From positions 1 through 59,105 of the forward strand of contig JAUVNS010000022.1 in assembly GCA_030599585.1 (NCBI GenBank): DNA of 59,105 nucleotides, read 5' to 3'. Positions 1-59,105 of the stretch are shown one piece after another. The stretch comes from Promethearchaeota archaeon. GTDB lineage: Archaea; Asgardarchaeota; Lokiarchaeia; Sigyniarchaeales; SOKP01. Position numbers and translations under genes: made by a program. Positions within the stretch are counted from its first letter, which is position 1, and each line of letters opens with the position of its first letter. Below the pieces are notes generated by a model. The model was not told the origin of the DNA, did not search any database, and was given only the letters and a program-made list of their open reading frames with translations.

Positions 1-2
1 CA

Positions 3-227
3 TTTTCATATAAAATTGAGAATAATGATGAATATTTTACTGAAACATTATATTTTAAAGGATTTTTTAAAGCTGCATTAGTTCTTTTAGAATCAAATGA
101 ACTCATTGAATTAATTGGCGAGGAGTATGAAGGAACTGACTCCAAAACCCTCTGTAGAATTAGAGATTATCTAAAGATTCTTGATTTTATAAAGAGGTAT
201 TCTATTAATTATTTATTATATCAGTAA
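3..227 (+). CDS. Partial hypothetical protein (5' truncated by window edge)
   Basis: Open frame from position 3 (FSYKIENNDEYF...) to TAA at 225-227, translated by hand. Confidence 0.55.
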   Translation, partial: FSYKIENNDEYFTETLYFKGFFKAALVLLESNELIELIGEEYEGTDSKTLCRIRDYLKILDFIKRYSINYLLYQ

Positions 228-287
228 GCTAACTTTTAATAATCTTCCGTCCCCGTGATGCCCCCTCCTCATGAATAGGAATAAAAT

Positions 288-2471
288 CTAATCGTCAATG
301 TAAATCTTTTCGTAAAGTTTTTTGTTCAGTTCGTCAACAAATTGCGATAATGCATTCTCATTCCCGTCATCGTCAAGTTCAGCGGATGCTAAATACAAGT
401 CTTCTTCTGTCCTGGTCACTGCTACATAAAAAATTCGTCGTTCTTCTTCTAAATCTTCTTGTCTTTTAAGAGATAAATAATCTGGAAAGAAACCATCAGT
501 TAACATTGGCATAAAAACAGTATTCCACTCCAATCCTTTCGCCCTATGAATCGTTGATATCACTAATCTTGATTCTTTTTCATTTATGGTTCTATTTTGA
601 TCGTATTCACTTTCGTTAAGGCTTAAATGATTGAGGAACTCTCCAAGGGTTCGAAATCGAGTTGTCATCTCGATTAATAACTTGATATCATTGATTTTTT
701 TTTCAAAATCTTGTTCTTGTTCTTTTTCTTTATACTTACCCTCGAAAACATTATAAATCACTTTCCTTTGTATTAGGGCTTTTATCATATCTCCCACTGT
801 TCCCTTTAGTGATAACAGAATTTTCATAATTCTAACAATGTTATGAACTGGAGGTCTCCTATTAAACACACCTTTATGCTTTAATAAATCAATCTTACGA
901 GTAAGAGAGAGGGGATTTGAAATAACGTCAAATGGGGCTTTCGATTTAATTATAATTTCGTCATAAATCTTGTCGCTATTGGTCTTTCCAAGACCTTCAA
1001 TGTATTTTGTTGCAATACGAGCAAAATATTTTTTAGCAAACATACCCTTAGGATCGTATCGGAAACGGAGGAACGCCAAAATGTCCCTTATGTGCATTTT
1101 TTCAAAAAAAGTCTGACCGCCACGAACTTCATAAGGAATATCTTCTTTTGTCAAATTGAAAATTAATCGATGGTAATGTTGAATTTCTGGCTTATCTCCT
1201 TTGAGAGCCCTAAATAATATCGCTATCTTTTCATAAGGAATGCCGTTGGCATGAACATTCTTGACCTTCTCTACCAAATAATCCACTAGTTTATAATTAT
1301 TCTTCGCAATAATTAACCGTGGTTTATGTAAGCCTGGTTTATTAGGTTTCATTTCTTTAGGGAACTGAAATTTATTGTGATTTATCGAGTCGTTAGCAAG
1401 GGCAAGGATCTCTGGTGAACTTCTATAATTTATTGAGATCGTGAATTCTTCAACATTTTCAAAATTATCCTTAAAATTTAGAAAATTCCTGAAATCAGCA
1501 CCTCGAAAAGCGTAAATGCTCTGTGCATCATCCCCCACTGCTAATAAGCAATGTTCTTCATTCAGTTTAGATAATTTTTGAATTATTTCGTCTTGGATGT
1601 AATTAGTATCTTGATATTCATCAACTAGAATATATTTGAATTTCTTAGCAAATTCTTTAACATCCGCATCGTCAAGTAACCGATTCCAAAAAAATAATAG
1701 ATCATCAAAGTCAAACATAAATTTCTTCATTTTTTTATTAGTGTATCTATTTGCAATTTCATATATCTGGTCAAACTGAGCGCCATATTCTTGAAACTTC
1801 CATTGAATAACATTTTTTAGAGTTTTGTTACAGTTAACCCTAGCAGATATGATTTGCCTAATAGCGTTAGCAGTAGGATAAGAATCTTTTATATCTTTGA
1901 AAATCTCATCTTCTTCCTCGGGATCTATGTTGGCATACGCTTCATTAGTCAATAGCTCGTTATTACATGCATCATCTATGCACATATCAATGAAATCGTT
2001 AGTCTGTGAAGTATTCATAATAGTATAGTTTTCGAATTTAATCTTTTTTTTAAATCGTTTTAAAAATACCCTATGAGCAATAGAATGGAATGTCCCCGCC
2101 GTGATTCCAACAGGCATCACGCCCAGTAGTTCTTTTACACGATTTATCATCTCTTTGGCGGCTTTATTCGTGAAAGTAACTAACATAATTTCTGATGGTT
2201 CAGCTCCCATTTCAAGTAGTCTTGCTACGCTATAAGTTATAACTCTGGTCTTTCCTGTTCCTGCTCCAGATTTTACCAACATATTACCAGTTAAATTGGA
2301 TACGACTTTTTGTTGTTCAAGATTTAACACTCTCTTGTAATCAATTTTTTTATACGGGTTTTTTTGTTTTTCATTAAAAGAATCTCGGATATTATCAACT
2401 TTTCTCGGTGGAGATCTTCTATTTAACCAAACTTCGAGGGAATTAGTATCTTTTTTTTGTCGCTTCGTCAT
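288..2471 (-). CDS. uvrD: SF1 ATP-dependent DNA helicase, UvrD/PcrA/Rep family
   Basis: SGAGTGKT Walker A, TFTNKAA, GTFHS, LVDEYQDTN, VGDDAQSIYAFRGA, NYRS, STIHRAKGLEW, EEERRIFYVAVTR. Confidence 0.95.
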   Translation of the reverse strand: MTKRQKKDTNSLEVWLNRRSPPRKVDNIRDSFNEKQKNPYKKIDYKRVLNLEQQKVVSNLTGNMLVKSGAGTGKTRVITYSVARLLEMGAEPSEIMLVTFTNKAAKEMINRVKELLGVMPVGITAGTFHSIAHRVFLKRFKKKIKFENYTIMNTSQTNDFIDMCIDDACNNELLTNEAYANIDPEEEDEIFKDIKDSYPTANAIRQIISARVNCNKTLKNVIQWKFQEYGAQFDQIYEIANRYTNKKMKKFMFDFDDLLFFWNRLLDDADVKEFAKKFKYILVDEYQDTNYIQDEIIQKLSKLNEEHCLLAVGDDAQSIYAFRGADFRNFLNFKDNFENVEEFTISINYRSSPEILALANDSINHNKFQFPKEMKPNKPGLHKPRLIIAKNNYKLVDYLVEKVKNVHANGIPYEKIAILFRALKGDKPEIQHYHRLIFNLTKEDIPYEVRGGQTFFEKMHIRDILAFLRFRYDPKGMFAKKYFARIATKYIEGLGKTNSDKIYDEIIIKSKAPFDVISNPLSLTRKIDLLKHKGVFNRRPPVHNIVRIMKILLSLKGTVGDMIKALIQRKVIYNVFEGKYKEKEQEQDFEKKINDIKLLIEMTTRFRTLGEFLNHLSLNESEYDQNRTINEKESRLVISTIHRAKGLEWNTVFMPMLTDGFFPDYLSLKRQEDLEEERRIFYVAVTRTEEDLYLASAELDDDGNENALSQFVDELNKKLYEKIYIDD

Positions 2472-2695
2472 TTTTATGAAGTTTTATCTTTACAAATATA
2501 TACTCGTTCTTTTATTTAAATTGAAATATTTATTAAAAAATATCATAATGCTTTGATTTTATAATACCGTACAGATTATTATTCTTAAAATCTGAGTAAA
2601 TCTTAGGCTTTCTATTTTCCAATCTCAATGTAATGTATTTTTAGCCTTAAAGAAAATCTGTTTTCCCATTTTAGTACCTTTTTTATCATAATTAT

Positions 2696-2845
2696 TCAAA
2701 TTTTGGCGCCAAAAGCTCTTAGTCTAATGTCATCTTTTATAAAATCTGATTTAGTAGTATAAGTTGATTGTTCTGAATCTATCAACTTCTCTATTTCTTC
2801 AATTAGTTTTTTAGAAATAGAAACTGAAATATAATTTTTCTCCAT
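2696..2845 (-). CDS. Small ribbon-helix-helix (CopG/MetJ-like) protein, 49 aa, absent from ORF track
   Basis: Hand translation MEKNYISVSISKKLIEEIEKLIDSEQSTYTTKSDFIKDDIRLRAFGAKI; beta strand ISVSI plus helix ending SDFIKD. Confidence 0.6.
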   Translation of the reverse strand: MEKNYISVSISKKLIEEIEKLIDSEQSTYTTKSDFIKDDIRLRAFGAKI

Positions 2846-3136
2846 ATCTTCTCTATCACCTCTTTATCTTCTAAGTCTTTATATTGTTTATAATAAACCC
2901 ACATATAATAGTAAATAAGGACTCTTGATTTTCATTAAAGTATTTTAGTTGGTCACAATGATTTGTGAACATAAACCATCAATATCTCTTCCAATAATCC
3001 TACCTATTGTTTCGATAATTCTGGAATCCCTAAAGATGCATTTAAGGTCGTGAAATTTTTTTCACTATTTTGATTGGATTCCGTTTTAATCACACTTTTA
3101 TCTCCAAAACTTTCTAATTTTTAAAATAAGTTCTTT

Positions 3137-4111
3137 TCATATATGGGAAGTATTTTTTATAGCAGGAAGGAACATTTTAAACTTTCTCCCGTCCCTTAAA
3201 ATCCACTTAGGAAGGACTCGATGTCCAAAATGTTGGAATGCTTTAGTAATTTCATATATAGATATAGAAGTATTTCCAATTTCTTTACTCGTAGCATTAA
3301 ATATACAAGAAGCAATTAGAGAAACGTGATTTATGACTTTATTTTCTTTAACGATATTTTTATAACTTTCAACAGCATTGCTTGTTAGCTTATTATTAAG
3401 GTTAAGAAATAAAGATATAAAATTGAGAGTATTTAACATTTTATGTTTCGTTATATTATTTTTAATTCTTAGAAATTCATCGCTATTCCTTTTCAATCTT
3501 TTAAATAGATTTTGTTTATTTGAATTGAACCGTTTGCCATTCTTACGATTTAATAACAAGAAATGTCTGTTATTTGAATTGAAAAAACTATCATTCTTAC
3601 GACTTAACAACATGAAATGTGGGATATTCAGACTTTGTAATTCGTCCAAAGTAAAAAAATCCAAATATCCTTGGTTAAGCAAAAATAATTGAACTGGAAG
3701 ATACCCACTTTCAAGCCTTCTGGCAACTTCTTCTTTAAACACTTTTTTTGCTTGAGGATCACCAGCTTGGGATAATCTATTTAATAGTGGAAACGCTAAA
3801 TTAGAATGAAGTAAACGAGTATCGTAATTGTGTTCTACCCATGTCTGGAGATTGGAACAATAGCCCCAAAATTCTTGCTCAGGAGTTATAAAAATTCTTG
3901 AAACCGGGAAGGAGCGGCGATATGTTTTAATTGTCTCGTCAATAGGATTAATCTCATCTAATTCTTCTAATCTATTGACTGGAAGATTGAAGACTACCCG
4001 CTTACATTGATTAAATAATCTTCCCTTGACATAAATAATTGTTTTTCCATTTTCCAATCTCAGCGTAATGTAATCATTTACTTCAAAAAAGACTTCTTGT
4101 TCTTTTTTCAT
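3137..4111 (-). CDS. Protein with Lokiarchaeia-type N-terminal domain and probable TFB/cyclin-like C-terminal domain
   Basis: N-term FEVNDYITLRLENGKTIIYV...EFWGYCSNLQTWVEHNYDTRLLHSNLAFPLL resembles the domain I recall from Loki LRR proteins; C-term SLIASCIFNAT...ISIYEI resembles a TFB cyclin repeat. Confidence 0.55.
   Translation of the reverse strand: MKKEQEVFFEVNDYITLRLENGKTIIYVKGRLFNQCKRVVFNLPVNRLEELDEINPIDETIKTYRRSFPVSRIFITPEQEFWGYCSNLQTWVEHNYDTRLLHSNLAFPLLNRLSQAGDPQAKKVFKEEVARRLESGYLPVQLFLLNQGYLDFFTLDELQSLNIPHFMLLSRKNDSFFNSNNRHFLLLNRKNGKRFNSNKQNLFKRLKRNSDEFLRIKNNITKHKMLNTLNFISLFLNLNNKLTSNAVESYKNIVKENKVINHVSLIASCIFNATSKEIGNTSISIYEITKAFQHFGHRVLPKWILRDGRKFKMFLPAIKNTSHI
3516..3620. repeat. 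In-frame 54-bp tandem duplication (18-aa repeat) inside the 3137..4111 ORF
   Basis: ttatttgaattgaa...cattcttacga.ttaa.aaca.gaaatgt starts at 3516 and again at 3570; protein HFMLLSRKNDSFFNSNNR / HFLLLNRKNGKRFNSNKQ. Confidence 0.85.
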
Positions 4112-4118
4112 TTAGCGC

Positions 4119-4580
4119 TTACCTCTCTAAAAAACAATTCAAATCCTCAACTAATTTAATTACAAGTTCTTCACTCAATTCCGATTTCAGTTCCTTAAAA
4201 AAGGAGGGGTGAAAACGAAACTTTGAATCTGTATAATCGATATCGCCGATATTATCGAAAAACGACTCAAAATCATAGTCGTGTTGTTTTTCAAACTCGT
4301 AAAAGACGTTACAGATTAAGTAATATCGAATTAATCCATTGATGTTTTCACGAGGAATCTCGAATATTTTTTCCTTTAAATCTACTATAAAATTATTGAA
4401 GAGATTAGAACCGTACTTTTCCTCAAACTTAATGATGAAGTTCTCAATATATTTTAAATCAATATCATTACACTCCAAGAGGTTCGTCAATACTTTCTTT
4501 TCAAACGAGCTATCTACCACCTCTAATTTATCATGTTTCACCTCAGAGATTTCCTTTTTATCTTCTTGGTAGTTATTCAT
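4119..4580 (-). CDS. Hypothetical protein
   Basis: 153-aa ORF in a tightly packed minus-strand run. Confidence 0.6.
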   Translation of the reverse strand: MNNYQEDKKEISEVKHDKLEVVDSSFEKKVLTNLLECNDIDLKYIENFIIKFEEKYGSNLFNNFIVDLKEKIFEIPRENINGLIRYYLICNVFYEFEKQHDYDFESFFDNIGDIDYTDSKFRFHPSFFKELKSELSEELVIKLVEDLNCFLER

Positions 4581-4659
4581 TTTCTCTTATACTCCTTCTT
4601 GCTATAGATTTCATTAATCGATTCAGGTATTTTGAGATGCCTTTTTTAAACATAGATTA

Positions 4660-5475
4660 TCAGTTAGCTACATCTAATAGTTCCTGAATATTTCTTTCTA
4701 AACTATGAATAGTAGCTATAGTAACGCCATATCCAATACTTTTCATCATATAACTTGCCTCTCGTAGTGATATAGAAGGTTCGCATAACCTTAAAGCAAC
4801 CGCTATTCTGCTACTTCGACTAACTGCCTTGTTAATCTTAAAAACACATTTTTCAACAATTTTAATACTTTTTAGCAATTCTTCTTTATCTATCCAATTA
4901 AATTGTTCTATCAAGTGTAATGCTATAATCCGATGTTCTCTACAAGCATAAATTATACAAGCTTCTATTTGAGTAAGATTATCAAGATCTACTTTTTCTC
5001 TTAATTCTGATAACTTCTTCTCTTGTTTTGAAAGTAACCTTCTATTTTTATTTACTAAAGCTGATTTCTCAACTCTAGGTTTCCTCTTAAGTTTAGTATA
5101 TTTTAGATATTCTTTAAATCCGATTCTAAACATTTTAACCACTATAAGTGTAGAAATACCTAATTCTTCTGCAATATCGTCCAAAGTTTTTTGTTTCTTC
5201 CTTAATTCAACAGCTTTTTCGAATAATTCGCGCCTTTCTTCTAGATATTCTTCTTCAGTCATCCGTGGTCCAATAGGGCGATAAGGAGCAAAATTTTTAT
5301 ATTCTGGAAAAAACATTGTCAACAATTTCGATATCGTTTGAACACAAAGATTTGTTTTTTTAGATATTTCACGCAAACTTAATCGTTGTTTGCGAAAGTT
5401 TATGATTCTTTCTATCAAATCACCATATACAAGCCTATAATCTTTTTTAGGCAATTTTAATTCTGTTTTACTCAT
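4660..5475 (-). CDS. Multi-HTH DNA-binding protein with possible cyclin-like C-terminus
   Basis: Two HTH repeats (LSLREISKKTNLCVQTISK; TLDDIAEELGISTLIV) and terminal ISLREAS...GVTIATI. Confidence 0.55.
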   Translation of the reverse strand: MSKTELKLPKKDYRLVYGDLIERIINFRKQRLSLREISKKTNLCVQTISKLLTMFFPEYKNFAPYRPIGPRMTEEEYLEERRELFEKAVELRKKQKTLDDIAEELGISTLIVVKMFRIGFKEYLKYTKLKRKPRVEKSALVNKNRRLLSKQEKKLSELREKVDLDNLTQIEACIIYACREHRIIALHLIEQFNWIDKEELLKSIKIVEKCVFKINKAVSRSSRIAVALRLCEPSISLREASYMMKSIGYGVTIATIHSLERNIQELLDVAN

Positions 5476-5527
5476 ATATCAATACCAGTTTATGCTTTTC
5501 TCTATGGAATCGAATTTTTTTAACTTT

Positions 5528-5995
5528 TCATGCTGGGAAAAAATATTTTTCATTGACTTTTAAATTATTCTCGTTTAAAAAATGCTTGAAATCTAAAACC
5601 GACTGAGTATATTGATCTATAACATCCTTGCACAATTGGGTAATTTTTTCTGTATACTCAACGATTTTTCTAACATCTTTATAAAACACTTCGTCTAAAC
5701 TAAGAGTGAGTTCTTCTAATTGATTCGAGAAATCGAGGGCAATATCTCTAAGTTGAGGGTATTCTTTATCAATTTTTGGCGTGAAACATAATATATTCGG
5801 CTTAAAATCTCCTTCTAAAAATTCACAATAGTAAAAATTCAAATCGTTTTCGGCATTTTCGTCTTTGGATTTACATTCACAGAGTTGACATAACTCTGGA
5901 ACACCTATTAAATTATCTTGAGTTTTAATTCCATTTGTTTTACTAATTTCCTGCTCATTTTCATTCAATTGTAATTCCCTCCCTTTTTCCTTCAT
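5528..5995 (-). CDS. Hypothetical Cys-containing protein
   Basis: 155-aa ORF with CQLCEC motif. Confidence 0.55.
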   Translation of the reverse strand: MKEKGRELQLNENEQEISKTNGIKTQDNLIGVPELCQLCECKSKDENAENDLNFYYCEFLEGDFKPNILCFTPKIDKEYPQLRDIALDFSNQLEELTLSLDEVFYKDVRKIVEYTEKITQLCKDVIDQYTQSVLDFKHFLNENNLKVNEKYFFPA

Positions 5996-6066
5996 TTAAG
6001 GTTTTTTTATGGACAAAATTTTTCACTTAATTCACATCCGAGACTTCTTTTACCTCTTAGATTTGT

Positions 6067-6603
6067 TTAAAAATTATTTTCCTTAATTTCTACGATTTTA
6101 ATTTTTGTACCCCGGAAGAGCACAATTTCTTTTTCATCAAATCCGATAGTTAGTTCGCAGTTTTTAAGTATAGTTACCTTCCAATCAACATCTTTTTTAA
6201 AGGCTAAACCTGTTATTTGATAGATGGTCTTGGGATTATTTTCCTCAAATGGTAATACCTCAAATGGATATTCAGAATCTAGGCACCATACCCATACATC
6301 AGAATCATATGGTCTTGTAACTCTTATCCCTTTTTCAATATTTTTTTGAGCCTCCCAAAAACTATAAATTTTGAAAGGATCACTAAATGATTGGTAAATA
6401 TCAACCAATTTATTAAATTGTTCTGTAATCTCCCCTTCAAGCAGTTTTATAGCTTCTAGTTTTGATATTTTTTTAGAATAAGCAATAGTATCTACATGGG
6501 TCTTAAGTTGATCCGGATAAAAATTCCCCCATTCTTTTAAAAATTGGGGGAAATAACCTTTCATTTCTTCCGGATTCTGTATTTTTAATTTTAAAAAATC
6601 CAT
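6067..6603 (-). CDS. Hypothetical protein with possible ADP-ribosyltransferase-like C-terminus
   Basis: C-term DEKEIVLFRGTKIKIVEI resembles the ExE-containing last strands of ART folds. Confidence 0.3.
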   Translation of the reverse strand: MDFLKLKIQNPEEMKGYFPQFLKEWGNFYPDQLKTHVDTIAYSKKISKLEAIKLLEGEITEQFNKLVDIYQSFSDPFKIYSFWEAQKNIEKGIRVTRPYDSDVWVWCLDSEYPFEVLPFEENNPKTIYQITGLAFKKDVDWKVTILKNCELTIGFDEKEIVLFRGTKIKIVEIKENNF

Positions 6604-6609
6604 TTATTA

Positions 6610-6993
6610 TCACCCCTCGGTTTGCTCAAACTCGACGCGATAAATTATTTTGCTTTTTTTACCGCATTCCCCGCATATGGCGGAAACATCAAGAAATTCA
6701 CCATCATATCCCCATGGGGCATTATCTAACTCAAGAGATTCACCTATTTTGCAATGGGGGCACATATCCGGGAAATATGAAATCTCTATAATTCCTTTCT
6801 TTTGATTAATTTTGCTTTCGAAACTATATTTATTCATATTATCTCGCTTTCCTGCATGAACTTTTATAATTTTCATTACAGCATTAAAAAATCGCACGAT
6901 ATCACTCACAGATGGACTAAAATGTGCCAGATTTAAACCATCAATATTAATCTCATTTTCATCCTGGTGTTCATTCATTTCTGAAAACCTCAC
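6610..6993 (-). CDS. Zn-ribbon protein
   Basis: CPHC...CGEC. Confidence 0.55.
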   Translation of the reverse strand: MRFSEMNEHQDENEINIDGLNLAHFSPSVSDIVRFFNAVMKIIKVHAGKRDNMNKYSFESKINQKKGIIEISYFPDMCPHCKIGESLELDNAPWGYDGEFLDVSAICGECGKKSKIIYRVEFEQTEG

Positions 6994-7002
6994 TTTCTTC
7001 CT

Positions 7003-7434
7003 CTATAATTTTTTGATTGTTTTAAACTTATTAGAACTATTATTCAACTGTAAATACTCCAACTGGGCAATTACATTGTTTAATAATTGTACTCGATTTT
7101 CTTCACCCTCTATTGAAATCCTCATTCCAATACATTTATTCATTATAAAAAGTTTATTCATTCCAGGAGGATAATATAATATATATAAGTAAGCAGGTTG
7201 GAACTCAATATTCAATTTATTACATATTTTCGATAAAATGCGTTTTTGTTTTTTATTTAAGCGAATAAATACAATATACAACGGAGATATCTCACCCCGC
7301 CGAATCTTTCCCCCTTGACACGATTCTCCTGTTTCATACCCATTTTCGTTAAACCACTTTATGTGATCGTAAATTTGCTCATCAATTTCAGTGTCGTGCC
7401 TATTAATATATAACATTTTATGAATATGTCTCAT
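7003..7434 (-). CDS. Hypothetical protein, Tyw3 N-terminal-like motif
   Basis: IDEQIYDHIKWFNENGYETGESCQG matches the D-x-x-I...N-x-x-G-x-x-T-x-x-SC-x-G pattern. Confidence 0.4.
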   Translation of the reverse strand: MRHIHKMLYINRHDTEIDEQIYDHIKWFNENGYETGESCQGGKIRRGEISPLYIVFIRLNKKQKRILSKICNKLNIEFQPAYLYILYYPPGMNKLFIMNKCIGMRISIEGEENRVQLLNNVIAQLEYLQLNNSSNKFKTIKKL

Positions 7435-7485
7435 GACTTTTTGCCCCCCGTTTGGATTTTTTTTATATCCGGAGGTTCTATCACT

Positions 7486-7698
7486 TTAATTTGCTCCTTT
7501 TCTCATTATTCGATTTACCAAGTTTTTAATTTCCTTTACCAAATTTTTTTTAACCGGACCTATTTTTACTAAAGCGTTTGCGAAGGACACCACAAAAAAT
7601 AATGCCCATAAAATCAGTAAGATCGTCGTCGATAAAACTAACACAGAGAACGCTAAAAAACCTCGATTTTCTATTTTTTCTCTCTTTCTTTTATCCAT
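7486..7698 (-). CDS. Small single-pass membrane protein
   Basis: Hydrophobic stretch FLAFSVLVLSTTILLILWALFFVVSF flanked by basic residues. Confidence 0.5.
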   Translation of the reverse strand: MDKRKREKIENRGFLAFSVLVLSTTILLILWALFFVVSFANALVKIGPVKKNLVKEIKNLVNRIMRKGAN

Positions 7699-7722
7699 TA
7701 TTTCATGACTTTATACAATTTT

Positions 7723-8316
7723 CTATATTTGATCGATTGATTTAGCTATTTTTGAAAAGTCCTTATACTTGTCAAGGAATTCAAATTCACCCTTTTTAAT
7801 TTGGCCTACAATGTCTTTTATAGACCATTTCATTATATCTTCCATAAATTCTTCAGGGGTCGAATGGATTTCATTGCATAAATCCTCAACTGCTTTTGAG
7901 ATCGATGTAGGAATTTCTGCATTAATTATACTTTTTTTCTCAGATAATTCGTGAGGAATATCAGGTGGTTGTATTCCAGCCAATTTTGAAACATCGTAAT
8001 ATCTACCAATAAGATCAAATTTATTGGATTTTATATCCTCTCTAATATCGTACAAATCGTAACTAATAGTATTTATAACAAATTCGTTTAATTCTATAAA
8101 AAAAGATTCGCAAAATACCCGAATTTTTCTTATGATCTCTTTACTAAAGCGTAATGAAAATCTCATTTTATTTTCTGGTAAGATTAAAACATTCGAATTT
8201 TCAATTTCATTTTGCTCGATCATCTGAATTTGCTCCTTAGTGATTCTTTTTAAATCTATAATGCCGTTTTCTTGAGTTGCTAACTTGAATTTTAATTTTA
8301 ATTTCCGTGAATCCAT
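7723..8316 (-). CDS. Protein with two RHH-like repeats
   Basis: RFSLRFSKEII...NEFVINTI...DIRED.K...FDLI..Y.DVSKLA repeated as INAEIPTSI...EEFMEDIM...DIVGQ.K...FEFL..Y.DFSKIA. Confidence 0.45.
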   Translation of the reverse strand: MDSRKLKLKFKLATQENGIIDLKRITKEQIQMIEQNEIENSNVLILPENKMRFSLRFSKEIIRKIRVFCESFFIELNEFVINTISYDLYDIREDIKSNKFDLIGRYYDVSKLAGIQPPDIPHELSEKKSIINAEIPTSISKAVEDLCNEIHSTPEEFMEDIMKWSIKDIVGQIKKGEFEFLDKYKDFSKIAKSIDQI

Positions 8317-8589
8317 TTAGTTCGTAAACCTTATCTGTTATATTATCATACCACGCTTCATAATCGTTAGTGTTCTTTTTGTCTTCTATTTTTCCATTAA
8401 TTCTTAATTCGCAAATATACTGTGTATTTGTATCGGAGAATGTAGCCTTTTGATTAAACATTATATTGAATTTTTGATTATATTTTTATAAGCTAAAAGG
8501 ACTTTAGGAACTTATTTTGTCTAAATTCGATTAATATTATTTTACTTTTTATTATTTTATGATAATATTACTATTAATAATAATATCAT

Positions 8590-8618
8590 ATAGTAATAAT
8601 ATTTGTTATTATTACTAT
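8590..8618. promoter_or_regulatory. 12-bp inverted repeat (candidate operator) in divergent promoter
   Basis: atagtaataata-tttgt-tattattactat, perfect IR upstream of the RHH gene at 8691; very AT-rich context lowers significance. Confidence 0.4.
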
Positions 8619-8690
8619 TAGTTAATATGAAAATTTAAATGTTATTATGAGGTAATAATATATAATATCCAAACAAAAAATAAGGATAAG

Positions 8691-8918
8691 GTGGTTAAAG
8701 TACCAGGATTTTCTGTGTCGTTAAGTAAAGAGTTGTATAGAAAATTACTTAAATTAGAAGATGAAGAAGGAAAAACAACTTCAGGAATAATAAGCGAGAT
8801 TTTAGAAATATTTCTTAATAATAAAGTCTTCCAAAAACTGCATGAAATGAAAATAGAAAAAGATATTGATTTCGCAAAGAATCTTCAAGTAATTTTTCAA
8901 AGGGGTTTAGAAGAATAA
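8691..8918 (+). CDS. Ribbon-helix-helix transcription regulator
   Basis: FSVSLSKELYRKLLKL...TTSGIISEILE. Confidence 0.6.
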   Translation: MVKVPGFSVSLSKELYRKLLKLEDEEGKTTSGIISEILEIFLNNKVFQKLHEMKIEKDIDFAKNLQVIFQRGLEE

Positions 8919-8940
8919 TCTCCTTTTAATCTTTAATACT

Positions 8941-10635
8941 TTAATGTAAATTAGGAAATATCTCTTTACTGGGGTATAATTGTCTAGCTTTTCTAATCGT
9001 ATTGAGCGCAGCTTCACGATTCTTCATACTAAGTAAAATTCCTGCTTTGGTTTCATAAAGTTCAAAGAGTTCTAATTTTTTTGGATTTTTGTTAACAGTT
9101 CTTTCTATTACCTTCAAAGCTGATTTATACCTTTGTAAATCATATGCTAAACAATTTGCTTTTCTTATATAATATCTAATATTCTGAGGGTCCTTTTTTA
9201 TAGCTAAATTAAAAACTTCTAATGCTTCTTCATATTGGTTTAAAGATAATAAAACACTTGCTAGGTCAGAATAATAAATTCCTTCTTGGGGTTCTAATTC
9301 AATGGCTCTATTTATTGCGTTTAAAGCCTCCTCGTATTTATTCTGCCAACTTAAAAAAAAAGCATAATCTGAATAAAAATTCGCTTTTTGAGGATCTAAG
9401 GTAATAGCTTTACATATTGCTTCTACTGCGCCATTATAGTCGCCTGTAATATGTAAAATATGTGCTTTCAGACAATAATTATAAGAATTATATCCATCGC
9501 AATCCATAGCTTTTTGTATAAATTCAGTAGTATATTTAATATTTTCCCGATATTCTAAAGGTAATAGGGCATTATATGCTTCCTCGATATGGAATAAAGT
9601 TCTTTTTTGCAAATAATCCAATCTTTCAAAATCGAAAATTTCAGATGTTAAAATTAAAGTAGGAATTTCGTACAAGTCAAAGCTCTTTATAAACGCTTTC
9701 CTTTTAAGATTCTTTAAAAGCGTTAATAAATAATATTTTACTGTGTCGTATAAAGAGACCTCAAGAGTTTTATGAAAAAGGTTATACTTATTAATAAGTA
9801 CAATTATTACCGCTTCACATATCTCATTAAAAATGATTTCCTGGAATTTATTATTGTAAATATATTGTTCATAATAATAATCTCTTAGTATTGATTGAAT
9901 AGTTATTTCGAAAATGCAACCATATTGGTCACTAGACCTAAAATATAGATTGATCCCCCTCTTTGCTAACTTTAATTTGTAGAATGATATCGTAGTAATT
10001 TTTTTCATTCGAAGCTCGCGTAGAAACCATTTTAATTCATCTTTGGTTAAAATGTCGTTACAATATTTATCAATAAAATCATCAATTGAAATGTTCACGC
10101 TCCCAGAATAATCATAAAATCTAGTATGGTTTAAAGTTAGATATAAGACTGCGATATCAAACTTTTCTTCAGAAAAGAGGCTTAATTTATCCCGATTTAT
10201 TTCATTTTTAAGCTTGAGAAACTCAATCATTATATCTTTATTTTCTATTTCACATTTATTAAGAAACTGAGTATCTAGAGCAACCGTTTTAGATGTAGTT
10301 TTTCGTTCCAAATTTAAGATAGTTTTTACATCTAGATTGTAGGATTTTAATCTTTTAACTAATTCTTTTACCCCTAAATTAGTGATTGTATAAATACTAT
10401 GCTTTTTTTCCCGAGAAACGCTTATATAATTATTACTTTTTAATTTTTTAGCCCATTTATGAAATGTGTTTTTATTCATTCTGTTTTTTATACCCTTCTC
10501 TTTATTATTTATAAATTCCTCACGTTTCATTGGACCATAAACTCCTAAAACATAAAGGATGATATCTTCGTATTGGTCTCTTTCCCAGAGTAAATTTGGG
10601 ATTTTTTGAGGGATAAAATTAATTTTTGTCATCAA
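8941..10635 (-). CDS. Winged-helix + TPR-repeat protein
   Basis: N-term wHTH-like (KKLKSNNYISV...YTITNLG); C-term TPRs (YNGAVEAICKAITLDPQ, YEEALNAINRAIELEPQ, YEEALEVFNLAIKKDPQ). Confidence 0.8.
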   Translation of the reverse strand: MMTKINFIPQKIPNLLWERDQYEDIILYVLGVYGPMKREEFINNKEKGIKNRMNKNTFHKWAKKLKSNNYISVSREKKHSIYTITNLGVKELVKRLKSYNLDVKTILNLERKTTSKTVALDTQFLNKCEIENKDIMIEFLKLKNEINRDKLSLFSEEKFDIAVLYLTLNHTRFYDYSGSVNISIDDFIDKYCNDILTKDELKWFLRELRMKKITTISFYKLKLAKRGINLYFRSSDQYGCIFEITIQSILRDYYYEQYIYNNKFQEIIFNEICEAVIIVLINKYNLFHKTLEVSLYDTVKYYLLTLLKNLKRKAFIKSFDLYEIPTLILTSEIFDFERLDYLQKRTLFHIEEAYNALLPLEYRENIKYTTEFIQKAMDCDGYNSYNYCLKAHILHITGDYNGAVEAICKAITLDPQKANFYSDYAFFLSWQNKYEEALNAINRAIELEPQEGIYYSDLASVLLSLNQYEEALEVFNLAIKKDPQNIRYYIRKANCLAYDLQRYKSALKVIERTVNKNPKKLELFELYETKAGILLSMKNREAALNTIRKARQLYPSKEIFPNLH

Positions 10636-11049
10636 TTTAAAACTGATTCTCTTTAATTTAAAATTATTGCATTAGGACATTTACTAGGACAAAATCATTA
10701 AAAATAATAAAAATAAAATGTAATTCAATAACGAAATTAAGATAATAAAAAATCCAGATTTCAGTTCTGACAAGATTCAAATTTGAAGATGTGAAGGAAA
10801 AATCACGATCTTTTAAAGAATAAATATTGATACGTACAAAAACGAGAATTGTAAAAAAGTGACTGGGGAGAATAAGAAGAAGATAAATCACTGGCTTCGA
10901 TGTCAAAATTTAAATCCAGTTAAATAGTAGAAGAAGGAAGGATCAGGAATAGATGTATGAATATTTAAGTCTACTATCCTCACAGCAGACATCAAGAACG
11001 AGACATTCAATATAAAAGGCAGGTAATAATCTAAAAGGAGGGGTTATTA

Positions 11050-11532
11050 TTGTTAAACTATGAAAATGAAATTACGGCTTCTAAATGTCCAAAATGTGAT
11101 ACCGCATATATATCCAAGGGTGGAAGCGTGTCCGTGAATAAAGGTAAATGTACGATATGTGGTAACCCACTTCACGAAAATGACATTCAAGCAATAGAGA
11201 ATCACATAAAAATTTTACAACATCTAAAGGAATCTCCTGGATTTAAATCACAGAATAAACATACAACATTTAAAAGTCATTTAAAACCAGAAGCTAGAAT
11301 TATACTTAATAATTTGAATAATTATTTAATAAGAGGCCATCATCTAGAACCATCAATCTGCAAATTTTGTAATACGAGTATAGCTCAACAATTTCTTCCA
11401 TTAATATTATGGAATAAAGACCAAATACATTTTATAGAGTTTCATGTCCAATGTATAATAAAAAAAGAAAAATTAAAGGAATTTAATAATTTCGTTGGTG
11501 ATTTTGATTATATTTATGAAATTGATGAGTAG
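11050..11532 (+). CDS. Zn-binding protein (Zn ribbon plus CxxC...HxxC domain)
   Basis: CPKC, CTIC, CKFC...HVQC; SD-like aggaggg upstream. Confidence 0.6.
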   Translation: MLNYENEITASKCPKCDTAYISKGGSVSVNKGKCTICGNPLHENDIQAIENHIKILQHLKESPGFKSQNKHTTFKSHLKPEARIILNNLNNYLIRGHHLEPSICKFCNTSIAQQFLPLILWNKDQIHFIEFHVQCIIKKEKLKEFNNFVGDFDYIYEIDE

Positions 11533-11661
11533 ACTCATAGAAGTTGAGGTATCCGGTCATTAAAATTCATGTCTTAAATGCATTTATGTTCATAATAACT
11601 ACGAGAGGATATTTATCTCTTAATAATAAATTATAGAATCAACAATTAACTAAGATTTACT

Positions 11662-12228
11662 ATGAAAATTTTATGTAAAAAATGTGGGAAGATTCAAGAA
11701 TACTATCCTAAATTAAAAAATAATAAGATTGCCAAGTCACCAGGAACCAAATGTAACTCTTGTGGGAATCACATCAGAGTTAGTAAAAAACAAATAAAAT
11801 TAGAATTATTGGAAATTAGGGAAAAGTTTATAATATTTCAGACCGATTTAAGTAAACTTTCTAATAACGATTTCTATGGCGACGCCATAGAGAATTATTT
11901 AGGAATATTGAATTTAGATATCTTAAATTTAGGAATAGTAGTTGTAGATACTGGAAAATTTAAAATTTTTCTTGAAAAGTTCAAAATTAATAATAAAGTT
12001 ATAGTATATGGTGAAATTAAGATTAAAATGTTTAAAAACTTAAGTCACATTGAAATTTATAATAGTAAAATTAATTTTCTTTTTAAAAAACCACAATCTT
12101 ATGAAAATTTAATACATTATTTGGAAGTCTGTAAAATACTTTCAAATGAGATTCAAGAAAATTTGATTAATTATTACCGGATTCCACTTTTAGTCCAACC
12201 TTTAGATATATGTTATTACAATCCATAA
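11662..12228 (+). CDS. Zn-ribbon protein
   Basis: CKKC...CNSC at N-terminus. Confidence 0.55.
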   Translation: MKILCKKCGKIQEYYPKLKNNKIAKSPGTKCNSCGNHIRVSKKQIKLELLEIREKFIIFQTDLSKLSNNDFYGDAIENYLGILNLDILNLGIVVVDTGKFKIFLEKFKINNKVIVYGEIKIKMFKNLSHIEIYNSKINFLFKKPQSYENLIHYLEVCKILSNEIQENLINYYRIPLLVQPLDICYYNP

Positions 12229-12546
12229 TTCAATTGTGATTTACGGTTAAATTGAATCATTTTCCAAATTTTTGCGAAGAAGAAAAACATAAGCAAAATC
12301 AGATGAATTCAATTAAGAAGTCTAAAAATGAGAATGAAAGACGAGTGAGAAAAAAAGTTTTTAGAGAAACTCTCGTTCAGGCTCAACCCTCTGAAAATCA
12401 GTTATGGAATAGGTTTAAACATTTCAGAGAAGTCAAGATTAATAGGTCTAAATTTGTTCGGATTTTAAAGTTGAGAAGATAAACATTACATAAACGATTA
12501 AAAGTTTAAAATGTTCAAGTGATTTCCCCCATATATAATAAGGAGA

Positions 12547-13113
12547 TTAATCGTCTGCAAATAAACCTAATGTTCTGCCTCCTTTATAGTGTCTAATGTG
12601 TTTAATAGAATTTTGCTCGAGAAACCCTAATAAAAGATCTCTCTTTTCTTGGTTTAAATTAAAAAGTTTAATAGTTATAAGCTCTTTCCTAATTATTCCC
12701 TTTATAAGTCTTCGTGAATATAGATCCTGCCATTCATCGCCTTTAGGACCATCACTCAAATAGTCGTGCAGTTCCAGATCTAAAAGAATACGATATAAAG
12801 CCCATGTATCAGATCCAATATTACGGTCTTCTCTTATCTCTTTAATTTTGTTTTGGATTTCGTTATCAGTTAGTTTTTTATTTTTTTTTATGATTTCATA
12901 AAAATAATCCTTAAAATACTCGGTAAACTTCCAATTCTCCTCTTCTTCATCTTCAAAGTTTACTCCCAACTCTATACCTATAATATACAAGAGAAATTCA
13001 TATTTAATATCCCTTCCAATAGCTTCCTTTCTCTCCTTAATTAGTTGTTCTAATTCTTCTTGGGTTAATTCAGTTTCTGCTATAATCTTTTCCAAATAAA
13101 AAGTGGCTTCCAT
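12547..13113 (-). CDS. Protein with two repeats resembling the N-terminal helical domain of archaeal RPA
   Basis: LTQEELEQLIKERKEAIG...LLYIIGIELGV and LTDNEIQNKIKEIRED...ALYRILLDLEL. Confidence 0.45.
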   Translation of the reverse strand: MEATFYLEKIIAETELTQEELEQLIKERKEAIGRDIKYEFLLYIIGIELGVNFEDEEEENWKFTEYFKDYFYEIIKKNKKLTDNEIQNKIKEIREDRNIGSDTWALYRILLDLELHDYLSDGPKGDEWQDLYSRRLIKGIIRKELITIKLFNLNQEKRDLLLGFLEQNSIKHIRHYKGGRTLGLFADD

Positions 13114-13711
13114 TTTAAATCATACATTCATTTTTAATGATTTAACTCATTATTAAAAAGAAATTATATAAATACCGAAATTTTAGATAATAGTTGACTG
13201 AAACTAATTATGAAATATCTAAATGATATTTTGCTATAATAATAGGCTCTGTTATTCATACAATAATAGCCAATTGGTATAGTTCAGTCGTCAATTAATG
13301 TTTTATCAGCGAATAAAACAAGCTAAAATTACTGATATATATGATTCAAGGCTTAATTCTATAGGCGTGAATCCCTCATCTTTTAGTAACTACTTAAAAA
13401 AATGGCGTAGAAAGAATCTGGCCAATATCAAAGAAAGCTAAAATTCAAGTAGTTTAAAAATGAGCTTTATAAATATAAAGTGCTACTCATGAGTCATCTA
13501 ATTTTAAAGGAGTAATTTGTCATCAGAATACCCAATAATAAGGGAGTTTTTAACTCCCATTTACTCCTTACCTTTCTTCTCTTGAAAATATAGCACTTTA
13601 AAAATATAGTTAAAAATTAAAAGATAAGGAAGTTTTTTCCCCTTGAACTACATACTCATACAATGTCCTCAAGGAGTTTTCTTCCTTCTTGGTCTCCATC
13701 CATCATTTGGG

Positions 13712-13749
13712 GGCTTCAAGGGGTTTTTTATATTTTTCCCCTTGAAGCC
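13712..13749. repeat. Perfect 12-bp GC-rich inverted repeat in a long intergenic region
   Basis: ggcttcaagggg-N14-ccccttgaagcc; a further ccccttgaa copy at 13639-13647. Confidence 0.8.
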
Positions 13750-14016
13750 TTTGAACATTTATTTCTCTTCCTTTATCTATATTTTAGAACTTTTTAAATT
13801 GGTTAGCTTTTAAAACATAGTAGCCTTCTGGAAATGTCTTTTTTCATTTTCTCTAACATGTCAAACCGACTATTTGTTGGTATTGACAGGCTGATTATCA
13901 TATAATTGAATACTATTTAATACCCTACAACCACGAAGTTTATAAAGGTTAAAAGGCTAAACTAATAATAAGTTTATAGACAGCTCTGTGTGCATAGAAC
14001 ACCATTTTGAACTAAA

Positions 14017-14232
14017 GTGGAAGTGAATCTGTTGGCTAAGAAAAACCAAGATAACAGAAAAGATCCGAATAAATACGACCTTAAAATACCTTATGAATTA
14101 TATAAAGTTGTTAAAAAATATATAGAAAACAATAAAGAATTAGGCTATTCCAGCGTAAGCCAATATCTTAATGAACTTATTAGATTGGAGATAAAAAGGA
14201 TATTAAAAGACGAAAAAGAGCGAAAGGGATAG
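14017..14232 (+). CDS. Ribbon-helix-helix protein
   Basis: YDLKIPYELYKVVKKYIE...GYSSVSQYLNELIR. Confidence 0.65.
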   Translation: MEVNLLAKKNQDNRKDPNKYDLKIPYELYKVVKKYIENNKELGYSSVSQYLNELIRLEIKRILKDEKERKG

Positions 14233-14366
14233 TTCACCTCCTTAGCATTTTTGAAAAATTAGTATTCAAAGAGAATGAAATTTTGAGTTAAATATTACTT
14301 TTATTGCTATTTAAAACCCTTCAAAGAAGGTAAATTAAAAACAACCTTCAGCCCTTCTATAATTAT

Positions 14367-15044
14367 TCAACCCATAATATAATCAATATGACTGTAAAAT
14401 GCTTTAAAAAAACCAACTATAATATCCTGTGCATCTTCTAATTCGTTATCTTTTTTTAGTTTCGACGCCTCATCTATTAAAAGATAAATGAATTCTAAAT
14501 CCTCAAAAGTTAACCCAGAATACTCAACACCGAATAAAACCCAATCGTAAAAATAATCTTTAAAGCTATTATCTAAAGATTTAAATTCTTTTTCTTGTAG
14601 GGGGGCTAAATCATCCATGAAAACTTGTTCGCCGTCGTGAAGTTTATTTATGAGATCTAGTTGAAAATATAATAGATATTTCTCATTTTTAGTACAGCTA
14701 ATACCTTCCTTTTTATTCAAAATCCTTCTATTATAATCTTCTAAGGTAATCGTAAGCCTATGGTTATTATAAACCATATTAAATAGATGTATGTTTATAT
14801 CTTTCCAAGAAAAATTATTTTTATATATCTTCCTCTCTATGGGCGTTATTATCTTAATGATTGTATATATTTTCTCGACTAATTTCGGTATCTCCTTTTC
14901 ACATTTTGTTCTTAGGCTCTGTCTGAATAAATTCCGATAATCGACGATTATTGTCTCAAGAGTGATTATGAATTTATTGAAGTCGTCAATTTTAAACACA
15001 GGGATGGGAATTTTCTCCGCCCCCTGATTATCATATATAGTCAT
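14367..15044 (-). CDS. Hypothetical protein
   Basis: 225-aa ORF with no recognised motif. Confidence 0.6.
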   Translation of the reverse strand: MTIYDNQGAEKIPIPVFKIDDFNKFIITLETIIVDYRNLFRQSLRTKCEKEIPKLVEKIYTIIKIITPIERKIYKNNFSWKDINIHLFNMVYNNHRLTITLEDYNRRILNKKEGISCTKNEKYLLYFQLDLINKLHDGEQVFMDDLAPLQEKEFKSLDNSFKDYFYDWVLFGVEYSGLTFEDLEFIYLLIDEASKLKKDNELEDAQDIIVGFFKAFYSHIDYIMG

Positions 15045-15134
15045 GTTTTTATCCTCTAATTCTGTTTATATACTTCTTCTATATCTTCACGACGCTTATA
15101 CTTCTTATTCGTCATTTCTTGCATTAGATTTTAT

Positions 15135-15290
15135 TTATGTGGTAATTTCTCTTCTAATTGTTATTAACGACCCACATTCGGGGCATTCTACTATTCCCTC
15201 TTCTATATCGCCCTCAACTTTAGTCTTTTTAAAAAGTTTCATTATATCCTCGGGAAAGAATATAAATCCACACACACACTTATAAAGCAT
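15135..15290 (-). CDS. Small Zn-ribbon protein, 51 aa, absent from ORF track
   Basis: Hand translation MLYKCVCGFIFFPEDIMKLFKKTKVEGDIEEGIVECPECGSLITIRREITT. Confidence 0.55.
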   Translation of the reverse strand: MLYKCVCGFIFFPEDIMKLFKKTKVEGDIEEGIVECPECGSLITIRREITT

Positions 15291-15367
15291 CTTTTTTTCT
15301 TCACCTTCGCTAATCTTTTTTCACCTCGTTTTTGTCTATTATTTTTTTTCTAAAATGTAATTAAAAA

Positions 15368-15586
15368 TTAATTATTACAGACCATCATTTTTTTCAAAGC
15401 CTCTCTCTTTAAATTATCAATACTTTTGGATACATTCTTAAAGTATTGCTTGAAAACTAAGTCATCTGGGAAAATTTCAAGGAGTTTCTTATAATTGTTC
15501 CTAATTCGTTTTAAGGTGTTCAATTCATCTAAAGCACTCATTAGATCACCCTCGAAATTAATTTTAGAATAGAGAAACACCAACAC
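15368..15586 (-). CDS. Small helical protein, probable paralog of 48569..48841 N-terminus
   Basis: LKRIRNNYKKLLEIFPDDLVFKQY vs LNRTVNRFRKLAKSYPNDSFYSEY; likely start is the internal Met (MSALDE). Confidence 0.5.
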   Translation of the reverse strand: MLVFLYSKINFEGDLMSALDELNTLKRIRNNYKKLLEIFPDDLVFKQYFKNVSKSIDNLKREALKKMMVCNN

Positions 15587-15822
15587 ACAAAAATGTAGTA
15601 ATATAGAATATCAAAGGACGAAATGAAATTAGTTCTAATAAGGTATATATTCTCTATCAAAATGAAAAAATTAGTAGAAAATGGTGTTTCCCCATTTCTC
15701 CAATAATTCGTTAGGGAGATATCCCGTTCAAATAATCTATGTTTCATATCTTTTTAGCCTCATTAAAACACACTTTTTTTTGAAGATATTTTCATTTTTA
15801 GCGATTTTATATTCTTTTTTTG

Positions 15823-16179
15823 CTATATTTTTAGGGTTCTGAGCTTTCGACTCATAGTTTTCCTATTTAAAATCCTTTCAAAATCATTATGGGAATGTTC
15901 TAACTGAGCAAAAAACCCATCAAGTTTGTCGAAATTATTGAAGAAAAAAGTTTCACCATTAACAATTATATCAACACCCTTTGGGTCAAATTTAATAGTA
16001 GCATAGATTCCACCATTACATTTATCGTGTCGAATAAAAGTCAGGAAATTAGAGTTCTTCTTAGCCCAGAAATTGTTTTGCAATAAATAACTTCGATACA
16101 TGCTTCCGTTTTTCATAATTTTAGCCTTTTTATTTAAGAAAATTTTTATATTTTGATGATTGGAGTAAGAGAACGCCAA
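15823..16179 (-). CDS. Hypothetical protein
   Basis: 118-aa ORF. Confidence 0.5.
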   Translation of the reverse strand: MAFSYSNHQNIKIFLNKKAKIMKNGSMYRSYLLQNNFWAKKNSNFLTFIRHDKCNGGIYATIKFDPKGVDIIVNGETFFFNNFDKLDGFFAQLEHSHNDFERILNRKTMSRKLRTLKI

Positions 16180-16536
16180 TAGACAAAAATCTGTAAGGAT
16201 TCGATATTTTTAATAAGAATAAGATAATAAATTTCGAAATGGCAAACAATGGCGATATTATATCGAACACAACTGAGGTATTAGAGAGATGGGTTCTCTT
16301 ATTTCTCCCGCTATTCATTTTTTTTCACACTGCCTTGAAATATTTAAATATTGGGTTTAATCCTAAAGGTTAAGAGAATTTCCCCCGGAACACATATTGA
16401 AATACTGTAAAAGTATATGGATTATGTTTATAGAAGTTAAGTAAAAGAATTTGCTTTAAGAATTCATATACCATTTCTATAAACAATCCTTCAGTGAATT
16501 TCAGGAACCCCCTTAACATACTTCATTAAACCCTCT

Positions 16537-16821
16537 TTAAAACATATTTTCCCAAATGTTCAAAAAACTTTTAAAACTTTTTGCTCTTAGATTCTCCGTT
16601 TTGAACCTATAAATTTTAATTCTTCCAAAAGTCTTTAGCTGAACTAAGTCCTGATTAATTAAAAAGTCTAAATGACGAGTCACATTAGAATGATTTAACT
16701 TTGTGAGTTTTATTATTTGAGATATTGATAGTTCTTCATTTAAAGCTAAAAACCTAAAAATCTTAACTCTTGCTCTCGACCCAAGTATTTCCTCTACAGA
16801 TTCTAGTTTAGGTGCCATCAT
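16537..16821 (-). CDS. ArsR-type winged-helix regulator coupled to cdc6
   Basis: ILGSRARVKIFRFLA...LSISQIIKLTKLNHSNVTRHLDFL...FGRIKIY; overlaps cdc6 stop codon. Confidence 0.8.
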   Translation of the reverse strand: MMAPKLESVEEILGSRARVKIFRFLALNEELSISQIIKLTKLNHSNVTRHLDFLINQDLVQLKTFGRIKIYRFKTENLRAKSFKSFLNIWENMF

Positions 16822-18032
16822 GCTGTTAATACTACTATTCCTTTTGATTCTAATACACTTGTTACATTCTGAACAAATTTATTTAAAGGTATACCTGGCA
16901 TTTTGATAAATGCCTTTCTCCCTATAATACCACTACCTTCAATATCTACTTTGAGTATGTCGTCTTTTTTACATTCTTGAACGTAATTCCATAACTGGGA
17001 ATAAGCTCTTGGTGGTATCCCAGAAAGCCTGCAAATTCTCTTATAATCTTCTATGGCTTCGGTAAGAGAAATGTCAAGGTTTCCATTTTTTTGCAATCTT
17101 ACCGTAATAGTGTAGAGCAAGAGCAGTTTGTGTTCCGCCATATGGTTAAGCATATCCTTAATGGGATAGGGAACTAAATCTTGATACGCTTGTTTGACAC
17201 AATCAAGCGTAATTATATTTAATCCCTTATTTTCAGCAATCTTCGTACTACACCATAACATGTTAAGTCCGCATCTTACATCACCAATTTCATAAACTAT
17301 CTCCGCTATAAACTGTAGAATTTCATCGCTAATCACATTCTCATTAAAGCTGATAGATGTTCTCTGCTTTAAAATATCAAATATTTGCTTTCTGGTATAC
17401 TTTTCAAATACTATAGGATGATTTAGAAAATAATGGTGTATATCCTTTACAAGATTACTTAAAAAAGCGACATTTCTAATAATTCCAATAATGTTCAATC
17501 TTTTAACTTTAGATTTAATTGTGTCGTCATTTATTCTAACCAGCGAATATAAAAGCTCTGCTCCTTTTTCATCTAACGAATCCAATTCGTCTAAGACTAA
17601 TATAAGGAAAATATTCTCCTTTTCAATAAATTCTTTAAGAAAATCTAATAAATCTTGCGGTGAAAATCCCCTTTGTGGAATTTTTTTATTCAAAGCAGAA
17701 TTAATCGTCGTTAACACTTTGTACTCTGTTCTAGATAGCTTACAATTGATATGAATATATTTCAAGTTAACTCCCCGTTCCTGAGCTGATTTTTCTAAGC
17801 CACTACAGAAATATTTTATGGTAGAGGTTTTTCCCACGCCTCGTTCCCCCTCTATAAATAGATTTACTGCTCTTTCACCACAACTTGTAATAAGAACCAT
17901 ATAATAAAGCATCAATTCTCTCAGTTCTTCGTCTCTATGTAAAATTTTAGGGTGAAAATCAACACTAAGAGATCCCTCTTCTTTAAGCAAAGGTTTCTTT
18001 TTTAACACACTATCAAATAGTTCTTCAAACAC
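16818..18032 (-). CDS. cdc6: Orc1/Cdc6 family replication initiator
   Basis: ILHRDEE, Walker A GERGVGKT, YIHINC, Walker B LVLDELD, FEKYTRKQIFDILKQR, GDVR sensor II, C-terminal wH. Confidence 0.92.
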   Translation of the reverse strand: MFEELFDSVLKKKPLLKEEGSLSVDFHPKILHRDEELRELMLYYMVLITSCGERAVNLFIEGERGVGKTSTIKYFCSGLEKSAQERGVNLKYIHINCKLSRTEYKVLTTINSALNKKIPQRGFSPQDLLDFLKEFIEKENIFLILVLDELDSLDEKGAELLYSLVRINDDTIKSKVKRLNIIGIIRNVAFLSNLVKDIHHYFLNHPIVFEKYTRKQIFDILKQRTSISFNENVISDEILQFIAEIVYEIGDVRCGLNMLWCSTKIAENKGLNIITLDCVKQAYQDLVPYPIKDMLNHMAEHKLLLLYTITVRLQKNGNLDISLTEAIEDYKRICRLSGIPPRAYSQLWNYVQECKKDDILKVDIEGSGIIGRKAFIKMPGIPLNKFVQNVTSVLESKGIVVLTA

Positions 18033-18516
18033 ACAACCTTCATATACGTCCTTTCCCAGAATATTTTCACTTATTTATTTTATTATGAATTTATAATTAA
18101 AGCGTATTTTTTTAACGATTTGAAATATGAGGGGGTGAACTACCCCCCATATTATAGTCGCCTATCTCTAAGAAATAACTAAGTCTCTGCATCTCTGAAT
18201 GACCCGAAAATCTAACCCCTGCTACTTTTAATGCTCCCAACACAATTACCTTGGTCTAATTTTTCAAGACTAAATCGTTAACAAAATAACAATGAAAATT
18301 ATTATACAACAATATAGATGTAAGAAAAACTATATAAATATTTTGAATTTTCTGTCGGATTTTATCGGATTAAACTCAAGAAATAGTGTATATATGTAAT
18401 GAAAAAGTGTGCTTTTGGGAGTAAAACAAATTAAAATTATATCTAAACTTATTAATATAATGTTTATAATAATTATTGTAACATTATAATAACGAAATGA
18501 TGAGGAATTAAATAAA

Positions 18517-18810
18517 ATGAAAGATATAATCACGCTTAAGCCAAGCCAAAGAGGTAAGGGGTTAAGGTTCGTGATTTCTCGCGCTATACGAGAAGGTTTA
18601 GATATACAGTTTAGAGATACGATAGAAGTTAATATTTACGGCATCTATAAGGAAGGGAGCATTATGATACCGATTGAGCCCCCAATACCTATGCCGTCCA
18701 TCGTCTCTAAGGTAGGCACTAATACTCAAGGAATTACTATGAAGAGGCAAATCGTAAAATTGCTCAATCTAAAAGAAGAACAAATGTTAGCAGTAGATAT
18801 TGAAAAATAA
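18517..18810 (+). CDS. Tandem AbrB/SpoVT (MraZ-like) DNA-binding protein
   Basis: Two swapped-hairpin-like units (LRFVISRAIREGLDIQFRDTIEV; QGITMKRQIVKLLNLKEEQMLAV); paralog of 43083..43388. Confidence 0.6.
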   Translation: MKDIITLKPSQRGKGLRFVISRAIREGLDIQFRDTIEVNIYGIYKEGSIMIPIEPPIPMPSIVSKVGTNTQGITMKRQIVKLLNLKEEQMLAVDIEK

Positions 18811-18818
18811 AAAGGTAT

Positions 18819-19388
18819 TTAGATCTTCTTGAAAAATATTTTGTTTATTTTATTATCGATATTTTTTAGTTTTAAGAATTTTTGATATAAGTAGGGGGGT
18901 TTATTTTCAAATTCCTCGTAATAATCGGTTAACTGTTTAATTTGTTTTGACTTTTGTCGTCCTTTAACGTATAATTCTGAGTGTTTTAATAATTCAATTA
19001 TTTCCGATTCTTCAAGTAGCAAAATCTCTAAGAATACTCCTCTTAGTTTTTTATTTTCTTCTTTTGTAAATTCTCTGTCAGGAGCTAGTCGTTTAAAAGT
19101 TTCATAAAGCACTTTCGCATCGTTTTTAAAATATTTAATCTCATTTCCTTCAATCCCAAATCTTTGTTCCAGCTCTAATAAAGCATAATCCCTTTCTACT
19201 TCGGAATCAAAAACGGCCTTCTTAAAGTTGACCCATCCATTATTTCTGGAAATTAATTCCACTATCTTTTCGTAGAAAGCGTTCTTCTCAATATAATATT
19301 GTTCTAAATCAATCTCAAATAGCACATCCATTATTTTTCTCTCCTTGTTTTTTATAATTCCTTTTCTGATTGTCTCGGATTTTGTCAA
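18819..19388 (-). CDS. Hypothetical protein
   Basis: 189-aa ORF. Confidence 0.55.
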   Translation of the reverse strand: MTKSETIRKGIIKNKERKIMDVLFEIDLEQYYIEKNAFYEKIVELISRNNGWVNFKKAVFDSEVERDYALLELEQRFGIEGNEIKYFKNDAKVLYETFKRLAPDREFTKEENKKLRGVFLEILLLEESEIIELLKHSELYVKGRQKSKQIKQLTDYYEEFENKPPYLYQKFLKLKNIDNKINKIFFKKI

Positions 19389-19551
19389 AATCTACTGCTT
19401 TTTGCTTAAGTTCATACAATTCCACTTCAATTCGAGAAGCTAATGTTTTCCCTTCCTCTGTGAGTTGTTCCTTATTAGAAAGTAAAAAGCCTAAGTACAA
19501 TTCTATAATCCTATTAATTCTTTCTAAAAACAAATCTATAAAACTAACCAT
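19315..19551 (-). CDS. Small hypothetical helical protein
   Basis: 78-aa ORF in the minus-strand run. Confidence 0.45.
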   Translation of the reverse strand: MVSFIDLFLERINRIIELYLGFLLSNKEQLTEEGKTLASRIEVELYELKQKAVDFDKIRDNQKRNYKKQGEKNNGCAI

Positions 19552-19577
19552 TCTGCAATACCCATTTATAGCTTTTT

Positions 19578-19853
19578 TTAAGTATTATTTTTAAGATCTA
19601 GTTTATCGATGTCCCAAAATACTTTTGGTCTACCTCTAAGACCAGTCTCTACGGAAAATCTTTTTACATATTCCTTTTTCTCAAGCTTTAAAAGATTATC
19701 AAAAGCAGTGGTCCAAGGAGCATCTAGTTTTTCACATATATCCTTACGAGTTAATGGACCATTTTGACCTAGAGTCTTTAACAAATTAAATTGAATTGGG
19801 GTCATAAAAAGATTAGCTGAACTTATAAGCTCAAATAAATTTTTGACAATCAT
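19578..19853 (-). CDS. Winged-helix regulator (TrmB/ArsR-like)
   Basis: GPLTRKDICEKLDAPWTTAFDNLLKLEKKEYVKR...GRPKVFW. Confidence 0.75.
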   Translation of the reverse strand: MIVKNLFELISSANLFMTPIQFNLLKTLGQNGPLTRKDICEKLDAPWTTAFDNLLKLEKKEYVKRFSVETGLRGRPKVFWDIDKLDLKNNT

Positions 19854-20200
19854 CGCTTTCTTCTTTAAACCAATTCTTATAAACTCCTAGCAAAATTATG
19901 GCTTTTTTCCTTCAATCTACCCCCTCTCTATATGAAGGATTAATATAAAATTATATGATTTAACTCCGACTTTTTTAACGCAATATTTCCGAAATAATAA
20001 AAATGACGCAAAAATTATTGGCGATTTCAATTTTGTCGGCAATACACTTGTTAATTTTCTATCAATATTGTATTGCGCCATTAATTAATGAAGTAAAAAT
20101 ACCGTCAAAATATTATTAACTACTTGATACTGGCATAATTAATATTATATTAATTGTGTGATTATATCATTAATGTTAGTAATATTGGTAGTAAATTAAA

Positions 20201-21385
20201 ATGTCGGAACCAGATCAATATCAACATTTTACTGGAGTTTTTCATCTTAAACAATTTAGTCCTGAGTATATTAATATTAAAAAAAAAAGAAAGGCTAAAC
20301 CAAGAAACCTAAGAGCTTATCATTATGAAAAGCCCTCTACTTTAAATTTAGATTTAAAACCTATTGGAGATATTTGTGGAAGAATGAACTTCTTCAGTCA
20401 ATATTTTGAAATGTATTTGGCAAAGAAAGTTGATAATAATGCCATGAATTGCACTTTAGAGGATATTATAAAAAATCACGATTTCGGTCAACTTACGCTA
20501 AAAAAGAGGGAAAATGTTCTGGTTTTATTTCTCTCATATATAGCAAGAACTGAAGCAAGAAGGCGAAGTGATCGATTGAAAATAAATCACTTAAAGCAAA
20601 TACCTAATGAAATCTATAAAAAGACCTTAGAAAGTTTATTTTATAAAGTTCAACAAGATGAATTAGTAACTGATGAAACAACATTAAGAAAATTCCAACA
20701 GCAGCAAGTCTATCAAATAACGAAATTTCCTCGCATATTAAAACCCTATTATTGGACTTTATTAATTAACAATACAAATGTTCCATTCATTATCGCTGAC
20801 AATCCTATCCTTACAAACTCTCATATTTCTATAATTAATAAATACATAACTCAAGTCCATATACCTATCTTAGGATATCCCGAAGGTTTTTTTATGCCAA
20901 TAAGTCCCAAAATTGGACTTATGTTATACCAATTTAAAAAGATAAGGTTTCCATTATTGCCGAATAAGATTCCAATCGATAGTAGACGTTTAATGCTTGC
21001 GTTAAATAATAGAATGATTAGATATGCCGAAAGAGACGTTATTACCTCTTTTAAGTCATTAAACTTATTAAAATCAATCGTGGGATGGGATCCTAAATGT
21101 CTTGAACCGATTAAATGGGAGCATAAAAGTCTTAGAATAGATCATGAAAAAAGCAATGTTTATAATTTAATCGAACATAAACCAAAGTTCCAGTGCAAAA
21201 CTTGTAAAAAATACTTCGAAGAGGAACATCAGTATCAACAACACATAAATAATCCGGTGGTACACCTAAAAAGAACAATACAATGTCCGTACTGTCATAC
21301 AAAGGTTAAATCAAAAGAAGGATTAGATCAACATATTGAAGATAAACACCCAAACCAAATTAAAAAAAAAGATACCAAAACATGA
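20201..21385 (+). CDS. DUF4238-like protein with two C-terminal C2H2 zinc fingers
   Basis: QHFTGVFHLKQF, FIIADNPI and FMPISPK resemble DUF4238 motifs; CKTC...HINNPVVH and CPYC...HIEDKH. Confidence 0.6.
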   Translation: MSEPDQYQHFTGVFHLKQFSPEYINIKKKRKAKPRNLRAYHYEKPSTLNLDLKPIGDICGRMNFFSQYFEMYLAKKVDNNAMNCTLEDIIKNHDFGQLTLKKRENVLVLFLSYIARTEARRRSDRLKINHLKQIPNEIYKKTLESLFYKVQQDELVTDETTLRKFQQQQVYQITKFPRILKPYYWTLLINNTNVPFIIADNPILTNSHISIINKYITQVHIPILGYPEGFFMPISPKIGLMLYQFKKIRFPLLPNKIPIDSRRLMLALNNRMIRYAERDVITSFKSLNLLKSIVGWDPKCLEPIKWEHKSLRIDHEKSNVYNLIEHKPKFQCKTCKKYFEEEHQYQQHINNPVVHLKRTIQCPYCHTKVKSKEGLDQHIEDKHPNQIKKKDTKT

Positions 21386-21538
21386 CATAAAATGCAAAAT
21401 CATCACGGGTCGATAAAACCAAGGGAAAGGCCTTCTGATTCTTTTAATATTTGATAAAATATTTTTTGATTAATATTATATTTATAAAGGAAAAAAAACC
21501 AACAGTCTCTTTTCTATTTATAGCGAAAAAATTTATTT

Positions 21539-22282
21539 TTGTTTGTGCTAGAAGTTCAAAAACACAATAATTTTGTTGAAAATAAATTAACTGAAATTAA
21601 CTACCATTCGCATAATTTTAACGAAATACCACCAATTATAGGCATTATTACAGCAGATCAGTATGGAAACACCATAATGGTCTTCGATTACGATTCTAAT
21701 AACGAAAATAATTACAGACCAATTGAATCTTATCTATCAGGAGGAGAAAAAAAACTATTAGAAATTGATTTGATTTCGATGTATTTAAGCTCGTTTAAAA
21801 TGTTTGCGGGGCAAACTAACATACAAAACTTGTCACACCTTGAAATCTACGGTTCCAACATTAAAGTTCAAATATACTTTTTATTTGAAAAATATATGAT
21901 TATCATATTTCTTAATACGAATACTAATTTAAATTCACAAGAAAAAGCTCGTATTCTTGAATACTTAAAGGAGAAATTAGTTAAGTATGAACATCAATTT
22001 ACTAATTTTAATGAAACAAATTCAAGAAAAATTATTGGGGTGATTGAAAGAAATGGAAAAAAGTGGTTTAAAAAATTAAATAAAGATTATATACAAACTT
22101 TTAAAAACCTTTTTCTAAAGAAACACGAGAAAATTGAAAAATCAATGAGCGAAATAGGGCTAATAATTCAAAACGAGTTATACGAGTATTTAGAGTATGT
22201 ACCAGACGAGGTTTTAAATAATGTATCAAAAGAATTAAAAAATAAAATCCAGGATAAATTATTTGAATTTAATTACACCTAA
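21539..22282 (+). CDS. Roadblock/longin-like protein (Asgard-type)
   Basis: IIGIITADQYGNTIM...LISMYLSSFKMFA, then beta strands and MIIIFL: profilin-like fold pattern. Confidence 0.4.
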   Translation: MFVLEVQKHNNFVENKLTEINYHSHNFNEIPPIIGIITADQYGNTIMVFDYDSNNENNYRPIESYLSGGEKKLLEIDLISMYLSSFKMFAGQTNIQNLSHLEIYGSNIKVQIYFLFEKYMIIIFLNTNTNLNSQEKARILEYLKEKLVKYEHQFTNFNETNSRKIIGVIERNGKKWFKKLNKDYIQTFKNLFLKKHEKIEKSMSEIGLIIQNELYEYLEYVPDEVLNNVSKELKNKIQDKLFEFNYT

Positions 22283-22423
22283 TTAAAATCTCGATGTAAT
22301 TGGACAGCCTCTTTATTTGACCTGCAACTTTAAATTTTTTGCTTCTGATCCAGAAATTTTTATAATAATTCTAAAAATCTATGATGGGATCGATCATAAA
22401 AGTTAAATAGAATTTTATAGATT

Positions 22424-23068
22424 ATGAACACAACGATCATAAAAAAAAGATTGATAAAAATGAAAAGTTATGATGAAAGAATAAGGGAAAGTCTTAAAAC
22501 TTTCATAGAAGAAGAAATTGAATTATTTATTGGCGATACAAGCAACGATTATATGCTGTACTTAAATGTATTATCGTTTAAGGCTTCAGTTTCAGGACCT
22601 ATCACGTCGTCTACAATAGAAAATCCTGCAAACTTATTCCCTCATACCAATGAGATTCAATGGGGAAGGCTGAAAGCAGGAGATGGTCATTGTTTAGAAG
22701 AGGAAGCAGAGCAATTTTATCTTGAGAATCCAAAAATTTTTTACATCGATTTTTCTGAGTATTTTGAGAGTCTATTTGATGATTGCATAGAATCTTATAA
22801 AAGTAAAATTGTTAATGATGCGAAGCAGTTTTCAGATTTTTTAATTGAAGAATGCGACTTTGAAATCATCGAAAAAAGTAGTAGTAGAATCGATCTTAAT
22901 TTAAAACTTGGTGATTTTTTTGATATTGATTTAGTAGAATTTGAACCCGGTTTTTCTGAAGCTTTATACAAGAAATCCCTTGAATTTTTGAAACTCAAAT
23001 CGTCAAACGAGTTCTTTTGGGAAGGTAATCGGTTAAATAAATCGTTAGAAATAACAATAAATCTCTAA
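22424..23068 (+). CDS. Acidic hypothetical protein
   Basis: 214-aa ORF. Confidence 0.55.
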   Translation: MNTTIIKKRLIKMKSYDERIRESLKTFIEEEIELFIGDTSNDYMLYLNVLSFKASVSGPITSSTIENPANLFPHTNEIQWGRLKAGDGHCLEEEAEQFYLENPKIFYIDFSEYFESLFDDCIESYKSKIVNDAKQFSDFLIEECDFEIIEKSSSRIDLNLKLGDFFDIDLVEFEPGFSEALYKKSLEFLKLKSSNEFFWEGNRLNKSLEITINL

Positions 23069-23130
23069 CTATATTTTTTTATTTTTAACAAAAATTAAGC
23101 AAAACCAAATTATAGAAGAAGATAATAAAA

Positions 23131-23619
23131 ATGGAAAAGATTGCAAATAAAATTGAAAAGATATTGAAGGGGAGGATAATAACATTATTCCCTCCAAATA
23201 AGGGTAATTGCCCTTATTGTTTCTCTAAACTAGAATCTTTTGATATTTATAAGACAAGATGTTCGAAATGTAATAAAGAGATCACAGATTTCGATTATTT
23301 AGAAGCAATTGCTAACGAGCTAAATTTCACGTTAAATGTTTCCACTGTAAAAATTAAATTAAACCGAACTAAAAAAAGGATGTTAAAAAAAATGGACAAA
23401 ATAAGAGAGGTATCAATTTTAAAACCTAACGAAAGAATTGTAAAGAAAACCGTAATCGTAAATACCGACGATTTAATAAAAGAGTTTAAGAAAAAATATG
23501 AATCTGACTGTGCAAACGCTAGAGCTTGTTCAGAGACATCTTGCTGGCTCTTAGCAAAAGACTTATGTCTAAACGAATTAGATAATAAAATAGATAATAT
23601 TATCAATTTCTACTTTTAA
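23131..23619 (+). CDS. Zn-ribbon protein
   Basis: CPYC...CSKC. Confidence 0.55.
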   Translation: MEKIANKIEKILKGRIITLFPPNKGNCPYCFSKLESFDIYKTRCSKCNKEITDFDYLEAIANELNFTLNVSTVKIKLNRTKKRMLKKMDKIREVSILKPNERIVKKTVIVNTDDLIKEFKKKYESDCANARACSETSCWLLAKDLCLNELDNKIDNIINFYF

Positions 23620-23676
23620 AATTAATTTATGTTATATATTTTTTTCAATTTCAATTAAAATAAAGAAGTATAAATT

Positions 23677-24072
23677 ATGAGCGATTATAGGTGTTTAAAT
23701 TGCAATTCTGAAATAGAATTCGAAGATTCTGACTACATTACCACATGTGGAAATTGTGGTTGGAGAAATGAGCTAAATGACACTCCCGCAGTCGATCCAA
23801 TTGCGATCAAGTCGAAAACATTTGAAGATTACAGTTGTCAGATTGCGTATCCACTCCTTGAAAAATCTCTATTACAATATTTGCCTCGACAATTACGAAT
23901 TGCTGTGGAAGTATACCTAAAAAACCCAACGCTGTTTACGAAGGAGATGTACCAAAATATCTATCATAATATATTTACCAAAGATATTTCTAAGTTATCG
24001 GAAAGGATTAAAATTTTAAAGGCACGATTAGAATTTGCACTATTTTTTAAAACTACTGATTTTCTTAATTAA
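23677..24072 (+). CDS. Zn-ribbon protein
   Basis: YRCLNC...CGNCG. Confidence 0.6.
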   Translation: MSDYRCLNCNSEIEFEDSDYITTCGNCGWRNELNDTPAVDPIAIKSKTFEDYSCQIAYPLLEKSLLQYLPRQLRIAVEVYLKNPTLFTKEMYQNIYHNIFTKDISKLSERIKILKARLEFALFFKTTDFLN

Positions 24073-24169
24073 ATTTTTTTTTATATTTTATCTAAAAATC
24101 CAGAGAAAAAAATAGACTAACGAGATTTATTCAAATTTTCTTGTATTTTAAAAAAGTAGAGAAAGAGTT

Positions 24170-24646
24170 ATGTATATGAAAGAGCCCGAATTAAATTTTA
24201 TTCCAAAAAACAAGAATGTTAATGAACTAAAAGACTATGCTAGGAGGAATAAACTGACTGGATATTCTAACCAAAGAAAGCAGAAATTAATTGAATTAGT
24301 TAGCTCGGACCGAAAGGAAAAAGCTAAAAACCTATTATCAAAGCTCCAAAAAGATATTTTTTTAGAAATCGTAAATCTCTATAACAACGGGAAAAATTAC
24401 GAATATATCATTGGGGTCACTAGTGATATTTTGGCTGAAAGATTAAAAATACAAGAAAAAACGATAACAGAAGAATTAATGATTATTAAAGAAAAAAGTT
24501 TTCTAATAGGTGAGCCTGAGACTTATTGGGCAACGCCATTTGACAGAGAAACGGGTTTACTTGGAAAAAAAGCAACTATAAAGACTCATAAATGGAAAAT
24601 AACAGAGAATGGCAAAAAACTGGCGATAGCTTTATTAGGACTATGA
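24170..24646 (+). CDS. Rho-N/HeH-like nucleic-acid-binding domain plus winged helix
   Basis: KNVNELKDYARRNKLTGYSNQRKQKLIELV; C-term WKITENGKKL. Confidence 0.6.
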   Translation: MYMKEPELNFIPKNKNVNELKDYARRNKLTGYSNQRKQKLIELVSSDRKEKAKNLLSKLQKDIFLEIVNLYNNGKNYEYIIGVTSDILAERLKIQEKTITEELMIIKEKSFLIGEPETYWATPFDRETGLLGKKATIKTHKWKITENGKKLAIALLGL

Positions 24647-24732
24647 ATATCCGTTTAATTTAATAATAATGCTTTAATTGATTATTTTTTTTTATGTACA
24701 TATATCGTTCTTAAAAATAATACAGAATAAAA

Positions 24733-25644
24733 ATGAAAATATATAAAGAAATCCAACCTGATCCATATTCCAATAATAATACCCATATATTAAAAATCAC
24801 ATTTGAAAATGATGGAAAAATACATTATTTTCTGCAAGGTTGCTATATTTCTATTCCCGATCTAAATATTTATAATTACTATAAAGAAATAAATAAAAAC
24901 CTCCCAAAACCGAATTGGTTTTTTAATCATAAAGCGTATACTTCAATTCCCCTCAATTTAATTCAAAAAATTGTTTTCCCTTATAACTTCGAAATGAAAA
25001 TTTTAGTTCGCAGATTGGAAAAGGGAAAATTCACTCCTCCAAATTCGTTGTTATTGGAATCTCGTTTTCAATTTATACCCTCACCGATTTATAGGGCGTT
25101 TATCAGTAGAAGCGTCAGAGAGAATGAGAAATATGCTCCCGATATTATTTCCCAATATATTCAATATTGGGGTTTTTCTCCCTATACTGTTGGTATTCAC
25201 CCTTTAAATAAACAATATTCAGATGTAGAACTTTTAGATGAAATAAATAACCAAATCCAAATGGCTGATGTTGTTTTCGGAATTGCAACAAGGCGCGATC
25301 AACTCGCAAATAATTTACACTGGAAAACATTTGAATGGCTTCAAGGTGAGACTGGAATGGCTCTTTCTAAAAAGAAACAAATTCTAATACTTGTTGAAAG
25401 GGGTATAGATCTTTCAGGGCCGGCGTCGAAATGTGATTGTATAGTATTTGATTCGTATAATTTGAAGAAAATTCCTTTATTTTTTGATAAAATAATGCCG
25501 ATAATTCGAGAAAATATAAAAAAGAGATTAGGTACTGAAGCATTATTTAAAATTCTGTTATTAGGTGGCACGCTTGCAGTTGGGGGATTTGCAATAAAAG
25601 GGATAAGCGATACAATTAAAGAAATGCATGAAAAAACAGAATAA
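24733..25644 (+). CDS. TIR-like/nucleotide-processing domain protein with C-terminal hydrophobic helix
   Basis: RAFISRS...IQMADVVFGIAT...WLQGETGMALSKKKQILILVE; hydrophobic ILLLGGTLAVGGFAI. Confidence 0.6.
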   Translation: MKIYKEIQPDPYSNNNTHILKITFENDGKIHYFLQGCYISIPDLNIYNYYKEINKNLPKPNWFFNHKAYTSIPLNLIQKIVFPYNFEMKILVRRLEKGKFTPPNSLLLESRFQFIPSPIYRAFISRSVRENEKYAPDIISQYIQYWGFSPYTVGIHPLNKQYSDVELLDEINNQIQMADVVFGIATRRDQLANNLHWKTFEWLQGETGMALSKKKQILILVERGIDLSGPASKCDCIVFDSYNLKKIPLFFDKIMPIIRENIKKRLGTEALFKILLLGGTLAVGGFAIKGISDTIKEMHEKTE

Positions 25645-25756
25645 ATGATAAGGAGGATAGGTTTTTGTAGAACTCTTCAACATTATCATTATATTTTTTC
25701 TGTATTTCATATAATCTTTCAATTATCTTTTTTTTTAGTAATTTTTTCAAAAATAA

Positions 25757-26335
25757 TTATCTTATCGTCAATTGAGGAAAAATGAACTTTATTAATTGCT
25801 CAAACGACTCTAAGATTCCTTGCCCTTTTATTGCGATTGTTTTATTGATATAGATTTTTTTAAACGAAGAAAAATCAATTTCGTTCAAGAAACCTTCCTT
25901 AGATATTTTAGTTAGATTTTCAATATCATATTTATTTAATGAGATTATAATTGGAATAGTATGAGCCTTATTACCAAATAAAGATCGTAATTCATTCCAC
26001 GATCTCAAATTATGATGTAAGCATTGAACTCTTGAATCAGCCACAAAAATTATCCCATCAACACCATTTAAAGTTGCTTGTCGGGTAATAGCATAAAAAT
26101 CTTGCCCGGTTGCAGTATAAACTAAACAATTTAAATTCCACTCAGCACCTTTAAAAGGTAATACGCCGAAATCAAAGAATAAAGTTCTTCCAACAGTATT
26201 ATCTATTGAGGTTACCTTATCTTCTTTATTGAAATAAGCAAATAAATATTTTATTGATGTTGTTTTTCCTGACATAGCAGGACCATAATACACAATCTTA
26301 ATCTGTAAAATTTTCTTTTCATAATCATATATCAT
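25757..26335 (-). CDS. MglA-like small GTPase
   Basis: IKIVYYGPAMSGKTT, RTLFFDF, TATGQ, GVDGIIFVADS, LNKYD: MglA family signature. Confidence 0.85.
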   Translation of the reverse strand: MIYDYEKKILQIKIVYYGPAMSGKTTSIKYLFAYFNKEDKVTSIDNTVGRTLFFDFGVLPFKGAEWNLNCLVYTATGQDFYAITRQATLNGVDGIIFVADSRVQCLHHNLRSWNELRSLFGNKAHTIPIIISLNKYDIENLTKISKEGFLNEIDFSSFKKIYINKTIAIKGQGILESFEQLIKFIFPQLTIR

Positions 26336-26544
26336 ATTCTATTCCTACCCCATAAATTGACTGTTTTATTTGATCCAAATGAATTCCTAATTTTTCTTTT
26401 AGCGCCATTAAGAATCGAGCTATAAATTCCAAATTTCTACTAAGATATTCTTATTCTATTTAAAAAACCACTATTTTTCTCATACAAAAAAAAGTTTTTA
26501 AAAAAAAATGTGTAAATTTTCAATTAAGTCTATTTCTAGTAATT

Positions 26545-28722
26545 CTAGAGTCTCAAATTTGTCTTCCATCTATTCCAAAAATCTTCTAGCTTTTCAAAAC
26601 TAAACTTACTCAAATAAGAGATTTTGTGGAAAAATTCTATTAAATCGGTATTTGATAATTTATTATTTTTCTTAATATATTTAAAAATATCTTCGAATAT
26701 CGTAATATATTTCGAAAATGACTCCTCGTCAAGATTCATAAAATCTGTTAATTGCTGTATAGATTTAGTTCTGAAGAGATCGTCCGTCATCTCATCCCAA
26801 TCGTTTGATTTTGGATTGTATTTAAAGATCGGTCGTAGAAAGACTTTGTCTTCCCAAGAAGCTTCGATTTCGGCAATTTGAATTATTTTTCTTTCGTTAT
26901 TATTTTTTTTCATTAATACTAATAAATCTAAGTCGTTTAGGCATGTTTGATCAATTTTAAAGTGAGATAAAAATCTATTTATTAACGATTCTAAACTATT
27001 TGCGTGTATCGTTTGAAAACCTTTTAATCCTGCGGATAAGCAATGAAACATTGCTTCTGCTTCTTCTTGCGTAAGAATTTCTCCTAAATATATTATATCC
27101 GGAGACCGATGCAATAACTTTTTAATCTGATTTTGCTTTGAATATTTATGAATAATAGCATCTTCAATCGAATCTACTTTGTATTTTAATTGATGTTTTT
27201 TAAATTGTTTTTGATTTAACGACTCAACTGCATTCTCAACGTAAACTTTTCTAAAATTTTTAGGCGCTAATAAATCAAGAGCATTTATCAGCGTTGTTTT
27301 TCCAGTATCGGTTTTACCTACAGACGTTATATTATTTTGATGTAACTCGTTAAAATAGAGAAAAGCGGCCATAAGTGGACTTAATGTTTTATTTTTCAAT
27401 AAATCCTGAATTGTAAATATATTCTTATTCAATTTCCTAATGTCCAATGCAAAATGATTGAAATTTACCGGTTCTACATCAGTTGTGAATCGACAATAAA
27501 AGTATTTGTTTTTAATAACAAATTTAATACTAGGATTTGAATAATCAAGTCTCTTTCCACTATATAACCTTAGAAAGGACTTTAATCGCTCAATTTCTTT
27601 TGCATTAAAATCTATTAAAGTTCGGCATCTCCCATATTTTTGATGATTAATATATATAGCATCGTTATCCGAGTCTAAAAATATCTCTTCTATGAAATCA
27701 TCTATAAGTAAAGGAAAGATTTTTTCCAAATTTATTATTCTTAACGCAGAATGAAACCCTAACCTTTCTTTTTCGCTTTTCGTAAAATTGTACTTTTTGC
27801 TAATAAAATTAATAGCTTGGATTTTTAGACCCTCTATTAAATCTTCTAACGATATTTTTTTAGAGAAAGAAATTTTTGGGGTTAAGTAATCTTCAACATT
27901 TCTAACGATCTTCTTAGAAAAACTTTCTTCTTCTTTATCCTTAAAACACATTTCAATTTCATAGATTTTTTCGTATTCGTAAGGTATGTGATAAATTAAG
28001 ATTTTATACAAATTTTCGTTTCCAATATTGTATATTTCAATTAATTTTCTTTTGATCTGTTCTTTCTCTTCCATAATCTCTTTTTTTAACGGTAAGAGAT
28101 TAGAATTAATTGAAAGGAGTTCTCTATAGTCAATTAAATAATTAGAAATCTCTCCTTTCTCCTTTTTAAGTGTTTTATATTCCTGGATAACTTGAGTGTT
28201 TTCTAAATATGCTAATAAAGATTTGATTTTTTGCTTTACATCGCTGTAACATCTTAAGCAGGTGGGCGATTGAACATTTTGATAATCAATTAATTTAAAT
28301 TTTTCTAAAACTTTTAGGTACATTCCTATAGGATCGCAAAACTCTTTTTCGTCTAAATGAAAAACTGATTCAAAATTTGGAAGGATTCTACATTTAAATT
28401 CTTCAAAATTACATTTTTTTCTTACTCCAATTTTGATGGATTCCCATAGATTTTTAATTTTATTTAATTTATTAAAATATTGCAGGAATAATCTGATCTG
28501 GACCCAATCAATTAAATAATCTGCGTTAATTATGACCTTCTTAAATTTTTTTTTCCTAATAGAATATAATTTTACTAAAATGCATAAGATACATTCTTCT
28601 TTATGAAATAATTTATTTTTGCTTTCGAGACATTCATTACAATCAATTAAAGCTATATTTTCCTTTTTGCCGTCAAAGTTTTCTCTTTCTTGAATTTCAA
28701 TTATTTTATTACTAGTTAACAT
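26545..28722 (-). CDS. Type II/IV secretion (TadA/CpaF/VirB11-like) ATPase with Cys-rich N-terminal extension
   Basis: LDIRKL, Walker A GKTDTGKTTLINAL, VENAVES, Walker B PDIIYLGEI, His box TIHA. Confidence 0.85.
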   Translation of the reverse strand: MLTSNKIIEIQERENFDGKKENIALIDCNECLESKNKLFHKEECILCILVKLYSIRKKKFKKVIINADYLIDWVQIRLFLQYFNKLNKIKNLWESIKIGVRKKCNFEEFKCRILPNFESVFHLDEKEFCDPIGMYLKVLEKFKLIDYQNVQSPTCLRCYSDVKQKIKSLLAYLENTQVIQEYKTLKKEKGEISNYLIDYRELLSINSNLLPLKKEIMEEKEQIKRKLIEIYNIGNENLYKILIYHIPYEYEKIYEIEMCFKDKEEESFSKKIVRNVEDYLTPKISFSKKISLEDLIEGLKIQAINFISKKYNFTKSEKERLGFHSALRIINLEKIFPLLIDDFIEEIFLDSDNDAIYINHQKYGRCRTLIDFNAKEIERLKSFLRLYSGKRLDYSNPSIKFVIKNKYFYCRFTTDVEPVNFNHFALDIRKLNKNIFTIQDLLKNKTLSPLMAAFLYFNELHQNNITSVGKTDTGKTTLINALDLLAPKNFRKVYVENAVESLNQKQFKKHQLKYKVDSIEDAIIHKYSKQNQIKKLLHRSPDIIYLGEILTQEEAEAMFHCLSAGLKGFQTIHANSLESLINRFLSHFKIDQTCLNDLDLLVLMKKNNNERKIIQIAEIEASWEDKVFLRPIFKYNPKSNDWDEMTDDLFRTKSIQQLTDFMNLDEESFSKYITIFEDIFKYIKKNNKLSNTDLIEFFHKISYLSKFSFEKLEDFWNRWKTNLRL

Positions 28723-28790
28723 GTCTAAAGAATTATTAAAAAAAAAAGATATAAATAACCACTTTTATTATGCTTGCTACGATTTTTTCG

Positions 28791-29912
28791 TTAATTTAGA
28801 TGATTTAAAAGCGAATTTAGAAAAGTATTCGCATATTCTTGATAATTAAAAATTTTTAACCGGTTTAAGTTGTTTATTTTTTCTAATCGATTTAATTTGA
28901 AATATTCTTTTCTATTTAAAACTAATATAAGTATCTGATATTTATCGTAATAATTTGCAATTACTTTATTTAATAATTCGTAATCAACCCTTTCAAAAAG
29001 GACAAACAAGATGTTTTTTTTGATTAAAATCAAATTTGGATTTAATCTATGGAAATTGATTTTATTTGTTTTTAAAAGTTTTTCACATTTCAAATTTAAT
29101 TCGGTTAGGTCTTGTACCTTTTCTATTTCGTTATAATTAAATAGTTCTGAGACTTTATTAAACGCTAAACACTCCTCTGAGATTTCTAATCTCCACAGGA
29201 GTTTAAATAGGTTCTTTTTCTCTAATTTTTGTTTTTTTAATAGCGGGATTTTAAAGAACTCATTAATTTCTTCATTTAAATTCGTTTCATTTCCATCTGT
29301 TTCTTTTAATTCAATAAAATAGTTGGATAAGGAGATATCACCATTTAATGCTTTTTTAAAATTTAAAATGAAGGACCCCTTAAGCTCTCTTTTCTTTAAA
29401 AAATTAAAAAAATCGTGTAAGAAAGTTGTTTTTTCAGATAACTTCAAAAGATCTAGGATTGAGAAGGTTAATAGATGAGTTGAACGACCATTTTCTATAA
29501 TAACTGCATCTTTTGATTTTGAACAACTAAATTTTGAATCTTTATTATTGAATCCTATATTAAAAAACTGCTTTTCCAAACTTTCTTCTTTTAAAAATAT
29601 TATTTTTTCTTTTATTTGAGATAATTTTTCCCTTATTATATTAAAAGAATTTAATATTCTTTTTTTTTCAAAATCGATAAATCCAATAAAAACTAGAATC
29701 TCGTAATTGTTTAATAATGATATTTGAATCGAATAATAATTAAGATAATCCATTTTTAAAAATTCGTTAAGATTAGCAATTGCTAAATCGATATCTTGTA
29801 TTTTTAGAATTGAAAATGCAATTTTCTTTTTTTCCTTACCCAAACTCGTAAAAAATAATAGATTTTCTTCTATAAAATACGTAGATAGATTATATTTGCT
29901 TTTTCTTACCAT
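28791..29912 (-). CDS. Hypothetical protein co-oriented with the pilus ATPase
   Basis: 373-aa ORF. Confidence 0.6.
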   Translation of the reverse strand: MVRKSKYNLSTYFIEENLLFFTSLGKEKKKIAFSILKIQDIDLAIANLNEFLKMDYLNYYSIQISLLNNYEILVFIGFIDFEKKRILNSFNIIREKLSQIKEKIIFLKEESLEKQFFNIGFNNKDSKFSCSKSKDAVIIENGRSTHLLTFSILDLLKLSEKTTFLHDFFNFLKKRELKGSFILNFKKALNGDISLSNYFIELKETDGNETNLNEEINEFFKIPLLKKQKLEKKNLFKLLWRLEISEECLAFNKVSELFNYNEIEKVQDLTELNLKCEKLLKTNKINFHRLNPNLILIKKNILFVLFERVDYELLNKVIANYYDKYQILILVLNRKEYFKLNRLEKINNLNRLKIFNYQEYANTFLNSLLNHLN

Positions 29913-29971
29913 AATTCACATATATAGTAATTTTGAATTTTTATAAAATGAATATTTTTAGAATAATAAAA

Positions 29972-30370
29972 TCATAGGGATTGGAGCCCTCTCTTCTTAA
30001 ATTTTTCTTTTAACTCGTTAATTATTGCTAATCTATTATTTCCCGCTGATTCCTTACCCCTGCTATTTGAATGGGGTATTTTCGGTGGATGGTGCAATGT
30101 ATTATTGTCCGAAATTTTACTTTTATCGAAAACATTTTTTTCTGATTTTGGTGCTACAGGAGGATGTGATGGCAATTCTACCTGAATATTTGAGTTTACA
30201 CTTACTGGATTTAAAATGTGTTTAGATTTTAATTGCCTTATTGCCTTCTCTTTATTATTTTCTAAGTTTTCCGCTTCCCAAATTTTATTTATTAGCTTGT
30301 TTAATGCTATAACATCGATTTCTTCGCTATTCGAAATTATATCCTTATTCTGATCCTGTGTACTATTCAC
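29972..30370 (-). CDS. Proline-rich protein with C-terminal amphipathic helix
   Basis: LPSHPPVAP, HHPPKIP, then RLAIINELKEKFKKR. Confidence 0.5.
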   Translation of the reverse strand: MNSTQDQNKDIISNSEEIDVIALNKLINKIWEAENLENNKEKAIRQLKSKHILNPVSVNSNIQVELPSHPPVAPKSEKNVFDKSKISDNNTLHHPPKIPHSNSRGKESAGNNRLAIINELKEKFKKRGLQSL

Positions 30371-30517
30371 ATAATATTTTAATAATAGACATTTAAAAAC
30401 TACATTTTAATTGAACTGCTATAACTCGGTTATATGCGTTAACACGTTTTTAACTCCGATAATTTTTTAATATTTTTTATAAGGGTTTTAATAATTTAGA
30501 TTGAAAAGCATGTTGTT

Positions 30518-30730
30518 ATGAAATATTTAAAAAAAATAGCAACTGGTTTTAAGAAAAAAGTCGTTGAATTTATTTTAGACGAATATGGCGGGAATCTGAG
30601 CGAATATATAATGGGGATAGTTATTGGCGTTATCATTTTCTTTGTAATTATAGCGATTGTCCTTGGAGTTTTTACATGGGCAGGAGATTCTTTTAACGAT
30701 CTTTTCAATTGGACTGGAGCTGGTGGATAA
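30518..30730 (+). CDS. Flp/Tad-like prepilin
   Basis: Basic leader, FILDEYG|GNLSEY (Glu+5, Tyr+6 as in the Flp motif), then a hydrophobic helix; 70 aa. Confidence 0.7.
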   Translation: MKYLKKIATGFKKKVVEFILDEYGGNLSEYIMGIVIGVIIFFVIIAIVLGVFTWAGDSFNDLFNWTGAGG

Positions 30731-31281
30731 TATTTTTTTACTTAACTAAAACGAATAAATTTATCAAATCCAAATTCTTGAAGATTATATTTTTCAGATG
30801 AACAGAGTTTAATAAAAGATTATAATCATTTGGTCAAACTCTGTAAAGACTTATCATACTACTATTTTCTTGATCTCAATCAAAATTTTTACATATTTCA
30901 CAATTTAGTCTTTTTACTAAACTTTCTCTCCGCAAAAGAGGATCAATCCCTATATTTCTTTGCTCAATAGTATCCTTTAGGATTTCCTATATATCATTCA
31001 TCTGTTTTTCTGTTAATCCATAAGAAATTAATAACCACCTCATAAACCATATTCCTTTCTCAAGATTTTAATGAATTATGGGAACTTGATATCATCAAAA
31101 CAATCACTTTTATGAATGCAGTCAAATATGCTGATTGAGTATTATTAAGAATTATTTAAAAATTTTTAACACTATAGGTCAAAATTTTAAAATAAAAAAC
31201 TATCTATATACTATACAATAATGAATTTATTATAATTTAGTTTGAAAAGAACCAATTCTATTATAAAAAGGAGAAGAAATA

Positions 31282-34011
31282 ATGAGTTTTGATATCCCAG
31301 ATTCTAAAACTACAGCACTTAACCCTCTAGATTTATATCGGCAATTGAATAAAGATCCGAAATTTAAAGGTTTAATCCACCCACAAGAACCAATGATAGA
31401 AAAATATTATAGTTTACACGATAGTAAAGATTTATCAATACAATTAGCAACTGCGGGAGGAAAAACTTTAATAGGATTACTCATAGGGGAGTGGAGACGC
31501 ACACACTTACAAGAGCGGGTCTTATATTTAACCCCTACAAAACAATTGGCTAACCAAGTAGCAAATGAAGCAGAATCTCTTGGAATTTCAGCGGTTGTTC
31601 TACATGGAACGTTTCTAAATTATCCTGAAGCTGATTGTGAAGCTTACACAAATTGCAAATCAATTGCTATTAGTAATTATACCAATTTTTTTAACACATC
31701 TACTCGATTCAAAGATGGATCAGATGCATACTCGATAGGAAAACCACAATGTTTGATTTGTGATGATGCACATTCAGCTGATAATTATGTTTCAAGTCAA
31801 TATTCAATAGAAATACCTCGAATAAAATATAGATTGTTATATAATCAATTTTTTGATATTTTTAAAGATTATTTTTCTTTTGATTTTGATGAAACAAGTA
31901 AAGTGCAATTAATTCCCGCAGTTCTTATTTCTGAAAACCTTGATAGAATTAACCGTGTACTAGAGAATAACATAGATGTAGAGAGTAAAAAACCCACTGA
32001 TCTTTTTTTTCCTTATCGGAATATTAAAGATCATCTTCACTGTTGTTTGTTTTTTATCTCTTATACAAGAATTCTGATCCGTCCATGGATCTCTCCAACA
32101 TGGACACATCAGCCTTTTAATAATGTAAACCATCGAATATATTTAAGTGCCACCATCGGTCTTTATAATGATCTTGAACGGATTTTTGGAGTATACCCTA
32201 TTAAATCTATTGAATTCTCTGAAAAAACTGATTTGATCAAGGGGAAAAGAATGATATTATTTGTATCCCAAATTCTTACTCAAGTTTCTGAAGAAAAAGA
32301 CAAATTCTTGAGTCAGATTATTAACTCCTTTGATAAAGCATTATTATTATCCCCATCTAACGAAGAAATTAAAAAGATAAAACAACGAGGTTTAATAAAA
32401 CCATTTAACAAAAAAATTGAAGGCAATGAGATAGAAGAAACTCTTGCTCCATTTCAAGACGAAAAAAGTGCAATTCTTTTATTAACAAGATATGATGGTA
32501 TAGATTTGATTGGATGTCCAATGTTAGTTTTTTGGCATGCTCCGACTGCGATTAATCTTCAAGAATCATTTTTGGGAGATACTCTCGGAGAACAAACAAT
32601 TATAAAAACACGCACCCTCACTCGAATTATTCAGGGATTGGGACGATGTACAAGAACAGATAATGATCAAACGCTAGTATTATTATGCGGCAATGAATTT
32701 GTAAATGTATTAAATAAAAGAGATATAAAAAATTTTCCTAGTCAACTGAGTGTTGAAATTGAATATGGATTGGGATGGTCCATGAATAACTCACCTCAAA
32801 AGATTAAAACTCTAATAGATCACTTCAAAAAAAAAACCGCAAATTGGAAAGGTGCAGTTTCGAAAATATTAAGTGAAACAACCAGAAGAAAAAGCGAAGG
32901 AACAACATCTCCAAACAATAATATTCAATCTCTAGAAAATGAAATTAAGTTTATGAAGTCCCTATGGGGAAAAGCTTGGGAGGGGGCAATTAACTATGCA
33001 TCTAAAATAATTACAGATTTAGATGACAAAAAAAAAAAATATCGAGCTTGGTGGTATTATTTCAAAGGACATGCATTGTATTTGAGATATAAAAATACAA
33101 ATCAAGAGGCTTTTTTAAGAACTGCTCTGGAGTGCTTCAAACAGTGTCATCAAGATACTCTGGAGATCACTTCTCTACTACTTCATAATTTCATCGAAAA
33201 ATCACATATAGACAACATATTTATTTCACCAAAAACAGAAAAAGAATTAATTCAAAAAAGTTCTAAAGCGTTACTTATTGGGATAGATTCTTATCAGGAT
33301 ACCAATGTCAATAAATTAACAAGCTGCATTTATGATGTTGATGAAATTAAAGAAATTCTTATAGATCCTAACCGATGTGGATATTCCCCTGAAAATGTGA
33401 TAGTTTTACATAATGCAACTAAGGCTAAAATTATATACAATCTGAAAGAGTTTAGTAATATTTCAGGAAACTCAACTGTGATCATTTATTTTTCTGGACA
33501 TGGAACCCATAAAGATGGAAAATCCTATCTTGTACCAAGCGATTATCAACAAGGAGAAGTAGATACATTAATTTCAGGAGAAGAATTTAGAAAATCGCTA
33601 GATAATATTAATGTTCATCGTTTAGTAATTGTTTTAGATGCTTGTAAATCTGGGGGATTATTTACTAATACAACAATTATAAAAGGAAACGACTCTGATT
33701 TGAAAAGTGGATTAAGTGAAAAGTACTTTAACTCGATTTTAAAGACTCATGGTCGTGTAATTATCTCATCTTCAGGTAAAGAACAGAATTCCCTAGGTGG
33801 GCTTTCAGGAGATTTAAGTTTATTTACCCAATATTTCTGTCAAGGATTAAAGGGTGGTACAGAGGATTATAGAACTTACGATAATGATGGAATGATTAGA
33901 ATACTGGGTTTGATTAAATATATATCATCTAGCACAAAGGCAAAACAAGACGTTTGGTTACGCTGTAATTCTATGGATTTCCCAATTGCACTTTATAAAG
34001 GAGGAAAATAA
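31282..34011 (+). CDS. SF2 (DEAD/DEAH, DinG-like C-lobe) helicase fused to a C-terminal caspase-like (peptidase C14) domain
   Basis: LATAGGKT, YLTPTKQLANQV, DDAH, LSAT, IIQGLGRCTR; KALLIGIDSY, YFSGHG (His), VLDACKSG (Cys), LSLFTQY. Confidence 0.85.
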   Translation: MSFDIPDSKTTALNPLDLYRQLNKDPKFKGLIHPQEPMIEKYYSLHDSKDLSIQLATAGGKTLIGLLIGEWRRTHLQERVLYLTPTKQLANQVANEAESLGISAVVLHGTFLNYPEADCEAYTNCKSIAISNYTNFFNTSTRFKDGSDAYSIGKPQCLICDDAHSADNYVSSQYSIEIPRIKYRLLYNQFFDIFKDYFSFDFDETSKVQLIPAVLISENLDRINRVLENNIDVESKKPTDLFFPYRNIKDHLHCCLFFISYTRILIRPWISPTWTHQPFNNVNHRIYLSATIGLYNDLERIFGVYPIKSIEFSEKTDLIKGKRMILFVSQILTQVSEEKDKFLSQIINSFDKALLLSPSNEEIKKIKQRGLIKPFNKKIEGNEIEETLAPFQDEKSAILLLTRYDGIDLIGCPMLVFWHAPTAINLQESFLGDTLGEQTIIKTRTLTRIIQGLGRCTRTDNDQTLVLLCGNEFVNVLNKRDIKNFPSQLSVEIEYGLGWSMNNSPQKIKTLIDHFKKKTANWKGAVSKILSETTRRKSEGTTSPNNNIQSLENEIKFMKSLWGKAWEGAINYASKIITDLDDKKKKYRAWWYYFKGHALYLRYKNTNQEAFLRTALECFKQCHQDTLEITSLLLHNFIEKSHIDNIFISPKTEKELIQKSSKALLIGIDSYQDTNVNKLTSCIYDVDEIKEILIDPNRCGYSPENVIVLHNATKAKIIYNLKEFSNISGNSTVIIYFSGHGTHKDGKSYLVPSDYQQGEVDTLISGEEFRKSLDNINVHRLVIVLDACKSGGLFTNTTIIKGNDSDLKSGLSEKYFNSILKTHGRVIISSSGKEQNSLGGLSGDLSLFTQYFCQGLKGGTEDYRTYDNDGMIRILGLIKYISSSTKAKQDVWLRCNSMDFPIALYKGGK

Positions 34012-34164
34012 TTAACGAAATACTTTTAGGATAAAAAGTTGGAGAGAATTAATTATTTATGCAAATAATACATAATGCAATATCTTCGTATTACTACATC
34101 AAATTGTAGTTAATTTTTATTAAAATAAAGAAAACTCTGTCAAATATGGAAGAGTGAAATAAAA

Positions 34165-34962
34165 TTGTGTAGATTATTTGGATTAATTGCAAATAGAGAA
34201 GTGAATCTTGAATTTAGTTTTCTGAAAGCAGATTTACCTTTCAAAAATTTAAGTAGAAATAACCCACACGGATGGGGAATAGGTTATTATAAGGAAAATT
34301 TTGCTAAAATTCAAAAAGAACCCTTTCCAGCAATCCAAAGTAAAAAATTTGAGGAAATTGCTAGAAATGAAAATTCAAAGATGTTTATTTCTCATGTTAG
34401 GTATTCTACTCAAGGAGAAAAAACATTTGAAAATACTCATCCATTTATATATGATAATTGGATATTTGCCCATAATGGAAATATCGATATCAGAGATAAA
34501 TTATTAGAACTTCTTAATTCCAAATTTAAAAATTTGATTAAAGGAAAAACTGATTCTGAAGTCTATTTTTACTGGTTAATGCAAAATATTGAAGACCAAA
34601 ATGATCTTTTTAATGGTATCAAAAAAAGTATCTCTTTTATACAATCAAATAAGGGGGATAGAACAACTGGATTAAATTTTGTACTTATAAATGGGGAAAA
34701 ATTAATTGCACTAAGAAAGGCGCTCCAGAGATCACATAAGTATTCTTTGTATTATTCTAACCGAAAACCAGATATAATGGAACATATGAAATTCCAATCA
34801 AATGAAACCAGGCAATTAATAACTTCTAAGAATTTAAAAGGTGAAGAAGCTGTATTAGTATGTTCAGAACCATTGACAGAAGATGAAAATTGGATAGAGT
34901 TAAACAATAATCAACTTTTAATAGTAGAAAAAAACTTAAAATTAAAAAAATGGGATATATAA
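34165..34962 (+). CDS. Class II glutamine amidotransferase (YafJ/EgtC-like Ntn hydrolase)
   Basis: MCRLFG (Cys2 nucleophile), NPHGWGIG, SHVRYST, NTHPF, FAHNG, GKTDSE, CSEPL. Confidence 0.9.
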   Translation: MCRLFGLIANREVNLEFSFLKADLPFKNLSRNNPHGWGIGYYKENFAKIQKEPFPAIQSKKFEEIARNENSKMFISHVRYSTQGEKTFENTHPFIYDNWIFAHNGNIDIRDKLLELLNSKFKNLIKGKTDSEVYFYWLMQNIEDQNDLFNGIKKSISFIQSNKGDRTTGLNFVLINGEKLIALRKALQRSHKYSLYYSNRKPDIMEHMKFQSNETRQLITSKNLKGEEAVLVCSEPLTEDENWIELNNNQLLIVEKNLKLKKWDI

Positions 34963-35761
34963 ATTAGCTAATCAAAATTTATAATCTAATATTGAATATT
35001 AAAATCAAATAGAATAAAAATGTTTATCAATATTAAAAAAGGATTAAAAAGAAGATTATAAAAATGTCGGATTCAAGAATCCATTCGAGTTAAATAATTA
35101 AGAATAGGTTGACGAAATTTAAGAAAAATAGAACATACTAAAATTAAAAGTTAATTTAATTTTACTTTTGATGGTGTTTTAGTAAAAGCTTGAAATAAGA
35201 AAACAGCGATCCAAATATTATTTTTATAATATATATGAAAACATTTTTTTAATGGAAATGCAACAACAATGTTGTTTTTTATTTCTTTTCTAATATCTGC
35301 AATGCATAATATCCCGAATCCAGATTTTCCAGCTTCTCTTATGATCTGATCTTTATGCTTATTATATTTTTCTTCAAGAATGTTTTGATTATCCAAATTT
35401 TCTTCTGTTTTAAGGAGTTTATCCTCAATTGGAATCTCATCAATCCAATGATCAGAGTTACCCCCTGATACTCCAGATTTATCCTTCAACCTTGTTCTAA
35501 ATCGATGTAATAAGACTCTTGATAACCAAGGGGACATTATTTTGAAAATTTTTGGGTTATTTATGAAAACGCACAGGAAAATTAGATGAGATGAAATTAA
35601 AGATTATTGAATAAGAGAGACGAAAATACAGTCAATAAAAGAAATTTACTTTAGATTATTTTTAAAAAATCTCATTTTGGCATTTATGCTCATTTCACAT
35701 TTGGAAAATGGTGAGTTCAATTAAAATGTTCTCGTATTAACAGGTAACAATTTTATTACAA

Positions 35762-36637
35762 CTATTTTTTAACGATTACCTGAAAAACGAGTAAAAAATT
35801 CCAAAAATAATGAAGTAACCAAGCAAAAAATAAACCATTACTAATCAATGTAATGGAGAAAATAATACTATAAAAAAAACATATATTTAAATGTATGATT
35901 GCGTTCTTATCAAGCTTCTTATGATTAAATATATGTAAAAGAGTGAATGTAATACTAACTAACATAATTGTAAAGAATAAGTCTAAATTAGTATAAGAAA
36001 TAATCACATTTATAAGAAGATATCTAAAAATTACCTCTTCATATAAAGTTAATAATGAAATGAGCAGTAATAATAATAACTTTTTATAGGTTGAGGGATT
36101 ATTCATCAAGAATTTAAATATTTGGGTAAAATTTCCATTTTTAGACTCCTTATCAGAAGGTTTTAGACGATTTATTAAAATAAAAAGCCCAATGAAAAGT
36201 AAAAAGTAGAATATGATGCTATAATCAAAAGAAGTTGAAATTCCATAAAAATTGAAGTTCGGACCCTGGATCATCAAAGAAGAAAACGCATAGGAATTCT
36301 TATTTGTAGCCGATAAATTCAAGAATAAAATGAAAAAAGCAAATATCCCTAAACACACTCCTAATTTTTTCAGAAATCTTCCTTTTTTAATTAAATATAA
36401 GCTTAACATAAGTAATAAAACGATTTGAAGTATTTCGCTAAAAAGATAAAGAATTCTAATCTCTAGGGTTAATCCAAATATTAAAAGACTTACGTATATT
36501 GCACCAATCGAATATATAAGATAAAAAAATTTTATTTTTTTTAAATCGAATTCAATTTCTTTAGAATCGTATTCTACATAAATGGATTTTTCTATAATTT
36601 TTGTGATATCACTGGTTTTTTTACTTGAAATCATCAT
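35762..36637 (-). CDS. CPBP/Abi (CAAX) family intramembrane metalloprotease
   Basis: Multi-pass membrane protein with YEEVIFR, FTLLH and LHYFWN motifs. Confidence 0.8.
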   Translation of the reverse strand: MMISSKKTSDITKIIEKSIYVEYDSKEIEFDLKKIKFFYLIYSIGAIYVSLLIFGLTLEIRILYLFSEILQIVLLLMLSLYLIKKGRFLKKLGVCLGIFAFFILFLNLSATNKNSYAFSSLMIQGPNFNFYGISTSFDYSIIFYFLLFIGLFILINRLKPSDKESKNGNFTQIFKFLMNNPSTYKKLLLLLLISLLTLYEEVIFRYLLINVIISYTNLDLFFTIMLVSITFTLLHIFNHKKLDKNAIIHLNICFFYSIIFSITLISNGLFFAWLLHYFWNFLLVFQVIVKK

Positions 36638-36797
36638 TTTAATTTTGCGATTTTATTATTACATTAGATTGAAGAAAGGATTTTAAAAACGACTAGAATT
36701 TTGTAGAATTCTCGGTTTGATTAAAAACAGATTAGTTTTTTAATATCATTTTTAAAAAAGAATTAAGATTCTTTTTACTTTTAGTAGACTATTAAAA

Positions 36798-38318
36798 ATG
36801 GGATTCTTAAATTTTTACATATCATTCTGCTCTAAATTTAGAGGTATGAGATCGCCAAAATTAAATTTTAGAGAGGATAACGAAACTTATAGATCTCTTT
36901 ATCTTCAACAAGGAGTTAGTAAAGAAGATATTGACAAAGCAACTTTTATAGTATTAATTCTTTGTTTATTAATTAGTTTATTGCTGCTATTGATATTCTT
37001 AGGATTCAACAATATATTATTAGCATTTACAATTTCCAGCGTGTCATCAATCTTAATTTCTTATAAATTTAATTCGTATCTACATAACAAAATTAGAAAA
37101 CAAGAAGATCAACTAAACGCTTTAATTTATTACATTAAAATGAGTTTTTCGATCATGCATACATCTATAGGAGAGAGTGAAGACCCTTATTTTGCTTTTA
37201 TAGATTTGATGATAGAATTTAATCTCCCTTTATCTAATTTTTTTAAAAAGATAATGCATAATGTTCAATTAGGAAGTTCTCCAAATTCTGAATTGAGTAA
37301 AATATTAACAGCTTCAGAAGATTTTAACACATATAAGAATCAATTACTAAGAAGTAATTTCAAAGAATTAAACGTTAATTTATACGAAAAAAATACCTTA
37401 GAAAATAGATTTAAGGTGTATTTGAAAACTTTAGACGAAAAATTATCTTTAGTTTTCTTTGCGGGATTAGGTTTTCCTTTTGTTTTAAGTTTAATCCTTC
37501 TTTCAGGTCAAATTAATTACGTCTTATCTCTTTTCTGTATTCCTATCTTTCTATTTTTATTAAATTTTATATATAAAAAATTACTAAAAATAAAGACCCA
37601 TCTAATCGCAATCATAGAAGGATCTAAATTAGAGAAGCGAAGATTTGAACAATTTATTCTTTTTTTAGAACGATTCGCAATCAATCTTTCACAAAATATT
37701 TCTCCTGAAGTTGCTTTTATAGAAGCTTTTAATCAAATGGATTTTAAGAAAAATTTAATAGAAAACTCACTTAAAGAAAATATCTCAAATTTGGTATTGT
37801 TGAAAGCTCCATTCAATGAGATGCTGGATAAACTAAAATTTGACTTAAAATCCGTAAGGTATCGTTTTATTTTAGAGACTATCAAGCACATGTTATCGAG
37901 GAGCGCTTATTTAACTTCAGAGAAAATATTTGAACTTTTAAGCATCATCAATCGACATAAAAAATTAGAAGATGATTTAGATACCGAAATTAGAGGCGTT
38001 CGTATAAAAGTATTTTCATTTATAATTCTGATACCCATAATTTCAGGAATGATGAATGGTTTAATGCCTTTATTTACGATTCTTTTCTCTTTTACTGGAA
38101 GTATTTACTCAATATCCTTTATAGAACTCCTTATTCTAATAAATCCTTTTAGTTTGATTTCTACATTTATTACACTTCTCTTATGTAATGCTATCACAAC
38201 CTACAATTTCTTAAAAATAATCAAATTTGAAAAAAATTACTTCTATTTAATAACGACAAGTGTTATTTATCTTATTTCATTTGCAACGGCATTTCTGACA
38301 GTCGCAGGATTTTTTTAA
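36798..38318 (+). CDS. Multi-pass membrane protein, probable TadB/TadC (T2SS F-like) pilus platform
   Basis: Two cytoplasmic domains between TM pairs (VQLGSSP; LSQNISPEVAF); near the TadA-like ATPase and pilin. Confidence 0.55.
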   Translation: MGFLNFYISFCSKFRGMRSPKLNFREDNETYRSLYLQQGVSKEDIDKATFIVLILCLLISLLLLLIFLGFNNILLAFTISSVSSILISYKFNSYLHNKIRKQEDQLNALIYYIKMSFSIMHTSIGESEDPYFAFIDLMIEFNLPLSNFFKKIMHNVQLGSSPNSELSKILTASEDFNTYKNQLLRSNFKELNVNLYEKNTLENRFKVYLKTLDEKLSLVFFAGLGFPFVLSLILLSGQINYVLSLFCIPIFLFLLNFIYKKLLKIKTHLIAIIEGSKLEKRRFEQFILFLERFAINLSQNISPEVAFIEAFNQMDFKKNLIENSLKENISNLVLLKAPFNEMLDKLKFDLKSVRYRFILETIKHMLSRSAYLTSEKIFELLSIINRHKKLEDDLDTEIRGVRIKVFSFIILIPIISGMMNGLMPLFTILFSFTGSIYSISFIELLILINPFSLISTFITLLLCNAITTYNFLKIIKFEKNYFYLITTSVIYLISFATAFLTVAGFF

Positions 38319-38374
38319 GAATGTTTAATGAAAATACACCAGTACTTACTTTTACATTTTTTTTAGTATTAGCG

Positions 38375-39301
38375 TTATTCTTGGCTAACTATCCAAGGAA
38401 TAAAATAATTGACATAATATAAAAAATCTTCAGGAGTCTCCCAATAAAACACAGCAAGTCTATTATCGTAGTAGTATATGCTAAAATTAAGTTTTCTTGG
38501 TTGAGATAATTCGAAATCAAAACTAAGGCAAATAAACTCTTGACCGAAGATTTCACCTCGGCCTCCATTTTTTTTTAATTCATCATTCATGAGAAAATCA
38601 AAAACGAAATGGTCGCCACAGAATTTTACATATTTTATATTTTCAGGAACGATTATAGAGGCATTATATATTTTATCGCTCTTATCAGGATAATTGAAAA
38701 AATCAGAAATTACATTCATTGTTTGATTTAAAAAATGCCACCCTTTGTTGATATCTTCTTTCTCTCTTCTAACCGTTTTTCCATCTCTTATCTCTATCCA
38801 AACTAAAGGATTCTCATAGGTATTATTAAAATATACATCAAAGAAAGACACAATAATACTTAGATAATATTCTTTAGGACTAAGGCCAATATAATTTCTT
38901 AGAATAAAATTTGCCCCATCAAAATTTAATTCATATTCTTTCCTTTCTCCTTTTATCACAACTTCAAAAAGAATATCACTTTCAGGAAACCTCATAGTAT
39001 AATACTCCCCGTGATCTTCTAGAATTTTACCTCCAACAGAAATATTTAATTCTGATATGAAAGGAGCATAAAAATATTTCTCAATTTCTCTCTCAGATTT
39101 GCTTTCTTTATTGGATATAACCTCTTCTACCCATTCATCGACATCATTTACAAATTCATCTATATCTAAATAGAACTCTGTGTCATTAAATTTATCAAAG
39201 ACCTTAATATTGTTAAAGAAAGGATAGACTCCGCTAACTATGGTACTCAAAACAATAATCCCTAATCCGATGAATAAAATACGCTCTAATAATTTACCCA
39301 T
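38375..39301 (-). CDS. N-terminally anchored exported protein (possible minor pilin)
   Basis: MGKLLERILFIGLGIIVLSTIV N-terminal anchor. Confidence 0.45.
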   Translation of the reverse strand: MGKLLERILFIGLGIIVLSTIVSGVYPFFNNIKVFDKFNDTEFYLDIDEFVNDVDEWVEEVISNKESKSEREIEKYFYAPFISELNISVGGKILEDHGEYYTMRFPESDILFEVVIKGERKEYELNFDGANFILRNYIGLSPKEYYLSIIVSFFDVYFNNTYENPLVWIEIRDGKTVRREKEDINKGWHFLNQTMNVISDFFNYPDKSDKIYNASIIVPENIKYVKFCGDHFVFDFLMNDELKKNGGRGEIFGQEFICLSFDFELSQPRKLNFSIYYYDNRLAVFYWETPEDFLYYVNYFIPWIVSQE

Positions 39302-39428
39302 AGCTATATGTTCTTTTAATTTATTTCTTCTATTTATTTATAAAAACTCCACGTTTCTTCCTTAAAACTTGATTTAATCAACTTTAAATTTGAAATGTGT
39401 GCTAAAAGATACAGGAAAAAAAAGGAGC

Positions 39429-39728
39429 TTACCCAAAAAATAGATGAATTAAGATTAATACAAACAGAATCAATCCTGGCAAAAAAACTAATAATGTGCC
39501 TAGATTTATTAAGAAACGCAAAAACTCTATTTCATATAAATGACTAATAATCAAAAATGTTTTTATTTCTTTTAAACAAATCATATAAATAAACGCTGCA
39601 AAAAACCAAACCGCAAATGAAAATACTTCTACAATTAAATCCATGGCTATTAAATTATAGGCTAGGATTATAGTGCAAAAAGCAGGAAATATAATGATTC
39701 CTACTATAAAAAAGCTAAAATCTAACAC
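39429..39728 (-). CDS. Small multi-pass membrane protein
   Basis: Three hydrophobic segments. Confidence 0.5.
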   Translation of the reverse strand: MLDFSFFIVGIIIFPAFCTIILAYNLIAMDLIVEVFSFAVWFFAAFIYMICLKEIKTFLIISHLYEIEFLRFLINLGTLLVFLPGLILFVLILIHLFFG

Positions 39729-39897
39729 TTACTTCTATGTCATCTCTATTATTTAAAGTTCCAGTTTATTTTTAATTTCTCTTCATGGAATGCTGATGTA
39801 ACCCTTCATCCCCTATCTCATCAACAGATATTGCATCTGGGATTATTATCCTAATTAAATTATACCCAGTACTGATATCGGTATTAAGAAAAAAAAT

Positions 39898-40605
39898 TTA
39901 TATTTTTTTTAGTTCTTCAATGAAATCTTGGGGAGTGTATCCATGTAATAATGCACGATGTAAAGCAAGTTCATTAATTTCAAATATTCTTGAAGAATCT
40001 TTTATTTTTTTAAGCCTCTCTATTAAATCTGCAGCAATTTGCCTTGTTTCAACTTTATCATCTTTTAATTGACCAAAGGACCCCCCGTATCTTCTGAATA
40101 ACCCTGCCATAACCTGAATTTCTTCGTTTGAATATCTTTGAATACAGTTGTTACATATAAATTCTAGTTCTTGACTTAAGTTATGATCTTTTAATTCATA
40201 TCCTAAATAGCTATTACATATAATACAAGACGATTGTTCAGAATTAACCTGTTGACCTTTTATATTAGATATAACAAAAAGACTAAGATTAAGGCAATAT
40301 ATCCGTGACCTTTTTAGAATCGCCAAAAATACAGATTCGGGAGTGAAATACTCCTTCCTTTGTTTCAACTCGCTCTGAACATCGTAGAGCACATCCTTAA
40401 CTCTTGGAAGATCATCATTCTCGGCTCCAAAAGAGCCTTTTCCAACATTGAACACATGAGTTAAAATTTCCTTACCTTCTTCATCAAAACAATTATTGCA
40501 ACTTTCGCATACCAGACCTACGCTGAATTTTGGGTAATATACATTTGAGTAGGGGGCGATTTTTTCAAAACATATCGAACATTCGTCAAAATCTAATATA
40601 GTCAT
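39898..40605 (-). CDS. Protein with internally duplicated Zn-binding module
   Basis: CSIC..CESC..GSFG repeated as CIIC..CNNC..GSFG. Confidence 0.6.
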   Translation of the reverse strand: MTILDFDECSICFEKIAPYSNVYYPKFSVGLVCESCNNCFDEEGKEILTHVFNVGKGSFGAENDDLPRVKDVLYDVQSELKQRKEYFTPESVFLAILKRSRIYCLNLSLFVISNIKGQQVNSEQSSCIICNSYLGYELKDHNLSQELEFICNNCIQRYSNEEIQVMAGLFRRYGGSFGQLKDDKVETRQIAADLIERLKKIKDSSRIFEINELALHRALLHGYTPQDFIEELKKI

Positions 40606-40762
40606 TGTAAAGCACGAAATTGACGAATATATTTAAAGAAAAATTTTGGATTGGTTTTTTTTTACCTACTAAAAACCTTGAACTTTTTATATAAAATTTT
40701 AAACATTTTTTTAAGTCTTTTTCTAATTATCAATTTATTAGATTTAGTTTGTCATAAAAACT

Positions 40763-41704
40763 ATGACTCAAAACACTAAACAAATTTGCCCGGATTGCGG
40801 AAATGGATTTCTAATAACAGATGCTGCCCGTGGAGAAACTATATGCACCAGTTGTGGAGCTGTTATAGAACAAAAGATTATTGATTCAGGTGCGGAATGG
40901 CGTGCGTTTACTCCACAAGATTACAAAAACCGAACTCGCGTAGGATCGAAATCGAGATTAGATCAATTTGATAAGGGATTGACAACAATAATTCCGAAAG
41001 AAAATAAAGATGCTTATGGGATACCAATAAGCCCTAATATGAGAGACAATATTTATCGGTTGAGAAAATGGCATGAAAGAACAAAAAGAACAAAACCAAA
41101 AGACCGGAACTTAAATGACGCTATGAACGAATTAGACCATATTGGATCTCAACTCAATTTATCTAAAGATATCAAAGAATCTTCAGCATTTATATATAGA
41201 AAAGCACTCTCAAAAGGAATAACAAAAGGAAGATCAATAATAGGGATAATTTCGGCGTCAACTTTCATTGCGTGTAGATTAAATAGAATTCCAATTACAT
41301 TTGAATCTTTTACTGAGATAACTTCTTTAAAAAAGCGTATTATTGCAAAATTCGTAAGAGCCATCAAATACGAGCTCAATATTAGATTACCTACTTCTTC
41401 ACCAAAAGATTATATCTCTTATTACGCCTCCGAATTAAAACTCTCAGGTGAGGTCCAATCACTAGCAATAAAAATAATTGAACTAGCCCAAAAAAAGGGA
41501 ATGATGAAGGGAAAAAGTCCTTCGGGATTTGGCGCTGGGGCGTTATACAAAGCATGTCGAATACTTGGTGAAACAAGGAGTCAGAAAGAAATTTCAGTAA
41601 TATCTAATGTTACTGAAGTAACTCTGAGAAATAGGTATAAAGAGATATCATCTATTCTAAAGAATGAGGAGGGGTTATATAATAATCCTTCAAGTACGCT
41701 ATAG
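40763..41704 (+). CDS. tfb: Transcription initiation factor IIB
   Basis: CPDC...CTSCG Zn ribbon, GAEWRAF, RVG, RLRKW, two cyclin repeats, VTEVTLRNRYKE. Confidence 0.95.
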   Translation: MTQNTKQICPDCGNGFLITDAARGETICTSCGAVIEQKIIDSGAEWRAFTPQDYKNRTRVGSKSRLDQFDKGLTTIIPKENKDAYGIPISPNMRDNIYRLRKWHERTKRTKPKDRNLNDAMNELDHIGSQLNLSKDIKESSAFIYRKALSKGITKGRSIIGIISASTFIACRLNRIPITFESFTEITSLKKRIIAKFVRAIKYELNIRLPTSSPKDYISYYASELKLSGEVQSLAIKIIELAQKKGMMKGKSPSGFGAGALYKACRILGETRSQKEISVISNVTEVTLRNRYKEISSILKNEEGLYNNPSSTL

Positions 41705-41855
41705 TTTTCAGATGATAAGGATTCTTAATTCACAAAAAAGTTAAGAGTAGTTTAGATATCTATCTTTGAATGTTTGACAATATAATACGTTTAAAACAAT
41801 CTTGTAATTATATGAATTAATATATTATTAATATCTGAATTGTTTCTTTTATGAT

Positions 41856-42035
41856 CTAATCTTTAATTGATCCTATAAATGCTAACTTTTCTTGAATTGA
41901 TAGAATCTGATCTCCTTCTAATATCTCAAGATCTTCTTTATCAAATTCTAAACAACATATAGGACATTCGATTGTATTTTCATAACTGATTATTTTTTTG
42001 CTTTTACATCGAGGACACTGGTCTTTTTCTGTCAT
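41856..42035 (-). CDS. Zn-ribbon protein, 59 aa, paralog of 43709..43936, absent from ORF track
   Basis: Hand translation MTEKDQCPRCKSKKIISYENTIECPICCLEFDKEDLEILEGDQILSIQEKLAFIGSIKD. Confidence 0.75.
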   Translation of the reverse strand: MTEKDQCPRCKSKKIISYENTIECPICCLEFDKEDLEILEGDQILSIQEKLAFIGSIKD

Positions 42036-42351
42036 TTCACCATCCCAATTTTGATCATTTTTGGTTGGAAATATATATTATACATTTTTATAAAAATATT
42101 TCTGTAAGGATGTTAATAAACGGTTTGTTTATAGTCAAAGAAAGTTTTAGGAATACTCGATCGGAAACCGTGAATAACATTTTTTAGTTAACCTCCGACT
42201 TGTTTCAATCTCGATCTCGTTAAATCTTCATCTTTTCAAAATGTTAGTAGAAGGTTCTAATAGAATTTAAACCTCAAACGGGGAGGGAAATTTAAAATAT
42301 TATCACTCTAAAATACATGAATGATAATTTCTGATATGATTTCCTTAAAAT

Positions 42352-42897
42352 TCATAGTATTATTTCATATTTTAATAAGTGTGTCTTAGTTTCTTCAACA
42401 AATCTGTGGTATTTTTCGGGTGTGAAGTTAACATTTAAATCTACTAATATCTCAGGTAGTTCAATGAAAAAACTGATAAGTATATCCTTAAAATATTCTT
42501 TCATTTCAATATATTTTTCATTTTCTATGTCTTCTCTTACTTCATAAAGCACAGATTTATTAGTATTTTCTCTCTGCCTTACATCTCTTCCTTTATCCTG
42601 AAATCTCAAGAAATCCTTGATTGTTTGCTTATAAACTTTTCTACCTAATTCTGTTATAGCGTATTTTAATGGCCGAGAACTCTCAATGTAGAGATAATTT
42701 TTGTCTATCAATCTTCTCATTATTTGGGAGACTTGACTGCTACTTCTATTCAAATATGCCTTGATTTCACTATTATAAGCGGAATCCTCCTTTTTTACTA
42801 AATAGAATAATATCTTAAAGGTATGAATTGAAAGTATCCTTGGTCTATAATAAAAACGAGAAGTTTTTTGGTTTGCACTAGTTATTGATTTACTCAT
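42352..42897 (-). CDS. MarR-like winged-helix regulator
   Basis: SEIKAYLNRSSSQVSQIMRRLIDKNYL...YAITELG. Confidence 0.7.
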   Translation of the reverse strand: MSKSITSANQKTSRFYYRPRILSIHTFKILFYLVKKEDSAYNSEIKAYLNRSSSQVSQIMRRLIDKNYLYIESSRPLKYAITELGRKVYKQTIKDFLRFQDKGRDVRQRENTNKSVLYEVREDIENEKYIEMKEYFKDILISFFIELPEILVDLNVNFTPEKYHRFVEETKTHLLKYEIIL

Positions 42898-43082
42898 TGT
42901 GTAATCATATCTCCAAACTTATGAAAATTGAATAAAGCTTTATTGTAAATACACTCAAATTTCTTTATTTATAAAGAAAAAATTAATCTTCAAAATTTGA
43001 TCTGCGAAGGTGAAACTCTAATACTTAGAAATTAGAGATAATTTAATAGAATAAATTCATCTAACTTAGAAATTTAGATATT

Positions 43083-43388
43083 TTAAGCTTCATTTTTTGC
43101 ATATTTCTGAAATTCTATTTCTAAGCTATAACCTGCTTTTAATTTAAATCGTTTTACTATATCTTTTCTAATTGTTATTCCTTTAGAAGAACCCCCTGCT
43201 TTTACCACGGTTCCAGAGGTAGGGATACTTACAGAAATTTTTTCGGTTCCTTCCTTGTAAATTCCTTCAATATGTAATTGTATTGTATCTCCATCGTTGA
43301 TGCCTTCCGCATCTTGAATTGAAGGTGGGATTAAGAACTGTATTGATTTTCCCTTAGTTGATTGTTTTAATTCAACCACATCTCTCAA
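43083..43388 (-). CDS. Tandem AbrB/SpoVT DNA-binding protein
   Basis: FLIPPSIQDAEGINDGDTIQL; shares GIYKEG and GIT with 18517..18810. Confidence 0.65.
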   Translation of the reverse strand: MRDVVELKQSTKGKSIQFLIPPSIQDAEGINDGDTIQLHIEGIYKEGTEKISVSIPTSGTVVKAGGSSKGITIRKDIVKRFKLKAGYSLEIEFQKYAKNEA

Positions 43389-43708
43389 TCTTAATCAACA
43401 GTAATTTTGTAATTAGTATGATAATTTATTTTAAAATATGAACCTCTCAGATATAAGTCTTTTTATTAATTATGTTTCCAGCTTGATGATTATTAACACC
43501 TGTAACTTCTTATAATTCCAAATGAATCCTTATAAAAAAATATATTGAGATGAAAAAATATACTTTCCCAAATATTATATGATTATTTAAGGATATAAAT
43601 AATAAAGTAGATAGAAAATAGATAATATACTATTGAATCCTATTAAAACCAAATAAATACCTTAAAGAATAGAATTTTAGTGTTAAAAATGAAAAAGAAG
43701 AAAGAAAA

Positions 43709-43936
43709 ATGAATAAAAAATATAAATGTCCTAGGTGTGAAGGATTGAATATTCAAGATTTAGGAAAAACAATTGAGTGTGAAGATTGTCAGTTAGAATT
43801 TGAAAAATTTGATATTGAAAATCTCGATAGGGATGAGGTATTAGCTGTTAAAGAAAAACTAGCATTCATAAAAAGTATTAAATCAAACTCTGATGAAAAC
43901 CATTCAGAAAGCAAATTAAAGAAGAAAAAAAGGTAA
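43709..43936 (+). CDS. Zn-ribbon protein
   Basis: CPRC...TIECEDCQLEF...EKLAFIKSIK. Confidence 0.7.
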   Translation: MNKKYKCPRCEGLNIQDLGKTIECEDCQLEFEKFDIENLDRDEVLAVKEKLAFIKSIKSNSDENHSESKLKKKKR

Positions 43937-43988
43937 AAAAAATGTTTTTGGTTAAGAAAAGAATAGTGATTTATGGGGGGGGATCTCA

Positions 43989-44432
43989 TTGATCCATGAA
44001 ATAGGGATTTATCTCAATGGAGTTCTTCTTACTAATCGAACTTATTATAATTCTACAACTCTTAAGACTGATAGAGATTTGATTTGCGCTCTTATTTCTG
44101 CTGTGGAAGTGTTCTATAAAACAACATTTTCACAGGAGTTGGAATATCTCAAAGGAAAGCACCACATCTTAGTATATTCAAAAAAGATTATTAAAAACAT
44201 CGATACAAATGAATCTTTTCATGTTGTAGCTTATGCAATAGTAAATAATAGAAATTCTAGTCTTGAATCTTATGTTGGTAACAAGATTCGGCCAAAATTG
44301 GAAGAATTGCTCAATACATTTGAAATTAATTATGGAAAGTATATTGTGGAACCATTGAATAAAATACCTGGTTTTTCTCGTGAAATTGATGAAATATTTG
44401 CTGAGAGTTGGGAACTACAATCAGAGATTTAA
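43989..44432 (+). CDS. Longin-like domain protein (Asgard-type)
   Basis: MIHEIGIYLNGVLL...DLICALISAVEVF...LEELLNTFEINY...FSREIDEIF. Confidence 0.55.
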   Translation: MIHEIGIYLNGVLLTNRTYYNSTTLKTDRDLICALISAVEVFYKTTFSQELEYLKGKHHILVYSKKIIKNIDTNESFHVVAYAIVNNRNSSLESYVGNKIRPKLEELLNTFEINYGKYIVEPLNKIPGFSREIDEIFAESWELQSEI

Positions 44433-44460
44433 ACTCCTAAAAAGAAATAAACCTGGATTG

Positions 44461-44516
44461 GAGTGAGCAGGAGGGATCATGCCTGTCATAACAATAAAAT
44501 CCCTCTTACTCGACTC
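44461..44516 (+). other. GC-rich intergenic hairpin
   Basis: gagtgagcaggagggat pairs with atccctcttactcgactc (G-U pair, bulge, one mismatch). Confidence 0.6.
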
Positions 44517-44568
44517 TCATTATAAAATCGAAAAAAATTGAAACAATGGAGGGAAATTACTCATTAGT

Positions 44569-44940
44569 ATGGAATTAATTGAAAAAGTGATTAAAGATTT
44601 CCAAGAGATTAAAGCAAAACAGATTCATGATGGAAATTATGTAATTTATCTATGTAATTCTGAAAATGAAAAGATAATTGTAGGAAGGATAAATGATGAT
44701 GAGGTTGCTAGTCAGATATTTGAAAAAAACGCTGGTGAAATAACTGAAGATGATTGGGGCTGGTATGATGAGCAATTAGGAACATCCGATAAAGAATCTT
44801 ATGCAAAGATATATTGGAACGAAGCAGTCGTTAAAAGAGGACATTTAAAAGATAGTATAAGAATAGCGATTGAGAATCTTAATACTGAGAATACCAATAA
44901 GGGTAAAGCTTTTTTAGCAAAATTAAAAGCCAAATATTGA
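44569..44940 (+). CDS. Hypothetical protein directly upstream of the RT
   Basis: 123-aa ORF on the same strand as the RT. Confidence 0.6.
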   Translation: MELIEKVIKDFQEIKAKQIHDGNYVIYLCNSENEKIIVGRINDDEVASQIFEKNAGEITEDDWGWYDEQLGTSDKESYAKIYWNEAVVKRGHLKDSIRIAIENLNTENTNKGKAFLAKLKAKY

Positions 44941-45106
44941 ATTAATCCCAAAGCAACAGATTTCTACAAATAGTAAATAAGAAAATTCAAAAATTTATCA
45001 AAAATCCTTGATTATCTTGACCGCAATAAAGCAATCCCATAAAAATTATTTGGTAAGATGCGGATTTTATTTTTCGGATTATTATTTATCTCAATATGGG
45101 AGTTAT

Positions 45107-46156
45107 ATGAATGACATAGTTCCCAATTTTAACCTCTTGAACATAAATGAATTACCTGTTTTAGTTAGACCCTTTGACCTTGCTGATTATTTGGATATAA
45201 AATTTTCCACTCTAATAAAATACGGGAGTGTAAAAGAAGAGATAACCCTCTCTGAATCGATGTATAAGATATTTACAATAAAAAAGAAGACTGGGGGGAA
45301 ACGATATATCATAACCCCCGTTGATGGATTAAAAGAAATTCAAAAAAAGATTTATAGATTTATTCTTTTACATGTAAGAGCTTCTAGGTTTGCTACGGGA
45401 TTTATACCAACTAAATCAAATATAACAAATGCAAAAAATCATTATGGGTTTAAAGTTATTTACATCTTGGATTTAAAAAACTTTTTTCCTACAATTAAAT
45501 TTTCAAATGTATTTGAAATGTACAATTTAAAATTTGGATATTCAAAAGCCATCTCATTTTTGTTAACTAAATTAACCACTCACTTACCTCGTAGACATTC
45601 CAATGGGATGTTAAAGTTGTTGCCAAATTCTGAAAGTTTTCTTCCCCAAGGATCTCCGAGTTCTCCATACATCTCTAATCTTATTTTTAGCGAAGCAGAT
45701 TATGCTTTATATAAATTATCTCGTAAATATAACTTTGAATACTCTAGATATGCGGATGATATAACTTTTTCTAGTAAGGAACGGAAAATTGTTCCAACTG
45801 AATTTAGAGCAGGTGTAACAAAAATCATCAAGGAATCGGGATTTTATATAAATTACAAAAAGGAGCTCATCACAAGAACAAGACAGAAGATTACTGGAAT
45901 TATTGCCCACGACACACATTTAACACTTCCTCGGCAATGGATAAAGAGACTTCGCGCAGCTCTGCATGAATTAAAATATTTAGACTGTGAGAAAGAAGCG
46001 CTAGAAGTTCTCCTAAATAAGTTAAAGAACGTTCAAGGTAGGATAAACTATGCAATGGGTGTCAATAGGGGGAAATATTATCATTTTTATCTCGAATTTC
46101 AAGAGTTAAGATTATCGAAGTTTAAATATTTATTTAAAGATAAAAAAACAATATAA
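45107..46156 (+). CDS. Retron-type reverse transcriptase (likely start ATG 45107; track ORF starts at 45008)
   Basis: KKTGGKRYI, LKEIQKKI, ATGF, NAKNH (retron NAxxH), LDLKNFFPTI, LPQGSPSSP, YSRYADDITFS, QKITG (VTG-like); ggag SD before 45107. Confidence 0.9.
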   Translation: MNDIVPNFNLLNINELPVLVRPFDLADYLDIKFSTLIKYGSVKEEITLSESMYKIFTIKKKTGGKRYIITPVDGLKEIQKKIYRFILLHVRASRFATGFIPTKSNITNAKNHYGFKVIYILDLKNFFPTIKFSNVFEMYNLKFGYSKAISFLLTKLTTHLPRRHSNGMLKLLPNSESFLPQGSPSSPYISNLIFSEADYALYKLSRKYNFEYSRYADDITFSSKERKIVPTEFRAGVTKIIKESGFYINYKKELITRTRQKITGIIAHDTHLTLPRQWIKRLRAALHELKYLDCEKEALEVLLNKLKNVQGRINYAMGVNRGKYYHFYLEFQELRLSKFKYLFKDKKTI

Positions 46157-46176
46157 TATTTCAGTCACATTATCAC

Positions 46177-46404
46177 AGTTAGGTGTAAAAAGGAGATATA
46201 ACAAAACCAGGCTATCCTTTCTTTATCACAGAGAAGAGGATGTTGTGGTGTTCCGCCACACGAGGTCTTTGAGGTTTCTCGGACTTAGGATTTAGGGACT
46301 TTATAGCGTCTCTTATGATTCTAACGCTCAAGAAATTAATGAAGACATATCAAAATGGGATAATTTATTACTTATCGCTGGTATTTGTTTGATTAACCTA
46401 ACTT
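46177..46404 (+). ncRNA. Candidate retron-like msr-msd structured RNA downstream of the RT
   Basis: Terminal pairing agttaggt(46177)/acctaact(46397) and aacaaaaccag(46200)/ctggtatttgtt(46378); hairpins 46214-46241 and 46244-46260; long imperfect stem 46265-46346; found by hand pairing. Confidence 0.6.
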
Positions 46405-46437
46405 TTAGTTATTTTAATAAATAAGGAGCCGTAAAAC

Positions 46438-47475
46438 ATGTCTAATGCTTACTTTTTATCCCCTCATGAGCTCCAAGTGTTAAATTCTATTCCAAATTAT
46501 CAATCAGATTTCAAATTAGAAAAATTAGAAATCAAAAATTCAATAAAAAGCAAGCTGCAAAGATCACAAATCGATACGGTTAAATTGTTAGCTATAACTC
46601 CACTTTCTGTTATAAGAAAAACGGGCATCAAAATTGAAGATGGAATTAAAATAGTAAAAGATGCTCAAGAATTTTTGAAAACTAATTCTGAAAATAAAAT
46701 CGAGAGTAATAGTTTAACGCATTCAGGAATTTCGACCGGGAGTCAGAAATTAGACAATCTATTAAACGGCGGGATTAAACCTGGGCAATTAGTCCAAATA
46801 CATGGGGGGAGCGGAACTGGAAAAACTCAACTTGCTCACCAGGTTTGCGTAAATGCCCAACTCCCATACGATGAAGGGGGTGTGGATGGAGGCGTGTGTT
46901 TTTTGGATACTGACAATACTTTCCGTCCTGAGAGGATAGTCTCGATGGCAGATGCTTTAAATATGGATTATATAAAAGTGTTAAAAAATATTACTGTAGC
47001 TCGAGCTTATTCCAGCGAACATCAAATCTACATTATAAAGGAGGTATCTAAAATTATAAAGAAAAAAAATATTAAATTAATAGTAATTGATTCCTTAATA
47101 AGTCACTTTCGCAATGAATACCTTGGAGATTCTATTTTTTTAAAAAGACAACAACGTATAAATACCCATATGCTCGACCTGTTGAATTTATTAAAAGATT
47201 TTAATAACTTAGCAATAGTAGTTACTAATCAAGTGACCTATGATCCGAATCTCAACAAAAATAAACCTGCTGGGGGGCGTGTTGTGTTTTTTAACTCATC
47301 CATTCAAATTAAATTATTAAAAGGAAAAGGTACATCTCGAATTGCTAAAATTGTAGAAGCACCACAATTGCCTAACAATGATGCACATTTTTCCATAATG
47401 CGTGAAGGTATCCAAGACTGCAATTCACATTATCTTATAAAAAAAGGGAATTTCTATGATTTGGTTTACTTCTGA
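46438..47475 (+). CDS. radA: RadA/Rad51-family recombinase paralog (divergent)
   Basis: ISTGSQKLDNLLNGG, GGSGTGKTQLAHQVCVNAQLP, TFRPERI, ARAYSSEHQ, IVIDSLISHFRNEY, VVTNQV; N-terminal HhH-like domain. Confidence 0.88.
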   Translation: MSNAYFLSPHELQVLNSIPNYQSDFKLEKLEIKNSIKSKLQRSQIDTVKLLAITPLSVIRKTGIKIEDGIKIVKDAQEFLKTNSENKIESNSLTHSGISTGSQKLDNLLNGGIKPGQLVQIHGGSGTGKTQLAHQVCVNAQLPYDEGGVDGGVCFLDTDNTFRPERIVSMADALNMDYIKVLKNITVARAYSSEHQIYIIKEVSKIIKKKNIKLIVIDSLISHFRNEYLGDSIFLKRQQRINTHMLDLLNLLKDFNNLAIVVTNQVTYDPNLNKNKPAGGRVVFFNSSIQIKLLKGKGTSRIAKIVEAPQLPNNDAHFSIMREGIQDCNSHYLIKKGNFYDLVYF

Positions 47476-47971
47476 TTATCATTTATCTCACAAAAATATA
47501 ATTGAATATTGTAATCGTCCTTTTGAAAATGTTCAAGTAATGGATAGGACAATTGTATCAAACCTTGAGCGTAAATTAGAACCAGGTGATACATTGTATT
47601 TTCTTGGTGATTTAACATTTGATATCAACATAGCATTGCATTTTTTTAAAAATTTTAAAGATATTCAAATTCATTTTATTATAGGAAATCACGACTCAAC
47701 TAAAATTTTAGAAATTGCATATAAATTCTGTGCTACAGTATCGAACTTAAAAGTTATTAAAATAAAAAGGCAAATGATAACTCTTTGCCACTATCCTATT
47801 AGATTTGATAATGACAAACATAATTTTTGGTGTCTTCATGGTCATTCTCATGGAAAGAGTGCTCAAAAAGAGAGGGAATATGATGTAAGCGTGGATAATA
47901 ATGATTTTTTACCCTTATCATATCATGAACTTACTGAAATAATGAGGAAGTCTAGATATAATGTTATTTAA
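47456..47971 (+). CDS. Calcineurin-like metallophosphoesterase
   Basis: TSDYH, LGD, GNHD, CHYP, HGHSH; overlaps radA by 20 nt. Confidence 0.9.
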   Translation: MIWFTSDYHLSHKNIIEYCNRPFENVQVMDRTIVSNLERKLEPGDTLYFLGDLTFDINIALHFFKNFKDIQIHFIIGNHDSTKILEIAYKFCATVSNLKVIKIKRQMITLCHYPIRFDNDKHNFWCLHGHSHGKSAQKEREYDVSVDNNDFLPLSYHELTEIMRKSRYNVI

Positions 47972-48568
47972 AAGGCGTAGATGATTAAACGAAAAACTGA
48001 GATCAACTCATCTCTATATAAAGGAAAAAACGCCACAATTATCGCTCCCACCGATACTTAAAAATAAATTCTCGCTTCTCGAAGAATCACCAATTAAAAA
48101 TCTAAAATAAAAGTGAGAAAAATGTCTCTATGGGTTAATGTTGTTAAAAGAAGATTAGTTCTACTAAATAATAAAATAAAGCAGTATAGCCTAACTTCGC
48201 GCTTTGGAGCTCTTATGGATATGGCGAGTAATTATCGGTTATTAGAGATACAAATGGCAATACAGCAAATAATAGACAATCCATTCTGAGGTAGATCGCT
48301 ATGATGAATTATATGGAAGGCTTAAACGAGTATATTCTTAATATGTGTAATTTAATTCGTTTTCAAACCAAAGAGAAAAATAAAAAAAGTCTTCAGGAAA
48401 CTGCAAAAATTTTAGTAAAGCATAAAGTTCTCCATCAAAAAAGATTGAGAACATTGGAAGCTATTAGAAAGCAAATAGAAGAGGGATTGGAGCAATCATC
48501 TTAACATATTTGTTAGGTTTTTATACATCTTAGAATAAAAAGTTTTGACAAGGATGTGAATATAAAAA

Positions 48569-48841
48569 ATGTCCGATGTGTGGTTATTAAACCGAACAGT
48601 AAATAGATTTCGTAAGTTAGCAAAATCTTATCCAAATGACTCTTTTTATAGTGAATATGCTGATAAATTATCAGAAATCATAAATCTATTTTCTAAAAAA
48701 CCTTCCGAGGTAGATTATGAAAACATTCATAAGAAATACTTCTATTGTGTTAGATGTGGTGCTGAATTTCCCTCGTTAGGCGTTCCTACAAAATGCTTGA
48801 GATGTAAATCTACTAATTTATTAATAATGTTAGTTCACTAA
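48569..48841 (+). CDS. Small protein with C-terminal Zn ribbon
   Basis: CVRCG...CLRCKS. Confidence 0.6.
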   Translation: MSDVWLLNRTVNRFRKLAKSYPNDSFYSEYADKLSEIINLFSKKPSEVDYENIHKKYFYCVRCGAEFPSLGVPTKCLRCKSTNLLIMLVH

Positions 48842-48858
48842 AAAAAGGAGTGGTTTGA

Positions 48859-49209
48859 ATGGATACTGAATATATTTGTGAAGCTGTAAGGAGATTATCC
48901 TTTAATTCGAAAAGCATATATATTCCTATAGCCTTCGCTAAATGGTTTGATGATTCTGGGATTGAGATTGATACTAAGAATCATTTGGTAAAGTCAAATG
49001 GTAACAAAGCAAAGATTCAAATTGATATTGGTTTTAATGACAAAATCGGATATTCTTCTGGAAAGTTTATATGGGCGTTAAGAGAGGCTTTAACTGGAAT
49101 TGAGCAACCTAAAATGAATGCTACTTTTCCGAGCTCTATACATTATGATGTTGAAGTAATGAAACATACTGACGAAGCAATACGGGACATATTAGATTAT
49201 TTTAAATAA
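48859..49209 (+). CDS. Hypothetical protein
   Basis: 116-aa ORF with aggag SD. Confidence 0.55.
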   Translation: MDTEYICEAVRRLSFNSKSIYIPIAFAKWFDDSGIEIDTKNHLVKSNGNKAKIQIDIGFNDKIGYSSGKFIWALREALTGIEQPKMNATFPSSIHYDVEVMKHTDEAIRDILDYFK

Positions 49210-49724
49210 TTTTTTTTGTTTCTTTTTATTTTTTTGTCCAAAACTCTACGACTTTTTAAATTTAGATTATAAATAATAGAGTGATGAGTTTTACTACTAA
49301 AAATACGGAAAATAGGGTAAGAGTTTGTTTCGATTGCCGTGAGTTTCATCGTATTAATGTAAGTGATTATAAAACTAAAGAATCGTTGCATACTTTTGAA
49401 CTAAAACATCAAGGTCATAGAACCCAAGTAATAGATGCGAAAGTGTTAGCAGAAATACTTCCGTATAGTCAACAAGGCTTAAAAGTATGGTAAAGAATGA
49501 TTTAACCTTCGTCGTATTTTTCTAATGTGTTTATAGGGAATATGTTGAGATGAGGTTCCTTATACTTCTTTAGTTCATCAATCAGTAAAGATTTTATTGT
49601 TCTCATATATTTTATATTGGCCGAAATTTTTGACCGGGTATAAATATTAGTGATAGGGTTTAATTATTGATAAAAAATCGTTAAATTCTTTAGGTTTTTT
49701 AATCTAAATTAAGACATTCTAATT

Positions 49725-50123
49725 GTGAAAATTTCTAGTAAAATTCTTCCTAATGGGGATTTAGAGATTTATTGTAATTTTGAAGATGAAGAAGAAGAGA
49801 ATGAAATTTGTGGATGCTTAATTGAAGACTTCAATAATGTTGAAACTCATCTCTATGATCTCATCCATTCCAATTGTGGCATTAGATTTGTTGAACCTTG
49901 GGAACTAGAAAAATTAGGATTTTTAACCAATGCCACTTTATTCACTAAGCTCTATTATGACGATGAGGAAATACCAAATGTAATAAAATGGAAAAAAAAT
50001 CTTTGGATTCATCGACAAGATATTGATTGGGTTGATTCTTTAATTAAACAAGGTAAAGTAAAATTTGAGGCCATTCAGATAAAAAGATTTAATTCTCCAA
50101 TTAAGTTGCAAGAGCGATTTTAA
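49725..50123 (+). CDS. Hypothetical protein
   Basis: 132-aa ORF. Confidence 0.5.
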   Translation: MKISSKILPNGDLEIYCNFEDEEEENEICGCLIEDFNNVETHLYDLIHSNCGIRFVEPWELEKLGFLTNATLFTKLYYDDEEIPNVIKWKKNLWIHRQDIDWVDSLIKQGKVKFEAIQIKRFNSPIKLQERF

Positions 50124-50147
50124 AGAATTCTCCAATTAAATTACAAG
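50091..50147. repeat. Imperfect 22-bp direct repeat at a convergent gene junction
   Basis: aattctccaattaagttgcaag (50091) and aattctccaattaaattacaag (50126). Confidence 0.7.
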
Positions 50148-50785
50148 GAGTCTATTCACTGCTTTCTATTTTTGGTTTAAGATATTTGTAATAAAGCTTC
50201 TTACAATTAAGAGCATAAGAACAGGGGGAGTCCTTCGGGGGAATTTCTACACAATCCTTTATCTCTTCAGTAGTTAGTTTTTTTAAAGCTCTAAAAATTT
50301 CTTTTGTTATTGGAGTGACTGACTTTAAAGCCTTCAGAAACTCTATTTTTACTTTGCCTGGTGTGTATTCTGACATTTATTTATCTTCTCTTCTTGACCA
50401 TTCTGGGAAATCCATTAAAATCAAAAAAATTAAAATTTAGAGTTGTTTAAACTATACTTTAATCCCTGTTTTTCTATAACAGTGAACCCCATAGAATCAA
50501 GAGTTTCATTAATTACCTCGATTTTAGCCTCTATATCCTCTCTATTACCCGCATCCGCTAATGGAAAAAGATTAATGCATTTTGCTCGTAATTCTTCACA
50601 TTTTTTACACATTTTGTTTTTACCTCATTTTTTAAAAAATTTATTTAAGGAATTAAAAAAGACATCTCGCTTTAATTGATATCAAGTTTTTTTTTCTTTT
50701 ATATGAATAATAACCAATTTAAAGCAATACCAGCTTTAATATTCTCATAATTTCTGATATATGTTTTGCTCTGCTGTTATCTTCC

Positions 50786-51103
50786 TCACGCTTTTAATTT
50801 GGTTATCTCATATTTAATTCGCCATCGCTCAATAGTGTTCTCTGCTACTCCTTGTTGGTCGGCAATCTCTTTCTTTTTTTTTTTTAAGACAACATACTCG
50901 TTATAGAGCCAAGCCTTATTTTTATAATCGAATTTATGATTAGTAGATATTTTAGAAAGTTTGAATTTCGTAGCCCATCGAGATATTGCCCCCACGCTTA
51001 CATTACATTCTTCTGCTATCTCTTTAGCGAATCTTTCCTTCGTAATGTATTCTCTCTTAAGCCAATCCTTATTTTGATATGTTATTTCAGGTAATATACT
51101 CAT
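50786..51103 (-). CDS. Tandem HTH protein of the type seen in archaeal viruses and mobile elements
   Basis: YQNKDWLKREY...EIAEECNVS..AISRW and YKNKAWLYNEY...EIADQQGVA..TIERW. Confidence 0.7.
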   Translation of the reverse strand: MSILPEITYQNKDWLKREYITKERFAKEIAEECNVSVGAISRWATKFKLSKISTNHKFDYKNKAWLYNEYVVLKKKKKEIADQQGVAENTIERWRIKYEITKLKA

Positions 51104-51237
51104 TTTTTCTTCTCATCCTCTTTTTTATCTTGGTGTAATAAAGTTAAAATAAAGTCTTTCCAAGAATCATTGCCTTTTGCTTTTTTTAGTTGTTCATATT
51201 TATCATCATCAATAGCTATGTTAATATATTTGACCAT
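51100..51237 (-). CDS. Small RHH/antitoxin-like protein, 45 aa, absent from ORF track
   Basis: Hand translation MVKYINIAIDDDKYEQLKKAKGNDSWKDFILTLLHQDKKEDEKKK; ATGA overlap with the next gene. Confidence 0.6.
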   Translation of the reverse strand: MVKYINIAIDDDKYEQLKKAKGNDSWKDFILTLLHQDKKEDEKKK

Positions 51238-51550
51238 GTGATTTTCCCTCATTTGGTTATAAATTTTTAGTTAGATAGATAGACACATAGATAGTTACTA
51301 TGATAATAGGAAAAAATATAATATAAATATATGCCAAATTTATGATGATTATCGTATGGAATATTTTTAACTGGTTTTAAAACGAAAGAAAAAATGTTGA
51401 TTCGTTAACAAAATGAGAAGAAGTGATAAATTTTATCTATTAGAATAGAATCGTCCTAACATCAGGATGAATTTCATATAAATGTAGCTAAAGCCACTAC
51501 TTTAAATATATATTTATTAAATAATCTACAAAAAATACGGTGAAACAAGG

Positions 51551-59105: not shown

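Follow-up and report, generated by a model that had tools for sequence, protein, structure and literature searches.

A helicase-caspase fusion in Loki-type archaea as a candidate effector-swap variant of the Hna defence family

Introduction

What might a Loki-type archaeon do with a single protein that joins a helicase to a caspase-like protease, and do the neighbouring genes take part? The question arises from a window (the whole stretch of DNA analysed, 59,105 bp) that spans positions 1-59,105 of contig JAUVNS010000022.1, from assembly GCA_030599585.1 of a Promethearchaeota archaeon (Lokiarchaeia; Sigyniarchaeales; SOKP01). An earlier note, made from the letters of this DNA, read the gene as part of an immune module. 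Here we consider where the two halves of the protein come from, how the gene is distributed, and which of its neighbours belong with it.

Results

The fusion gene and its parts

The gene product, P0001, comprises 909 aa and is encoded by an open reading frame with an ATG start at 31282-34011 (+). Pfam finds both halves of the fusion described in the earlier note, with DEAD/ResIII matches in the N-terminal part, and all of the motifs it named are located in the protein: GGKT (59-62), DDAH (161-164), SAT (289-291), QGLGRCTR (451-458), SGHG (738-741) and DACKSGG (786-792). The AF2 model has a pLDDT of 87 and a pTM of 0.78. The parts of the gene are as follows.

31282..34011, +, Hna-type helicase-caspase fusion gene, P0001 (ORF, Pfam, PADLOC profile, AF2 model, Foldseek)
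31282..32736, +, SF2 ATPase core with HEL1, a reduced Arch and HEL2; aa 1-485 (PDC-S28, PDB 10uj_A, Foldseek 9yhn, motifs)
32740..33159, +, helical bundle common to Hna, within the PDC-S28 match; aa 487-626 (HMM match, alignment, model)
33184..33225, +, flexible, low-confidence linker and nuclease-to-caspase exchange point; aa 635-648 (pLDDT <50; Hna homology ends)
33244..34008, +, Peptidase_C14 caspase domain; aa 655-909 (Pfam, metacaspase-4 alignment, Foldseek, homodimer prediction)
33499-33501, +, codon of catalytic His740, in the caspase domain
33643-33645, +, codon of catalytic Cys788, in the caspase domain
33670-33744, +, disordered loop after Cys788, in the caspase domain; aa 797-821

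The helicase half belongs to the Hna family

The structure of Hna, a widespread anti-phage protein, was solved recently, and in Hna the helicase motifs keep a nuclease under an ATP-dependent lock. The sensor half of P0001 is DinG/XPD-like, not RIG-I-like, and homologous to Hna. Residues 3-617 match the PADLOC profile PDC-S28 (E 5e-89), and residues 13-498 match the solved Hna structure 10uj_A in a sequence search of the PDB (E 3e-24). Foldseek with the model returns Hna 9yhn as the top PDB match (E 2e-31), and the Hna monomer and dimer rank first among PDB entries, ahead of DinG, XPD and CasDinG. That PDC-S28 is Hna is seen from P0014, which matches PDLC04986 at 1023 bits and 10uj_A at E 3e-218 over its full length (Hna is deposited as 9YHN, 9YKJ and 10UJ; PMC13381803). 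The ATPase core residues of P0001 are Q35, K61, D161/D162, SAT289-291 and R455/R458. The modelled helices that follow span aa 487-626, and in the alignment with Hna proteins this bundle keeps W522, E554 and the YRAWW motif. No conserved four-Cys cluster is common to P0001 and the Hna family in that alignment, so an Fe-S cluster is not expected.

The profile match ends at position 611-619 of 831-846. Beyond it, the PD-(D/E)xK nuclease domain is missing from the P0001 C-terminus, where Peptidase_C14 stands instead; the PD...E-x-K block is seen only in the 840-880-aa proteins of the Hna alignment. Pfam gives no significant family for the C-terminal domains of ordinary Hna proteins or for the P0001 linker. 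In the tree, the six fusion proteins included group together as a single clade (SH-aLRT 100) that falls within the Hna family. This clade lies in the other deep branch from the characterised S. meliloti type, with which P0001 shares 26% identity, and the one named member of the branch that encloses the fusion helicase is cyanobacterial. From sequence and modelled structure, we take the fusion to be a new, apparent effector-swap variant of a known defence family, whose function we infer.

The caspase half resembles conflict-system effectors

Peptidase_C14 (PF00656) matches P0001 at aa 662-863 (E 1e-19; 71.3 bits against a cut-off of 21.4). His740 (SGHG) and Cys788 (DACKSGG), a dyad invariant in eight copies of the fusion, align with the SGHG and DSCHSGG of Arabidopsis metacaspase-4 (6w8s). 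An Asp lies two residues ahead of the catalytic Cys (DAC) and may point to metacaspase-like cleavage after Arg/Lys. Foldseek finds the caspase fold, matching MALT1 (4i1p_C) and metacaspase-9 (8a53_B) with a probability of 1.00. The nearest caspase domains are linked to EAD7, TCAD9 or AAA_35, which are effector architectures of conflict systems (PMC7159879); identity to these conflict-system relatives reaches 37%, and the named relatives are bacterial. NCBIfam NF047832 (caspase_w_EACC1) scores P0001 at 88.6 bits, under its curated cut-off of 140, and comparison of the fusion loci found no conserved small neighbour gene.

As a homodimer, the caspase domain scored 0.56 against 0.00 for the best control. 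Among proteins of solved structure, 20 of 30 pairs of one chain and 1 of 23 single chains reach the mark used, and because caspase dimers have already been solved, the pass may reflect likeness to known structures. Runs agree on at least 83% of contacts, with a partner pLDDT of 77 or more. The interface consists of helix 873-886 and the last strand, 890-899, and a canonical back-to-back caspase dimer is predicted.

The fusion recurs and is under selection

Eight full-length intact copies on independent contigs rule out an assembly chimera or a one-off. The search for helicase and Peptidase_C14 fusions adds at least seven contigs that carry the gene, drawn from six other assemblies or runs (GCA_004196315.1, GCA_004196275.1, ERZ23486227, ERZ940452, ERZ4220937 and SRR14872671), and a further fragment is KKL93062.1 from Loki's Castle. 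The ATPase and caspase motifs are all retained in 8/8 full-length copies. There are two subtypes, A and B, mutually 48% identical, and these are the only two fusion clusters found in an exhaustive search of 1.84 billion representatives. A metagenome scan with the fusion alignment returned known contigs only, plus ordinary Hna genes, and the fusion was found in none of 36 same-genus genomes searched. It is rare and narrowly distributed, being known from a few marine-sediment Loki-type sequences. Purifying selection acts on both halves: dN/dS for the B-type pair is 0.18 in the helicase, 0.18 in the linker and 0.23 in the caspase, and for the A-type pair it is 0.48-0.68.

The gene appears to move alone

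Some of the DNA preceding the gene is shared with other copies.

31020..31281, +, conserved cassette DNA ahead of the gene; probable promoter, 5' UTR and GGAG ribosome-binding site (L001 comparison)

This region is 94% identical to positions 2151-2412 of locus L001, and homology drops sharply to its left; in other copies, homology starts at 30931, 31134 or 31183. Across A-type copies, nucleotide homology of 92-94% begins 100-350 bp upstream of the gene and ends at the stop codon or 90-190 bp past it. The 3' flank of 90-190 bp is common to L001, L048, L051 and L052 and missing in the window. Copies that are 94% identical occupy unrelated flanks, and the seven contexts share the fusion gene and its short flanks alone, with no partner gene in common. 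Judged from these comparisons, the fusion gene appears to move by itself as single-gene horizontal cargo, and an apparent single-gene organisation like that of Hna is upheld.

A 16-nt perfect inverted repeat (30402-30417 / 35714-35729), unique in the genome, may represent transposon-like insert ends. Two or more loose matches arose in 11 of 100 shuffles, a rough estimate of chance occurrence being 0.07, and the right arm is absent from L052. L050 contains an inverted 71-bp gene fragment.

Neighbours at other fusion loci include AbiTii, SLFN/AlbA_2 and an LRR-AAA_15/21 protein, and the window also holds a retron-type RT (RT_XIII, E 1e-79), a DUF4238 protein and a GajB-like helicase. This defence-type neighbourhood suggests an immune role. 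The protein might instead serve its host as a sensor of DNA damage or replication stress that leads to programmed cell death or proteolytic signalling. Damaged or single-stranded DNA is the substrate of DinG/XPD-like ATPases, ssDNA stimulates the Hna ATPase (PMC13381803), and prokaryotic caspase-like proteases have been linked to stress-induced death. However, patchy, strain-specific occurrence, unrelated flanks at 94% identity and absence from all 36 genus relatives form the pattern of an accessory conflict gene and not of a core stress pathway, and we consider the stress-sensor explanation unlikely.

Genes beside the fusion

Two features lie to the right, on the opposite strand.

35151..35537, -, remnant, the C-terminal 126 aa of a 581-aa gene of unassigned family (85% nt identity)
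35762..36637, -, Rce1/CPBP-like polytopic membrane protease (motifs and L052 orthologue)

The remnant is 85% identical at the nucleotide level to the 3' end of a 581-aa ORF at G000:C49, another place in this genome, where the gene is intact. The flanks had been described as gene-poor or fragmentary, and this description holds: the left one is the cassette's upstream region (31020-31281) and the right one contains this remnant. Placement inside a pilus locus may hold in part. A T2SSE/FlaI-like ATPase at 26545-28722 (T2SSE, E 9e-16) is the sole "pilus" gene with tool support, and a 70-aa ORF at 30518-30730 (+) has the look of an Flp pilin, with a G/xxxxEY motif, by eye only. The ORF at 29972-30370 was rejected as a pilin, its translation being hydrophilic and without a Pfam match. 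The gene previously called TadC-like, at 35762-36637, is Rce1/CPBP-like instead: EExxxR, FxxxH and HxxxN motifs can be read in its translation, and its L052 orthologue (86% aa) passes PF02517 (34.7 bits, cut-off 22.4). Pfam on the window's own protein gives no match even at E 10. Because the right flank is CPBP and not TadC, the pilus context holds at best for the left flank of this genome.

In the window, L052 and L003 the CPBP gene lies next to the fusion and converges on it, and a two-gene system could be envisaged in which the caspase acts on or with the membrane protease, for example by unleashing a membrane-damaging effector. These three loci, with CPBP just downstream, represent both subtypes (the window and L052, A-type; L003, B-type). 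The L003 CPBP gene is 84% identical at the nucleotide level, versus 48% between the fusion proteins, and defence proteases often adjoin a latent effector (PMC12642450, PMC12799240). Yet CPBP is absent within 5-8 kb at L001, L002 and L048/L049, the three linked loci may represent a single orthologous chromosomal site shared by related strains and so not be independent, and a distance of 1.75 kb, occupied by other DNA, separates the two genes in the window. A scan of metagenomes with the CPBP protein for an "empty" site found none. We judge a two-gene system with CPBP to be quite improbable.

Immediately after the fusion lies another gene.

34165..34962, +, class-II (Ntn) GATase_4 / YafJ-EgtC-like gene, P0002, 265 aa (Pfam E 3e-37)

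The class II GATase reported there is present and intact, scoring 128.6 bits against a cut-off of 23. Its protein opens with M-C-R-L-F-G, which supplies the Ntn cysteine, and it misses the EgtC equivalog threshold (97.7 vs 218.65). The proposal that it forms one functional pair with the helicase-caspase draws on a shared strand, a gap of 153 bp and the accessory status of both genes in the source genome, but the pairing is not conserved: the GATase occurs at none of the seven other fusion loci, and L052, a 92%-identical locus, has 518 bp in place of the window's 1.73-kb GATase segment. None of the 36 same-genus genomes has a P0002 orthologue. The window has also lost the 3' flank common to other copies, which indicates that an insertion or replacement took place later, precisely at the stop codon. 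From locus comparison, the GATase appears to be a neighbour only, a secondary arrival outside the fusion system, and we give the pair very little credence. Decaying or selfish cargo without current function, for which narrow distribution and nearby remnants (the 35151-35537 relic, the L050 fragment) could speak, is similarly implausible given eight full-length copies that keep every catalytic motif and dN/dS well below 1.

Discussion

What, then, does the fusion do? An immune sensor with a protease effector, acquired by insertion, is the best reading, because the fusion is genuine, recurs and is under selection, its sensor is of the Hna family, its caspase relatives are NTPase conflict effectors, and it behaves as mobile cargo. 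This much of the earlier interpretation stands, and the GATase pairing falls away. We think it probable that the protein is a self-contained, horizontally mobile, single-protein abortive-infection module, in which an Hna-family ATP-gated sensor has had its nuclease exchanged for a caspase-type protease. More specifically, and tentatively, it may be a Loki-type one-protein death switch that runs from a viral replication protein or ssDNA, through the Hna-type sensor, to pairing of the fused caspase.

The S. meliloti Hna forms an ATP-stabilised auto-inhibited dimer, is activated by phage SSB and gives an abortive-infection phenotype; phage SSB acts on the ATP-locked dimer, and Hna does not unwind DNA although ssDNA stimulates its ATPase (PMC13381803). 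If the fusion works along these lines, the ATP-bound motor would keep the protein inhibited in an uninfected cell, and a viral replication product, with a viral ssDNA-binding protein and/or exposed ssDNA as the likeliest candidates, would lift the inhibition. Two caspase domains would then pair and become active, the protease would cut a wide range of host (or viral) proteins, or a single essential target, and the infected cell would die or arrest ahead of virus release. Across the seven contexts compared, no dedicated substrate gene travels with the fusion; caspase genes without an effector can defend E. coli (PMC12642450). With 26% identity and a position in another deep branch, the trigger and the ATP-dimer lock may differ from those of Hna. 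Sensor-effector coupling must differ somehow, because Hna activation dissolves a dimer whereas caspases usually pair.

The closest known system is Hna itself, which shares the homologous N-terminal two thirds (a HEL1-HEL2 core without an Fe-S cluster, plus the helical bundle), single-gene organisation and an accessory, mobile distribution. Unlike Hna, with its C-terminal PD-(D/E)xK 3'-5' ssDNA exonuclease, the fusion carries Peptidase_C14 at that position; its host is archaeal, and its identity to the characterised type is low. HamMAB, the protease-bearing Hachiman, likewise combines an SF2 helicase-type sensor with a protease effector in mobile defence contexts, but by its description it is set apart by a trypsin-like protease with a pro-nuclease substrate gene (PMC12799240). 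Avs12-caspase with EACC1 and the EAD7/TCAD9 caspases have the most similar caspase and place it under control of an NTPase sensor (PMC7159879, PMC12642450); that sensor is a STAND or AAA NTPase, whereas in P0001 it is an SF2 ATPase, and the fusion appears to travel without an EACC1, MBL or hydrolase substrate gene. Type IV Thoeris, as cited in PMC13069673, uses a caspase-like protease as the killing arm of abortive infection; according to that citation, activation comes from a TIR-made nucleotide signal of a separate protein, whereas the fusion's sensor is attached. RIG-I-like receptors and Apaf-1/caspase-9 follow similar logic, in which a sensor that depends on NTP brings about caspase pairing and cell death. 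Here the likeness drawn in the earlier note is by analogy only, as the DinG/XPD-like sensor is not homologous (RIG-I belongs to a different SF2 branch) and the fusion has no adaptor domains.

Descent shared with the eukaryotic pathways finds no support in this analysis. Both halves look acquired, the helicase from its place in an Hna branch with a cyanobacterial named member and the caspase from its bacterial named relatives. Because the fusion is also rare and narrowly distributed, it has by itself no bearing on the origin of eukaryotic apoptosis. The searched surveys of archaeal and Asgard immune effectors list neither Hna nor caspases, and the literature searched contains no report of Hna/PDC-S28 combined with a caspase.

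By keeping the Hna lock and swapping in a protease, the fusion offers a natural test of this sensor as a general, portable switch, and raises the question of how activation that involves leaving a dimer could drive an enzyme that normally pairs. If the proposed function is correct, this would be a previously undescribed direct wiring of a helicase-family sensor to a caspase, and, among the archaeal relatives of eukaryotes, the first antiviral effector of caspase type to be tied to a defined sensor. Archaeal immune effectors, and those of Asgard archaea in particular, form a very thin catalogue, to which the fusion contributes a defined sensor-caspase protein.

A caspase in the place of the Hna nuclease

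The fusion protein (P0001) is encoded in a single open reading frame:

31282-34011, + strand, fusion ORF P0001, 909 aa

Pfam places DEAD/ResIII at aa 35-169 and Peptidase_C14 at aa 662-863 (E 1e-19), with weak matches to Helicase_C and Helicase_C_2, and all of the helicase and caspase motifs named in the earlier note were found. Both PADLOC PDC-S28 models match aa 3-617 (E about 5e-89), the match stopping at about profile position 615 of 831-846. PDC-S28 represents the Hna (helicase-nuclease abortive-infection) family, since an 844-aa relative (P0014) matches both PDC-S28 (1023 bits) and, at full length, the solved Hna chain 10uj_A (E 3e-218; also 9yhn and 9ykj). Compared directly with 10uj_A, P0001 gives E 3e-24. 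Its AlphaFold2 model (input alignment of 90 rows) has a mean pLDDT of 87 and a pTM of 0.78, and Foldseek ranks the Hna monomer (E 2e-31) and dimer (E 9e-26) on top, followed by DinG, XPD and CasDinG. The C-terminal part of the model retrieves MALT1 and metacaspase-9.

Hna is an abortive-infection system of one protein, whose SF2 motifs do not unwind DNA. Instead, ATP binding locks an auto-inhibited dimer, and phage SSB frees this lock to unleash a C-terminal PD-(D/E)xK 3'-5' ssDNA exonuclease (Hooper et al., PMC13381803). When P0001 is aligned with ordinary Hna proteins, the homology spans the shared ATPase core and helical bundle (aa 487-626) and stops at a linker (aa 635-648) that is modeled with low confidence. 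Beyond it, Hna proteins of 840-880 aa carry the PD...E-x-K nuclease block, whereas P0001 carries the caspase. His740 (in SGHG) and Cys788 (in DACKSGG) are in place, and both motifs align with their counterparts in Arabidopsis metacaspase-4. After Cys788 the model has a disordered loop (aa 797-821), at the place where caspases have their inter-subunit linker. The nearest relatives of the caspase (≤37% identity) are fused to AAA_35, EAD7 or TCAD9, which are effector architectures in NTP-dependent conflict systems (Kaur et al., PMC7159879). Within the Hna branch that holds the fusion, P0006, P0009 and P0010 have a predicted nuclease block of PD...(E/Q)-D-x-S, not PD...E-x-K (alignment A1, columns about 800-830), and the canonical lysine is missing at the expected place.

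Effector exchange is a familiar theme among defence systems. Helicases and proteases have been combined before, in a protease-bearing Hachiman whose helicase is of a different family from Hna (PMC12799240). The literature searched gave no description of an Hna sensor fused to a caspase, and the Asgard defence surveys searched describe neither Hna nor caspases.

Recurrence and mobility of the fusion gene

A word-indexed search returned three further fusions, P0003 (89% identity), P0004 (47%) and P0005 (48%). An exhaustive phmmer search of 1.84 billion representatives gave 416 relatives at E below 1e-30; among the best 150 of these, nearly all have the Hna length (840-890 aa), and a full-length match occurs in the P0003 and P0004 clusters only. 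Cluster members supplied additional fusions (P0206, P0209, P0210, P0211) and a fragment found in the metagenome of Loki's Castle sediment, and a metagenome scan for new fusion contexts found none beyond those known. Every ATPase and caspase motif is unchanged across the eight full-length copies. The recurrence on independent contigs sets aside the assembly chimera or one-off that the earlier note listed as a refutation.

A tree built from the helicase part puts the six fusions included into one clade (SH-aLRT 100) of two subtypes, A and B. Hna splits there into two deep branches, and the fusion clade is nested within the larger one. Ordinary Hna-like ORFs of 852-858 aa in three Asgard genomes (G057, G055 and G052; loci L005, L006 and L007) fall in the other deep branch, with the S. 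meliloti type and apart from the fusion helicase. The gene is under selection, with dN/dS values in the B-type pair of 0.18 (helicase), 0.18 (linker) and 0.23 (caspase), and in the very close A-type pair of 0.48, 0.68 and 0.48.

The A-type copies are 92-94% similar to the window at the nucleotide level, and their similarity begins at staggered points.

Left start of similarity to the window in A-type loci
30931, L052
31020, L001
31134, L048-L050
31183, L051

The right-hand limit of similarity is the same in every A-type copy: 34011, exactly the window's stop codon. Past this codon, L001, L048, L051 and L052 have in common a further 90-190 bp with no counterpart in the window. Similarity between the B-type loci L002 and L003 (82% nt) is confined to the gene. 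Flanks of L001 and L002 show only scattered matches to the window's genome. A cassette that is 94% identical between flanks matching at about 70-77% points to recent transfer or recombination of the A-type cassette. The gene was found in none of the 36 same-genus genomes searched. Other fusion loci have AbiTii, SLFN/AlbA_2 (two proteins) and an LRR-AAA_15/21 protein of 1283 aa among their neighbors. Upstream of the full copy in L050, positions 1-71 hold an inverted 71-bp piece of the fusion gene (window 31637-31567, 92%), which records either recombination or another copy that was destroyed.

Neighboring genes and genome setting

Three features lie to the right of the fusion gene:

34165-34962, + strand, GATase_4 gene (P0002; Pfam), N-terminus M-C-R-L-F-G
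35151-35537, - strand, 128-aa ORF, C-terminal relic with 85% nucleotide identity to a 581-aa gene on contig C49
35762-36637, - strand, Rce1/CPBP-like gene with EExxxR, FxxxH and HxxxN motifs and an orthologue in L052

The N-terminus of P0002 has the Ntn cysteine in place, and its score is under the EgtC cut-off. The GATase is absent from all other fusion loci, and no orthologue was found within the genus. L052 represents the same locus, with fusion and downstream genes each 92% nt identical to the window's, but the two genes are 518 bp apart there versus 1.73 kb in the window. The window's additional DNA holds the GATase and the 128-aa ORF, whose full-length counterpart is intact in the same genome (G000:C49; L087 2492-4237). 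Because other loci lack the GATase and L052 lacks its segment, the GATase is a later arrival, unrelated to the fusion gene. The helicase-caspase gene, with its sharp borders, is mobile alone, as the proposed insertion would have it, and not paired with the GATase.

The gene at 35762-36637, previously taken as TadC-like, instead encodes a CPBP-type membrane protease: it has the motifs, and its L052 orthologue (4229-5053; 86% aa identical) passes Pfam PF02517, Rce1-like, although the window protein itself has no Pfam match. At three loci (window, L052 and, of B-type, L003 3195-3410) it adjoins the fusion gene convergently, and so in both subtypes, which lends a minor possibility that the protease is a partner of the fusion protein; fusions at L001, L002 and L048/L049 have no adjoining CPBP gene. 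No partner is conserved across the fusion loci.

Of the proposed pilus locus, a T2SSE/FlaI-like ATPase on the left is the only gene with profile support, and the proposed TadC is reassigned. By eye, a 70-aa ORF (30518-30730, +) has a hydrophobic helix after G/GNLSEY, resembling the Flp prepilin motif G/xxxxEY, and no profile support was found for it. A perfect 16-nt inverted repeat, ACATTTTAATTGAACT (30402-30417 and 35714-35729), encloses the entire accessory segment that lies between the ORF at 29972-30370 and the CPBP gene. It is unique within the 4.85-Mb genome (52 contigs). Its right arm recurs at L003 3138-3153, precisely where L003-window homology starts, and is absent from L052; the repeat may be chance.

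The window, low in G+C (about 27%), is archaeal: it encodes Orc1/Cdc6, TFIIB and RadA together with a GTPase of the Arf/Ras family, a set typical of Asgard archaea. It also encodes a UvrD-type helicase (288-2471, -; PADLOC RTasHel E 4e-70, GajB E 6e-64), a protein (20201-21385, +) that combines DUF4238, a domain counted among defence systems (PMC11291487), with C2H2 zinc fingers at its C-terminus, and a retron-type reverse transcriptase (45008-46156, +; best PADLOC match RT_XIII, E 1e-79). Downstream of the last are a RadA paralogue and then a metallophosphoesterase, and these three may form a second defence-type module. The helicase, DUF4238 protein and reverse transcriptase lend the window a defence-island flavour.

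Proposed function

Two copies of P0001 aa 650-909, predicted together with controls, passed as a homodimer (0.56 versus 0.00 for the best control). The mark is attained by 20 of the 30 proteins whose solved structures are same-chain pairs and by 1 of the 23 whose solved structures are single chains. The runs agree in at least 83% of contacts, and the partner pLDDT is 77 or higher. The two chains meet symmetrically through helix 873-886 and the final strand (890-899). We read the predicted pair as the classical caspase dimer, and the pass may come from likeness to caspase dimers already solved.

There is a tension here, in that Hna is activated by leaving its dimer and caspases usually require one. 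The best explanation is that the fusion is an Hna-derived abortive-infection module of one protein with a protease effector. By analogy with Hna, an ATP lock may hold the fusion protein until viral SSB or ssDNA triggers it; caspase pairing would then bring activation, and the resulting proteolysis would lead to cell death or arrest.

Follow-up and report, generated by a model that had tools for sequence, protein, structure and literature searches.

The region analysed belongs to contig JAUVNS010000022.1 (assembly GCA_030599585.1) of Promethearchaeota archaeon, a Loki-type Asgard archaeon, and the whole stretch of 59,105 nt is referred to here as the window. A reverse transcriptase (RT) gene, an RNA, a radA-type gene and a metallophosphoesterase (MPE) gene are all present in it, intact and located on the + strand, as had been described in a previous sequence-only reading of this DNA, and the 20-nt overlap which that reading reported between the last two genes is exact (radA extends to 47475 and the MPE gene begins at 47456). 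The features, with the elements of the RNA listed directly after the RNA itself, are as follows:

45008-46156, + strand: retron-clade RT, 382 aa (Pfam RVT_1, PADLOC RT_XIII, motifs, conserved N-terminus)
46191-46400, + strand: msr/msd-like non-coding RNA of ~210 nt, 3' of the RT (covariation, folds)
46191-46210 (core 46200-46210), + strand: a1 arm, pairing with a2
G46211, + strand: unpaired candidate branching G, directly after a1
46213-46242, + strand: hairpin 1, conserved
46244-46260, + strand: hairpin 2 with a UUC loop, conserved
about 46261-46376, + strand: variable template-like part, hypervariable between lineages
46378-46400, + strand: a2 arm, pairing with a1
46413-46425, + strand: A/T-rich TATA-like block TTTTAATAAATAA, conserved in alignment A2, 13-25 nt before the radA start
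46438-47475, + strand: RadA/Rad51-family paralog, 345 aa (Pfam Rad51, 2.4e-69)
47456-47971, + strand: MPE of the phrog_547 family, 171 aa (Pfam Metallophos, 2.1e-6)

The RT matches Pfam RVT_1 (7.5e-19), and its best PADLOC match is RT_XIII (2.4e-79), with the top 25 matches all being retron RT models. RT_XIII is also the best PADLOC model for all members of the RT clade, 48-96 bits ahead of the next model, and related RTs reach 3.5e-84 to 6e-107 with it. The NCBIfam retron St85 and Ec67 models match at E ~1e-52, which lies under their exception-level cutoffs. The motifs NAKNH, LPQGSPSSP, YADD and ITG, which had suggested a retron-clade RT at the outset, are present in alignment A3, where NAKNH, YADD and ITG(I) are invariant or conserved; they correspond to the NAxxH, VTG and catalytic YxDD motifs of retron RTs, with ITG in place of VTG. 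The RT is assigned to a small clade of archaeal RTs akin to the type XIII (myxobacterial-type) retron RTs. The start of the gene had been placed at ATG 45107, which proves to be an internal ATG, with the open reading frame opening at TTG 45008. The gene is taken to span 45008-46156 because protein-level conservation in L031, L203, L205, L032 and L033 extends over the 33 residues ahead of ATG 45107, and because L203 and L205 have an ATG at the position homologous to TTG 45008. These N-terminal 33 residues contain the conserved peptide 'RCGFHFSD', and the 'GFHFS' peptide is specific to the RadA-associated subclade of RTs.

The intergenic region between the RT and radA (46157-46437, 281 nt) has a minimum free energy of -64.6 kcal/mol (z = -2.0). 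A Rfam scan of 43-50 kb, which includes this region, returned no family, and known retron ncRNA models were likewise without a match. The structured RNA that had been noticed after the RT is conserved, covarying and retron-like: it shows a1/a2 inverted repeats, with a G left unpaired where a1 ends, as well as msr hairpins and an msd stem, and on this anatomy 46191-46400 is identified as a retron-like RNA of msr/msd type. Between lineages that have diverged at about half of the synonymous sites of their genes, its 5' core retains 85-89% identity, and its hairpins are 98.8% paired with 3 compensatory pairs, as compared with 20-58% in slid controls. Distant RNAs escaped covariance model R1, whose basis in close relatives made it too specific; an IUPAC pattern of the core worked instead and found the motif in 4 of 400 Asgard genomes and in 0 reversed controls. 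Since MAFFT failed to align the a2 arms of distant RNAs, a1 and a2 were located by duplex folding with shuffled controls. The arms pair in the same register at 9 loci despite their unrelated sequences (in different lineages AACAAAACCAG/CUGGUAUUUGUU, UAGGAUAUUUCAG/CUGAUUUAUCCUA and AAGGACAAAUCAG/CUGAUUUGUCCUU). Considering that single-locus a1/a2 energies are only modestly better than those of shuffles and that the DNA is A/U-rich, the argument for this helix rests on the constant register and on covariation.

The RNA lies downstream of every RT in the small archaeal clade, namely in the window and at L031, L032, L207, L203, L205/G097, L034, G019:C63, G068:C108 and L212. It is present whatever comes next, its association thus being with the RT and not with the gene that follows. 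A second homologous copy of the intergenic RNA was not found in the organism's own 4.85-Mb assembly; a diversity-generating retroelement, or any reading in which the RNA addresses a homologous target, was rejected on that account and because the RT scores as a retron RT.

The RadA-type protein matches NCBIfam NF003301 at 288 bits, over the cutoff of 259, and TIGR02236 at 254, under the cutoff of 361. It shares with housekeeping RadA and eukaryotic Rad51 the family, the ATPase core and intact Walker A and B motifs, but differs in the loss of both the polymerisation motif FxxA and the HhH hairpin, in the replacement of the catalytic Glu by Asp and of the L1 Arg by Asp or Glu, and in a shortened L2 (alignment A6). 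A grouping with housekeeping RadA, which had been named beforehand as possible counter-evidence, was not obtained: in the tree the protein belongs to a monophyletic long-branch clade of 5 lineages outside all housekeeping RadAs, the latter being the next nearest proteins at 43-50% identity. The only close relatives (P0122-P0125 and G097) are all in the cassette. The gene is a rare accessory one, found in 2 of 161 genomes of the class, and the genome itself has better RadAs on C27 and C24. Judged by its motifs and its place in the tree, the protein is a cassette-specific paralog and not the housekeeping gene, and its altered L1 and L2 loops raise the question of whether it binds ssDNA at all. 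The Shine-Dalgarno-led start proposed for radA appears weak, the GGAG before it not being conserved in relatives of 71-75% identity, unlike the TATA-like block at 46413-46425, which is a possible promoter of radA-MPE in its own right.

The phrog_547 profile covers the MPE in full length (4.3e-44 over residues 1-168), and the metal-binding motifs DxH, GD, GNHD and GHSH, with residues D7, H9, D52, N78, H79, H112, H130 and H132, are invariant in alignment A9. On profile and metal motifs alike, the protein is classed as a phage-type phrog_547 phosphoesterase, and it is catalytically intact and likely to be a nuclease or phosphodiesterase. Its structure model (pLDDT 90.9) has 1xm7 as best fold match, which is also the only entry returned by a sequence search of the PDB; the Foldseek top 50 contains 1xm7, LpxH, Mre11, YfcE, MJ0936, Vps29 and a PdeM-type nuclease. 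The relationship to the lariat debranching enzyme Dbr1 on which the sequence-only reading drew is only superfamily-deep, the confident model matching other MPEs, and a Dbr1-type debranching role was rejected because this is a minimal MPE of 171 aa and Dbr1 is absent from those 50 matches. The predicted complex of the MPE with the RadA paralog scored 0.26 (mark 0.32).

The linkage of these parts, on which the initial interpretation depended, holds in every relative that could be checked (L031, L032, L207, L203, L205/G097 and L206), where RadA and MPE stay with the RT. RT, RNA, RadA and MPE are retained at 60-93% identity, whereas flanking genes are unrelated or only 30-47% identical, and purifying selection is indicated for all three genes by dN/dS (RT 0.12-0.21, RadA paralog 0.20-0.28, MPE 0.16-0.28). 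The RadA paralog occurs only with the RNA or the RT, in the manner of a retron accessory gene travelling with its RT-ncRNA pair. The MPE comes after RadA in 4 of 4 complete cassettes; its link is looser than that of RadA, since MPEs adjoining an RT or RadA are not monophyletic (that of L203 groups with stand-alone copies) and most family members are not near an RT. An RNase H gene follows the MPE in G097 and L203. RadA, RPA and MPE are all absent from the contigs of two clade members (L034 and G068). A 123-aa gene upstream was considered as a conserved partner and rejected, being kept only in the 93% relative. The window contains no tRNA genes, and a search for att-like direct repeats around the island gave nothing convincing.

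In a sister subclade of RTs, RadA is replaced by an additional, diverged paralog of RPA, which is positioned after the RT-RNA pair, has about 560 aa and is 44% identical to the host's own RPA. This arrangement occurs in two lineages (G019 and L212), between which the RT is 70% and the RPA 50% identical, and an MPE adjoins both G019 RT copies in divergent orientation. The RPA cassettes constitute an independent parallel to the RadA cassette: in both sister cassettes, the gene recruited to the position immediately behind the retron RNA encodes a diverged version of a protein with which the host handles ssDNA. Rad51/RPA-type machinery is shared by archaea and eukaryotes, Asgard archaea being the closest prokaryotic relatives of the latter, and the occurrence of sister RadA and RPA cassettes suggests a direct functional connection of RT-made ssDNA with this machinery.

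To our knowledge, retrons are known almost only from bacteria, and it is their partner genes that define how they work. Among the retron types described in the literature that was searched, none was found whose partner is a metallophosphoesterase, an RPA or a member of the RecA/Rad51 family, in agreement with what had been stated earlier for RecA/Rad51. The type I-A retrons Ec78/Ec83 consist of RT-msDNA, the PtuA ATPase and the PtuB HNH nuclease. Their msDNA is reported to restrain the effector (PMC12819146). The Asgard cassette resembles them in combining an RT-ncRNA core with an ATPase and a putative nuclease or phosphoesterase; it differs in that the ATPase has a RecA/Rad51 fold and not an ABC/SMC-like one, and in that an MPE takes the place of the HNH protein. 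A precedent for a partner binding single-stranded nucleic acid is given by the type V retron (Se72), whose 67-86-aa cold-shock protein (OB-fold, CSD) (PMC7736814) parallels the RPA cassettes of G019 and L212, although the Asgard partners are full-length diverged copies of host RPA (about 560 aa) or RadA (345 aa).

Type XIII retrons are of the Mx162/Mx65 type and correspond to RT clade 10 of Mestre et al. 2020 (PMC7736814). The Asgard cassette agrees with them in its best RT model and in an ncRNA that is closed by an a1/a2 helix and contains msr hairpins as well as a template hairpin on its 3' side. It differs from them in its host, in its partners (RadA paralog and MPE, or RPA paralog) and in the lack of WH-SWIM and HEAT/ARM genes, the RT neighbours being without PADLOC or Pfam matches to WH-SWIM (cluster 114) with or without HEAT/ARM; large type-XIII-like neighbours occur only at the more distant RTs L038 and L039. 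Its RNA lies 3' of the RT, which is the atypical side given the canonical order msr-msd-RT (PMC7736814). Exchange of partners around a constant RT-ncRNA core is itself a known retron pattern (PMC7736814).

We consider it probable that the locus represents a new retron variant of this small archaeal clade, whose accessory genes are paralogs of the ssDNA machinery and which resides in variable or mobile DNA. If it works as retrons do, synthesis by the RT would start at the 2'-OH of G46211, the unpaired residue beside the a1/a2 helix, and would yield a short single-stranded DNA templated by the variable 3' part of the RNA; in two related cassettes, the dedicated RNase H would trim the template. 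The resulting RT-RNA-ssDNA complex may engage or restrain the RadA paralog and the MPE, with the RadA copy, or the RPA copy in the sister subclade, serving as a putative ssDNA-reading or decoy component. Retron toxin-antitoxin systems act as antiviral or anti-MGE sensor-effectors, and the present system might act likewise. A more specific version is offered tentatively, with a modest chance of being correct: in this Asgard retron family, the RT-made ssDNA would be read by the diverged, non-polymerising RadA/Rad51 or RPA copy, and such decoys or guards would signal that a virus is interfering with proteins of recombination or replication and would then release the phosphoesterase effector; the RT 'GFHFS' peptide may substitute for the lost FxxA by docking in the RadA paralog.

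Three other explanations were weighed against this retron reading. Because related cassettes are found in arrays bearing Orc1/Cdc6, the RadA, MPE and RNase H genes could be replication or recombination genes of the same integrated element, next to a genuine retron core; their conservation there would then reflect the common ancestry of the element backbone and no functional connection. The L203 and L205 cassettes do end co-directional, element-like arrays that begin with an Orc1/Cdc6 gene; the MPE family is phage-wide and multicopy in the genomes concerned, its slot has been exchanged between lineages, and conservation of the TATA-like block before radA is in keeping with such an origin. This explanation is nevertheless judged unlikely: the cassette is far better conserved than the remainder of the elements, no Cdc6 gene lies near the window copy, the cassette RadA was in every case found beside the RNA or RT and is without the motifs needed by a working recombinase, and RPA-type cassettes sit among ordinary host genes such as those for Ras GTPases and a Na/Ca exchanger.

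The natural recombineering envisaged in the sequence-only reading would have the RT make ssDNA, the MPE debranch or trim it, and the RadA paralog load on it and recombine it into a target, for recombineering, element integration or gene conversion. It could draw on an ssDNA-making module beside a RecA-family ATPase, on the RNase H of two lineages and on the hypervariability of the template-like RNA part, but is improbable because the RadA paralog has lost FxxA and the HhH hairpin, carries an acidic residue in place of the L1 Arg and has a shortened L2, and because the genome contains no second homologous copy of the RNA; the MPE, moreover, is without specific likeness to Dbr1. Finally, the RT and RNA might not act in a retron-like way at all, and instead prime element replication or, as in DRT-like systems, produce long or repetitive cDNA, with an a1/a2 fold arisen by convergence. 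While the position of the RNA 3' of the RT, unlike in classical retrons, and its lack of a match to Rfam or known retron ncRNA models would fit this possibility, it is rendered very improbable by the wide margin with which the RT scores best with retron models and by an RNA showing every structural hallmark of an msr-msd transcript.

Confirmation of the favoured retron reading would add to the known retrons a new type whose RT-ncRNA order is inverted, and would place a candidate antiviral module in those prokaryotes that are closest to eukaryotes; for retron-based editing, the natural association of a retron and a Rad51-family protein would be of interest.

Viral contigs scanned with the RT and with RadA contained no relatives of either, and with the MPE gave a single match (35%), while a scan of metagenome contigs with the RT alignment yielded at least two distant loci among the matches listed.

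The assembly containing the window (as contig C15) comprises 4.85 Mb with 29% G+C, and four features occupy the + strand at 45.0-48.0 kb of the window: a gene for a retron-like reverse transcriptase (RT), a 281-nt gap, a RadA-family gene and a metallophosphoesterase (MPE) gene, for which a new retron variant is the best-supported interpretation.

45008-46156, + strand: RT, starting with TTG (Pfam RVT_1, 7.5e-19)
46191-46400, + strand: RNA element with a predicted closing long-range helix (arms a1 and a2) and, in its 3' part, one or more predicted hairpins abutting a2
46211, + strand: G directly after a1, predicted to be unpaired
46213-46242, + strand: predicted hairpin 1
46244-46260, + strand: predicted hairpin 2; its UUC loop is invariant
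46438-47475, + strand: RadA/Rad51-family gene (Pfam Rad51, 2.4e-69)
47456-47971, + strand: MPE, 171 aa, overlapping the RadA gene by 20 nt (Pfam Metallophos, 2.1e-6; phrog_547, 4.3e-44)

The retron-clade identity proposed for the RT in the sequence-only reading was borne out by PADLOC, the best match being RT_XIII (2.4e-79) and the top 25 all being retron RT models, while the NCBIfam retron St85 and Ec67 models matched at ~1e-52, under their cutoffs. The start proposed in that reading, ATG 45107, was replaced by TTG 45008, since the 33 residues ahead of the ATG show protein-level conservation in five relatives, and in two of these an ATG stands in the place of the TTG. This N-terminal extension (45008-45106) carries a peptide, 'RCGFHFSD', of the type [CW]-G-F-[HQ]-[FY]-S, which is restricted to RTs of the RadA-linked group; similar to G-F-x-S-A, the polymerisation motif lost from the cassette RadA, it may, as a lead only, represent a docking peptide. 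The same genome (G000) contains a second retron-like RT (C21:277714-278716, - strand) broken by a TAA stop, 5.4 kb from an MPE family member (C21:284085-284588), and a same-clade RT of 39% identity (locus L037, G045:C1, 9126-11372, - strand) is fused to an N-terminal region of ~400 aa in which no Pfam match was found.

No Rfam match was obtained in the gap between the RT and RadA genes. In relatives with a 74-76% identical RT, the first ~100 nt of the RNA element are 85-89% identical and its middle 23-38% identical with indels of 50-120 nt, synonymous sites of the flanking genes differing at about half of positions (pS 0.46-0.53). RNAalifold and single-sequence folds agree on one predicted plan for all RNAs, with the conserved core CAG|G|C-YAUC...GAUR-W-URUGRYG-UUC-CGYCAYA. 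Over seven sequences, pairing within hairpins 1 and 2 reaches 98.8%, with three compensatory pairs, as compared to 20-58% for slid controls. The core also follows the RT in the distant relatives L034 (RT 44% identical), G019:C63 (41%), G068:C108 (38%) and L212, where the a1 and a2 arms are of unrelated sequence yet keep the same pairing register, as in UAGGAUAUUUCAG/CUGAUUUAUCCUA and in AAGGACAAAUCAG/CUGAUUUGUCCUU; the second of these pairs forms a 13-bp duplex without mismatch. Among 400 Asgard genomes the core pattern occurred in four, all of one family, and the reversed control pattern in none. Considering that the RNA comes after the RT whatever gene is next, it belongs to the RT and not to radA. 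The intergenic RNA matches the layout that PMC7736814 gives for msr-msd transcripts, although its position, 3' of the RT, is opposite to theirs.

The nearest RTs in a collection of 5.8 billion proteins are on short contigs, and those of L031 (93%) and L032 (75%) both run on into the same RadA. A RadA search retrieved four further close proteins (67-90% identity; five lineages with the window's own), every one downstream of this RNA or RT, followed by housekeeping Asgard RadAs of only 43-50% identity. The order RT, RNA, RadA, MPE is present in L203 and L205, RNA, RadA, MPE in L207, and RNA, RadA on the short contig L206; G097, of a different genus, has RT (76%), RadA (71%) and MPE (68%), then RNase H. 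The linkage proposed from the window was kept in L203, L205, L207 and G097. RNase H directly follows MPE in L067 (G097:C16, 7447-7881, - strand) and L203 (10610-11047; PF00075, 1.1e-13), and is absent from the window, L207 and L205 cassettes. Genes flanking the cassette are unrelated or just 30-47% identical between loci, dN/dS is 0.12-0.28 for RT, RadA and MPE alike, and a cassette-type RadA was present in just two (G000 and G097) of 161 genomes from the class, nearly all of which have the two housekeeping forms.

In a maximum-likelihood tree the five cassette RadAs group together (support 92/95, stem length 0.86), separate from every housekeeping RadA, in agreement with the earlier designation of the window's copy as a paralog. 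Aligned against housekeeping Asgard RadAs, the cassette RadA retains Walker A and B but has a deletion of the polymerisation motif ('MGFKSA') and no longer has the 'GVG' hairpin of HhH; the catalytic Glu is Asp (IDTEGTFRPER to LDTDNTFRPER), L1 'GRG' has become 'G(D/E)S', and L2 is three residues shorter and without its conserved His. These losses argue against a canonical strand-exchange filament, and a regulatory, sensor or decoy ATPase would fit better than a strand-exchange recombinase. Natural retron recombineering, put forward in the sequence-only reading, is disfavoured by the same losses and by the absence of any homologous target found. For the new retron variant, analogy to known retrons suggests that the RT-RNA system would serve defence, by restraint and then release.

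In G019, which belongs to the same genus, the gene after the RT-RNA encodes an RPA-like OB-fold protein of 567 aa; this is an additional copy, with 44% identity to that genome's own RPA. L212 represents a second lineage of this order (RT 70%, RPA paralog 50% identical to those of G019). An MPE of the same family is the divergent neighbour of both G019 RT copies and was not seen on L212's short contig. Upstream in G068 there is just a HEPN-MNT pair, and L034 carries genes for a JAB protein and a methyltransferase, both on the opposite strand. Thus, like retrons, the RT-RNA core swaps partners, and in two cases the partner (RadA; RPA) is a diverged paralog of a host protein that handles ssDNA. 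The RT is related to that of type XIII retrons, but the partners defining that type are absent; the RNA is placed 3' of the RT, with the RadA paralog and MPE as accessory genes. In the literature searched, no retron was described with a RadA/RecA-family, RPA or metallophosphoesterase partner, which upholds the earlier statement regarding RecA/Rad51-family partners.

The MPE is tied less firmly to the system than RadA. Its metal-binding motifs are all invariant in the family alignment, and its predicted model (pLDDT 90.9) best matches the uncharacterised Aquifex protein 1xm7 (TM 0.74), then LpxH, Mre11, YfcE and a PdeM-type nuclease; Dbr1 is not in the top 50 structural matches, leaving the analogy once drawn to that enzyme without specific support. 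The family is represented four times in this genome, and most of its members lie away from any RT; a second window copy (56800-57339, - strand; 54% identical to the cassette copy) has as nearest relatives C11:1990 of the same genome and the L203 cassette MPE, indicating exchange between cassette and stand-alone sites. RT- or RadA-adjacent MPEs occupy three places in the family tree, the L203 MPE grouping with stand-alone copies, and the MPE slot is thus constant, its occupant exchangeable. At six loci a member of the MPE family comes directly after a protein of ~297 aa that weakly matches Polbeta-nucleotidyltransferase (L070 7088-7981, L072 3084-3965, L074 3918-4820, L075 7056-7943, L076 8559-9488, L078 7454-8353), often near SIR2-TPR proteins; the pair may form a defence-like module of its own, with two genes.

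The cassettes of L203 and L205 each stand last in an array of co-directional genes whose first member is Orc1/Cdc6; no such Cdc6 element surrounds the window's cassette. Elsewhere in the window are:

3000-20000, - strand: Orc1/Cdc6-like gene, HTH gene and small ORFs (e.g. 16818-18032, 16537-16821, 6067-6603)
40763-41704: TFIIB/TFB paralog, bordering the variable region

The genes at 3-20 kb are 34-62% identical to the RT cassette-bearing elements of L203 and L205, and probably represent a second integrated element, without RT. Barring family-level RadA, MPE and TFB matches, 41 genomes of the same genus contain no counterpart of 42-55 kb at the DNA level, and neither att repeats around the island nor tRNA genes in the window were found. 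From its variable surroundings the cassette is cargo of variable DNA, which is probably mobile. A TFB gene likewise borders the L203 element. Finally, two contigs of the same genome (G000:C20:271069-281033 and G000:C12:52613-63832) encode RadA-like paralogs of 283-382 aa on very long branches, with short RPA-like genes (~310 aa) at a distance of ~9-10 kb; these may be additional copies of ssDNA machinery carried by mobile elements.

Follow-up and report, generated by a model that had tools for sequence, protein, structure and literature searches.

The stretch of DNA analysed here (the window, 59,105 nt of a Promethearchaeota archaeon) contains a retron-type reverse transcriptase (RT) gene, which is followed on the same strand by a structured intergenic region and by the genes for a RadA paralog and a small metallophosphoesterase (Table 1). 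The window also encodes TFIIB, and the genome has four actin-family genes, the best of which scores 442 bits, in line with an archaeal, Asgard-like host. A conserved N-terminal YL..GF block places the start of the RT upstream of the ATG at 45107, near 45008. The sequence-only reading had placed the RNA downstream of an RT, and the retron models of both PADLOC and NCBIfam assign this RT to the retrons: RT_XIII matches at 1.4e-79 and is followed by RT_III-A at e-65, the RT_VI model lies about 70 bits lower, and the retron St85/Ec67 models of NCBIfam match at e-52, which is under the cut-offs of those models. RT_XIII is the best model for seven relatives of the window RT as well, with a margin over the next model of approximately 35-100 bits (HMM scores). 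The motifs NAxxH (NAKNH; N141-A142-x-x-H145), YxDD (YADD; Y248-x-D250-D251) and [V/I]TG (ITG; T296-G297) are invariant across 12 relatives.

Table 1. Genes and RNA elements of the retron-like locus, with positions in the window.
Feature	Position	Strand	Evidence and remarks
Retron-type RT, 382 aa from TTG 45008	45008-46156	+	Pfam RVT_1 9e-19; PADLOC RT_XIII
Outer 5' arm	46177-46184	+	8/8 pairs with 46396-46403 in the window (sequence, RNAfold)
a2, inner 5' arm of the terminal stem	46198-46210	+	Pairs with 46378-46390; sequence varies by lineage, complementarity kept
Candidate branching (priming) G	46211	+	Unpaired, directly after a2; invariant in 10/10 aligned sequences, present also in L047
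msr hairpin 1	46213-46242	+	Base AUCC...GGAU
msr hairpin 2	46244-46260	+	7 bp, loop UUC; core of covariance model R1
Long irregular stem-loop, presumed msd (cDNA template)	46265-46346	+	In RNAfold MFE and centroid structures
Small hairpin just 5' of the 3' arm	46359-46376	+	RNAfold; window lineage only; weak support
G directly 5' of a1, presumed first templated base	46377	+	Invariant column, as is C46378
a1, inner 3' arm of the terminal stem	46378-46390	+	Partner of a2
Outer 3' arm	46396-46403	+	Complementary to 46177-46184 (sequence, RNAfold)
RadA paralog, 345 aa	46438-47475	+	Pfam Rad51 2.4e-69 (DnaB_C 2e-6)
Small calcineurin-like metallophosphoesterase, 171 aa	47456-47971	+	Pfam Metallophos 2e-6; phrog_547 4e-44; PDB 1xm7 1e-12

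Paired arms, an unpaired G46211, two short hairpins and a long stem had been listed from the sequence, and all of them are present at the same positions. The RNAfold structure of the plus strand consists of exactly these elements. The core of the inner arms in the window (46200-46210 and 46378-46389) forms 11 pairs with one bulged A. The region 46157-46437 folds on the plus strand with -64.6 kcal/mol (z -2.0; 7 of 200 dinucleotide shuffles fold as well), compared to a z of only -0.15 on the minus strand; for the RNA trimmed from arm to arm, mononucleotide shuffles give a z of -3.3 on the plus and -1.6 on the minus strand. The energy of a single folded sequence is suggestive and counts as modest evidence, and the comparative evidence is stronger. 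An Rfam search of positions 43000-49000 at E <= 1 returned no match to any family, the curated retron msr families included, and thus no group II intron domain V/VI, curated retron msr or riboswitch is present there.

A protein search revealed related RTs with 92, 74, 59 and 41-44% identity to the window RT. In the related contigs that were fetched, a gap of approximately 280-340 nt follows the RT gene and almost none precedes it. The same RNA layout lies directly 3' of related RTs (38-92% identity) in ten more loci, namely L022, L023, L039, L025, L027, L028, L026, L038, L040, and L047, which amounts to about seven lineages in all. When these gaps were folded, a common plan appeared. A 13-nt 5' arm ending in G is followed by an unpaired G, by hairpin 1 with its AUCC/GGAU base and by hairpin 2, which has 7-8 bp and a loop of UUC, AUC or AAC in the related loci; then come a variable region with a hairpin of its own, the dinucleotide CG (or UG, AG) and the complementary 3' arm. 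Directly before the invariant G46377, most lineages have a C and the remaining ones a U or an A. Two of the related RT genes show peculiarities of their own. The gene call for the RT of L026 (L026:1659-3122, GCA_030620005.1; 487 aa) extends through the ncRNA, so that its last approximately 100 residues are translated RNA, and the RT of L038 (L038:253-1455) ends in a zinc-ribbon-like tail (C-terminal CPYC...CPNC) that the other members of the clade lack.

A covariance model of the 5' part of the RNA, named R1, was built from seven loci and then matched L038, L039, L040, and L047 with 40-62 bits, each time just 3' of the RT and on its strand (L038, L039, and L040 belong to genomes G104, G061, and G019, respectively). 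R1 has one match in the 4.85-Mb window genome. Among the sampled genomes it matches 5 of 151 within the order and 3 of 151 within the phylum, and the matches fall only into the window's own family; a search of the sister family f2, with RTs of approximately 500 aa (L005-L016), gave no match. A motif scan of metagenomes yielded six loci, of which L047 was new and real and L049 was the same contig as L022. The four others (L045, L046, L048, L050) consist of GC-rich coding sequence and have no RT; their number is approximately that expected by chance. Likewise, the R1 match in L041 (26.8 bits) was judged to be a chance match, having neither an RT nearby nor hairpin 2, and a weak match upstream in L019 (E 0.18) was disregarded.

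Covariation, which the sequence-only reading had proposed as a check, was found across these about seven RT lineages. In the full-length alignment A3, 87.2% of the cells of three helices are paired compared to 35-49% when the partners are slid by one to three columns, and 13 pairs are changed on both sides compared to 3-7 in the slid controls. None of 500 shuffles reached the observed pairing values, but since the structure was derived from the same, related sequences, these counts are not probabilities. The terminal stem has 11-13 bp in 11 loci, with double-sided changes in 9 of its 13 pairs; its sequence differs in every lineage, and 11-13 of the 13 positions pair in five lineages. Its closing pair G46210-C46378 is invariant. 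In hairpin 1, the five basal pairs are kept in ten loci (96% of cells paired) around a loop of 4 to about 30 nt. Hairpin 2 is paired in 98.6% of its cells and shows three compensatory pairs (G-C/A-U, U-A/A-U) and one conserved U-G. Both hairpins together, in ten loci aligned to R1 of which four had not been used for building the model, have 97.5% of the cells paired. The order of elements that had been read as that of a retron, i.e., arm, G, msr hairpins, msd stem and arm, is thus kept with compensatory changes. Moreover, the stems contain 17 G-U cells versus 4 A-C cells, which identifies the RNA strand as that of the RT and, together with the lower z on the plus strand, bears out the strand preference noted before.

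Other parts of the RNA are more variable. The stretch between hairpin 2 and a1 spans some 40 to 170 nt, with unrelated sequences in different lineages: the lineage with 74% RT identity shares the base of the msd stem but has another distal part, longer by about 44 nt, and other lineages have unrelated hairpins at this position. Of the outer arms, about 6 of 8 pairs are kept in the 74-76% lineage, including one change from G-C to A-U (by eye), and none were seen in more distant lineages. The RNAs of L026 and L040, taken as single sequences, fold no better than shuffles.

Could these structures exist without any function as RNA, i.e., as inverted repeats of a small mobile element, as a site at the DNA level or as a chance fold in an AT-rich spacer? 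The terminal repeats do resemble those of a small inverted-repeat mobile element, and the z of the untrimmed region is only -2. However, the RNA is always tied to an RT, its arms covary rather than keep their sequence, its G-U pairs are biased towards one strand, and the internal hairpins are conserved across RTs that are only 38-44% identical. Furthermore, the window RNA occurs once in the 4.85-Mb genome, where every other match is at most 17 nt long. This explanation is hardly credible and is already largely refuted. A template of the DGR or homing type was rejected as well, because neither an exact nor a near duplicate of the msd exists in the genome (the longest chance match is 16-17 nt). 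With one copy of the RNA and no homologue of its variable stem elsewhere in the genome, both a repeat element and a DGR-like target are excluded there.

At the junction where the terminal stem ends, the invariant columns are GG at the end of a2 (46210, 46211) and GC at the start of a1 (46377, 46378), a geometry that would be expected of a retron priming site. In retrons, priming occurs at the branching G and copying proceeds into the msd (PMC7736814), and by analogy G46211 would be the priming residue. A different chemistry has to be weighed here, in which the RNA is a template or scaffold primed in another way (by a 3'-OH, by protein or de novo) or only regulates the RT, as in DRT2. According to PMC12039810, some defence RTs work with structured ncRNAs next to them by a chemistry other than that of retrons, and the branch at the window RNA is itself putative. 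Against such a non-classical RNA, which we regard as quite improbable, the window RT scores as a retron RT on every retron model and reaches only 8.5e-11 on the Drt2 model, and the order of arm, G, hairpins, stem and arm is specific to retrons.

Each of the 11 loci has its RNA 3' of the RT and on the strand of the RT, and the usual position upstream of the RT does not occur. The upstream genes end 0-67 nt before the RT start in these loci, too close for an RNA of this kind to fit in anywhere; in the window, the RT starts near 45008 and the preceding gene ends at 44940, so that the approximately 67 nt between them leave no space for an upstream RNA. The reversed gene order which had been suggested for this locus is a feature of the whole group. 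A conserved partner upstream of the RT was also considered and rejected, because the lineages have unrelated genes on that side. In most loci, 8-46 nt separate the RNA from the RT stop, which argues for co-transcription of both. An engineered order with the RT before the ncRNA yielded RT-DNA in E. coli in an experimental census (10.1101/2024.01.25.577267), which makes the reversed order compatible with function. It is unusual rather than mechanistically surprising.

The gene behind the RNA is radA in the window, L022, L023, L039, and L026, the phosphoesterase gene in L025 and L027, and a gene for an RPA-like OB-fold protein in L040. In L038 and L028 there is no recognizable partner gene; the RNA is followed there by a GH38 mannosidase gene and by a convergent JAB/methylase pair, respectively. 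This arrangement bears on whether the RNA could act in cis as a leader that controls translation or transcription of the RadA and phosphoesterase genes, either without any reverse transcription or in the manner of type VI hybrid RNAs, where the cDNA derepresses the effector on the same transcript. The RNA is directly upstream of partner genes in the window, L025, L027, L039, L026, and L040, about 35 nt with an AGGAG (46424-46428) separate its end from the RadA start, and type VI retrons join the template and the effector mRNA in one RNA (10.1101/2025.10.22.683967). We nevertheless consider a leader improbable: the RNA stays behind the RT even where the next gene is unrelated (L038) or convergent (L028), its arms leave the ribosome-binding site of RadA uncovered, most loci have short T runs behind the 3' arm, and the invariant GG/GC junction suits priming better.

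Taken together, the region 46177-46404 is very probably the msr-msd template RNA of a retron that lies immediately 3' of its RT gene on the same strand. For the window locus we infer co-transcription, cDNA synthesis and a branch point, which could proceed as follows. The RNA would form the 3' part of the RT transcript. In the window, transcription may continue into the RadA and phosphoesterase genes, and the short T runs behind the 3' arm may terminate a fraction of the transcripts. Pairing of a2 with a1 would leave G46211 unpaired opposite G46377. The RT would then bind the two conserved msr hairpins, prime from the 2'-OH of G46211 and copy the variable stem leftwards from G46377, and the product would be a branched ssDNA of up to about 110 nt.

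The window genome has only two RT loci. The second one, on contig C21 (G000:C21:274000-286000, L044), is a type XIII-like operon that encodes a helical-repeat protein, a SWIM protein and an RT and is headed by a phosphoesterase paralog. Three RNA units of the arm-G-hairpin kind lie in tandem behind its RT (reverse strand of L044, about 8330-9075); their short arms read TCTCTG/CAGAGA or ATCCTTG/CAGGGAT, the 5' arm is followed by a G, and the hairpin is of the type CGGCG-UUG-CGCCG. As the C21 RT also has its RNA units downstream, this position seems to be general for this Asgard RT clade. The RT match at this locus consists of two aligned pieces with a TAA between them.

Type XIII retrons, the closest known type by RT model, correspond to RT clade 10 and are Mx162-like (Mestre et al., 2020, PMC7736814). 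The window locus shares with them an RT that scores best on RT_XIII, the retron motifs, the a1/a2 arms and the G after a2. However, type XIII retrons encode a SWIM/DEDE protein (cluster 114), usually together with an ARM/HEAT protein (cluster 216), both of which are absent at the window locus: neither the ORFs of window 39.9-58.6 kb nor the neighbours in L025-L028 had a SWIM or helical-repeat match, and none of them was large enough. Moreover, the ncRNA of type XIII retrons precedes the RT, whereas that of the window follows it, the host is archaeal, and the partner genes encode a metallophosphoesterase, to which RadA or an RPA-like protein may be added. With canonical retrons such as Ec86/Eco1 the locus has in common the set of RT, structured template RNA and accessory genes as well as the terminal inverted repeats, the branching G by the 5' arm, the conserved msr hairpins and the variable msd stem, but the canonical order is msr-msd, RT and effector instead of RT, ncRNA and partners. 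In type VI retrons (Retron-Vpa2) the template RNA is also directly upstream of the effector gene and maybe co-transcribed with it, and the triggers of Retron-Vpa2 are phage recombination proteins (10.1101/2025.10.22.683967). These triggers would resonate with the RadA and RPA-like partners found here. Type VI nonetheless differs by its other RT clade and by its small toxin or HTH pair, which is missing at the window locus, and the window RNA overlaps neither a partner coding sequence nor a ribosome-binding site. In TXI_noncan_h, a type XI-like system with a DnaB_C-like partner (PMC13712802), an RT is likewise followed by a separate ORF for a RecA-fold ATPase; its candidate ncRNA, however, was modelled within the 300 bp upstream of the RT, its RT belongs to a type XI-like clade, and its hosts are bacteria. 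The partner in the window is furthermore a true RadA (Rad51 2e-69 versus DnaB_C 2e-6).

In the literature searched, neither a natural retron with a downstream RNA nor an archaeal retron linked to RadA or a phosphoesterase was found. Retrons make up about 4% of archaeal RTs (PMC8632793). As this whole archaeal retron clade has its template RNA downstream of the RT, searches that look only upstream miss this RNA. The RT and RNA, which together form a compact pair of about 1.4 kb, could be used for testing msDNA production in archaea, and the pair may serve as a new scaffold for ssDNA production. To our knowledge, retron studies are almost all bacterial, the tools seek the retron RNA upstream of the RT, and no msDNA has been shown in any archaeon to date.

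Among the partner genes, the phosphoesterase is the most constant one. In the window its gene overlaps that of RadA by 20 nt; homologues come directly after the RNA in L025 and L027, and after RadA in L026 and L039. The proteins are 52-57% identical between lineages whose RTs are about 43% identical, and all catalytic motifs are intact. The window protein belongs to the phage family phrog_547, and its nearest solved relative, 1xm7, is an uncharacterized protein. Phosphoesterase paralogs adjoin both RT loci of the window genome, including the C21 operon, as well as both RT loci of G019. A second paralog in the window, at 56800-57339 on the minus strand, has 74% DNA identity to 47446-47695, lies 9 kb away and has no RT nearby; it is adjoined on the same strand by a 342-aa ORF without Pfam matches (57562-58590).

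The RadA of the window is a divergent member of its family. It scores 288 bits on NF003301 compared to 449 and 448 bits for the best two of the six RadA genes in the genome, and while Walker A and B are kept, DTE is changed to DTD, the L2 histidine is lost, and there is no FxxA polymerization motif. RadA follows the RNA also in L026, the RT of which is only 43% identical to that of the window. The RadA of L026 itself keeps DTE and the L2 histidine and has an F-R-S-G stretch at the place of FxxA. Elsewhere in the window genome, two near-identical RadA paralogs (G000:C12:52388-53354 and C49:49424-50390) are matched by the family model in two pieces (4-269, 270-315), which suggests a frameshift, a split or an insertion.

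No bacterial retron effector family was detected at the locus by Pfam or PADLOC. Since no toxin-like effector was identified anywhere in the RNA-bearing RT family either, a defence role is conjecture. The partners are instead ssDNA-handling proteins, which are absent from the lists of retron effectors. We favour, although only tentatively, the view that the complex of RT, RNA and DNA acts together with the metallophosphoesterase, and in some lineages with the RadA paralog or the RPA-like ssDNA binder, in defence or conflict, by sensing the ssDNA and recombination machinery of invaders or by interfering with it. A further, rather unlikely idea is that the retron cDNA is the substrate of its own ssDNA machinery. 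The phosphoesterase would then process or debranch the msDNA, and the filament-defective RadA or the RPA-like protein would be loaded onto it. The result would be a nucleoprotein decoy in which viral recombination or anti-defence proteins are trapped, or else a natural device for retron-templated recombination. If true, both versions would provide the first demonstration of retron biology in the closest lineage to eukaryotes.

The 19-kb surroundings of the locus show no synteny in 41 congeneric genomes, and the RT was found in 1 of 36 congeners sampled, which characterizes the locus as accessory DNA. A search for related loci in genome contigs seeded with a single RT found none. Upstream of the RT, at 43709-43936 on the plus strand, lies the gene for a 75-aa protein of unknown family, which has a paralog 1.7 kb away (41856-42035, minus strand); in L022 and L026, a homologue lies three genes ahead of the RT. 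Further away, positions 31282-34011 encode a 909-aa protein in which a DEAD/ResIII helicase is fused to a caspase domain (Peptidase_C14), with DUF4238 and Cdc6/Orc1 genes nearby, and from its gene content this area looks like a defence or mobile island.
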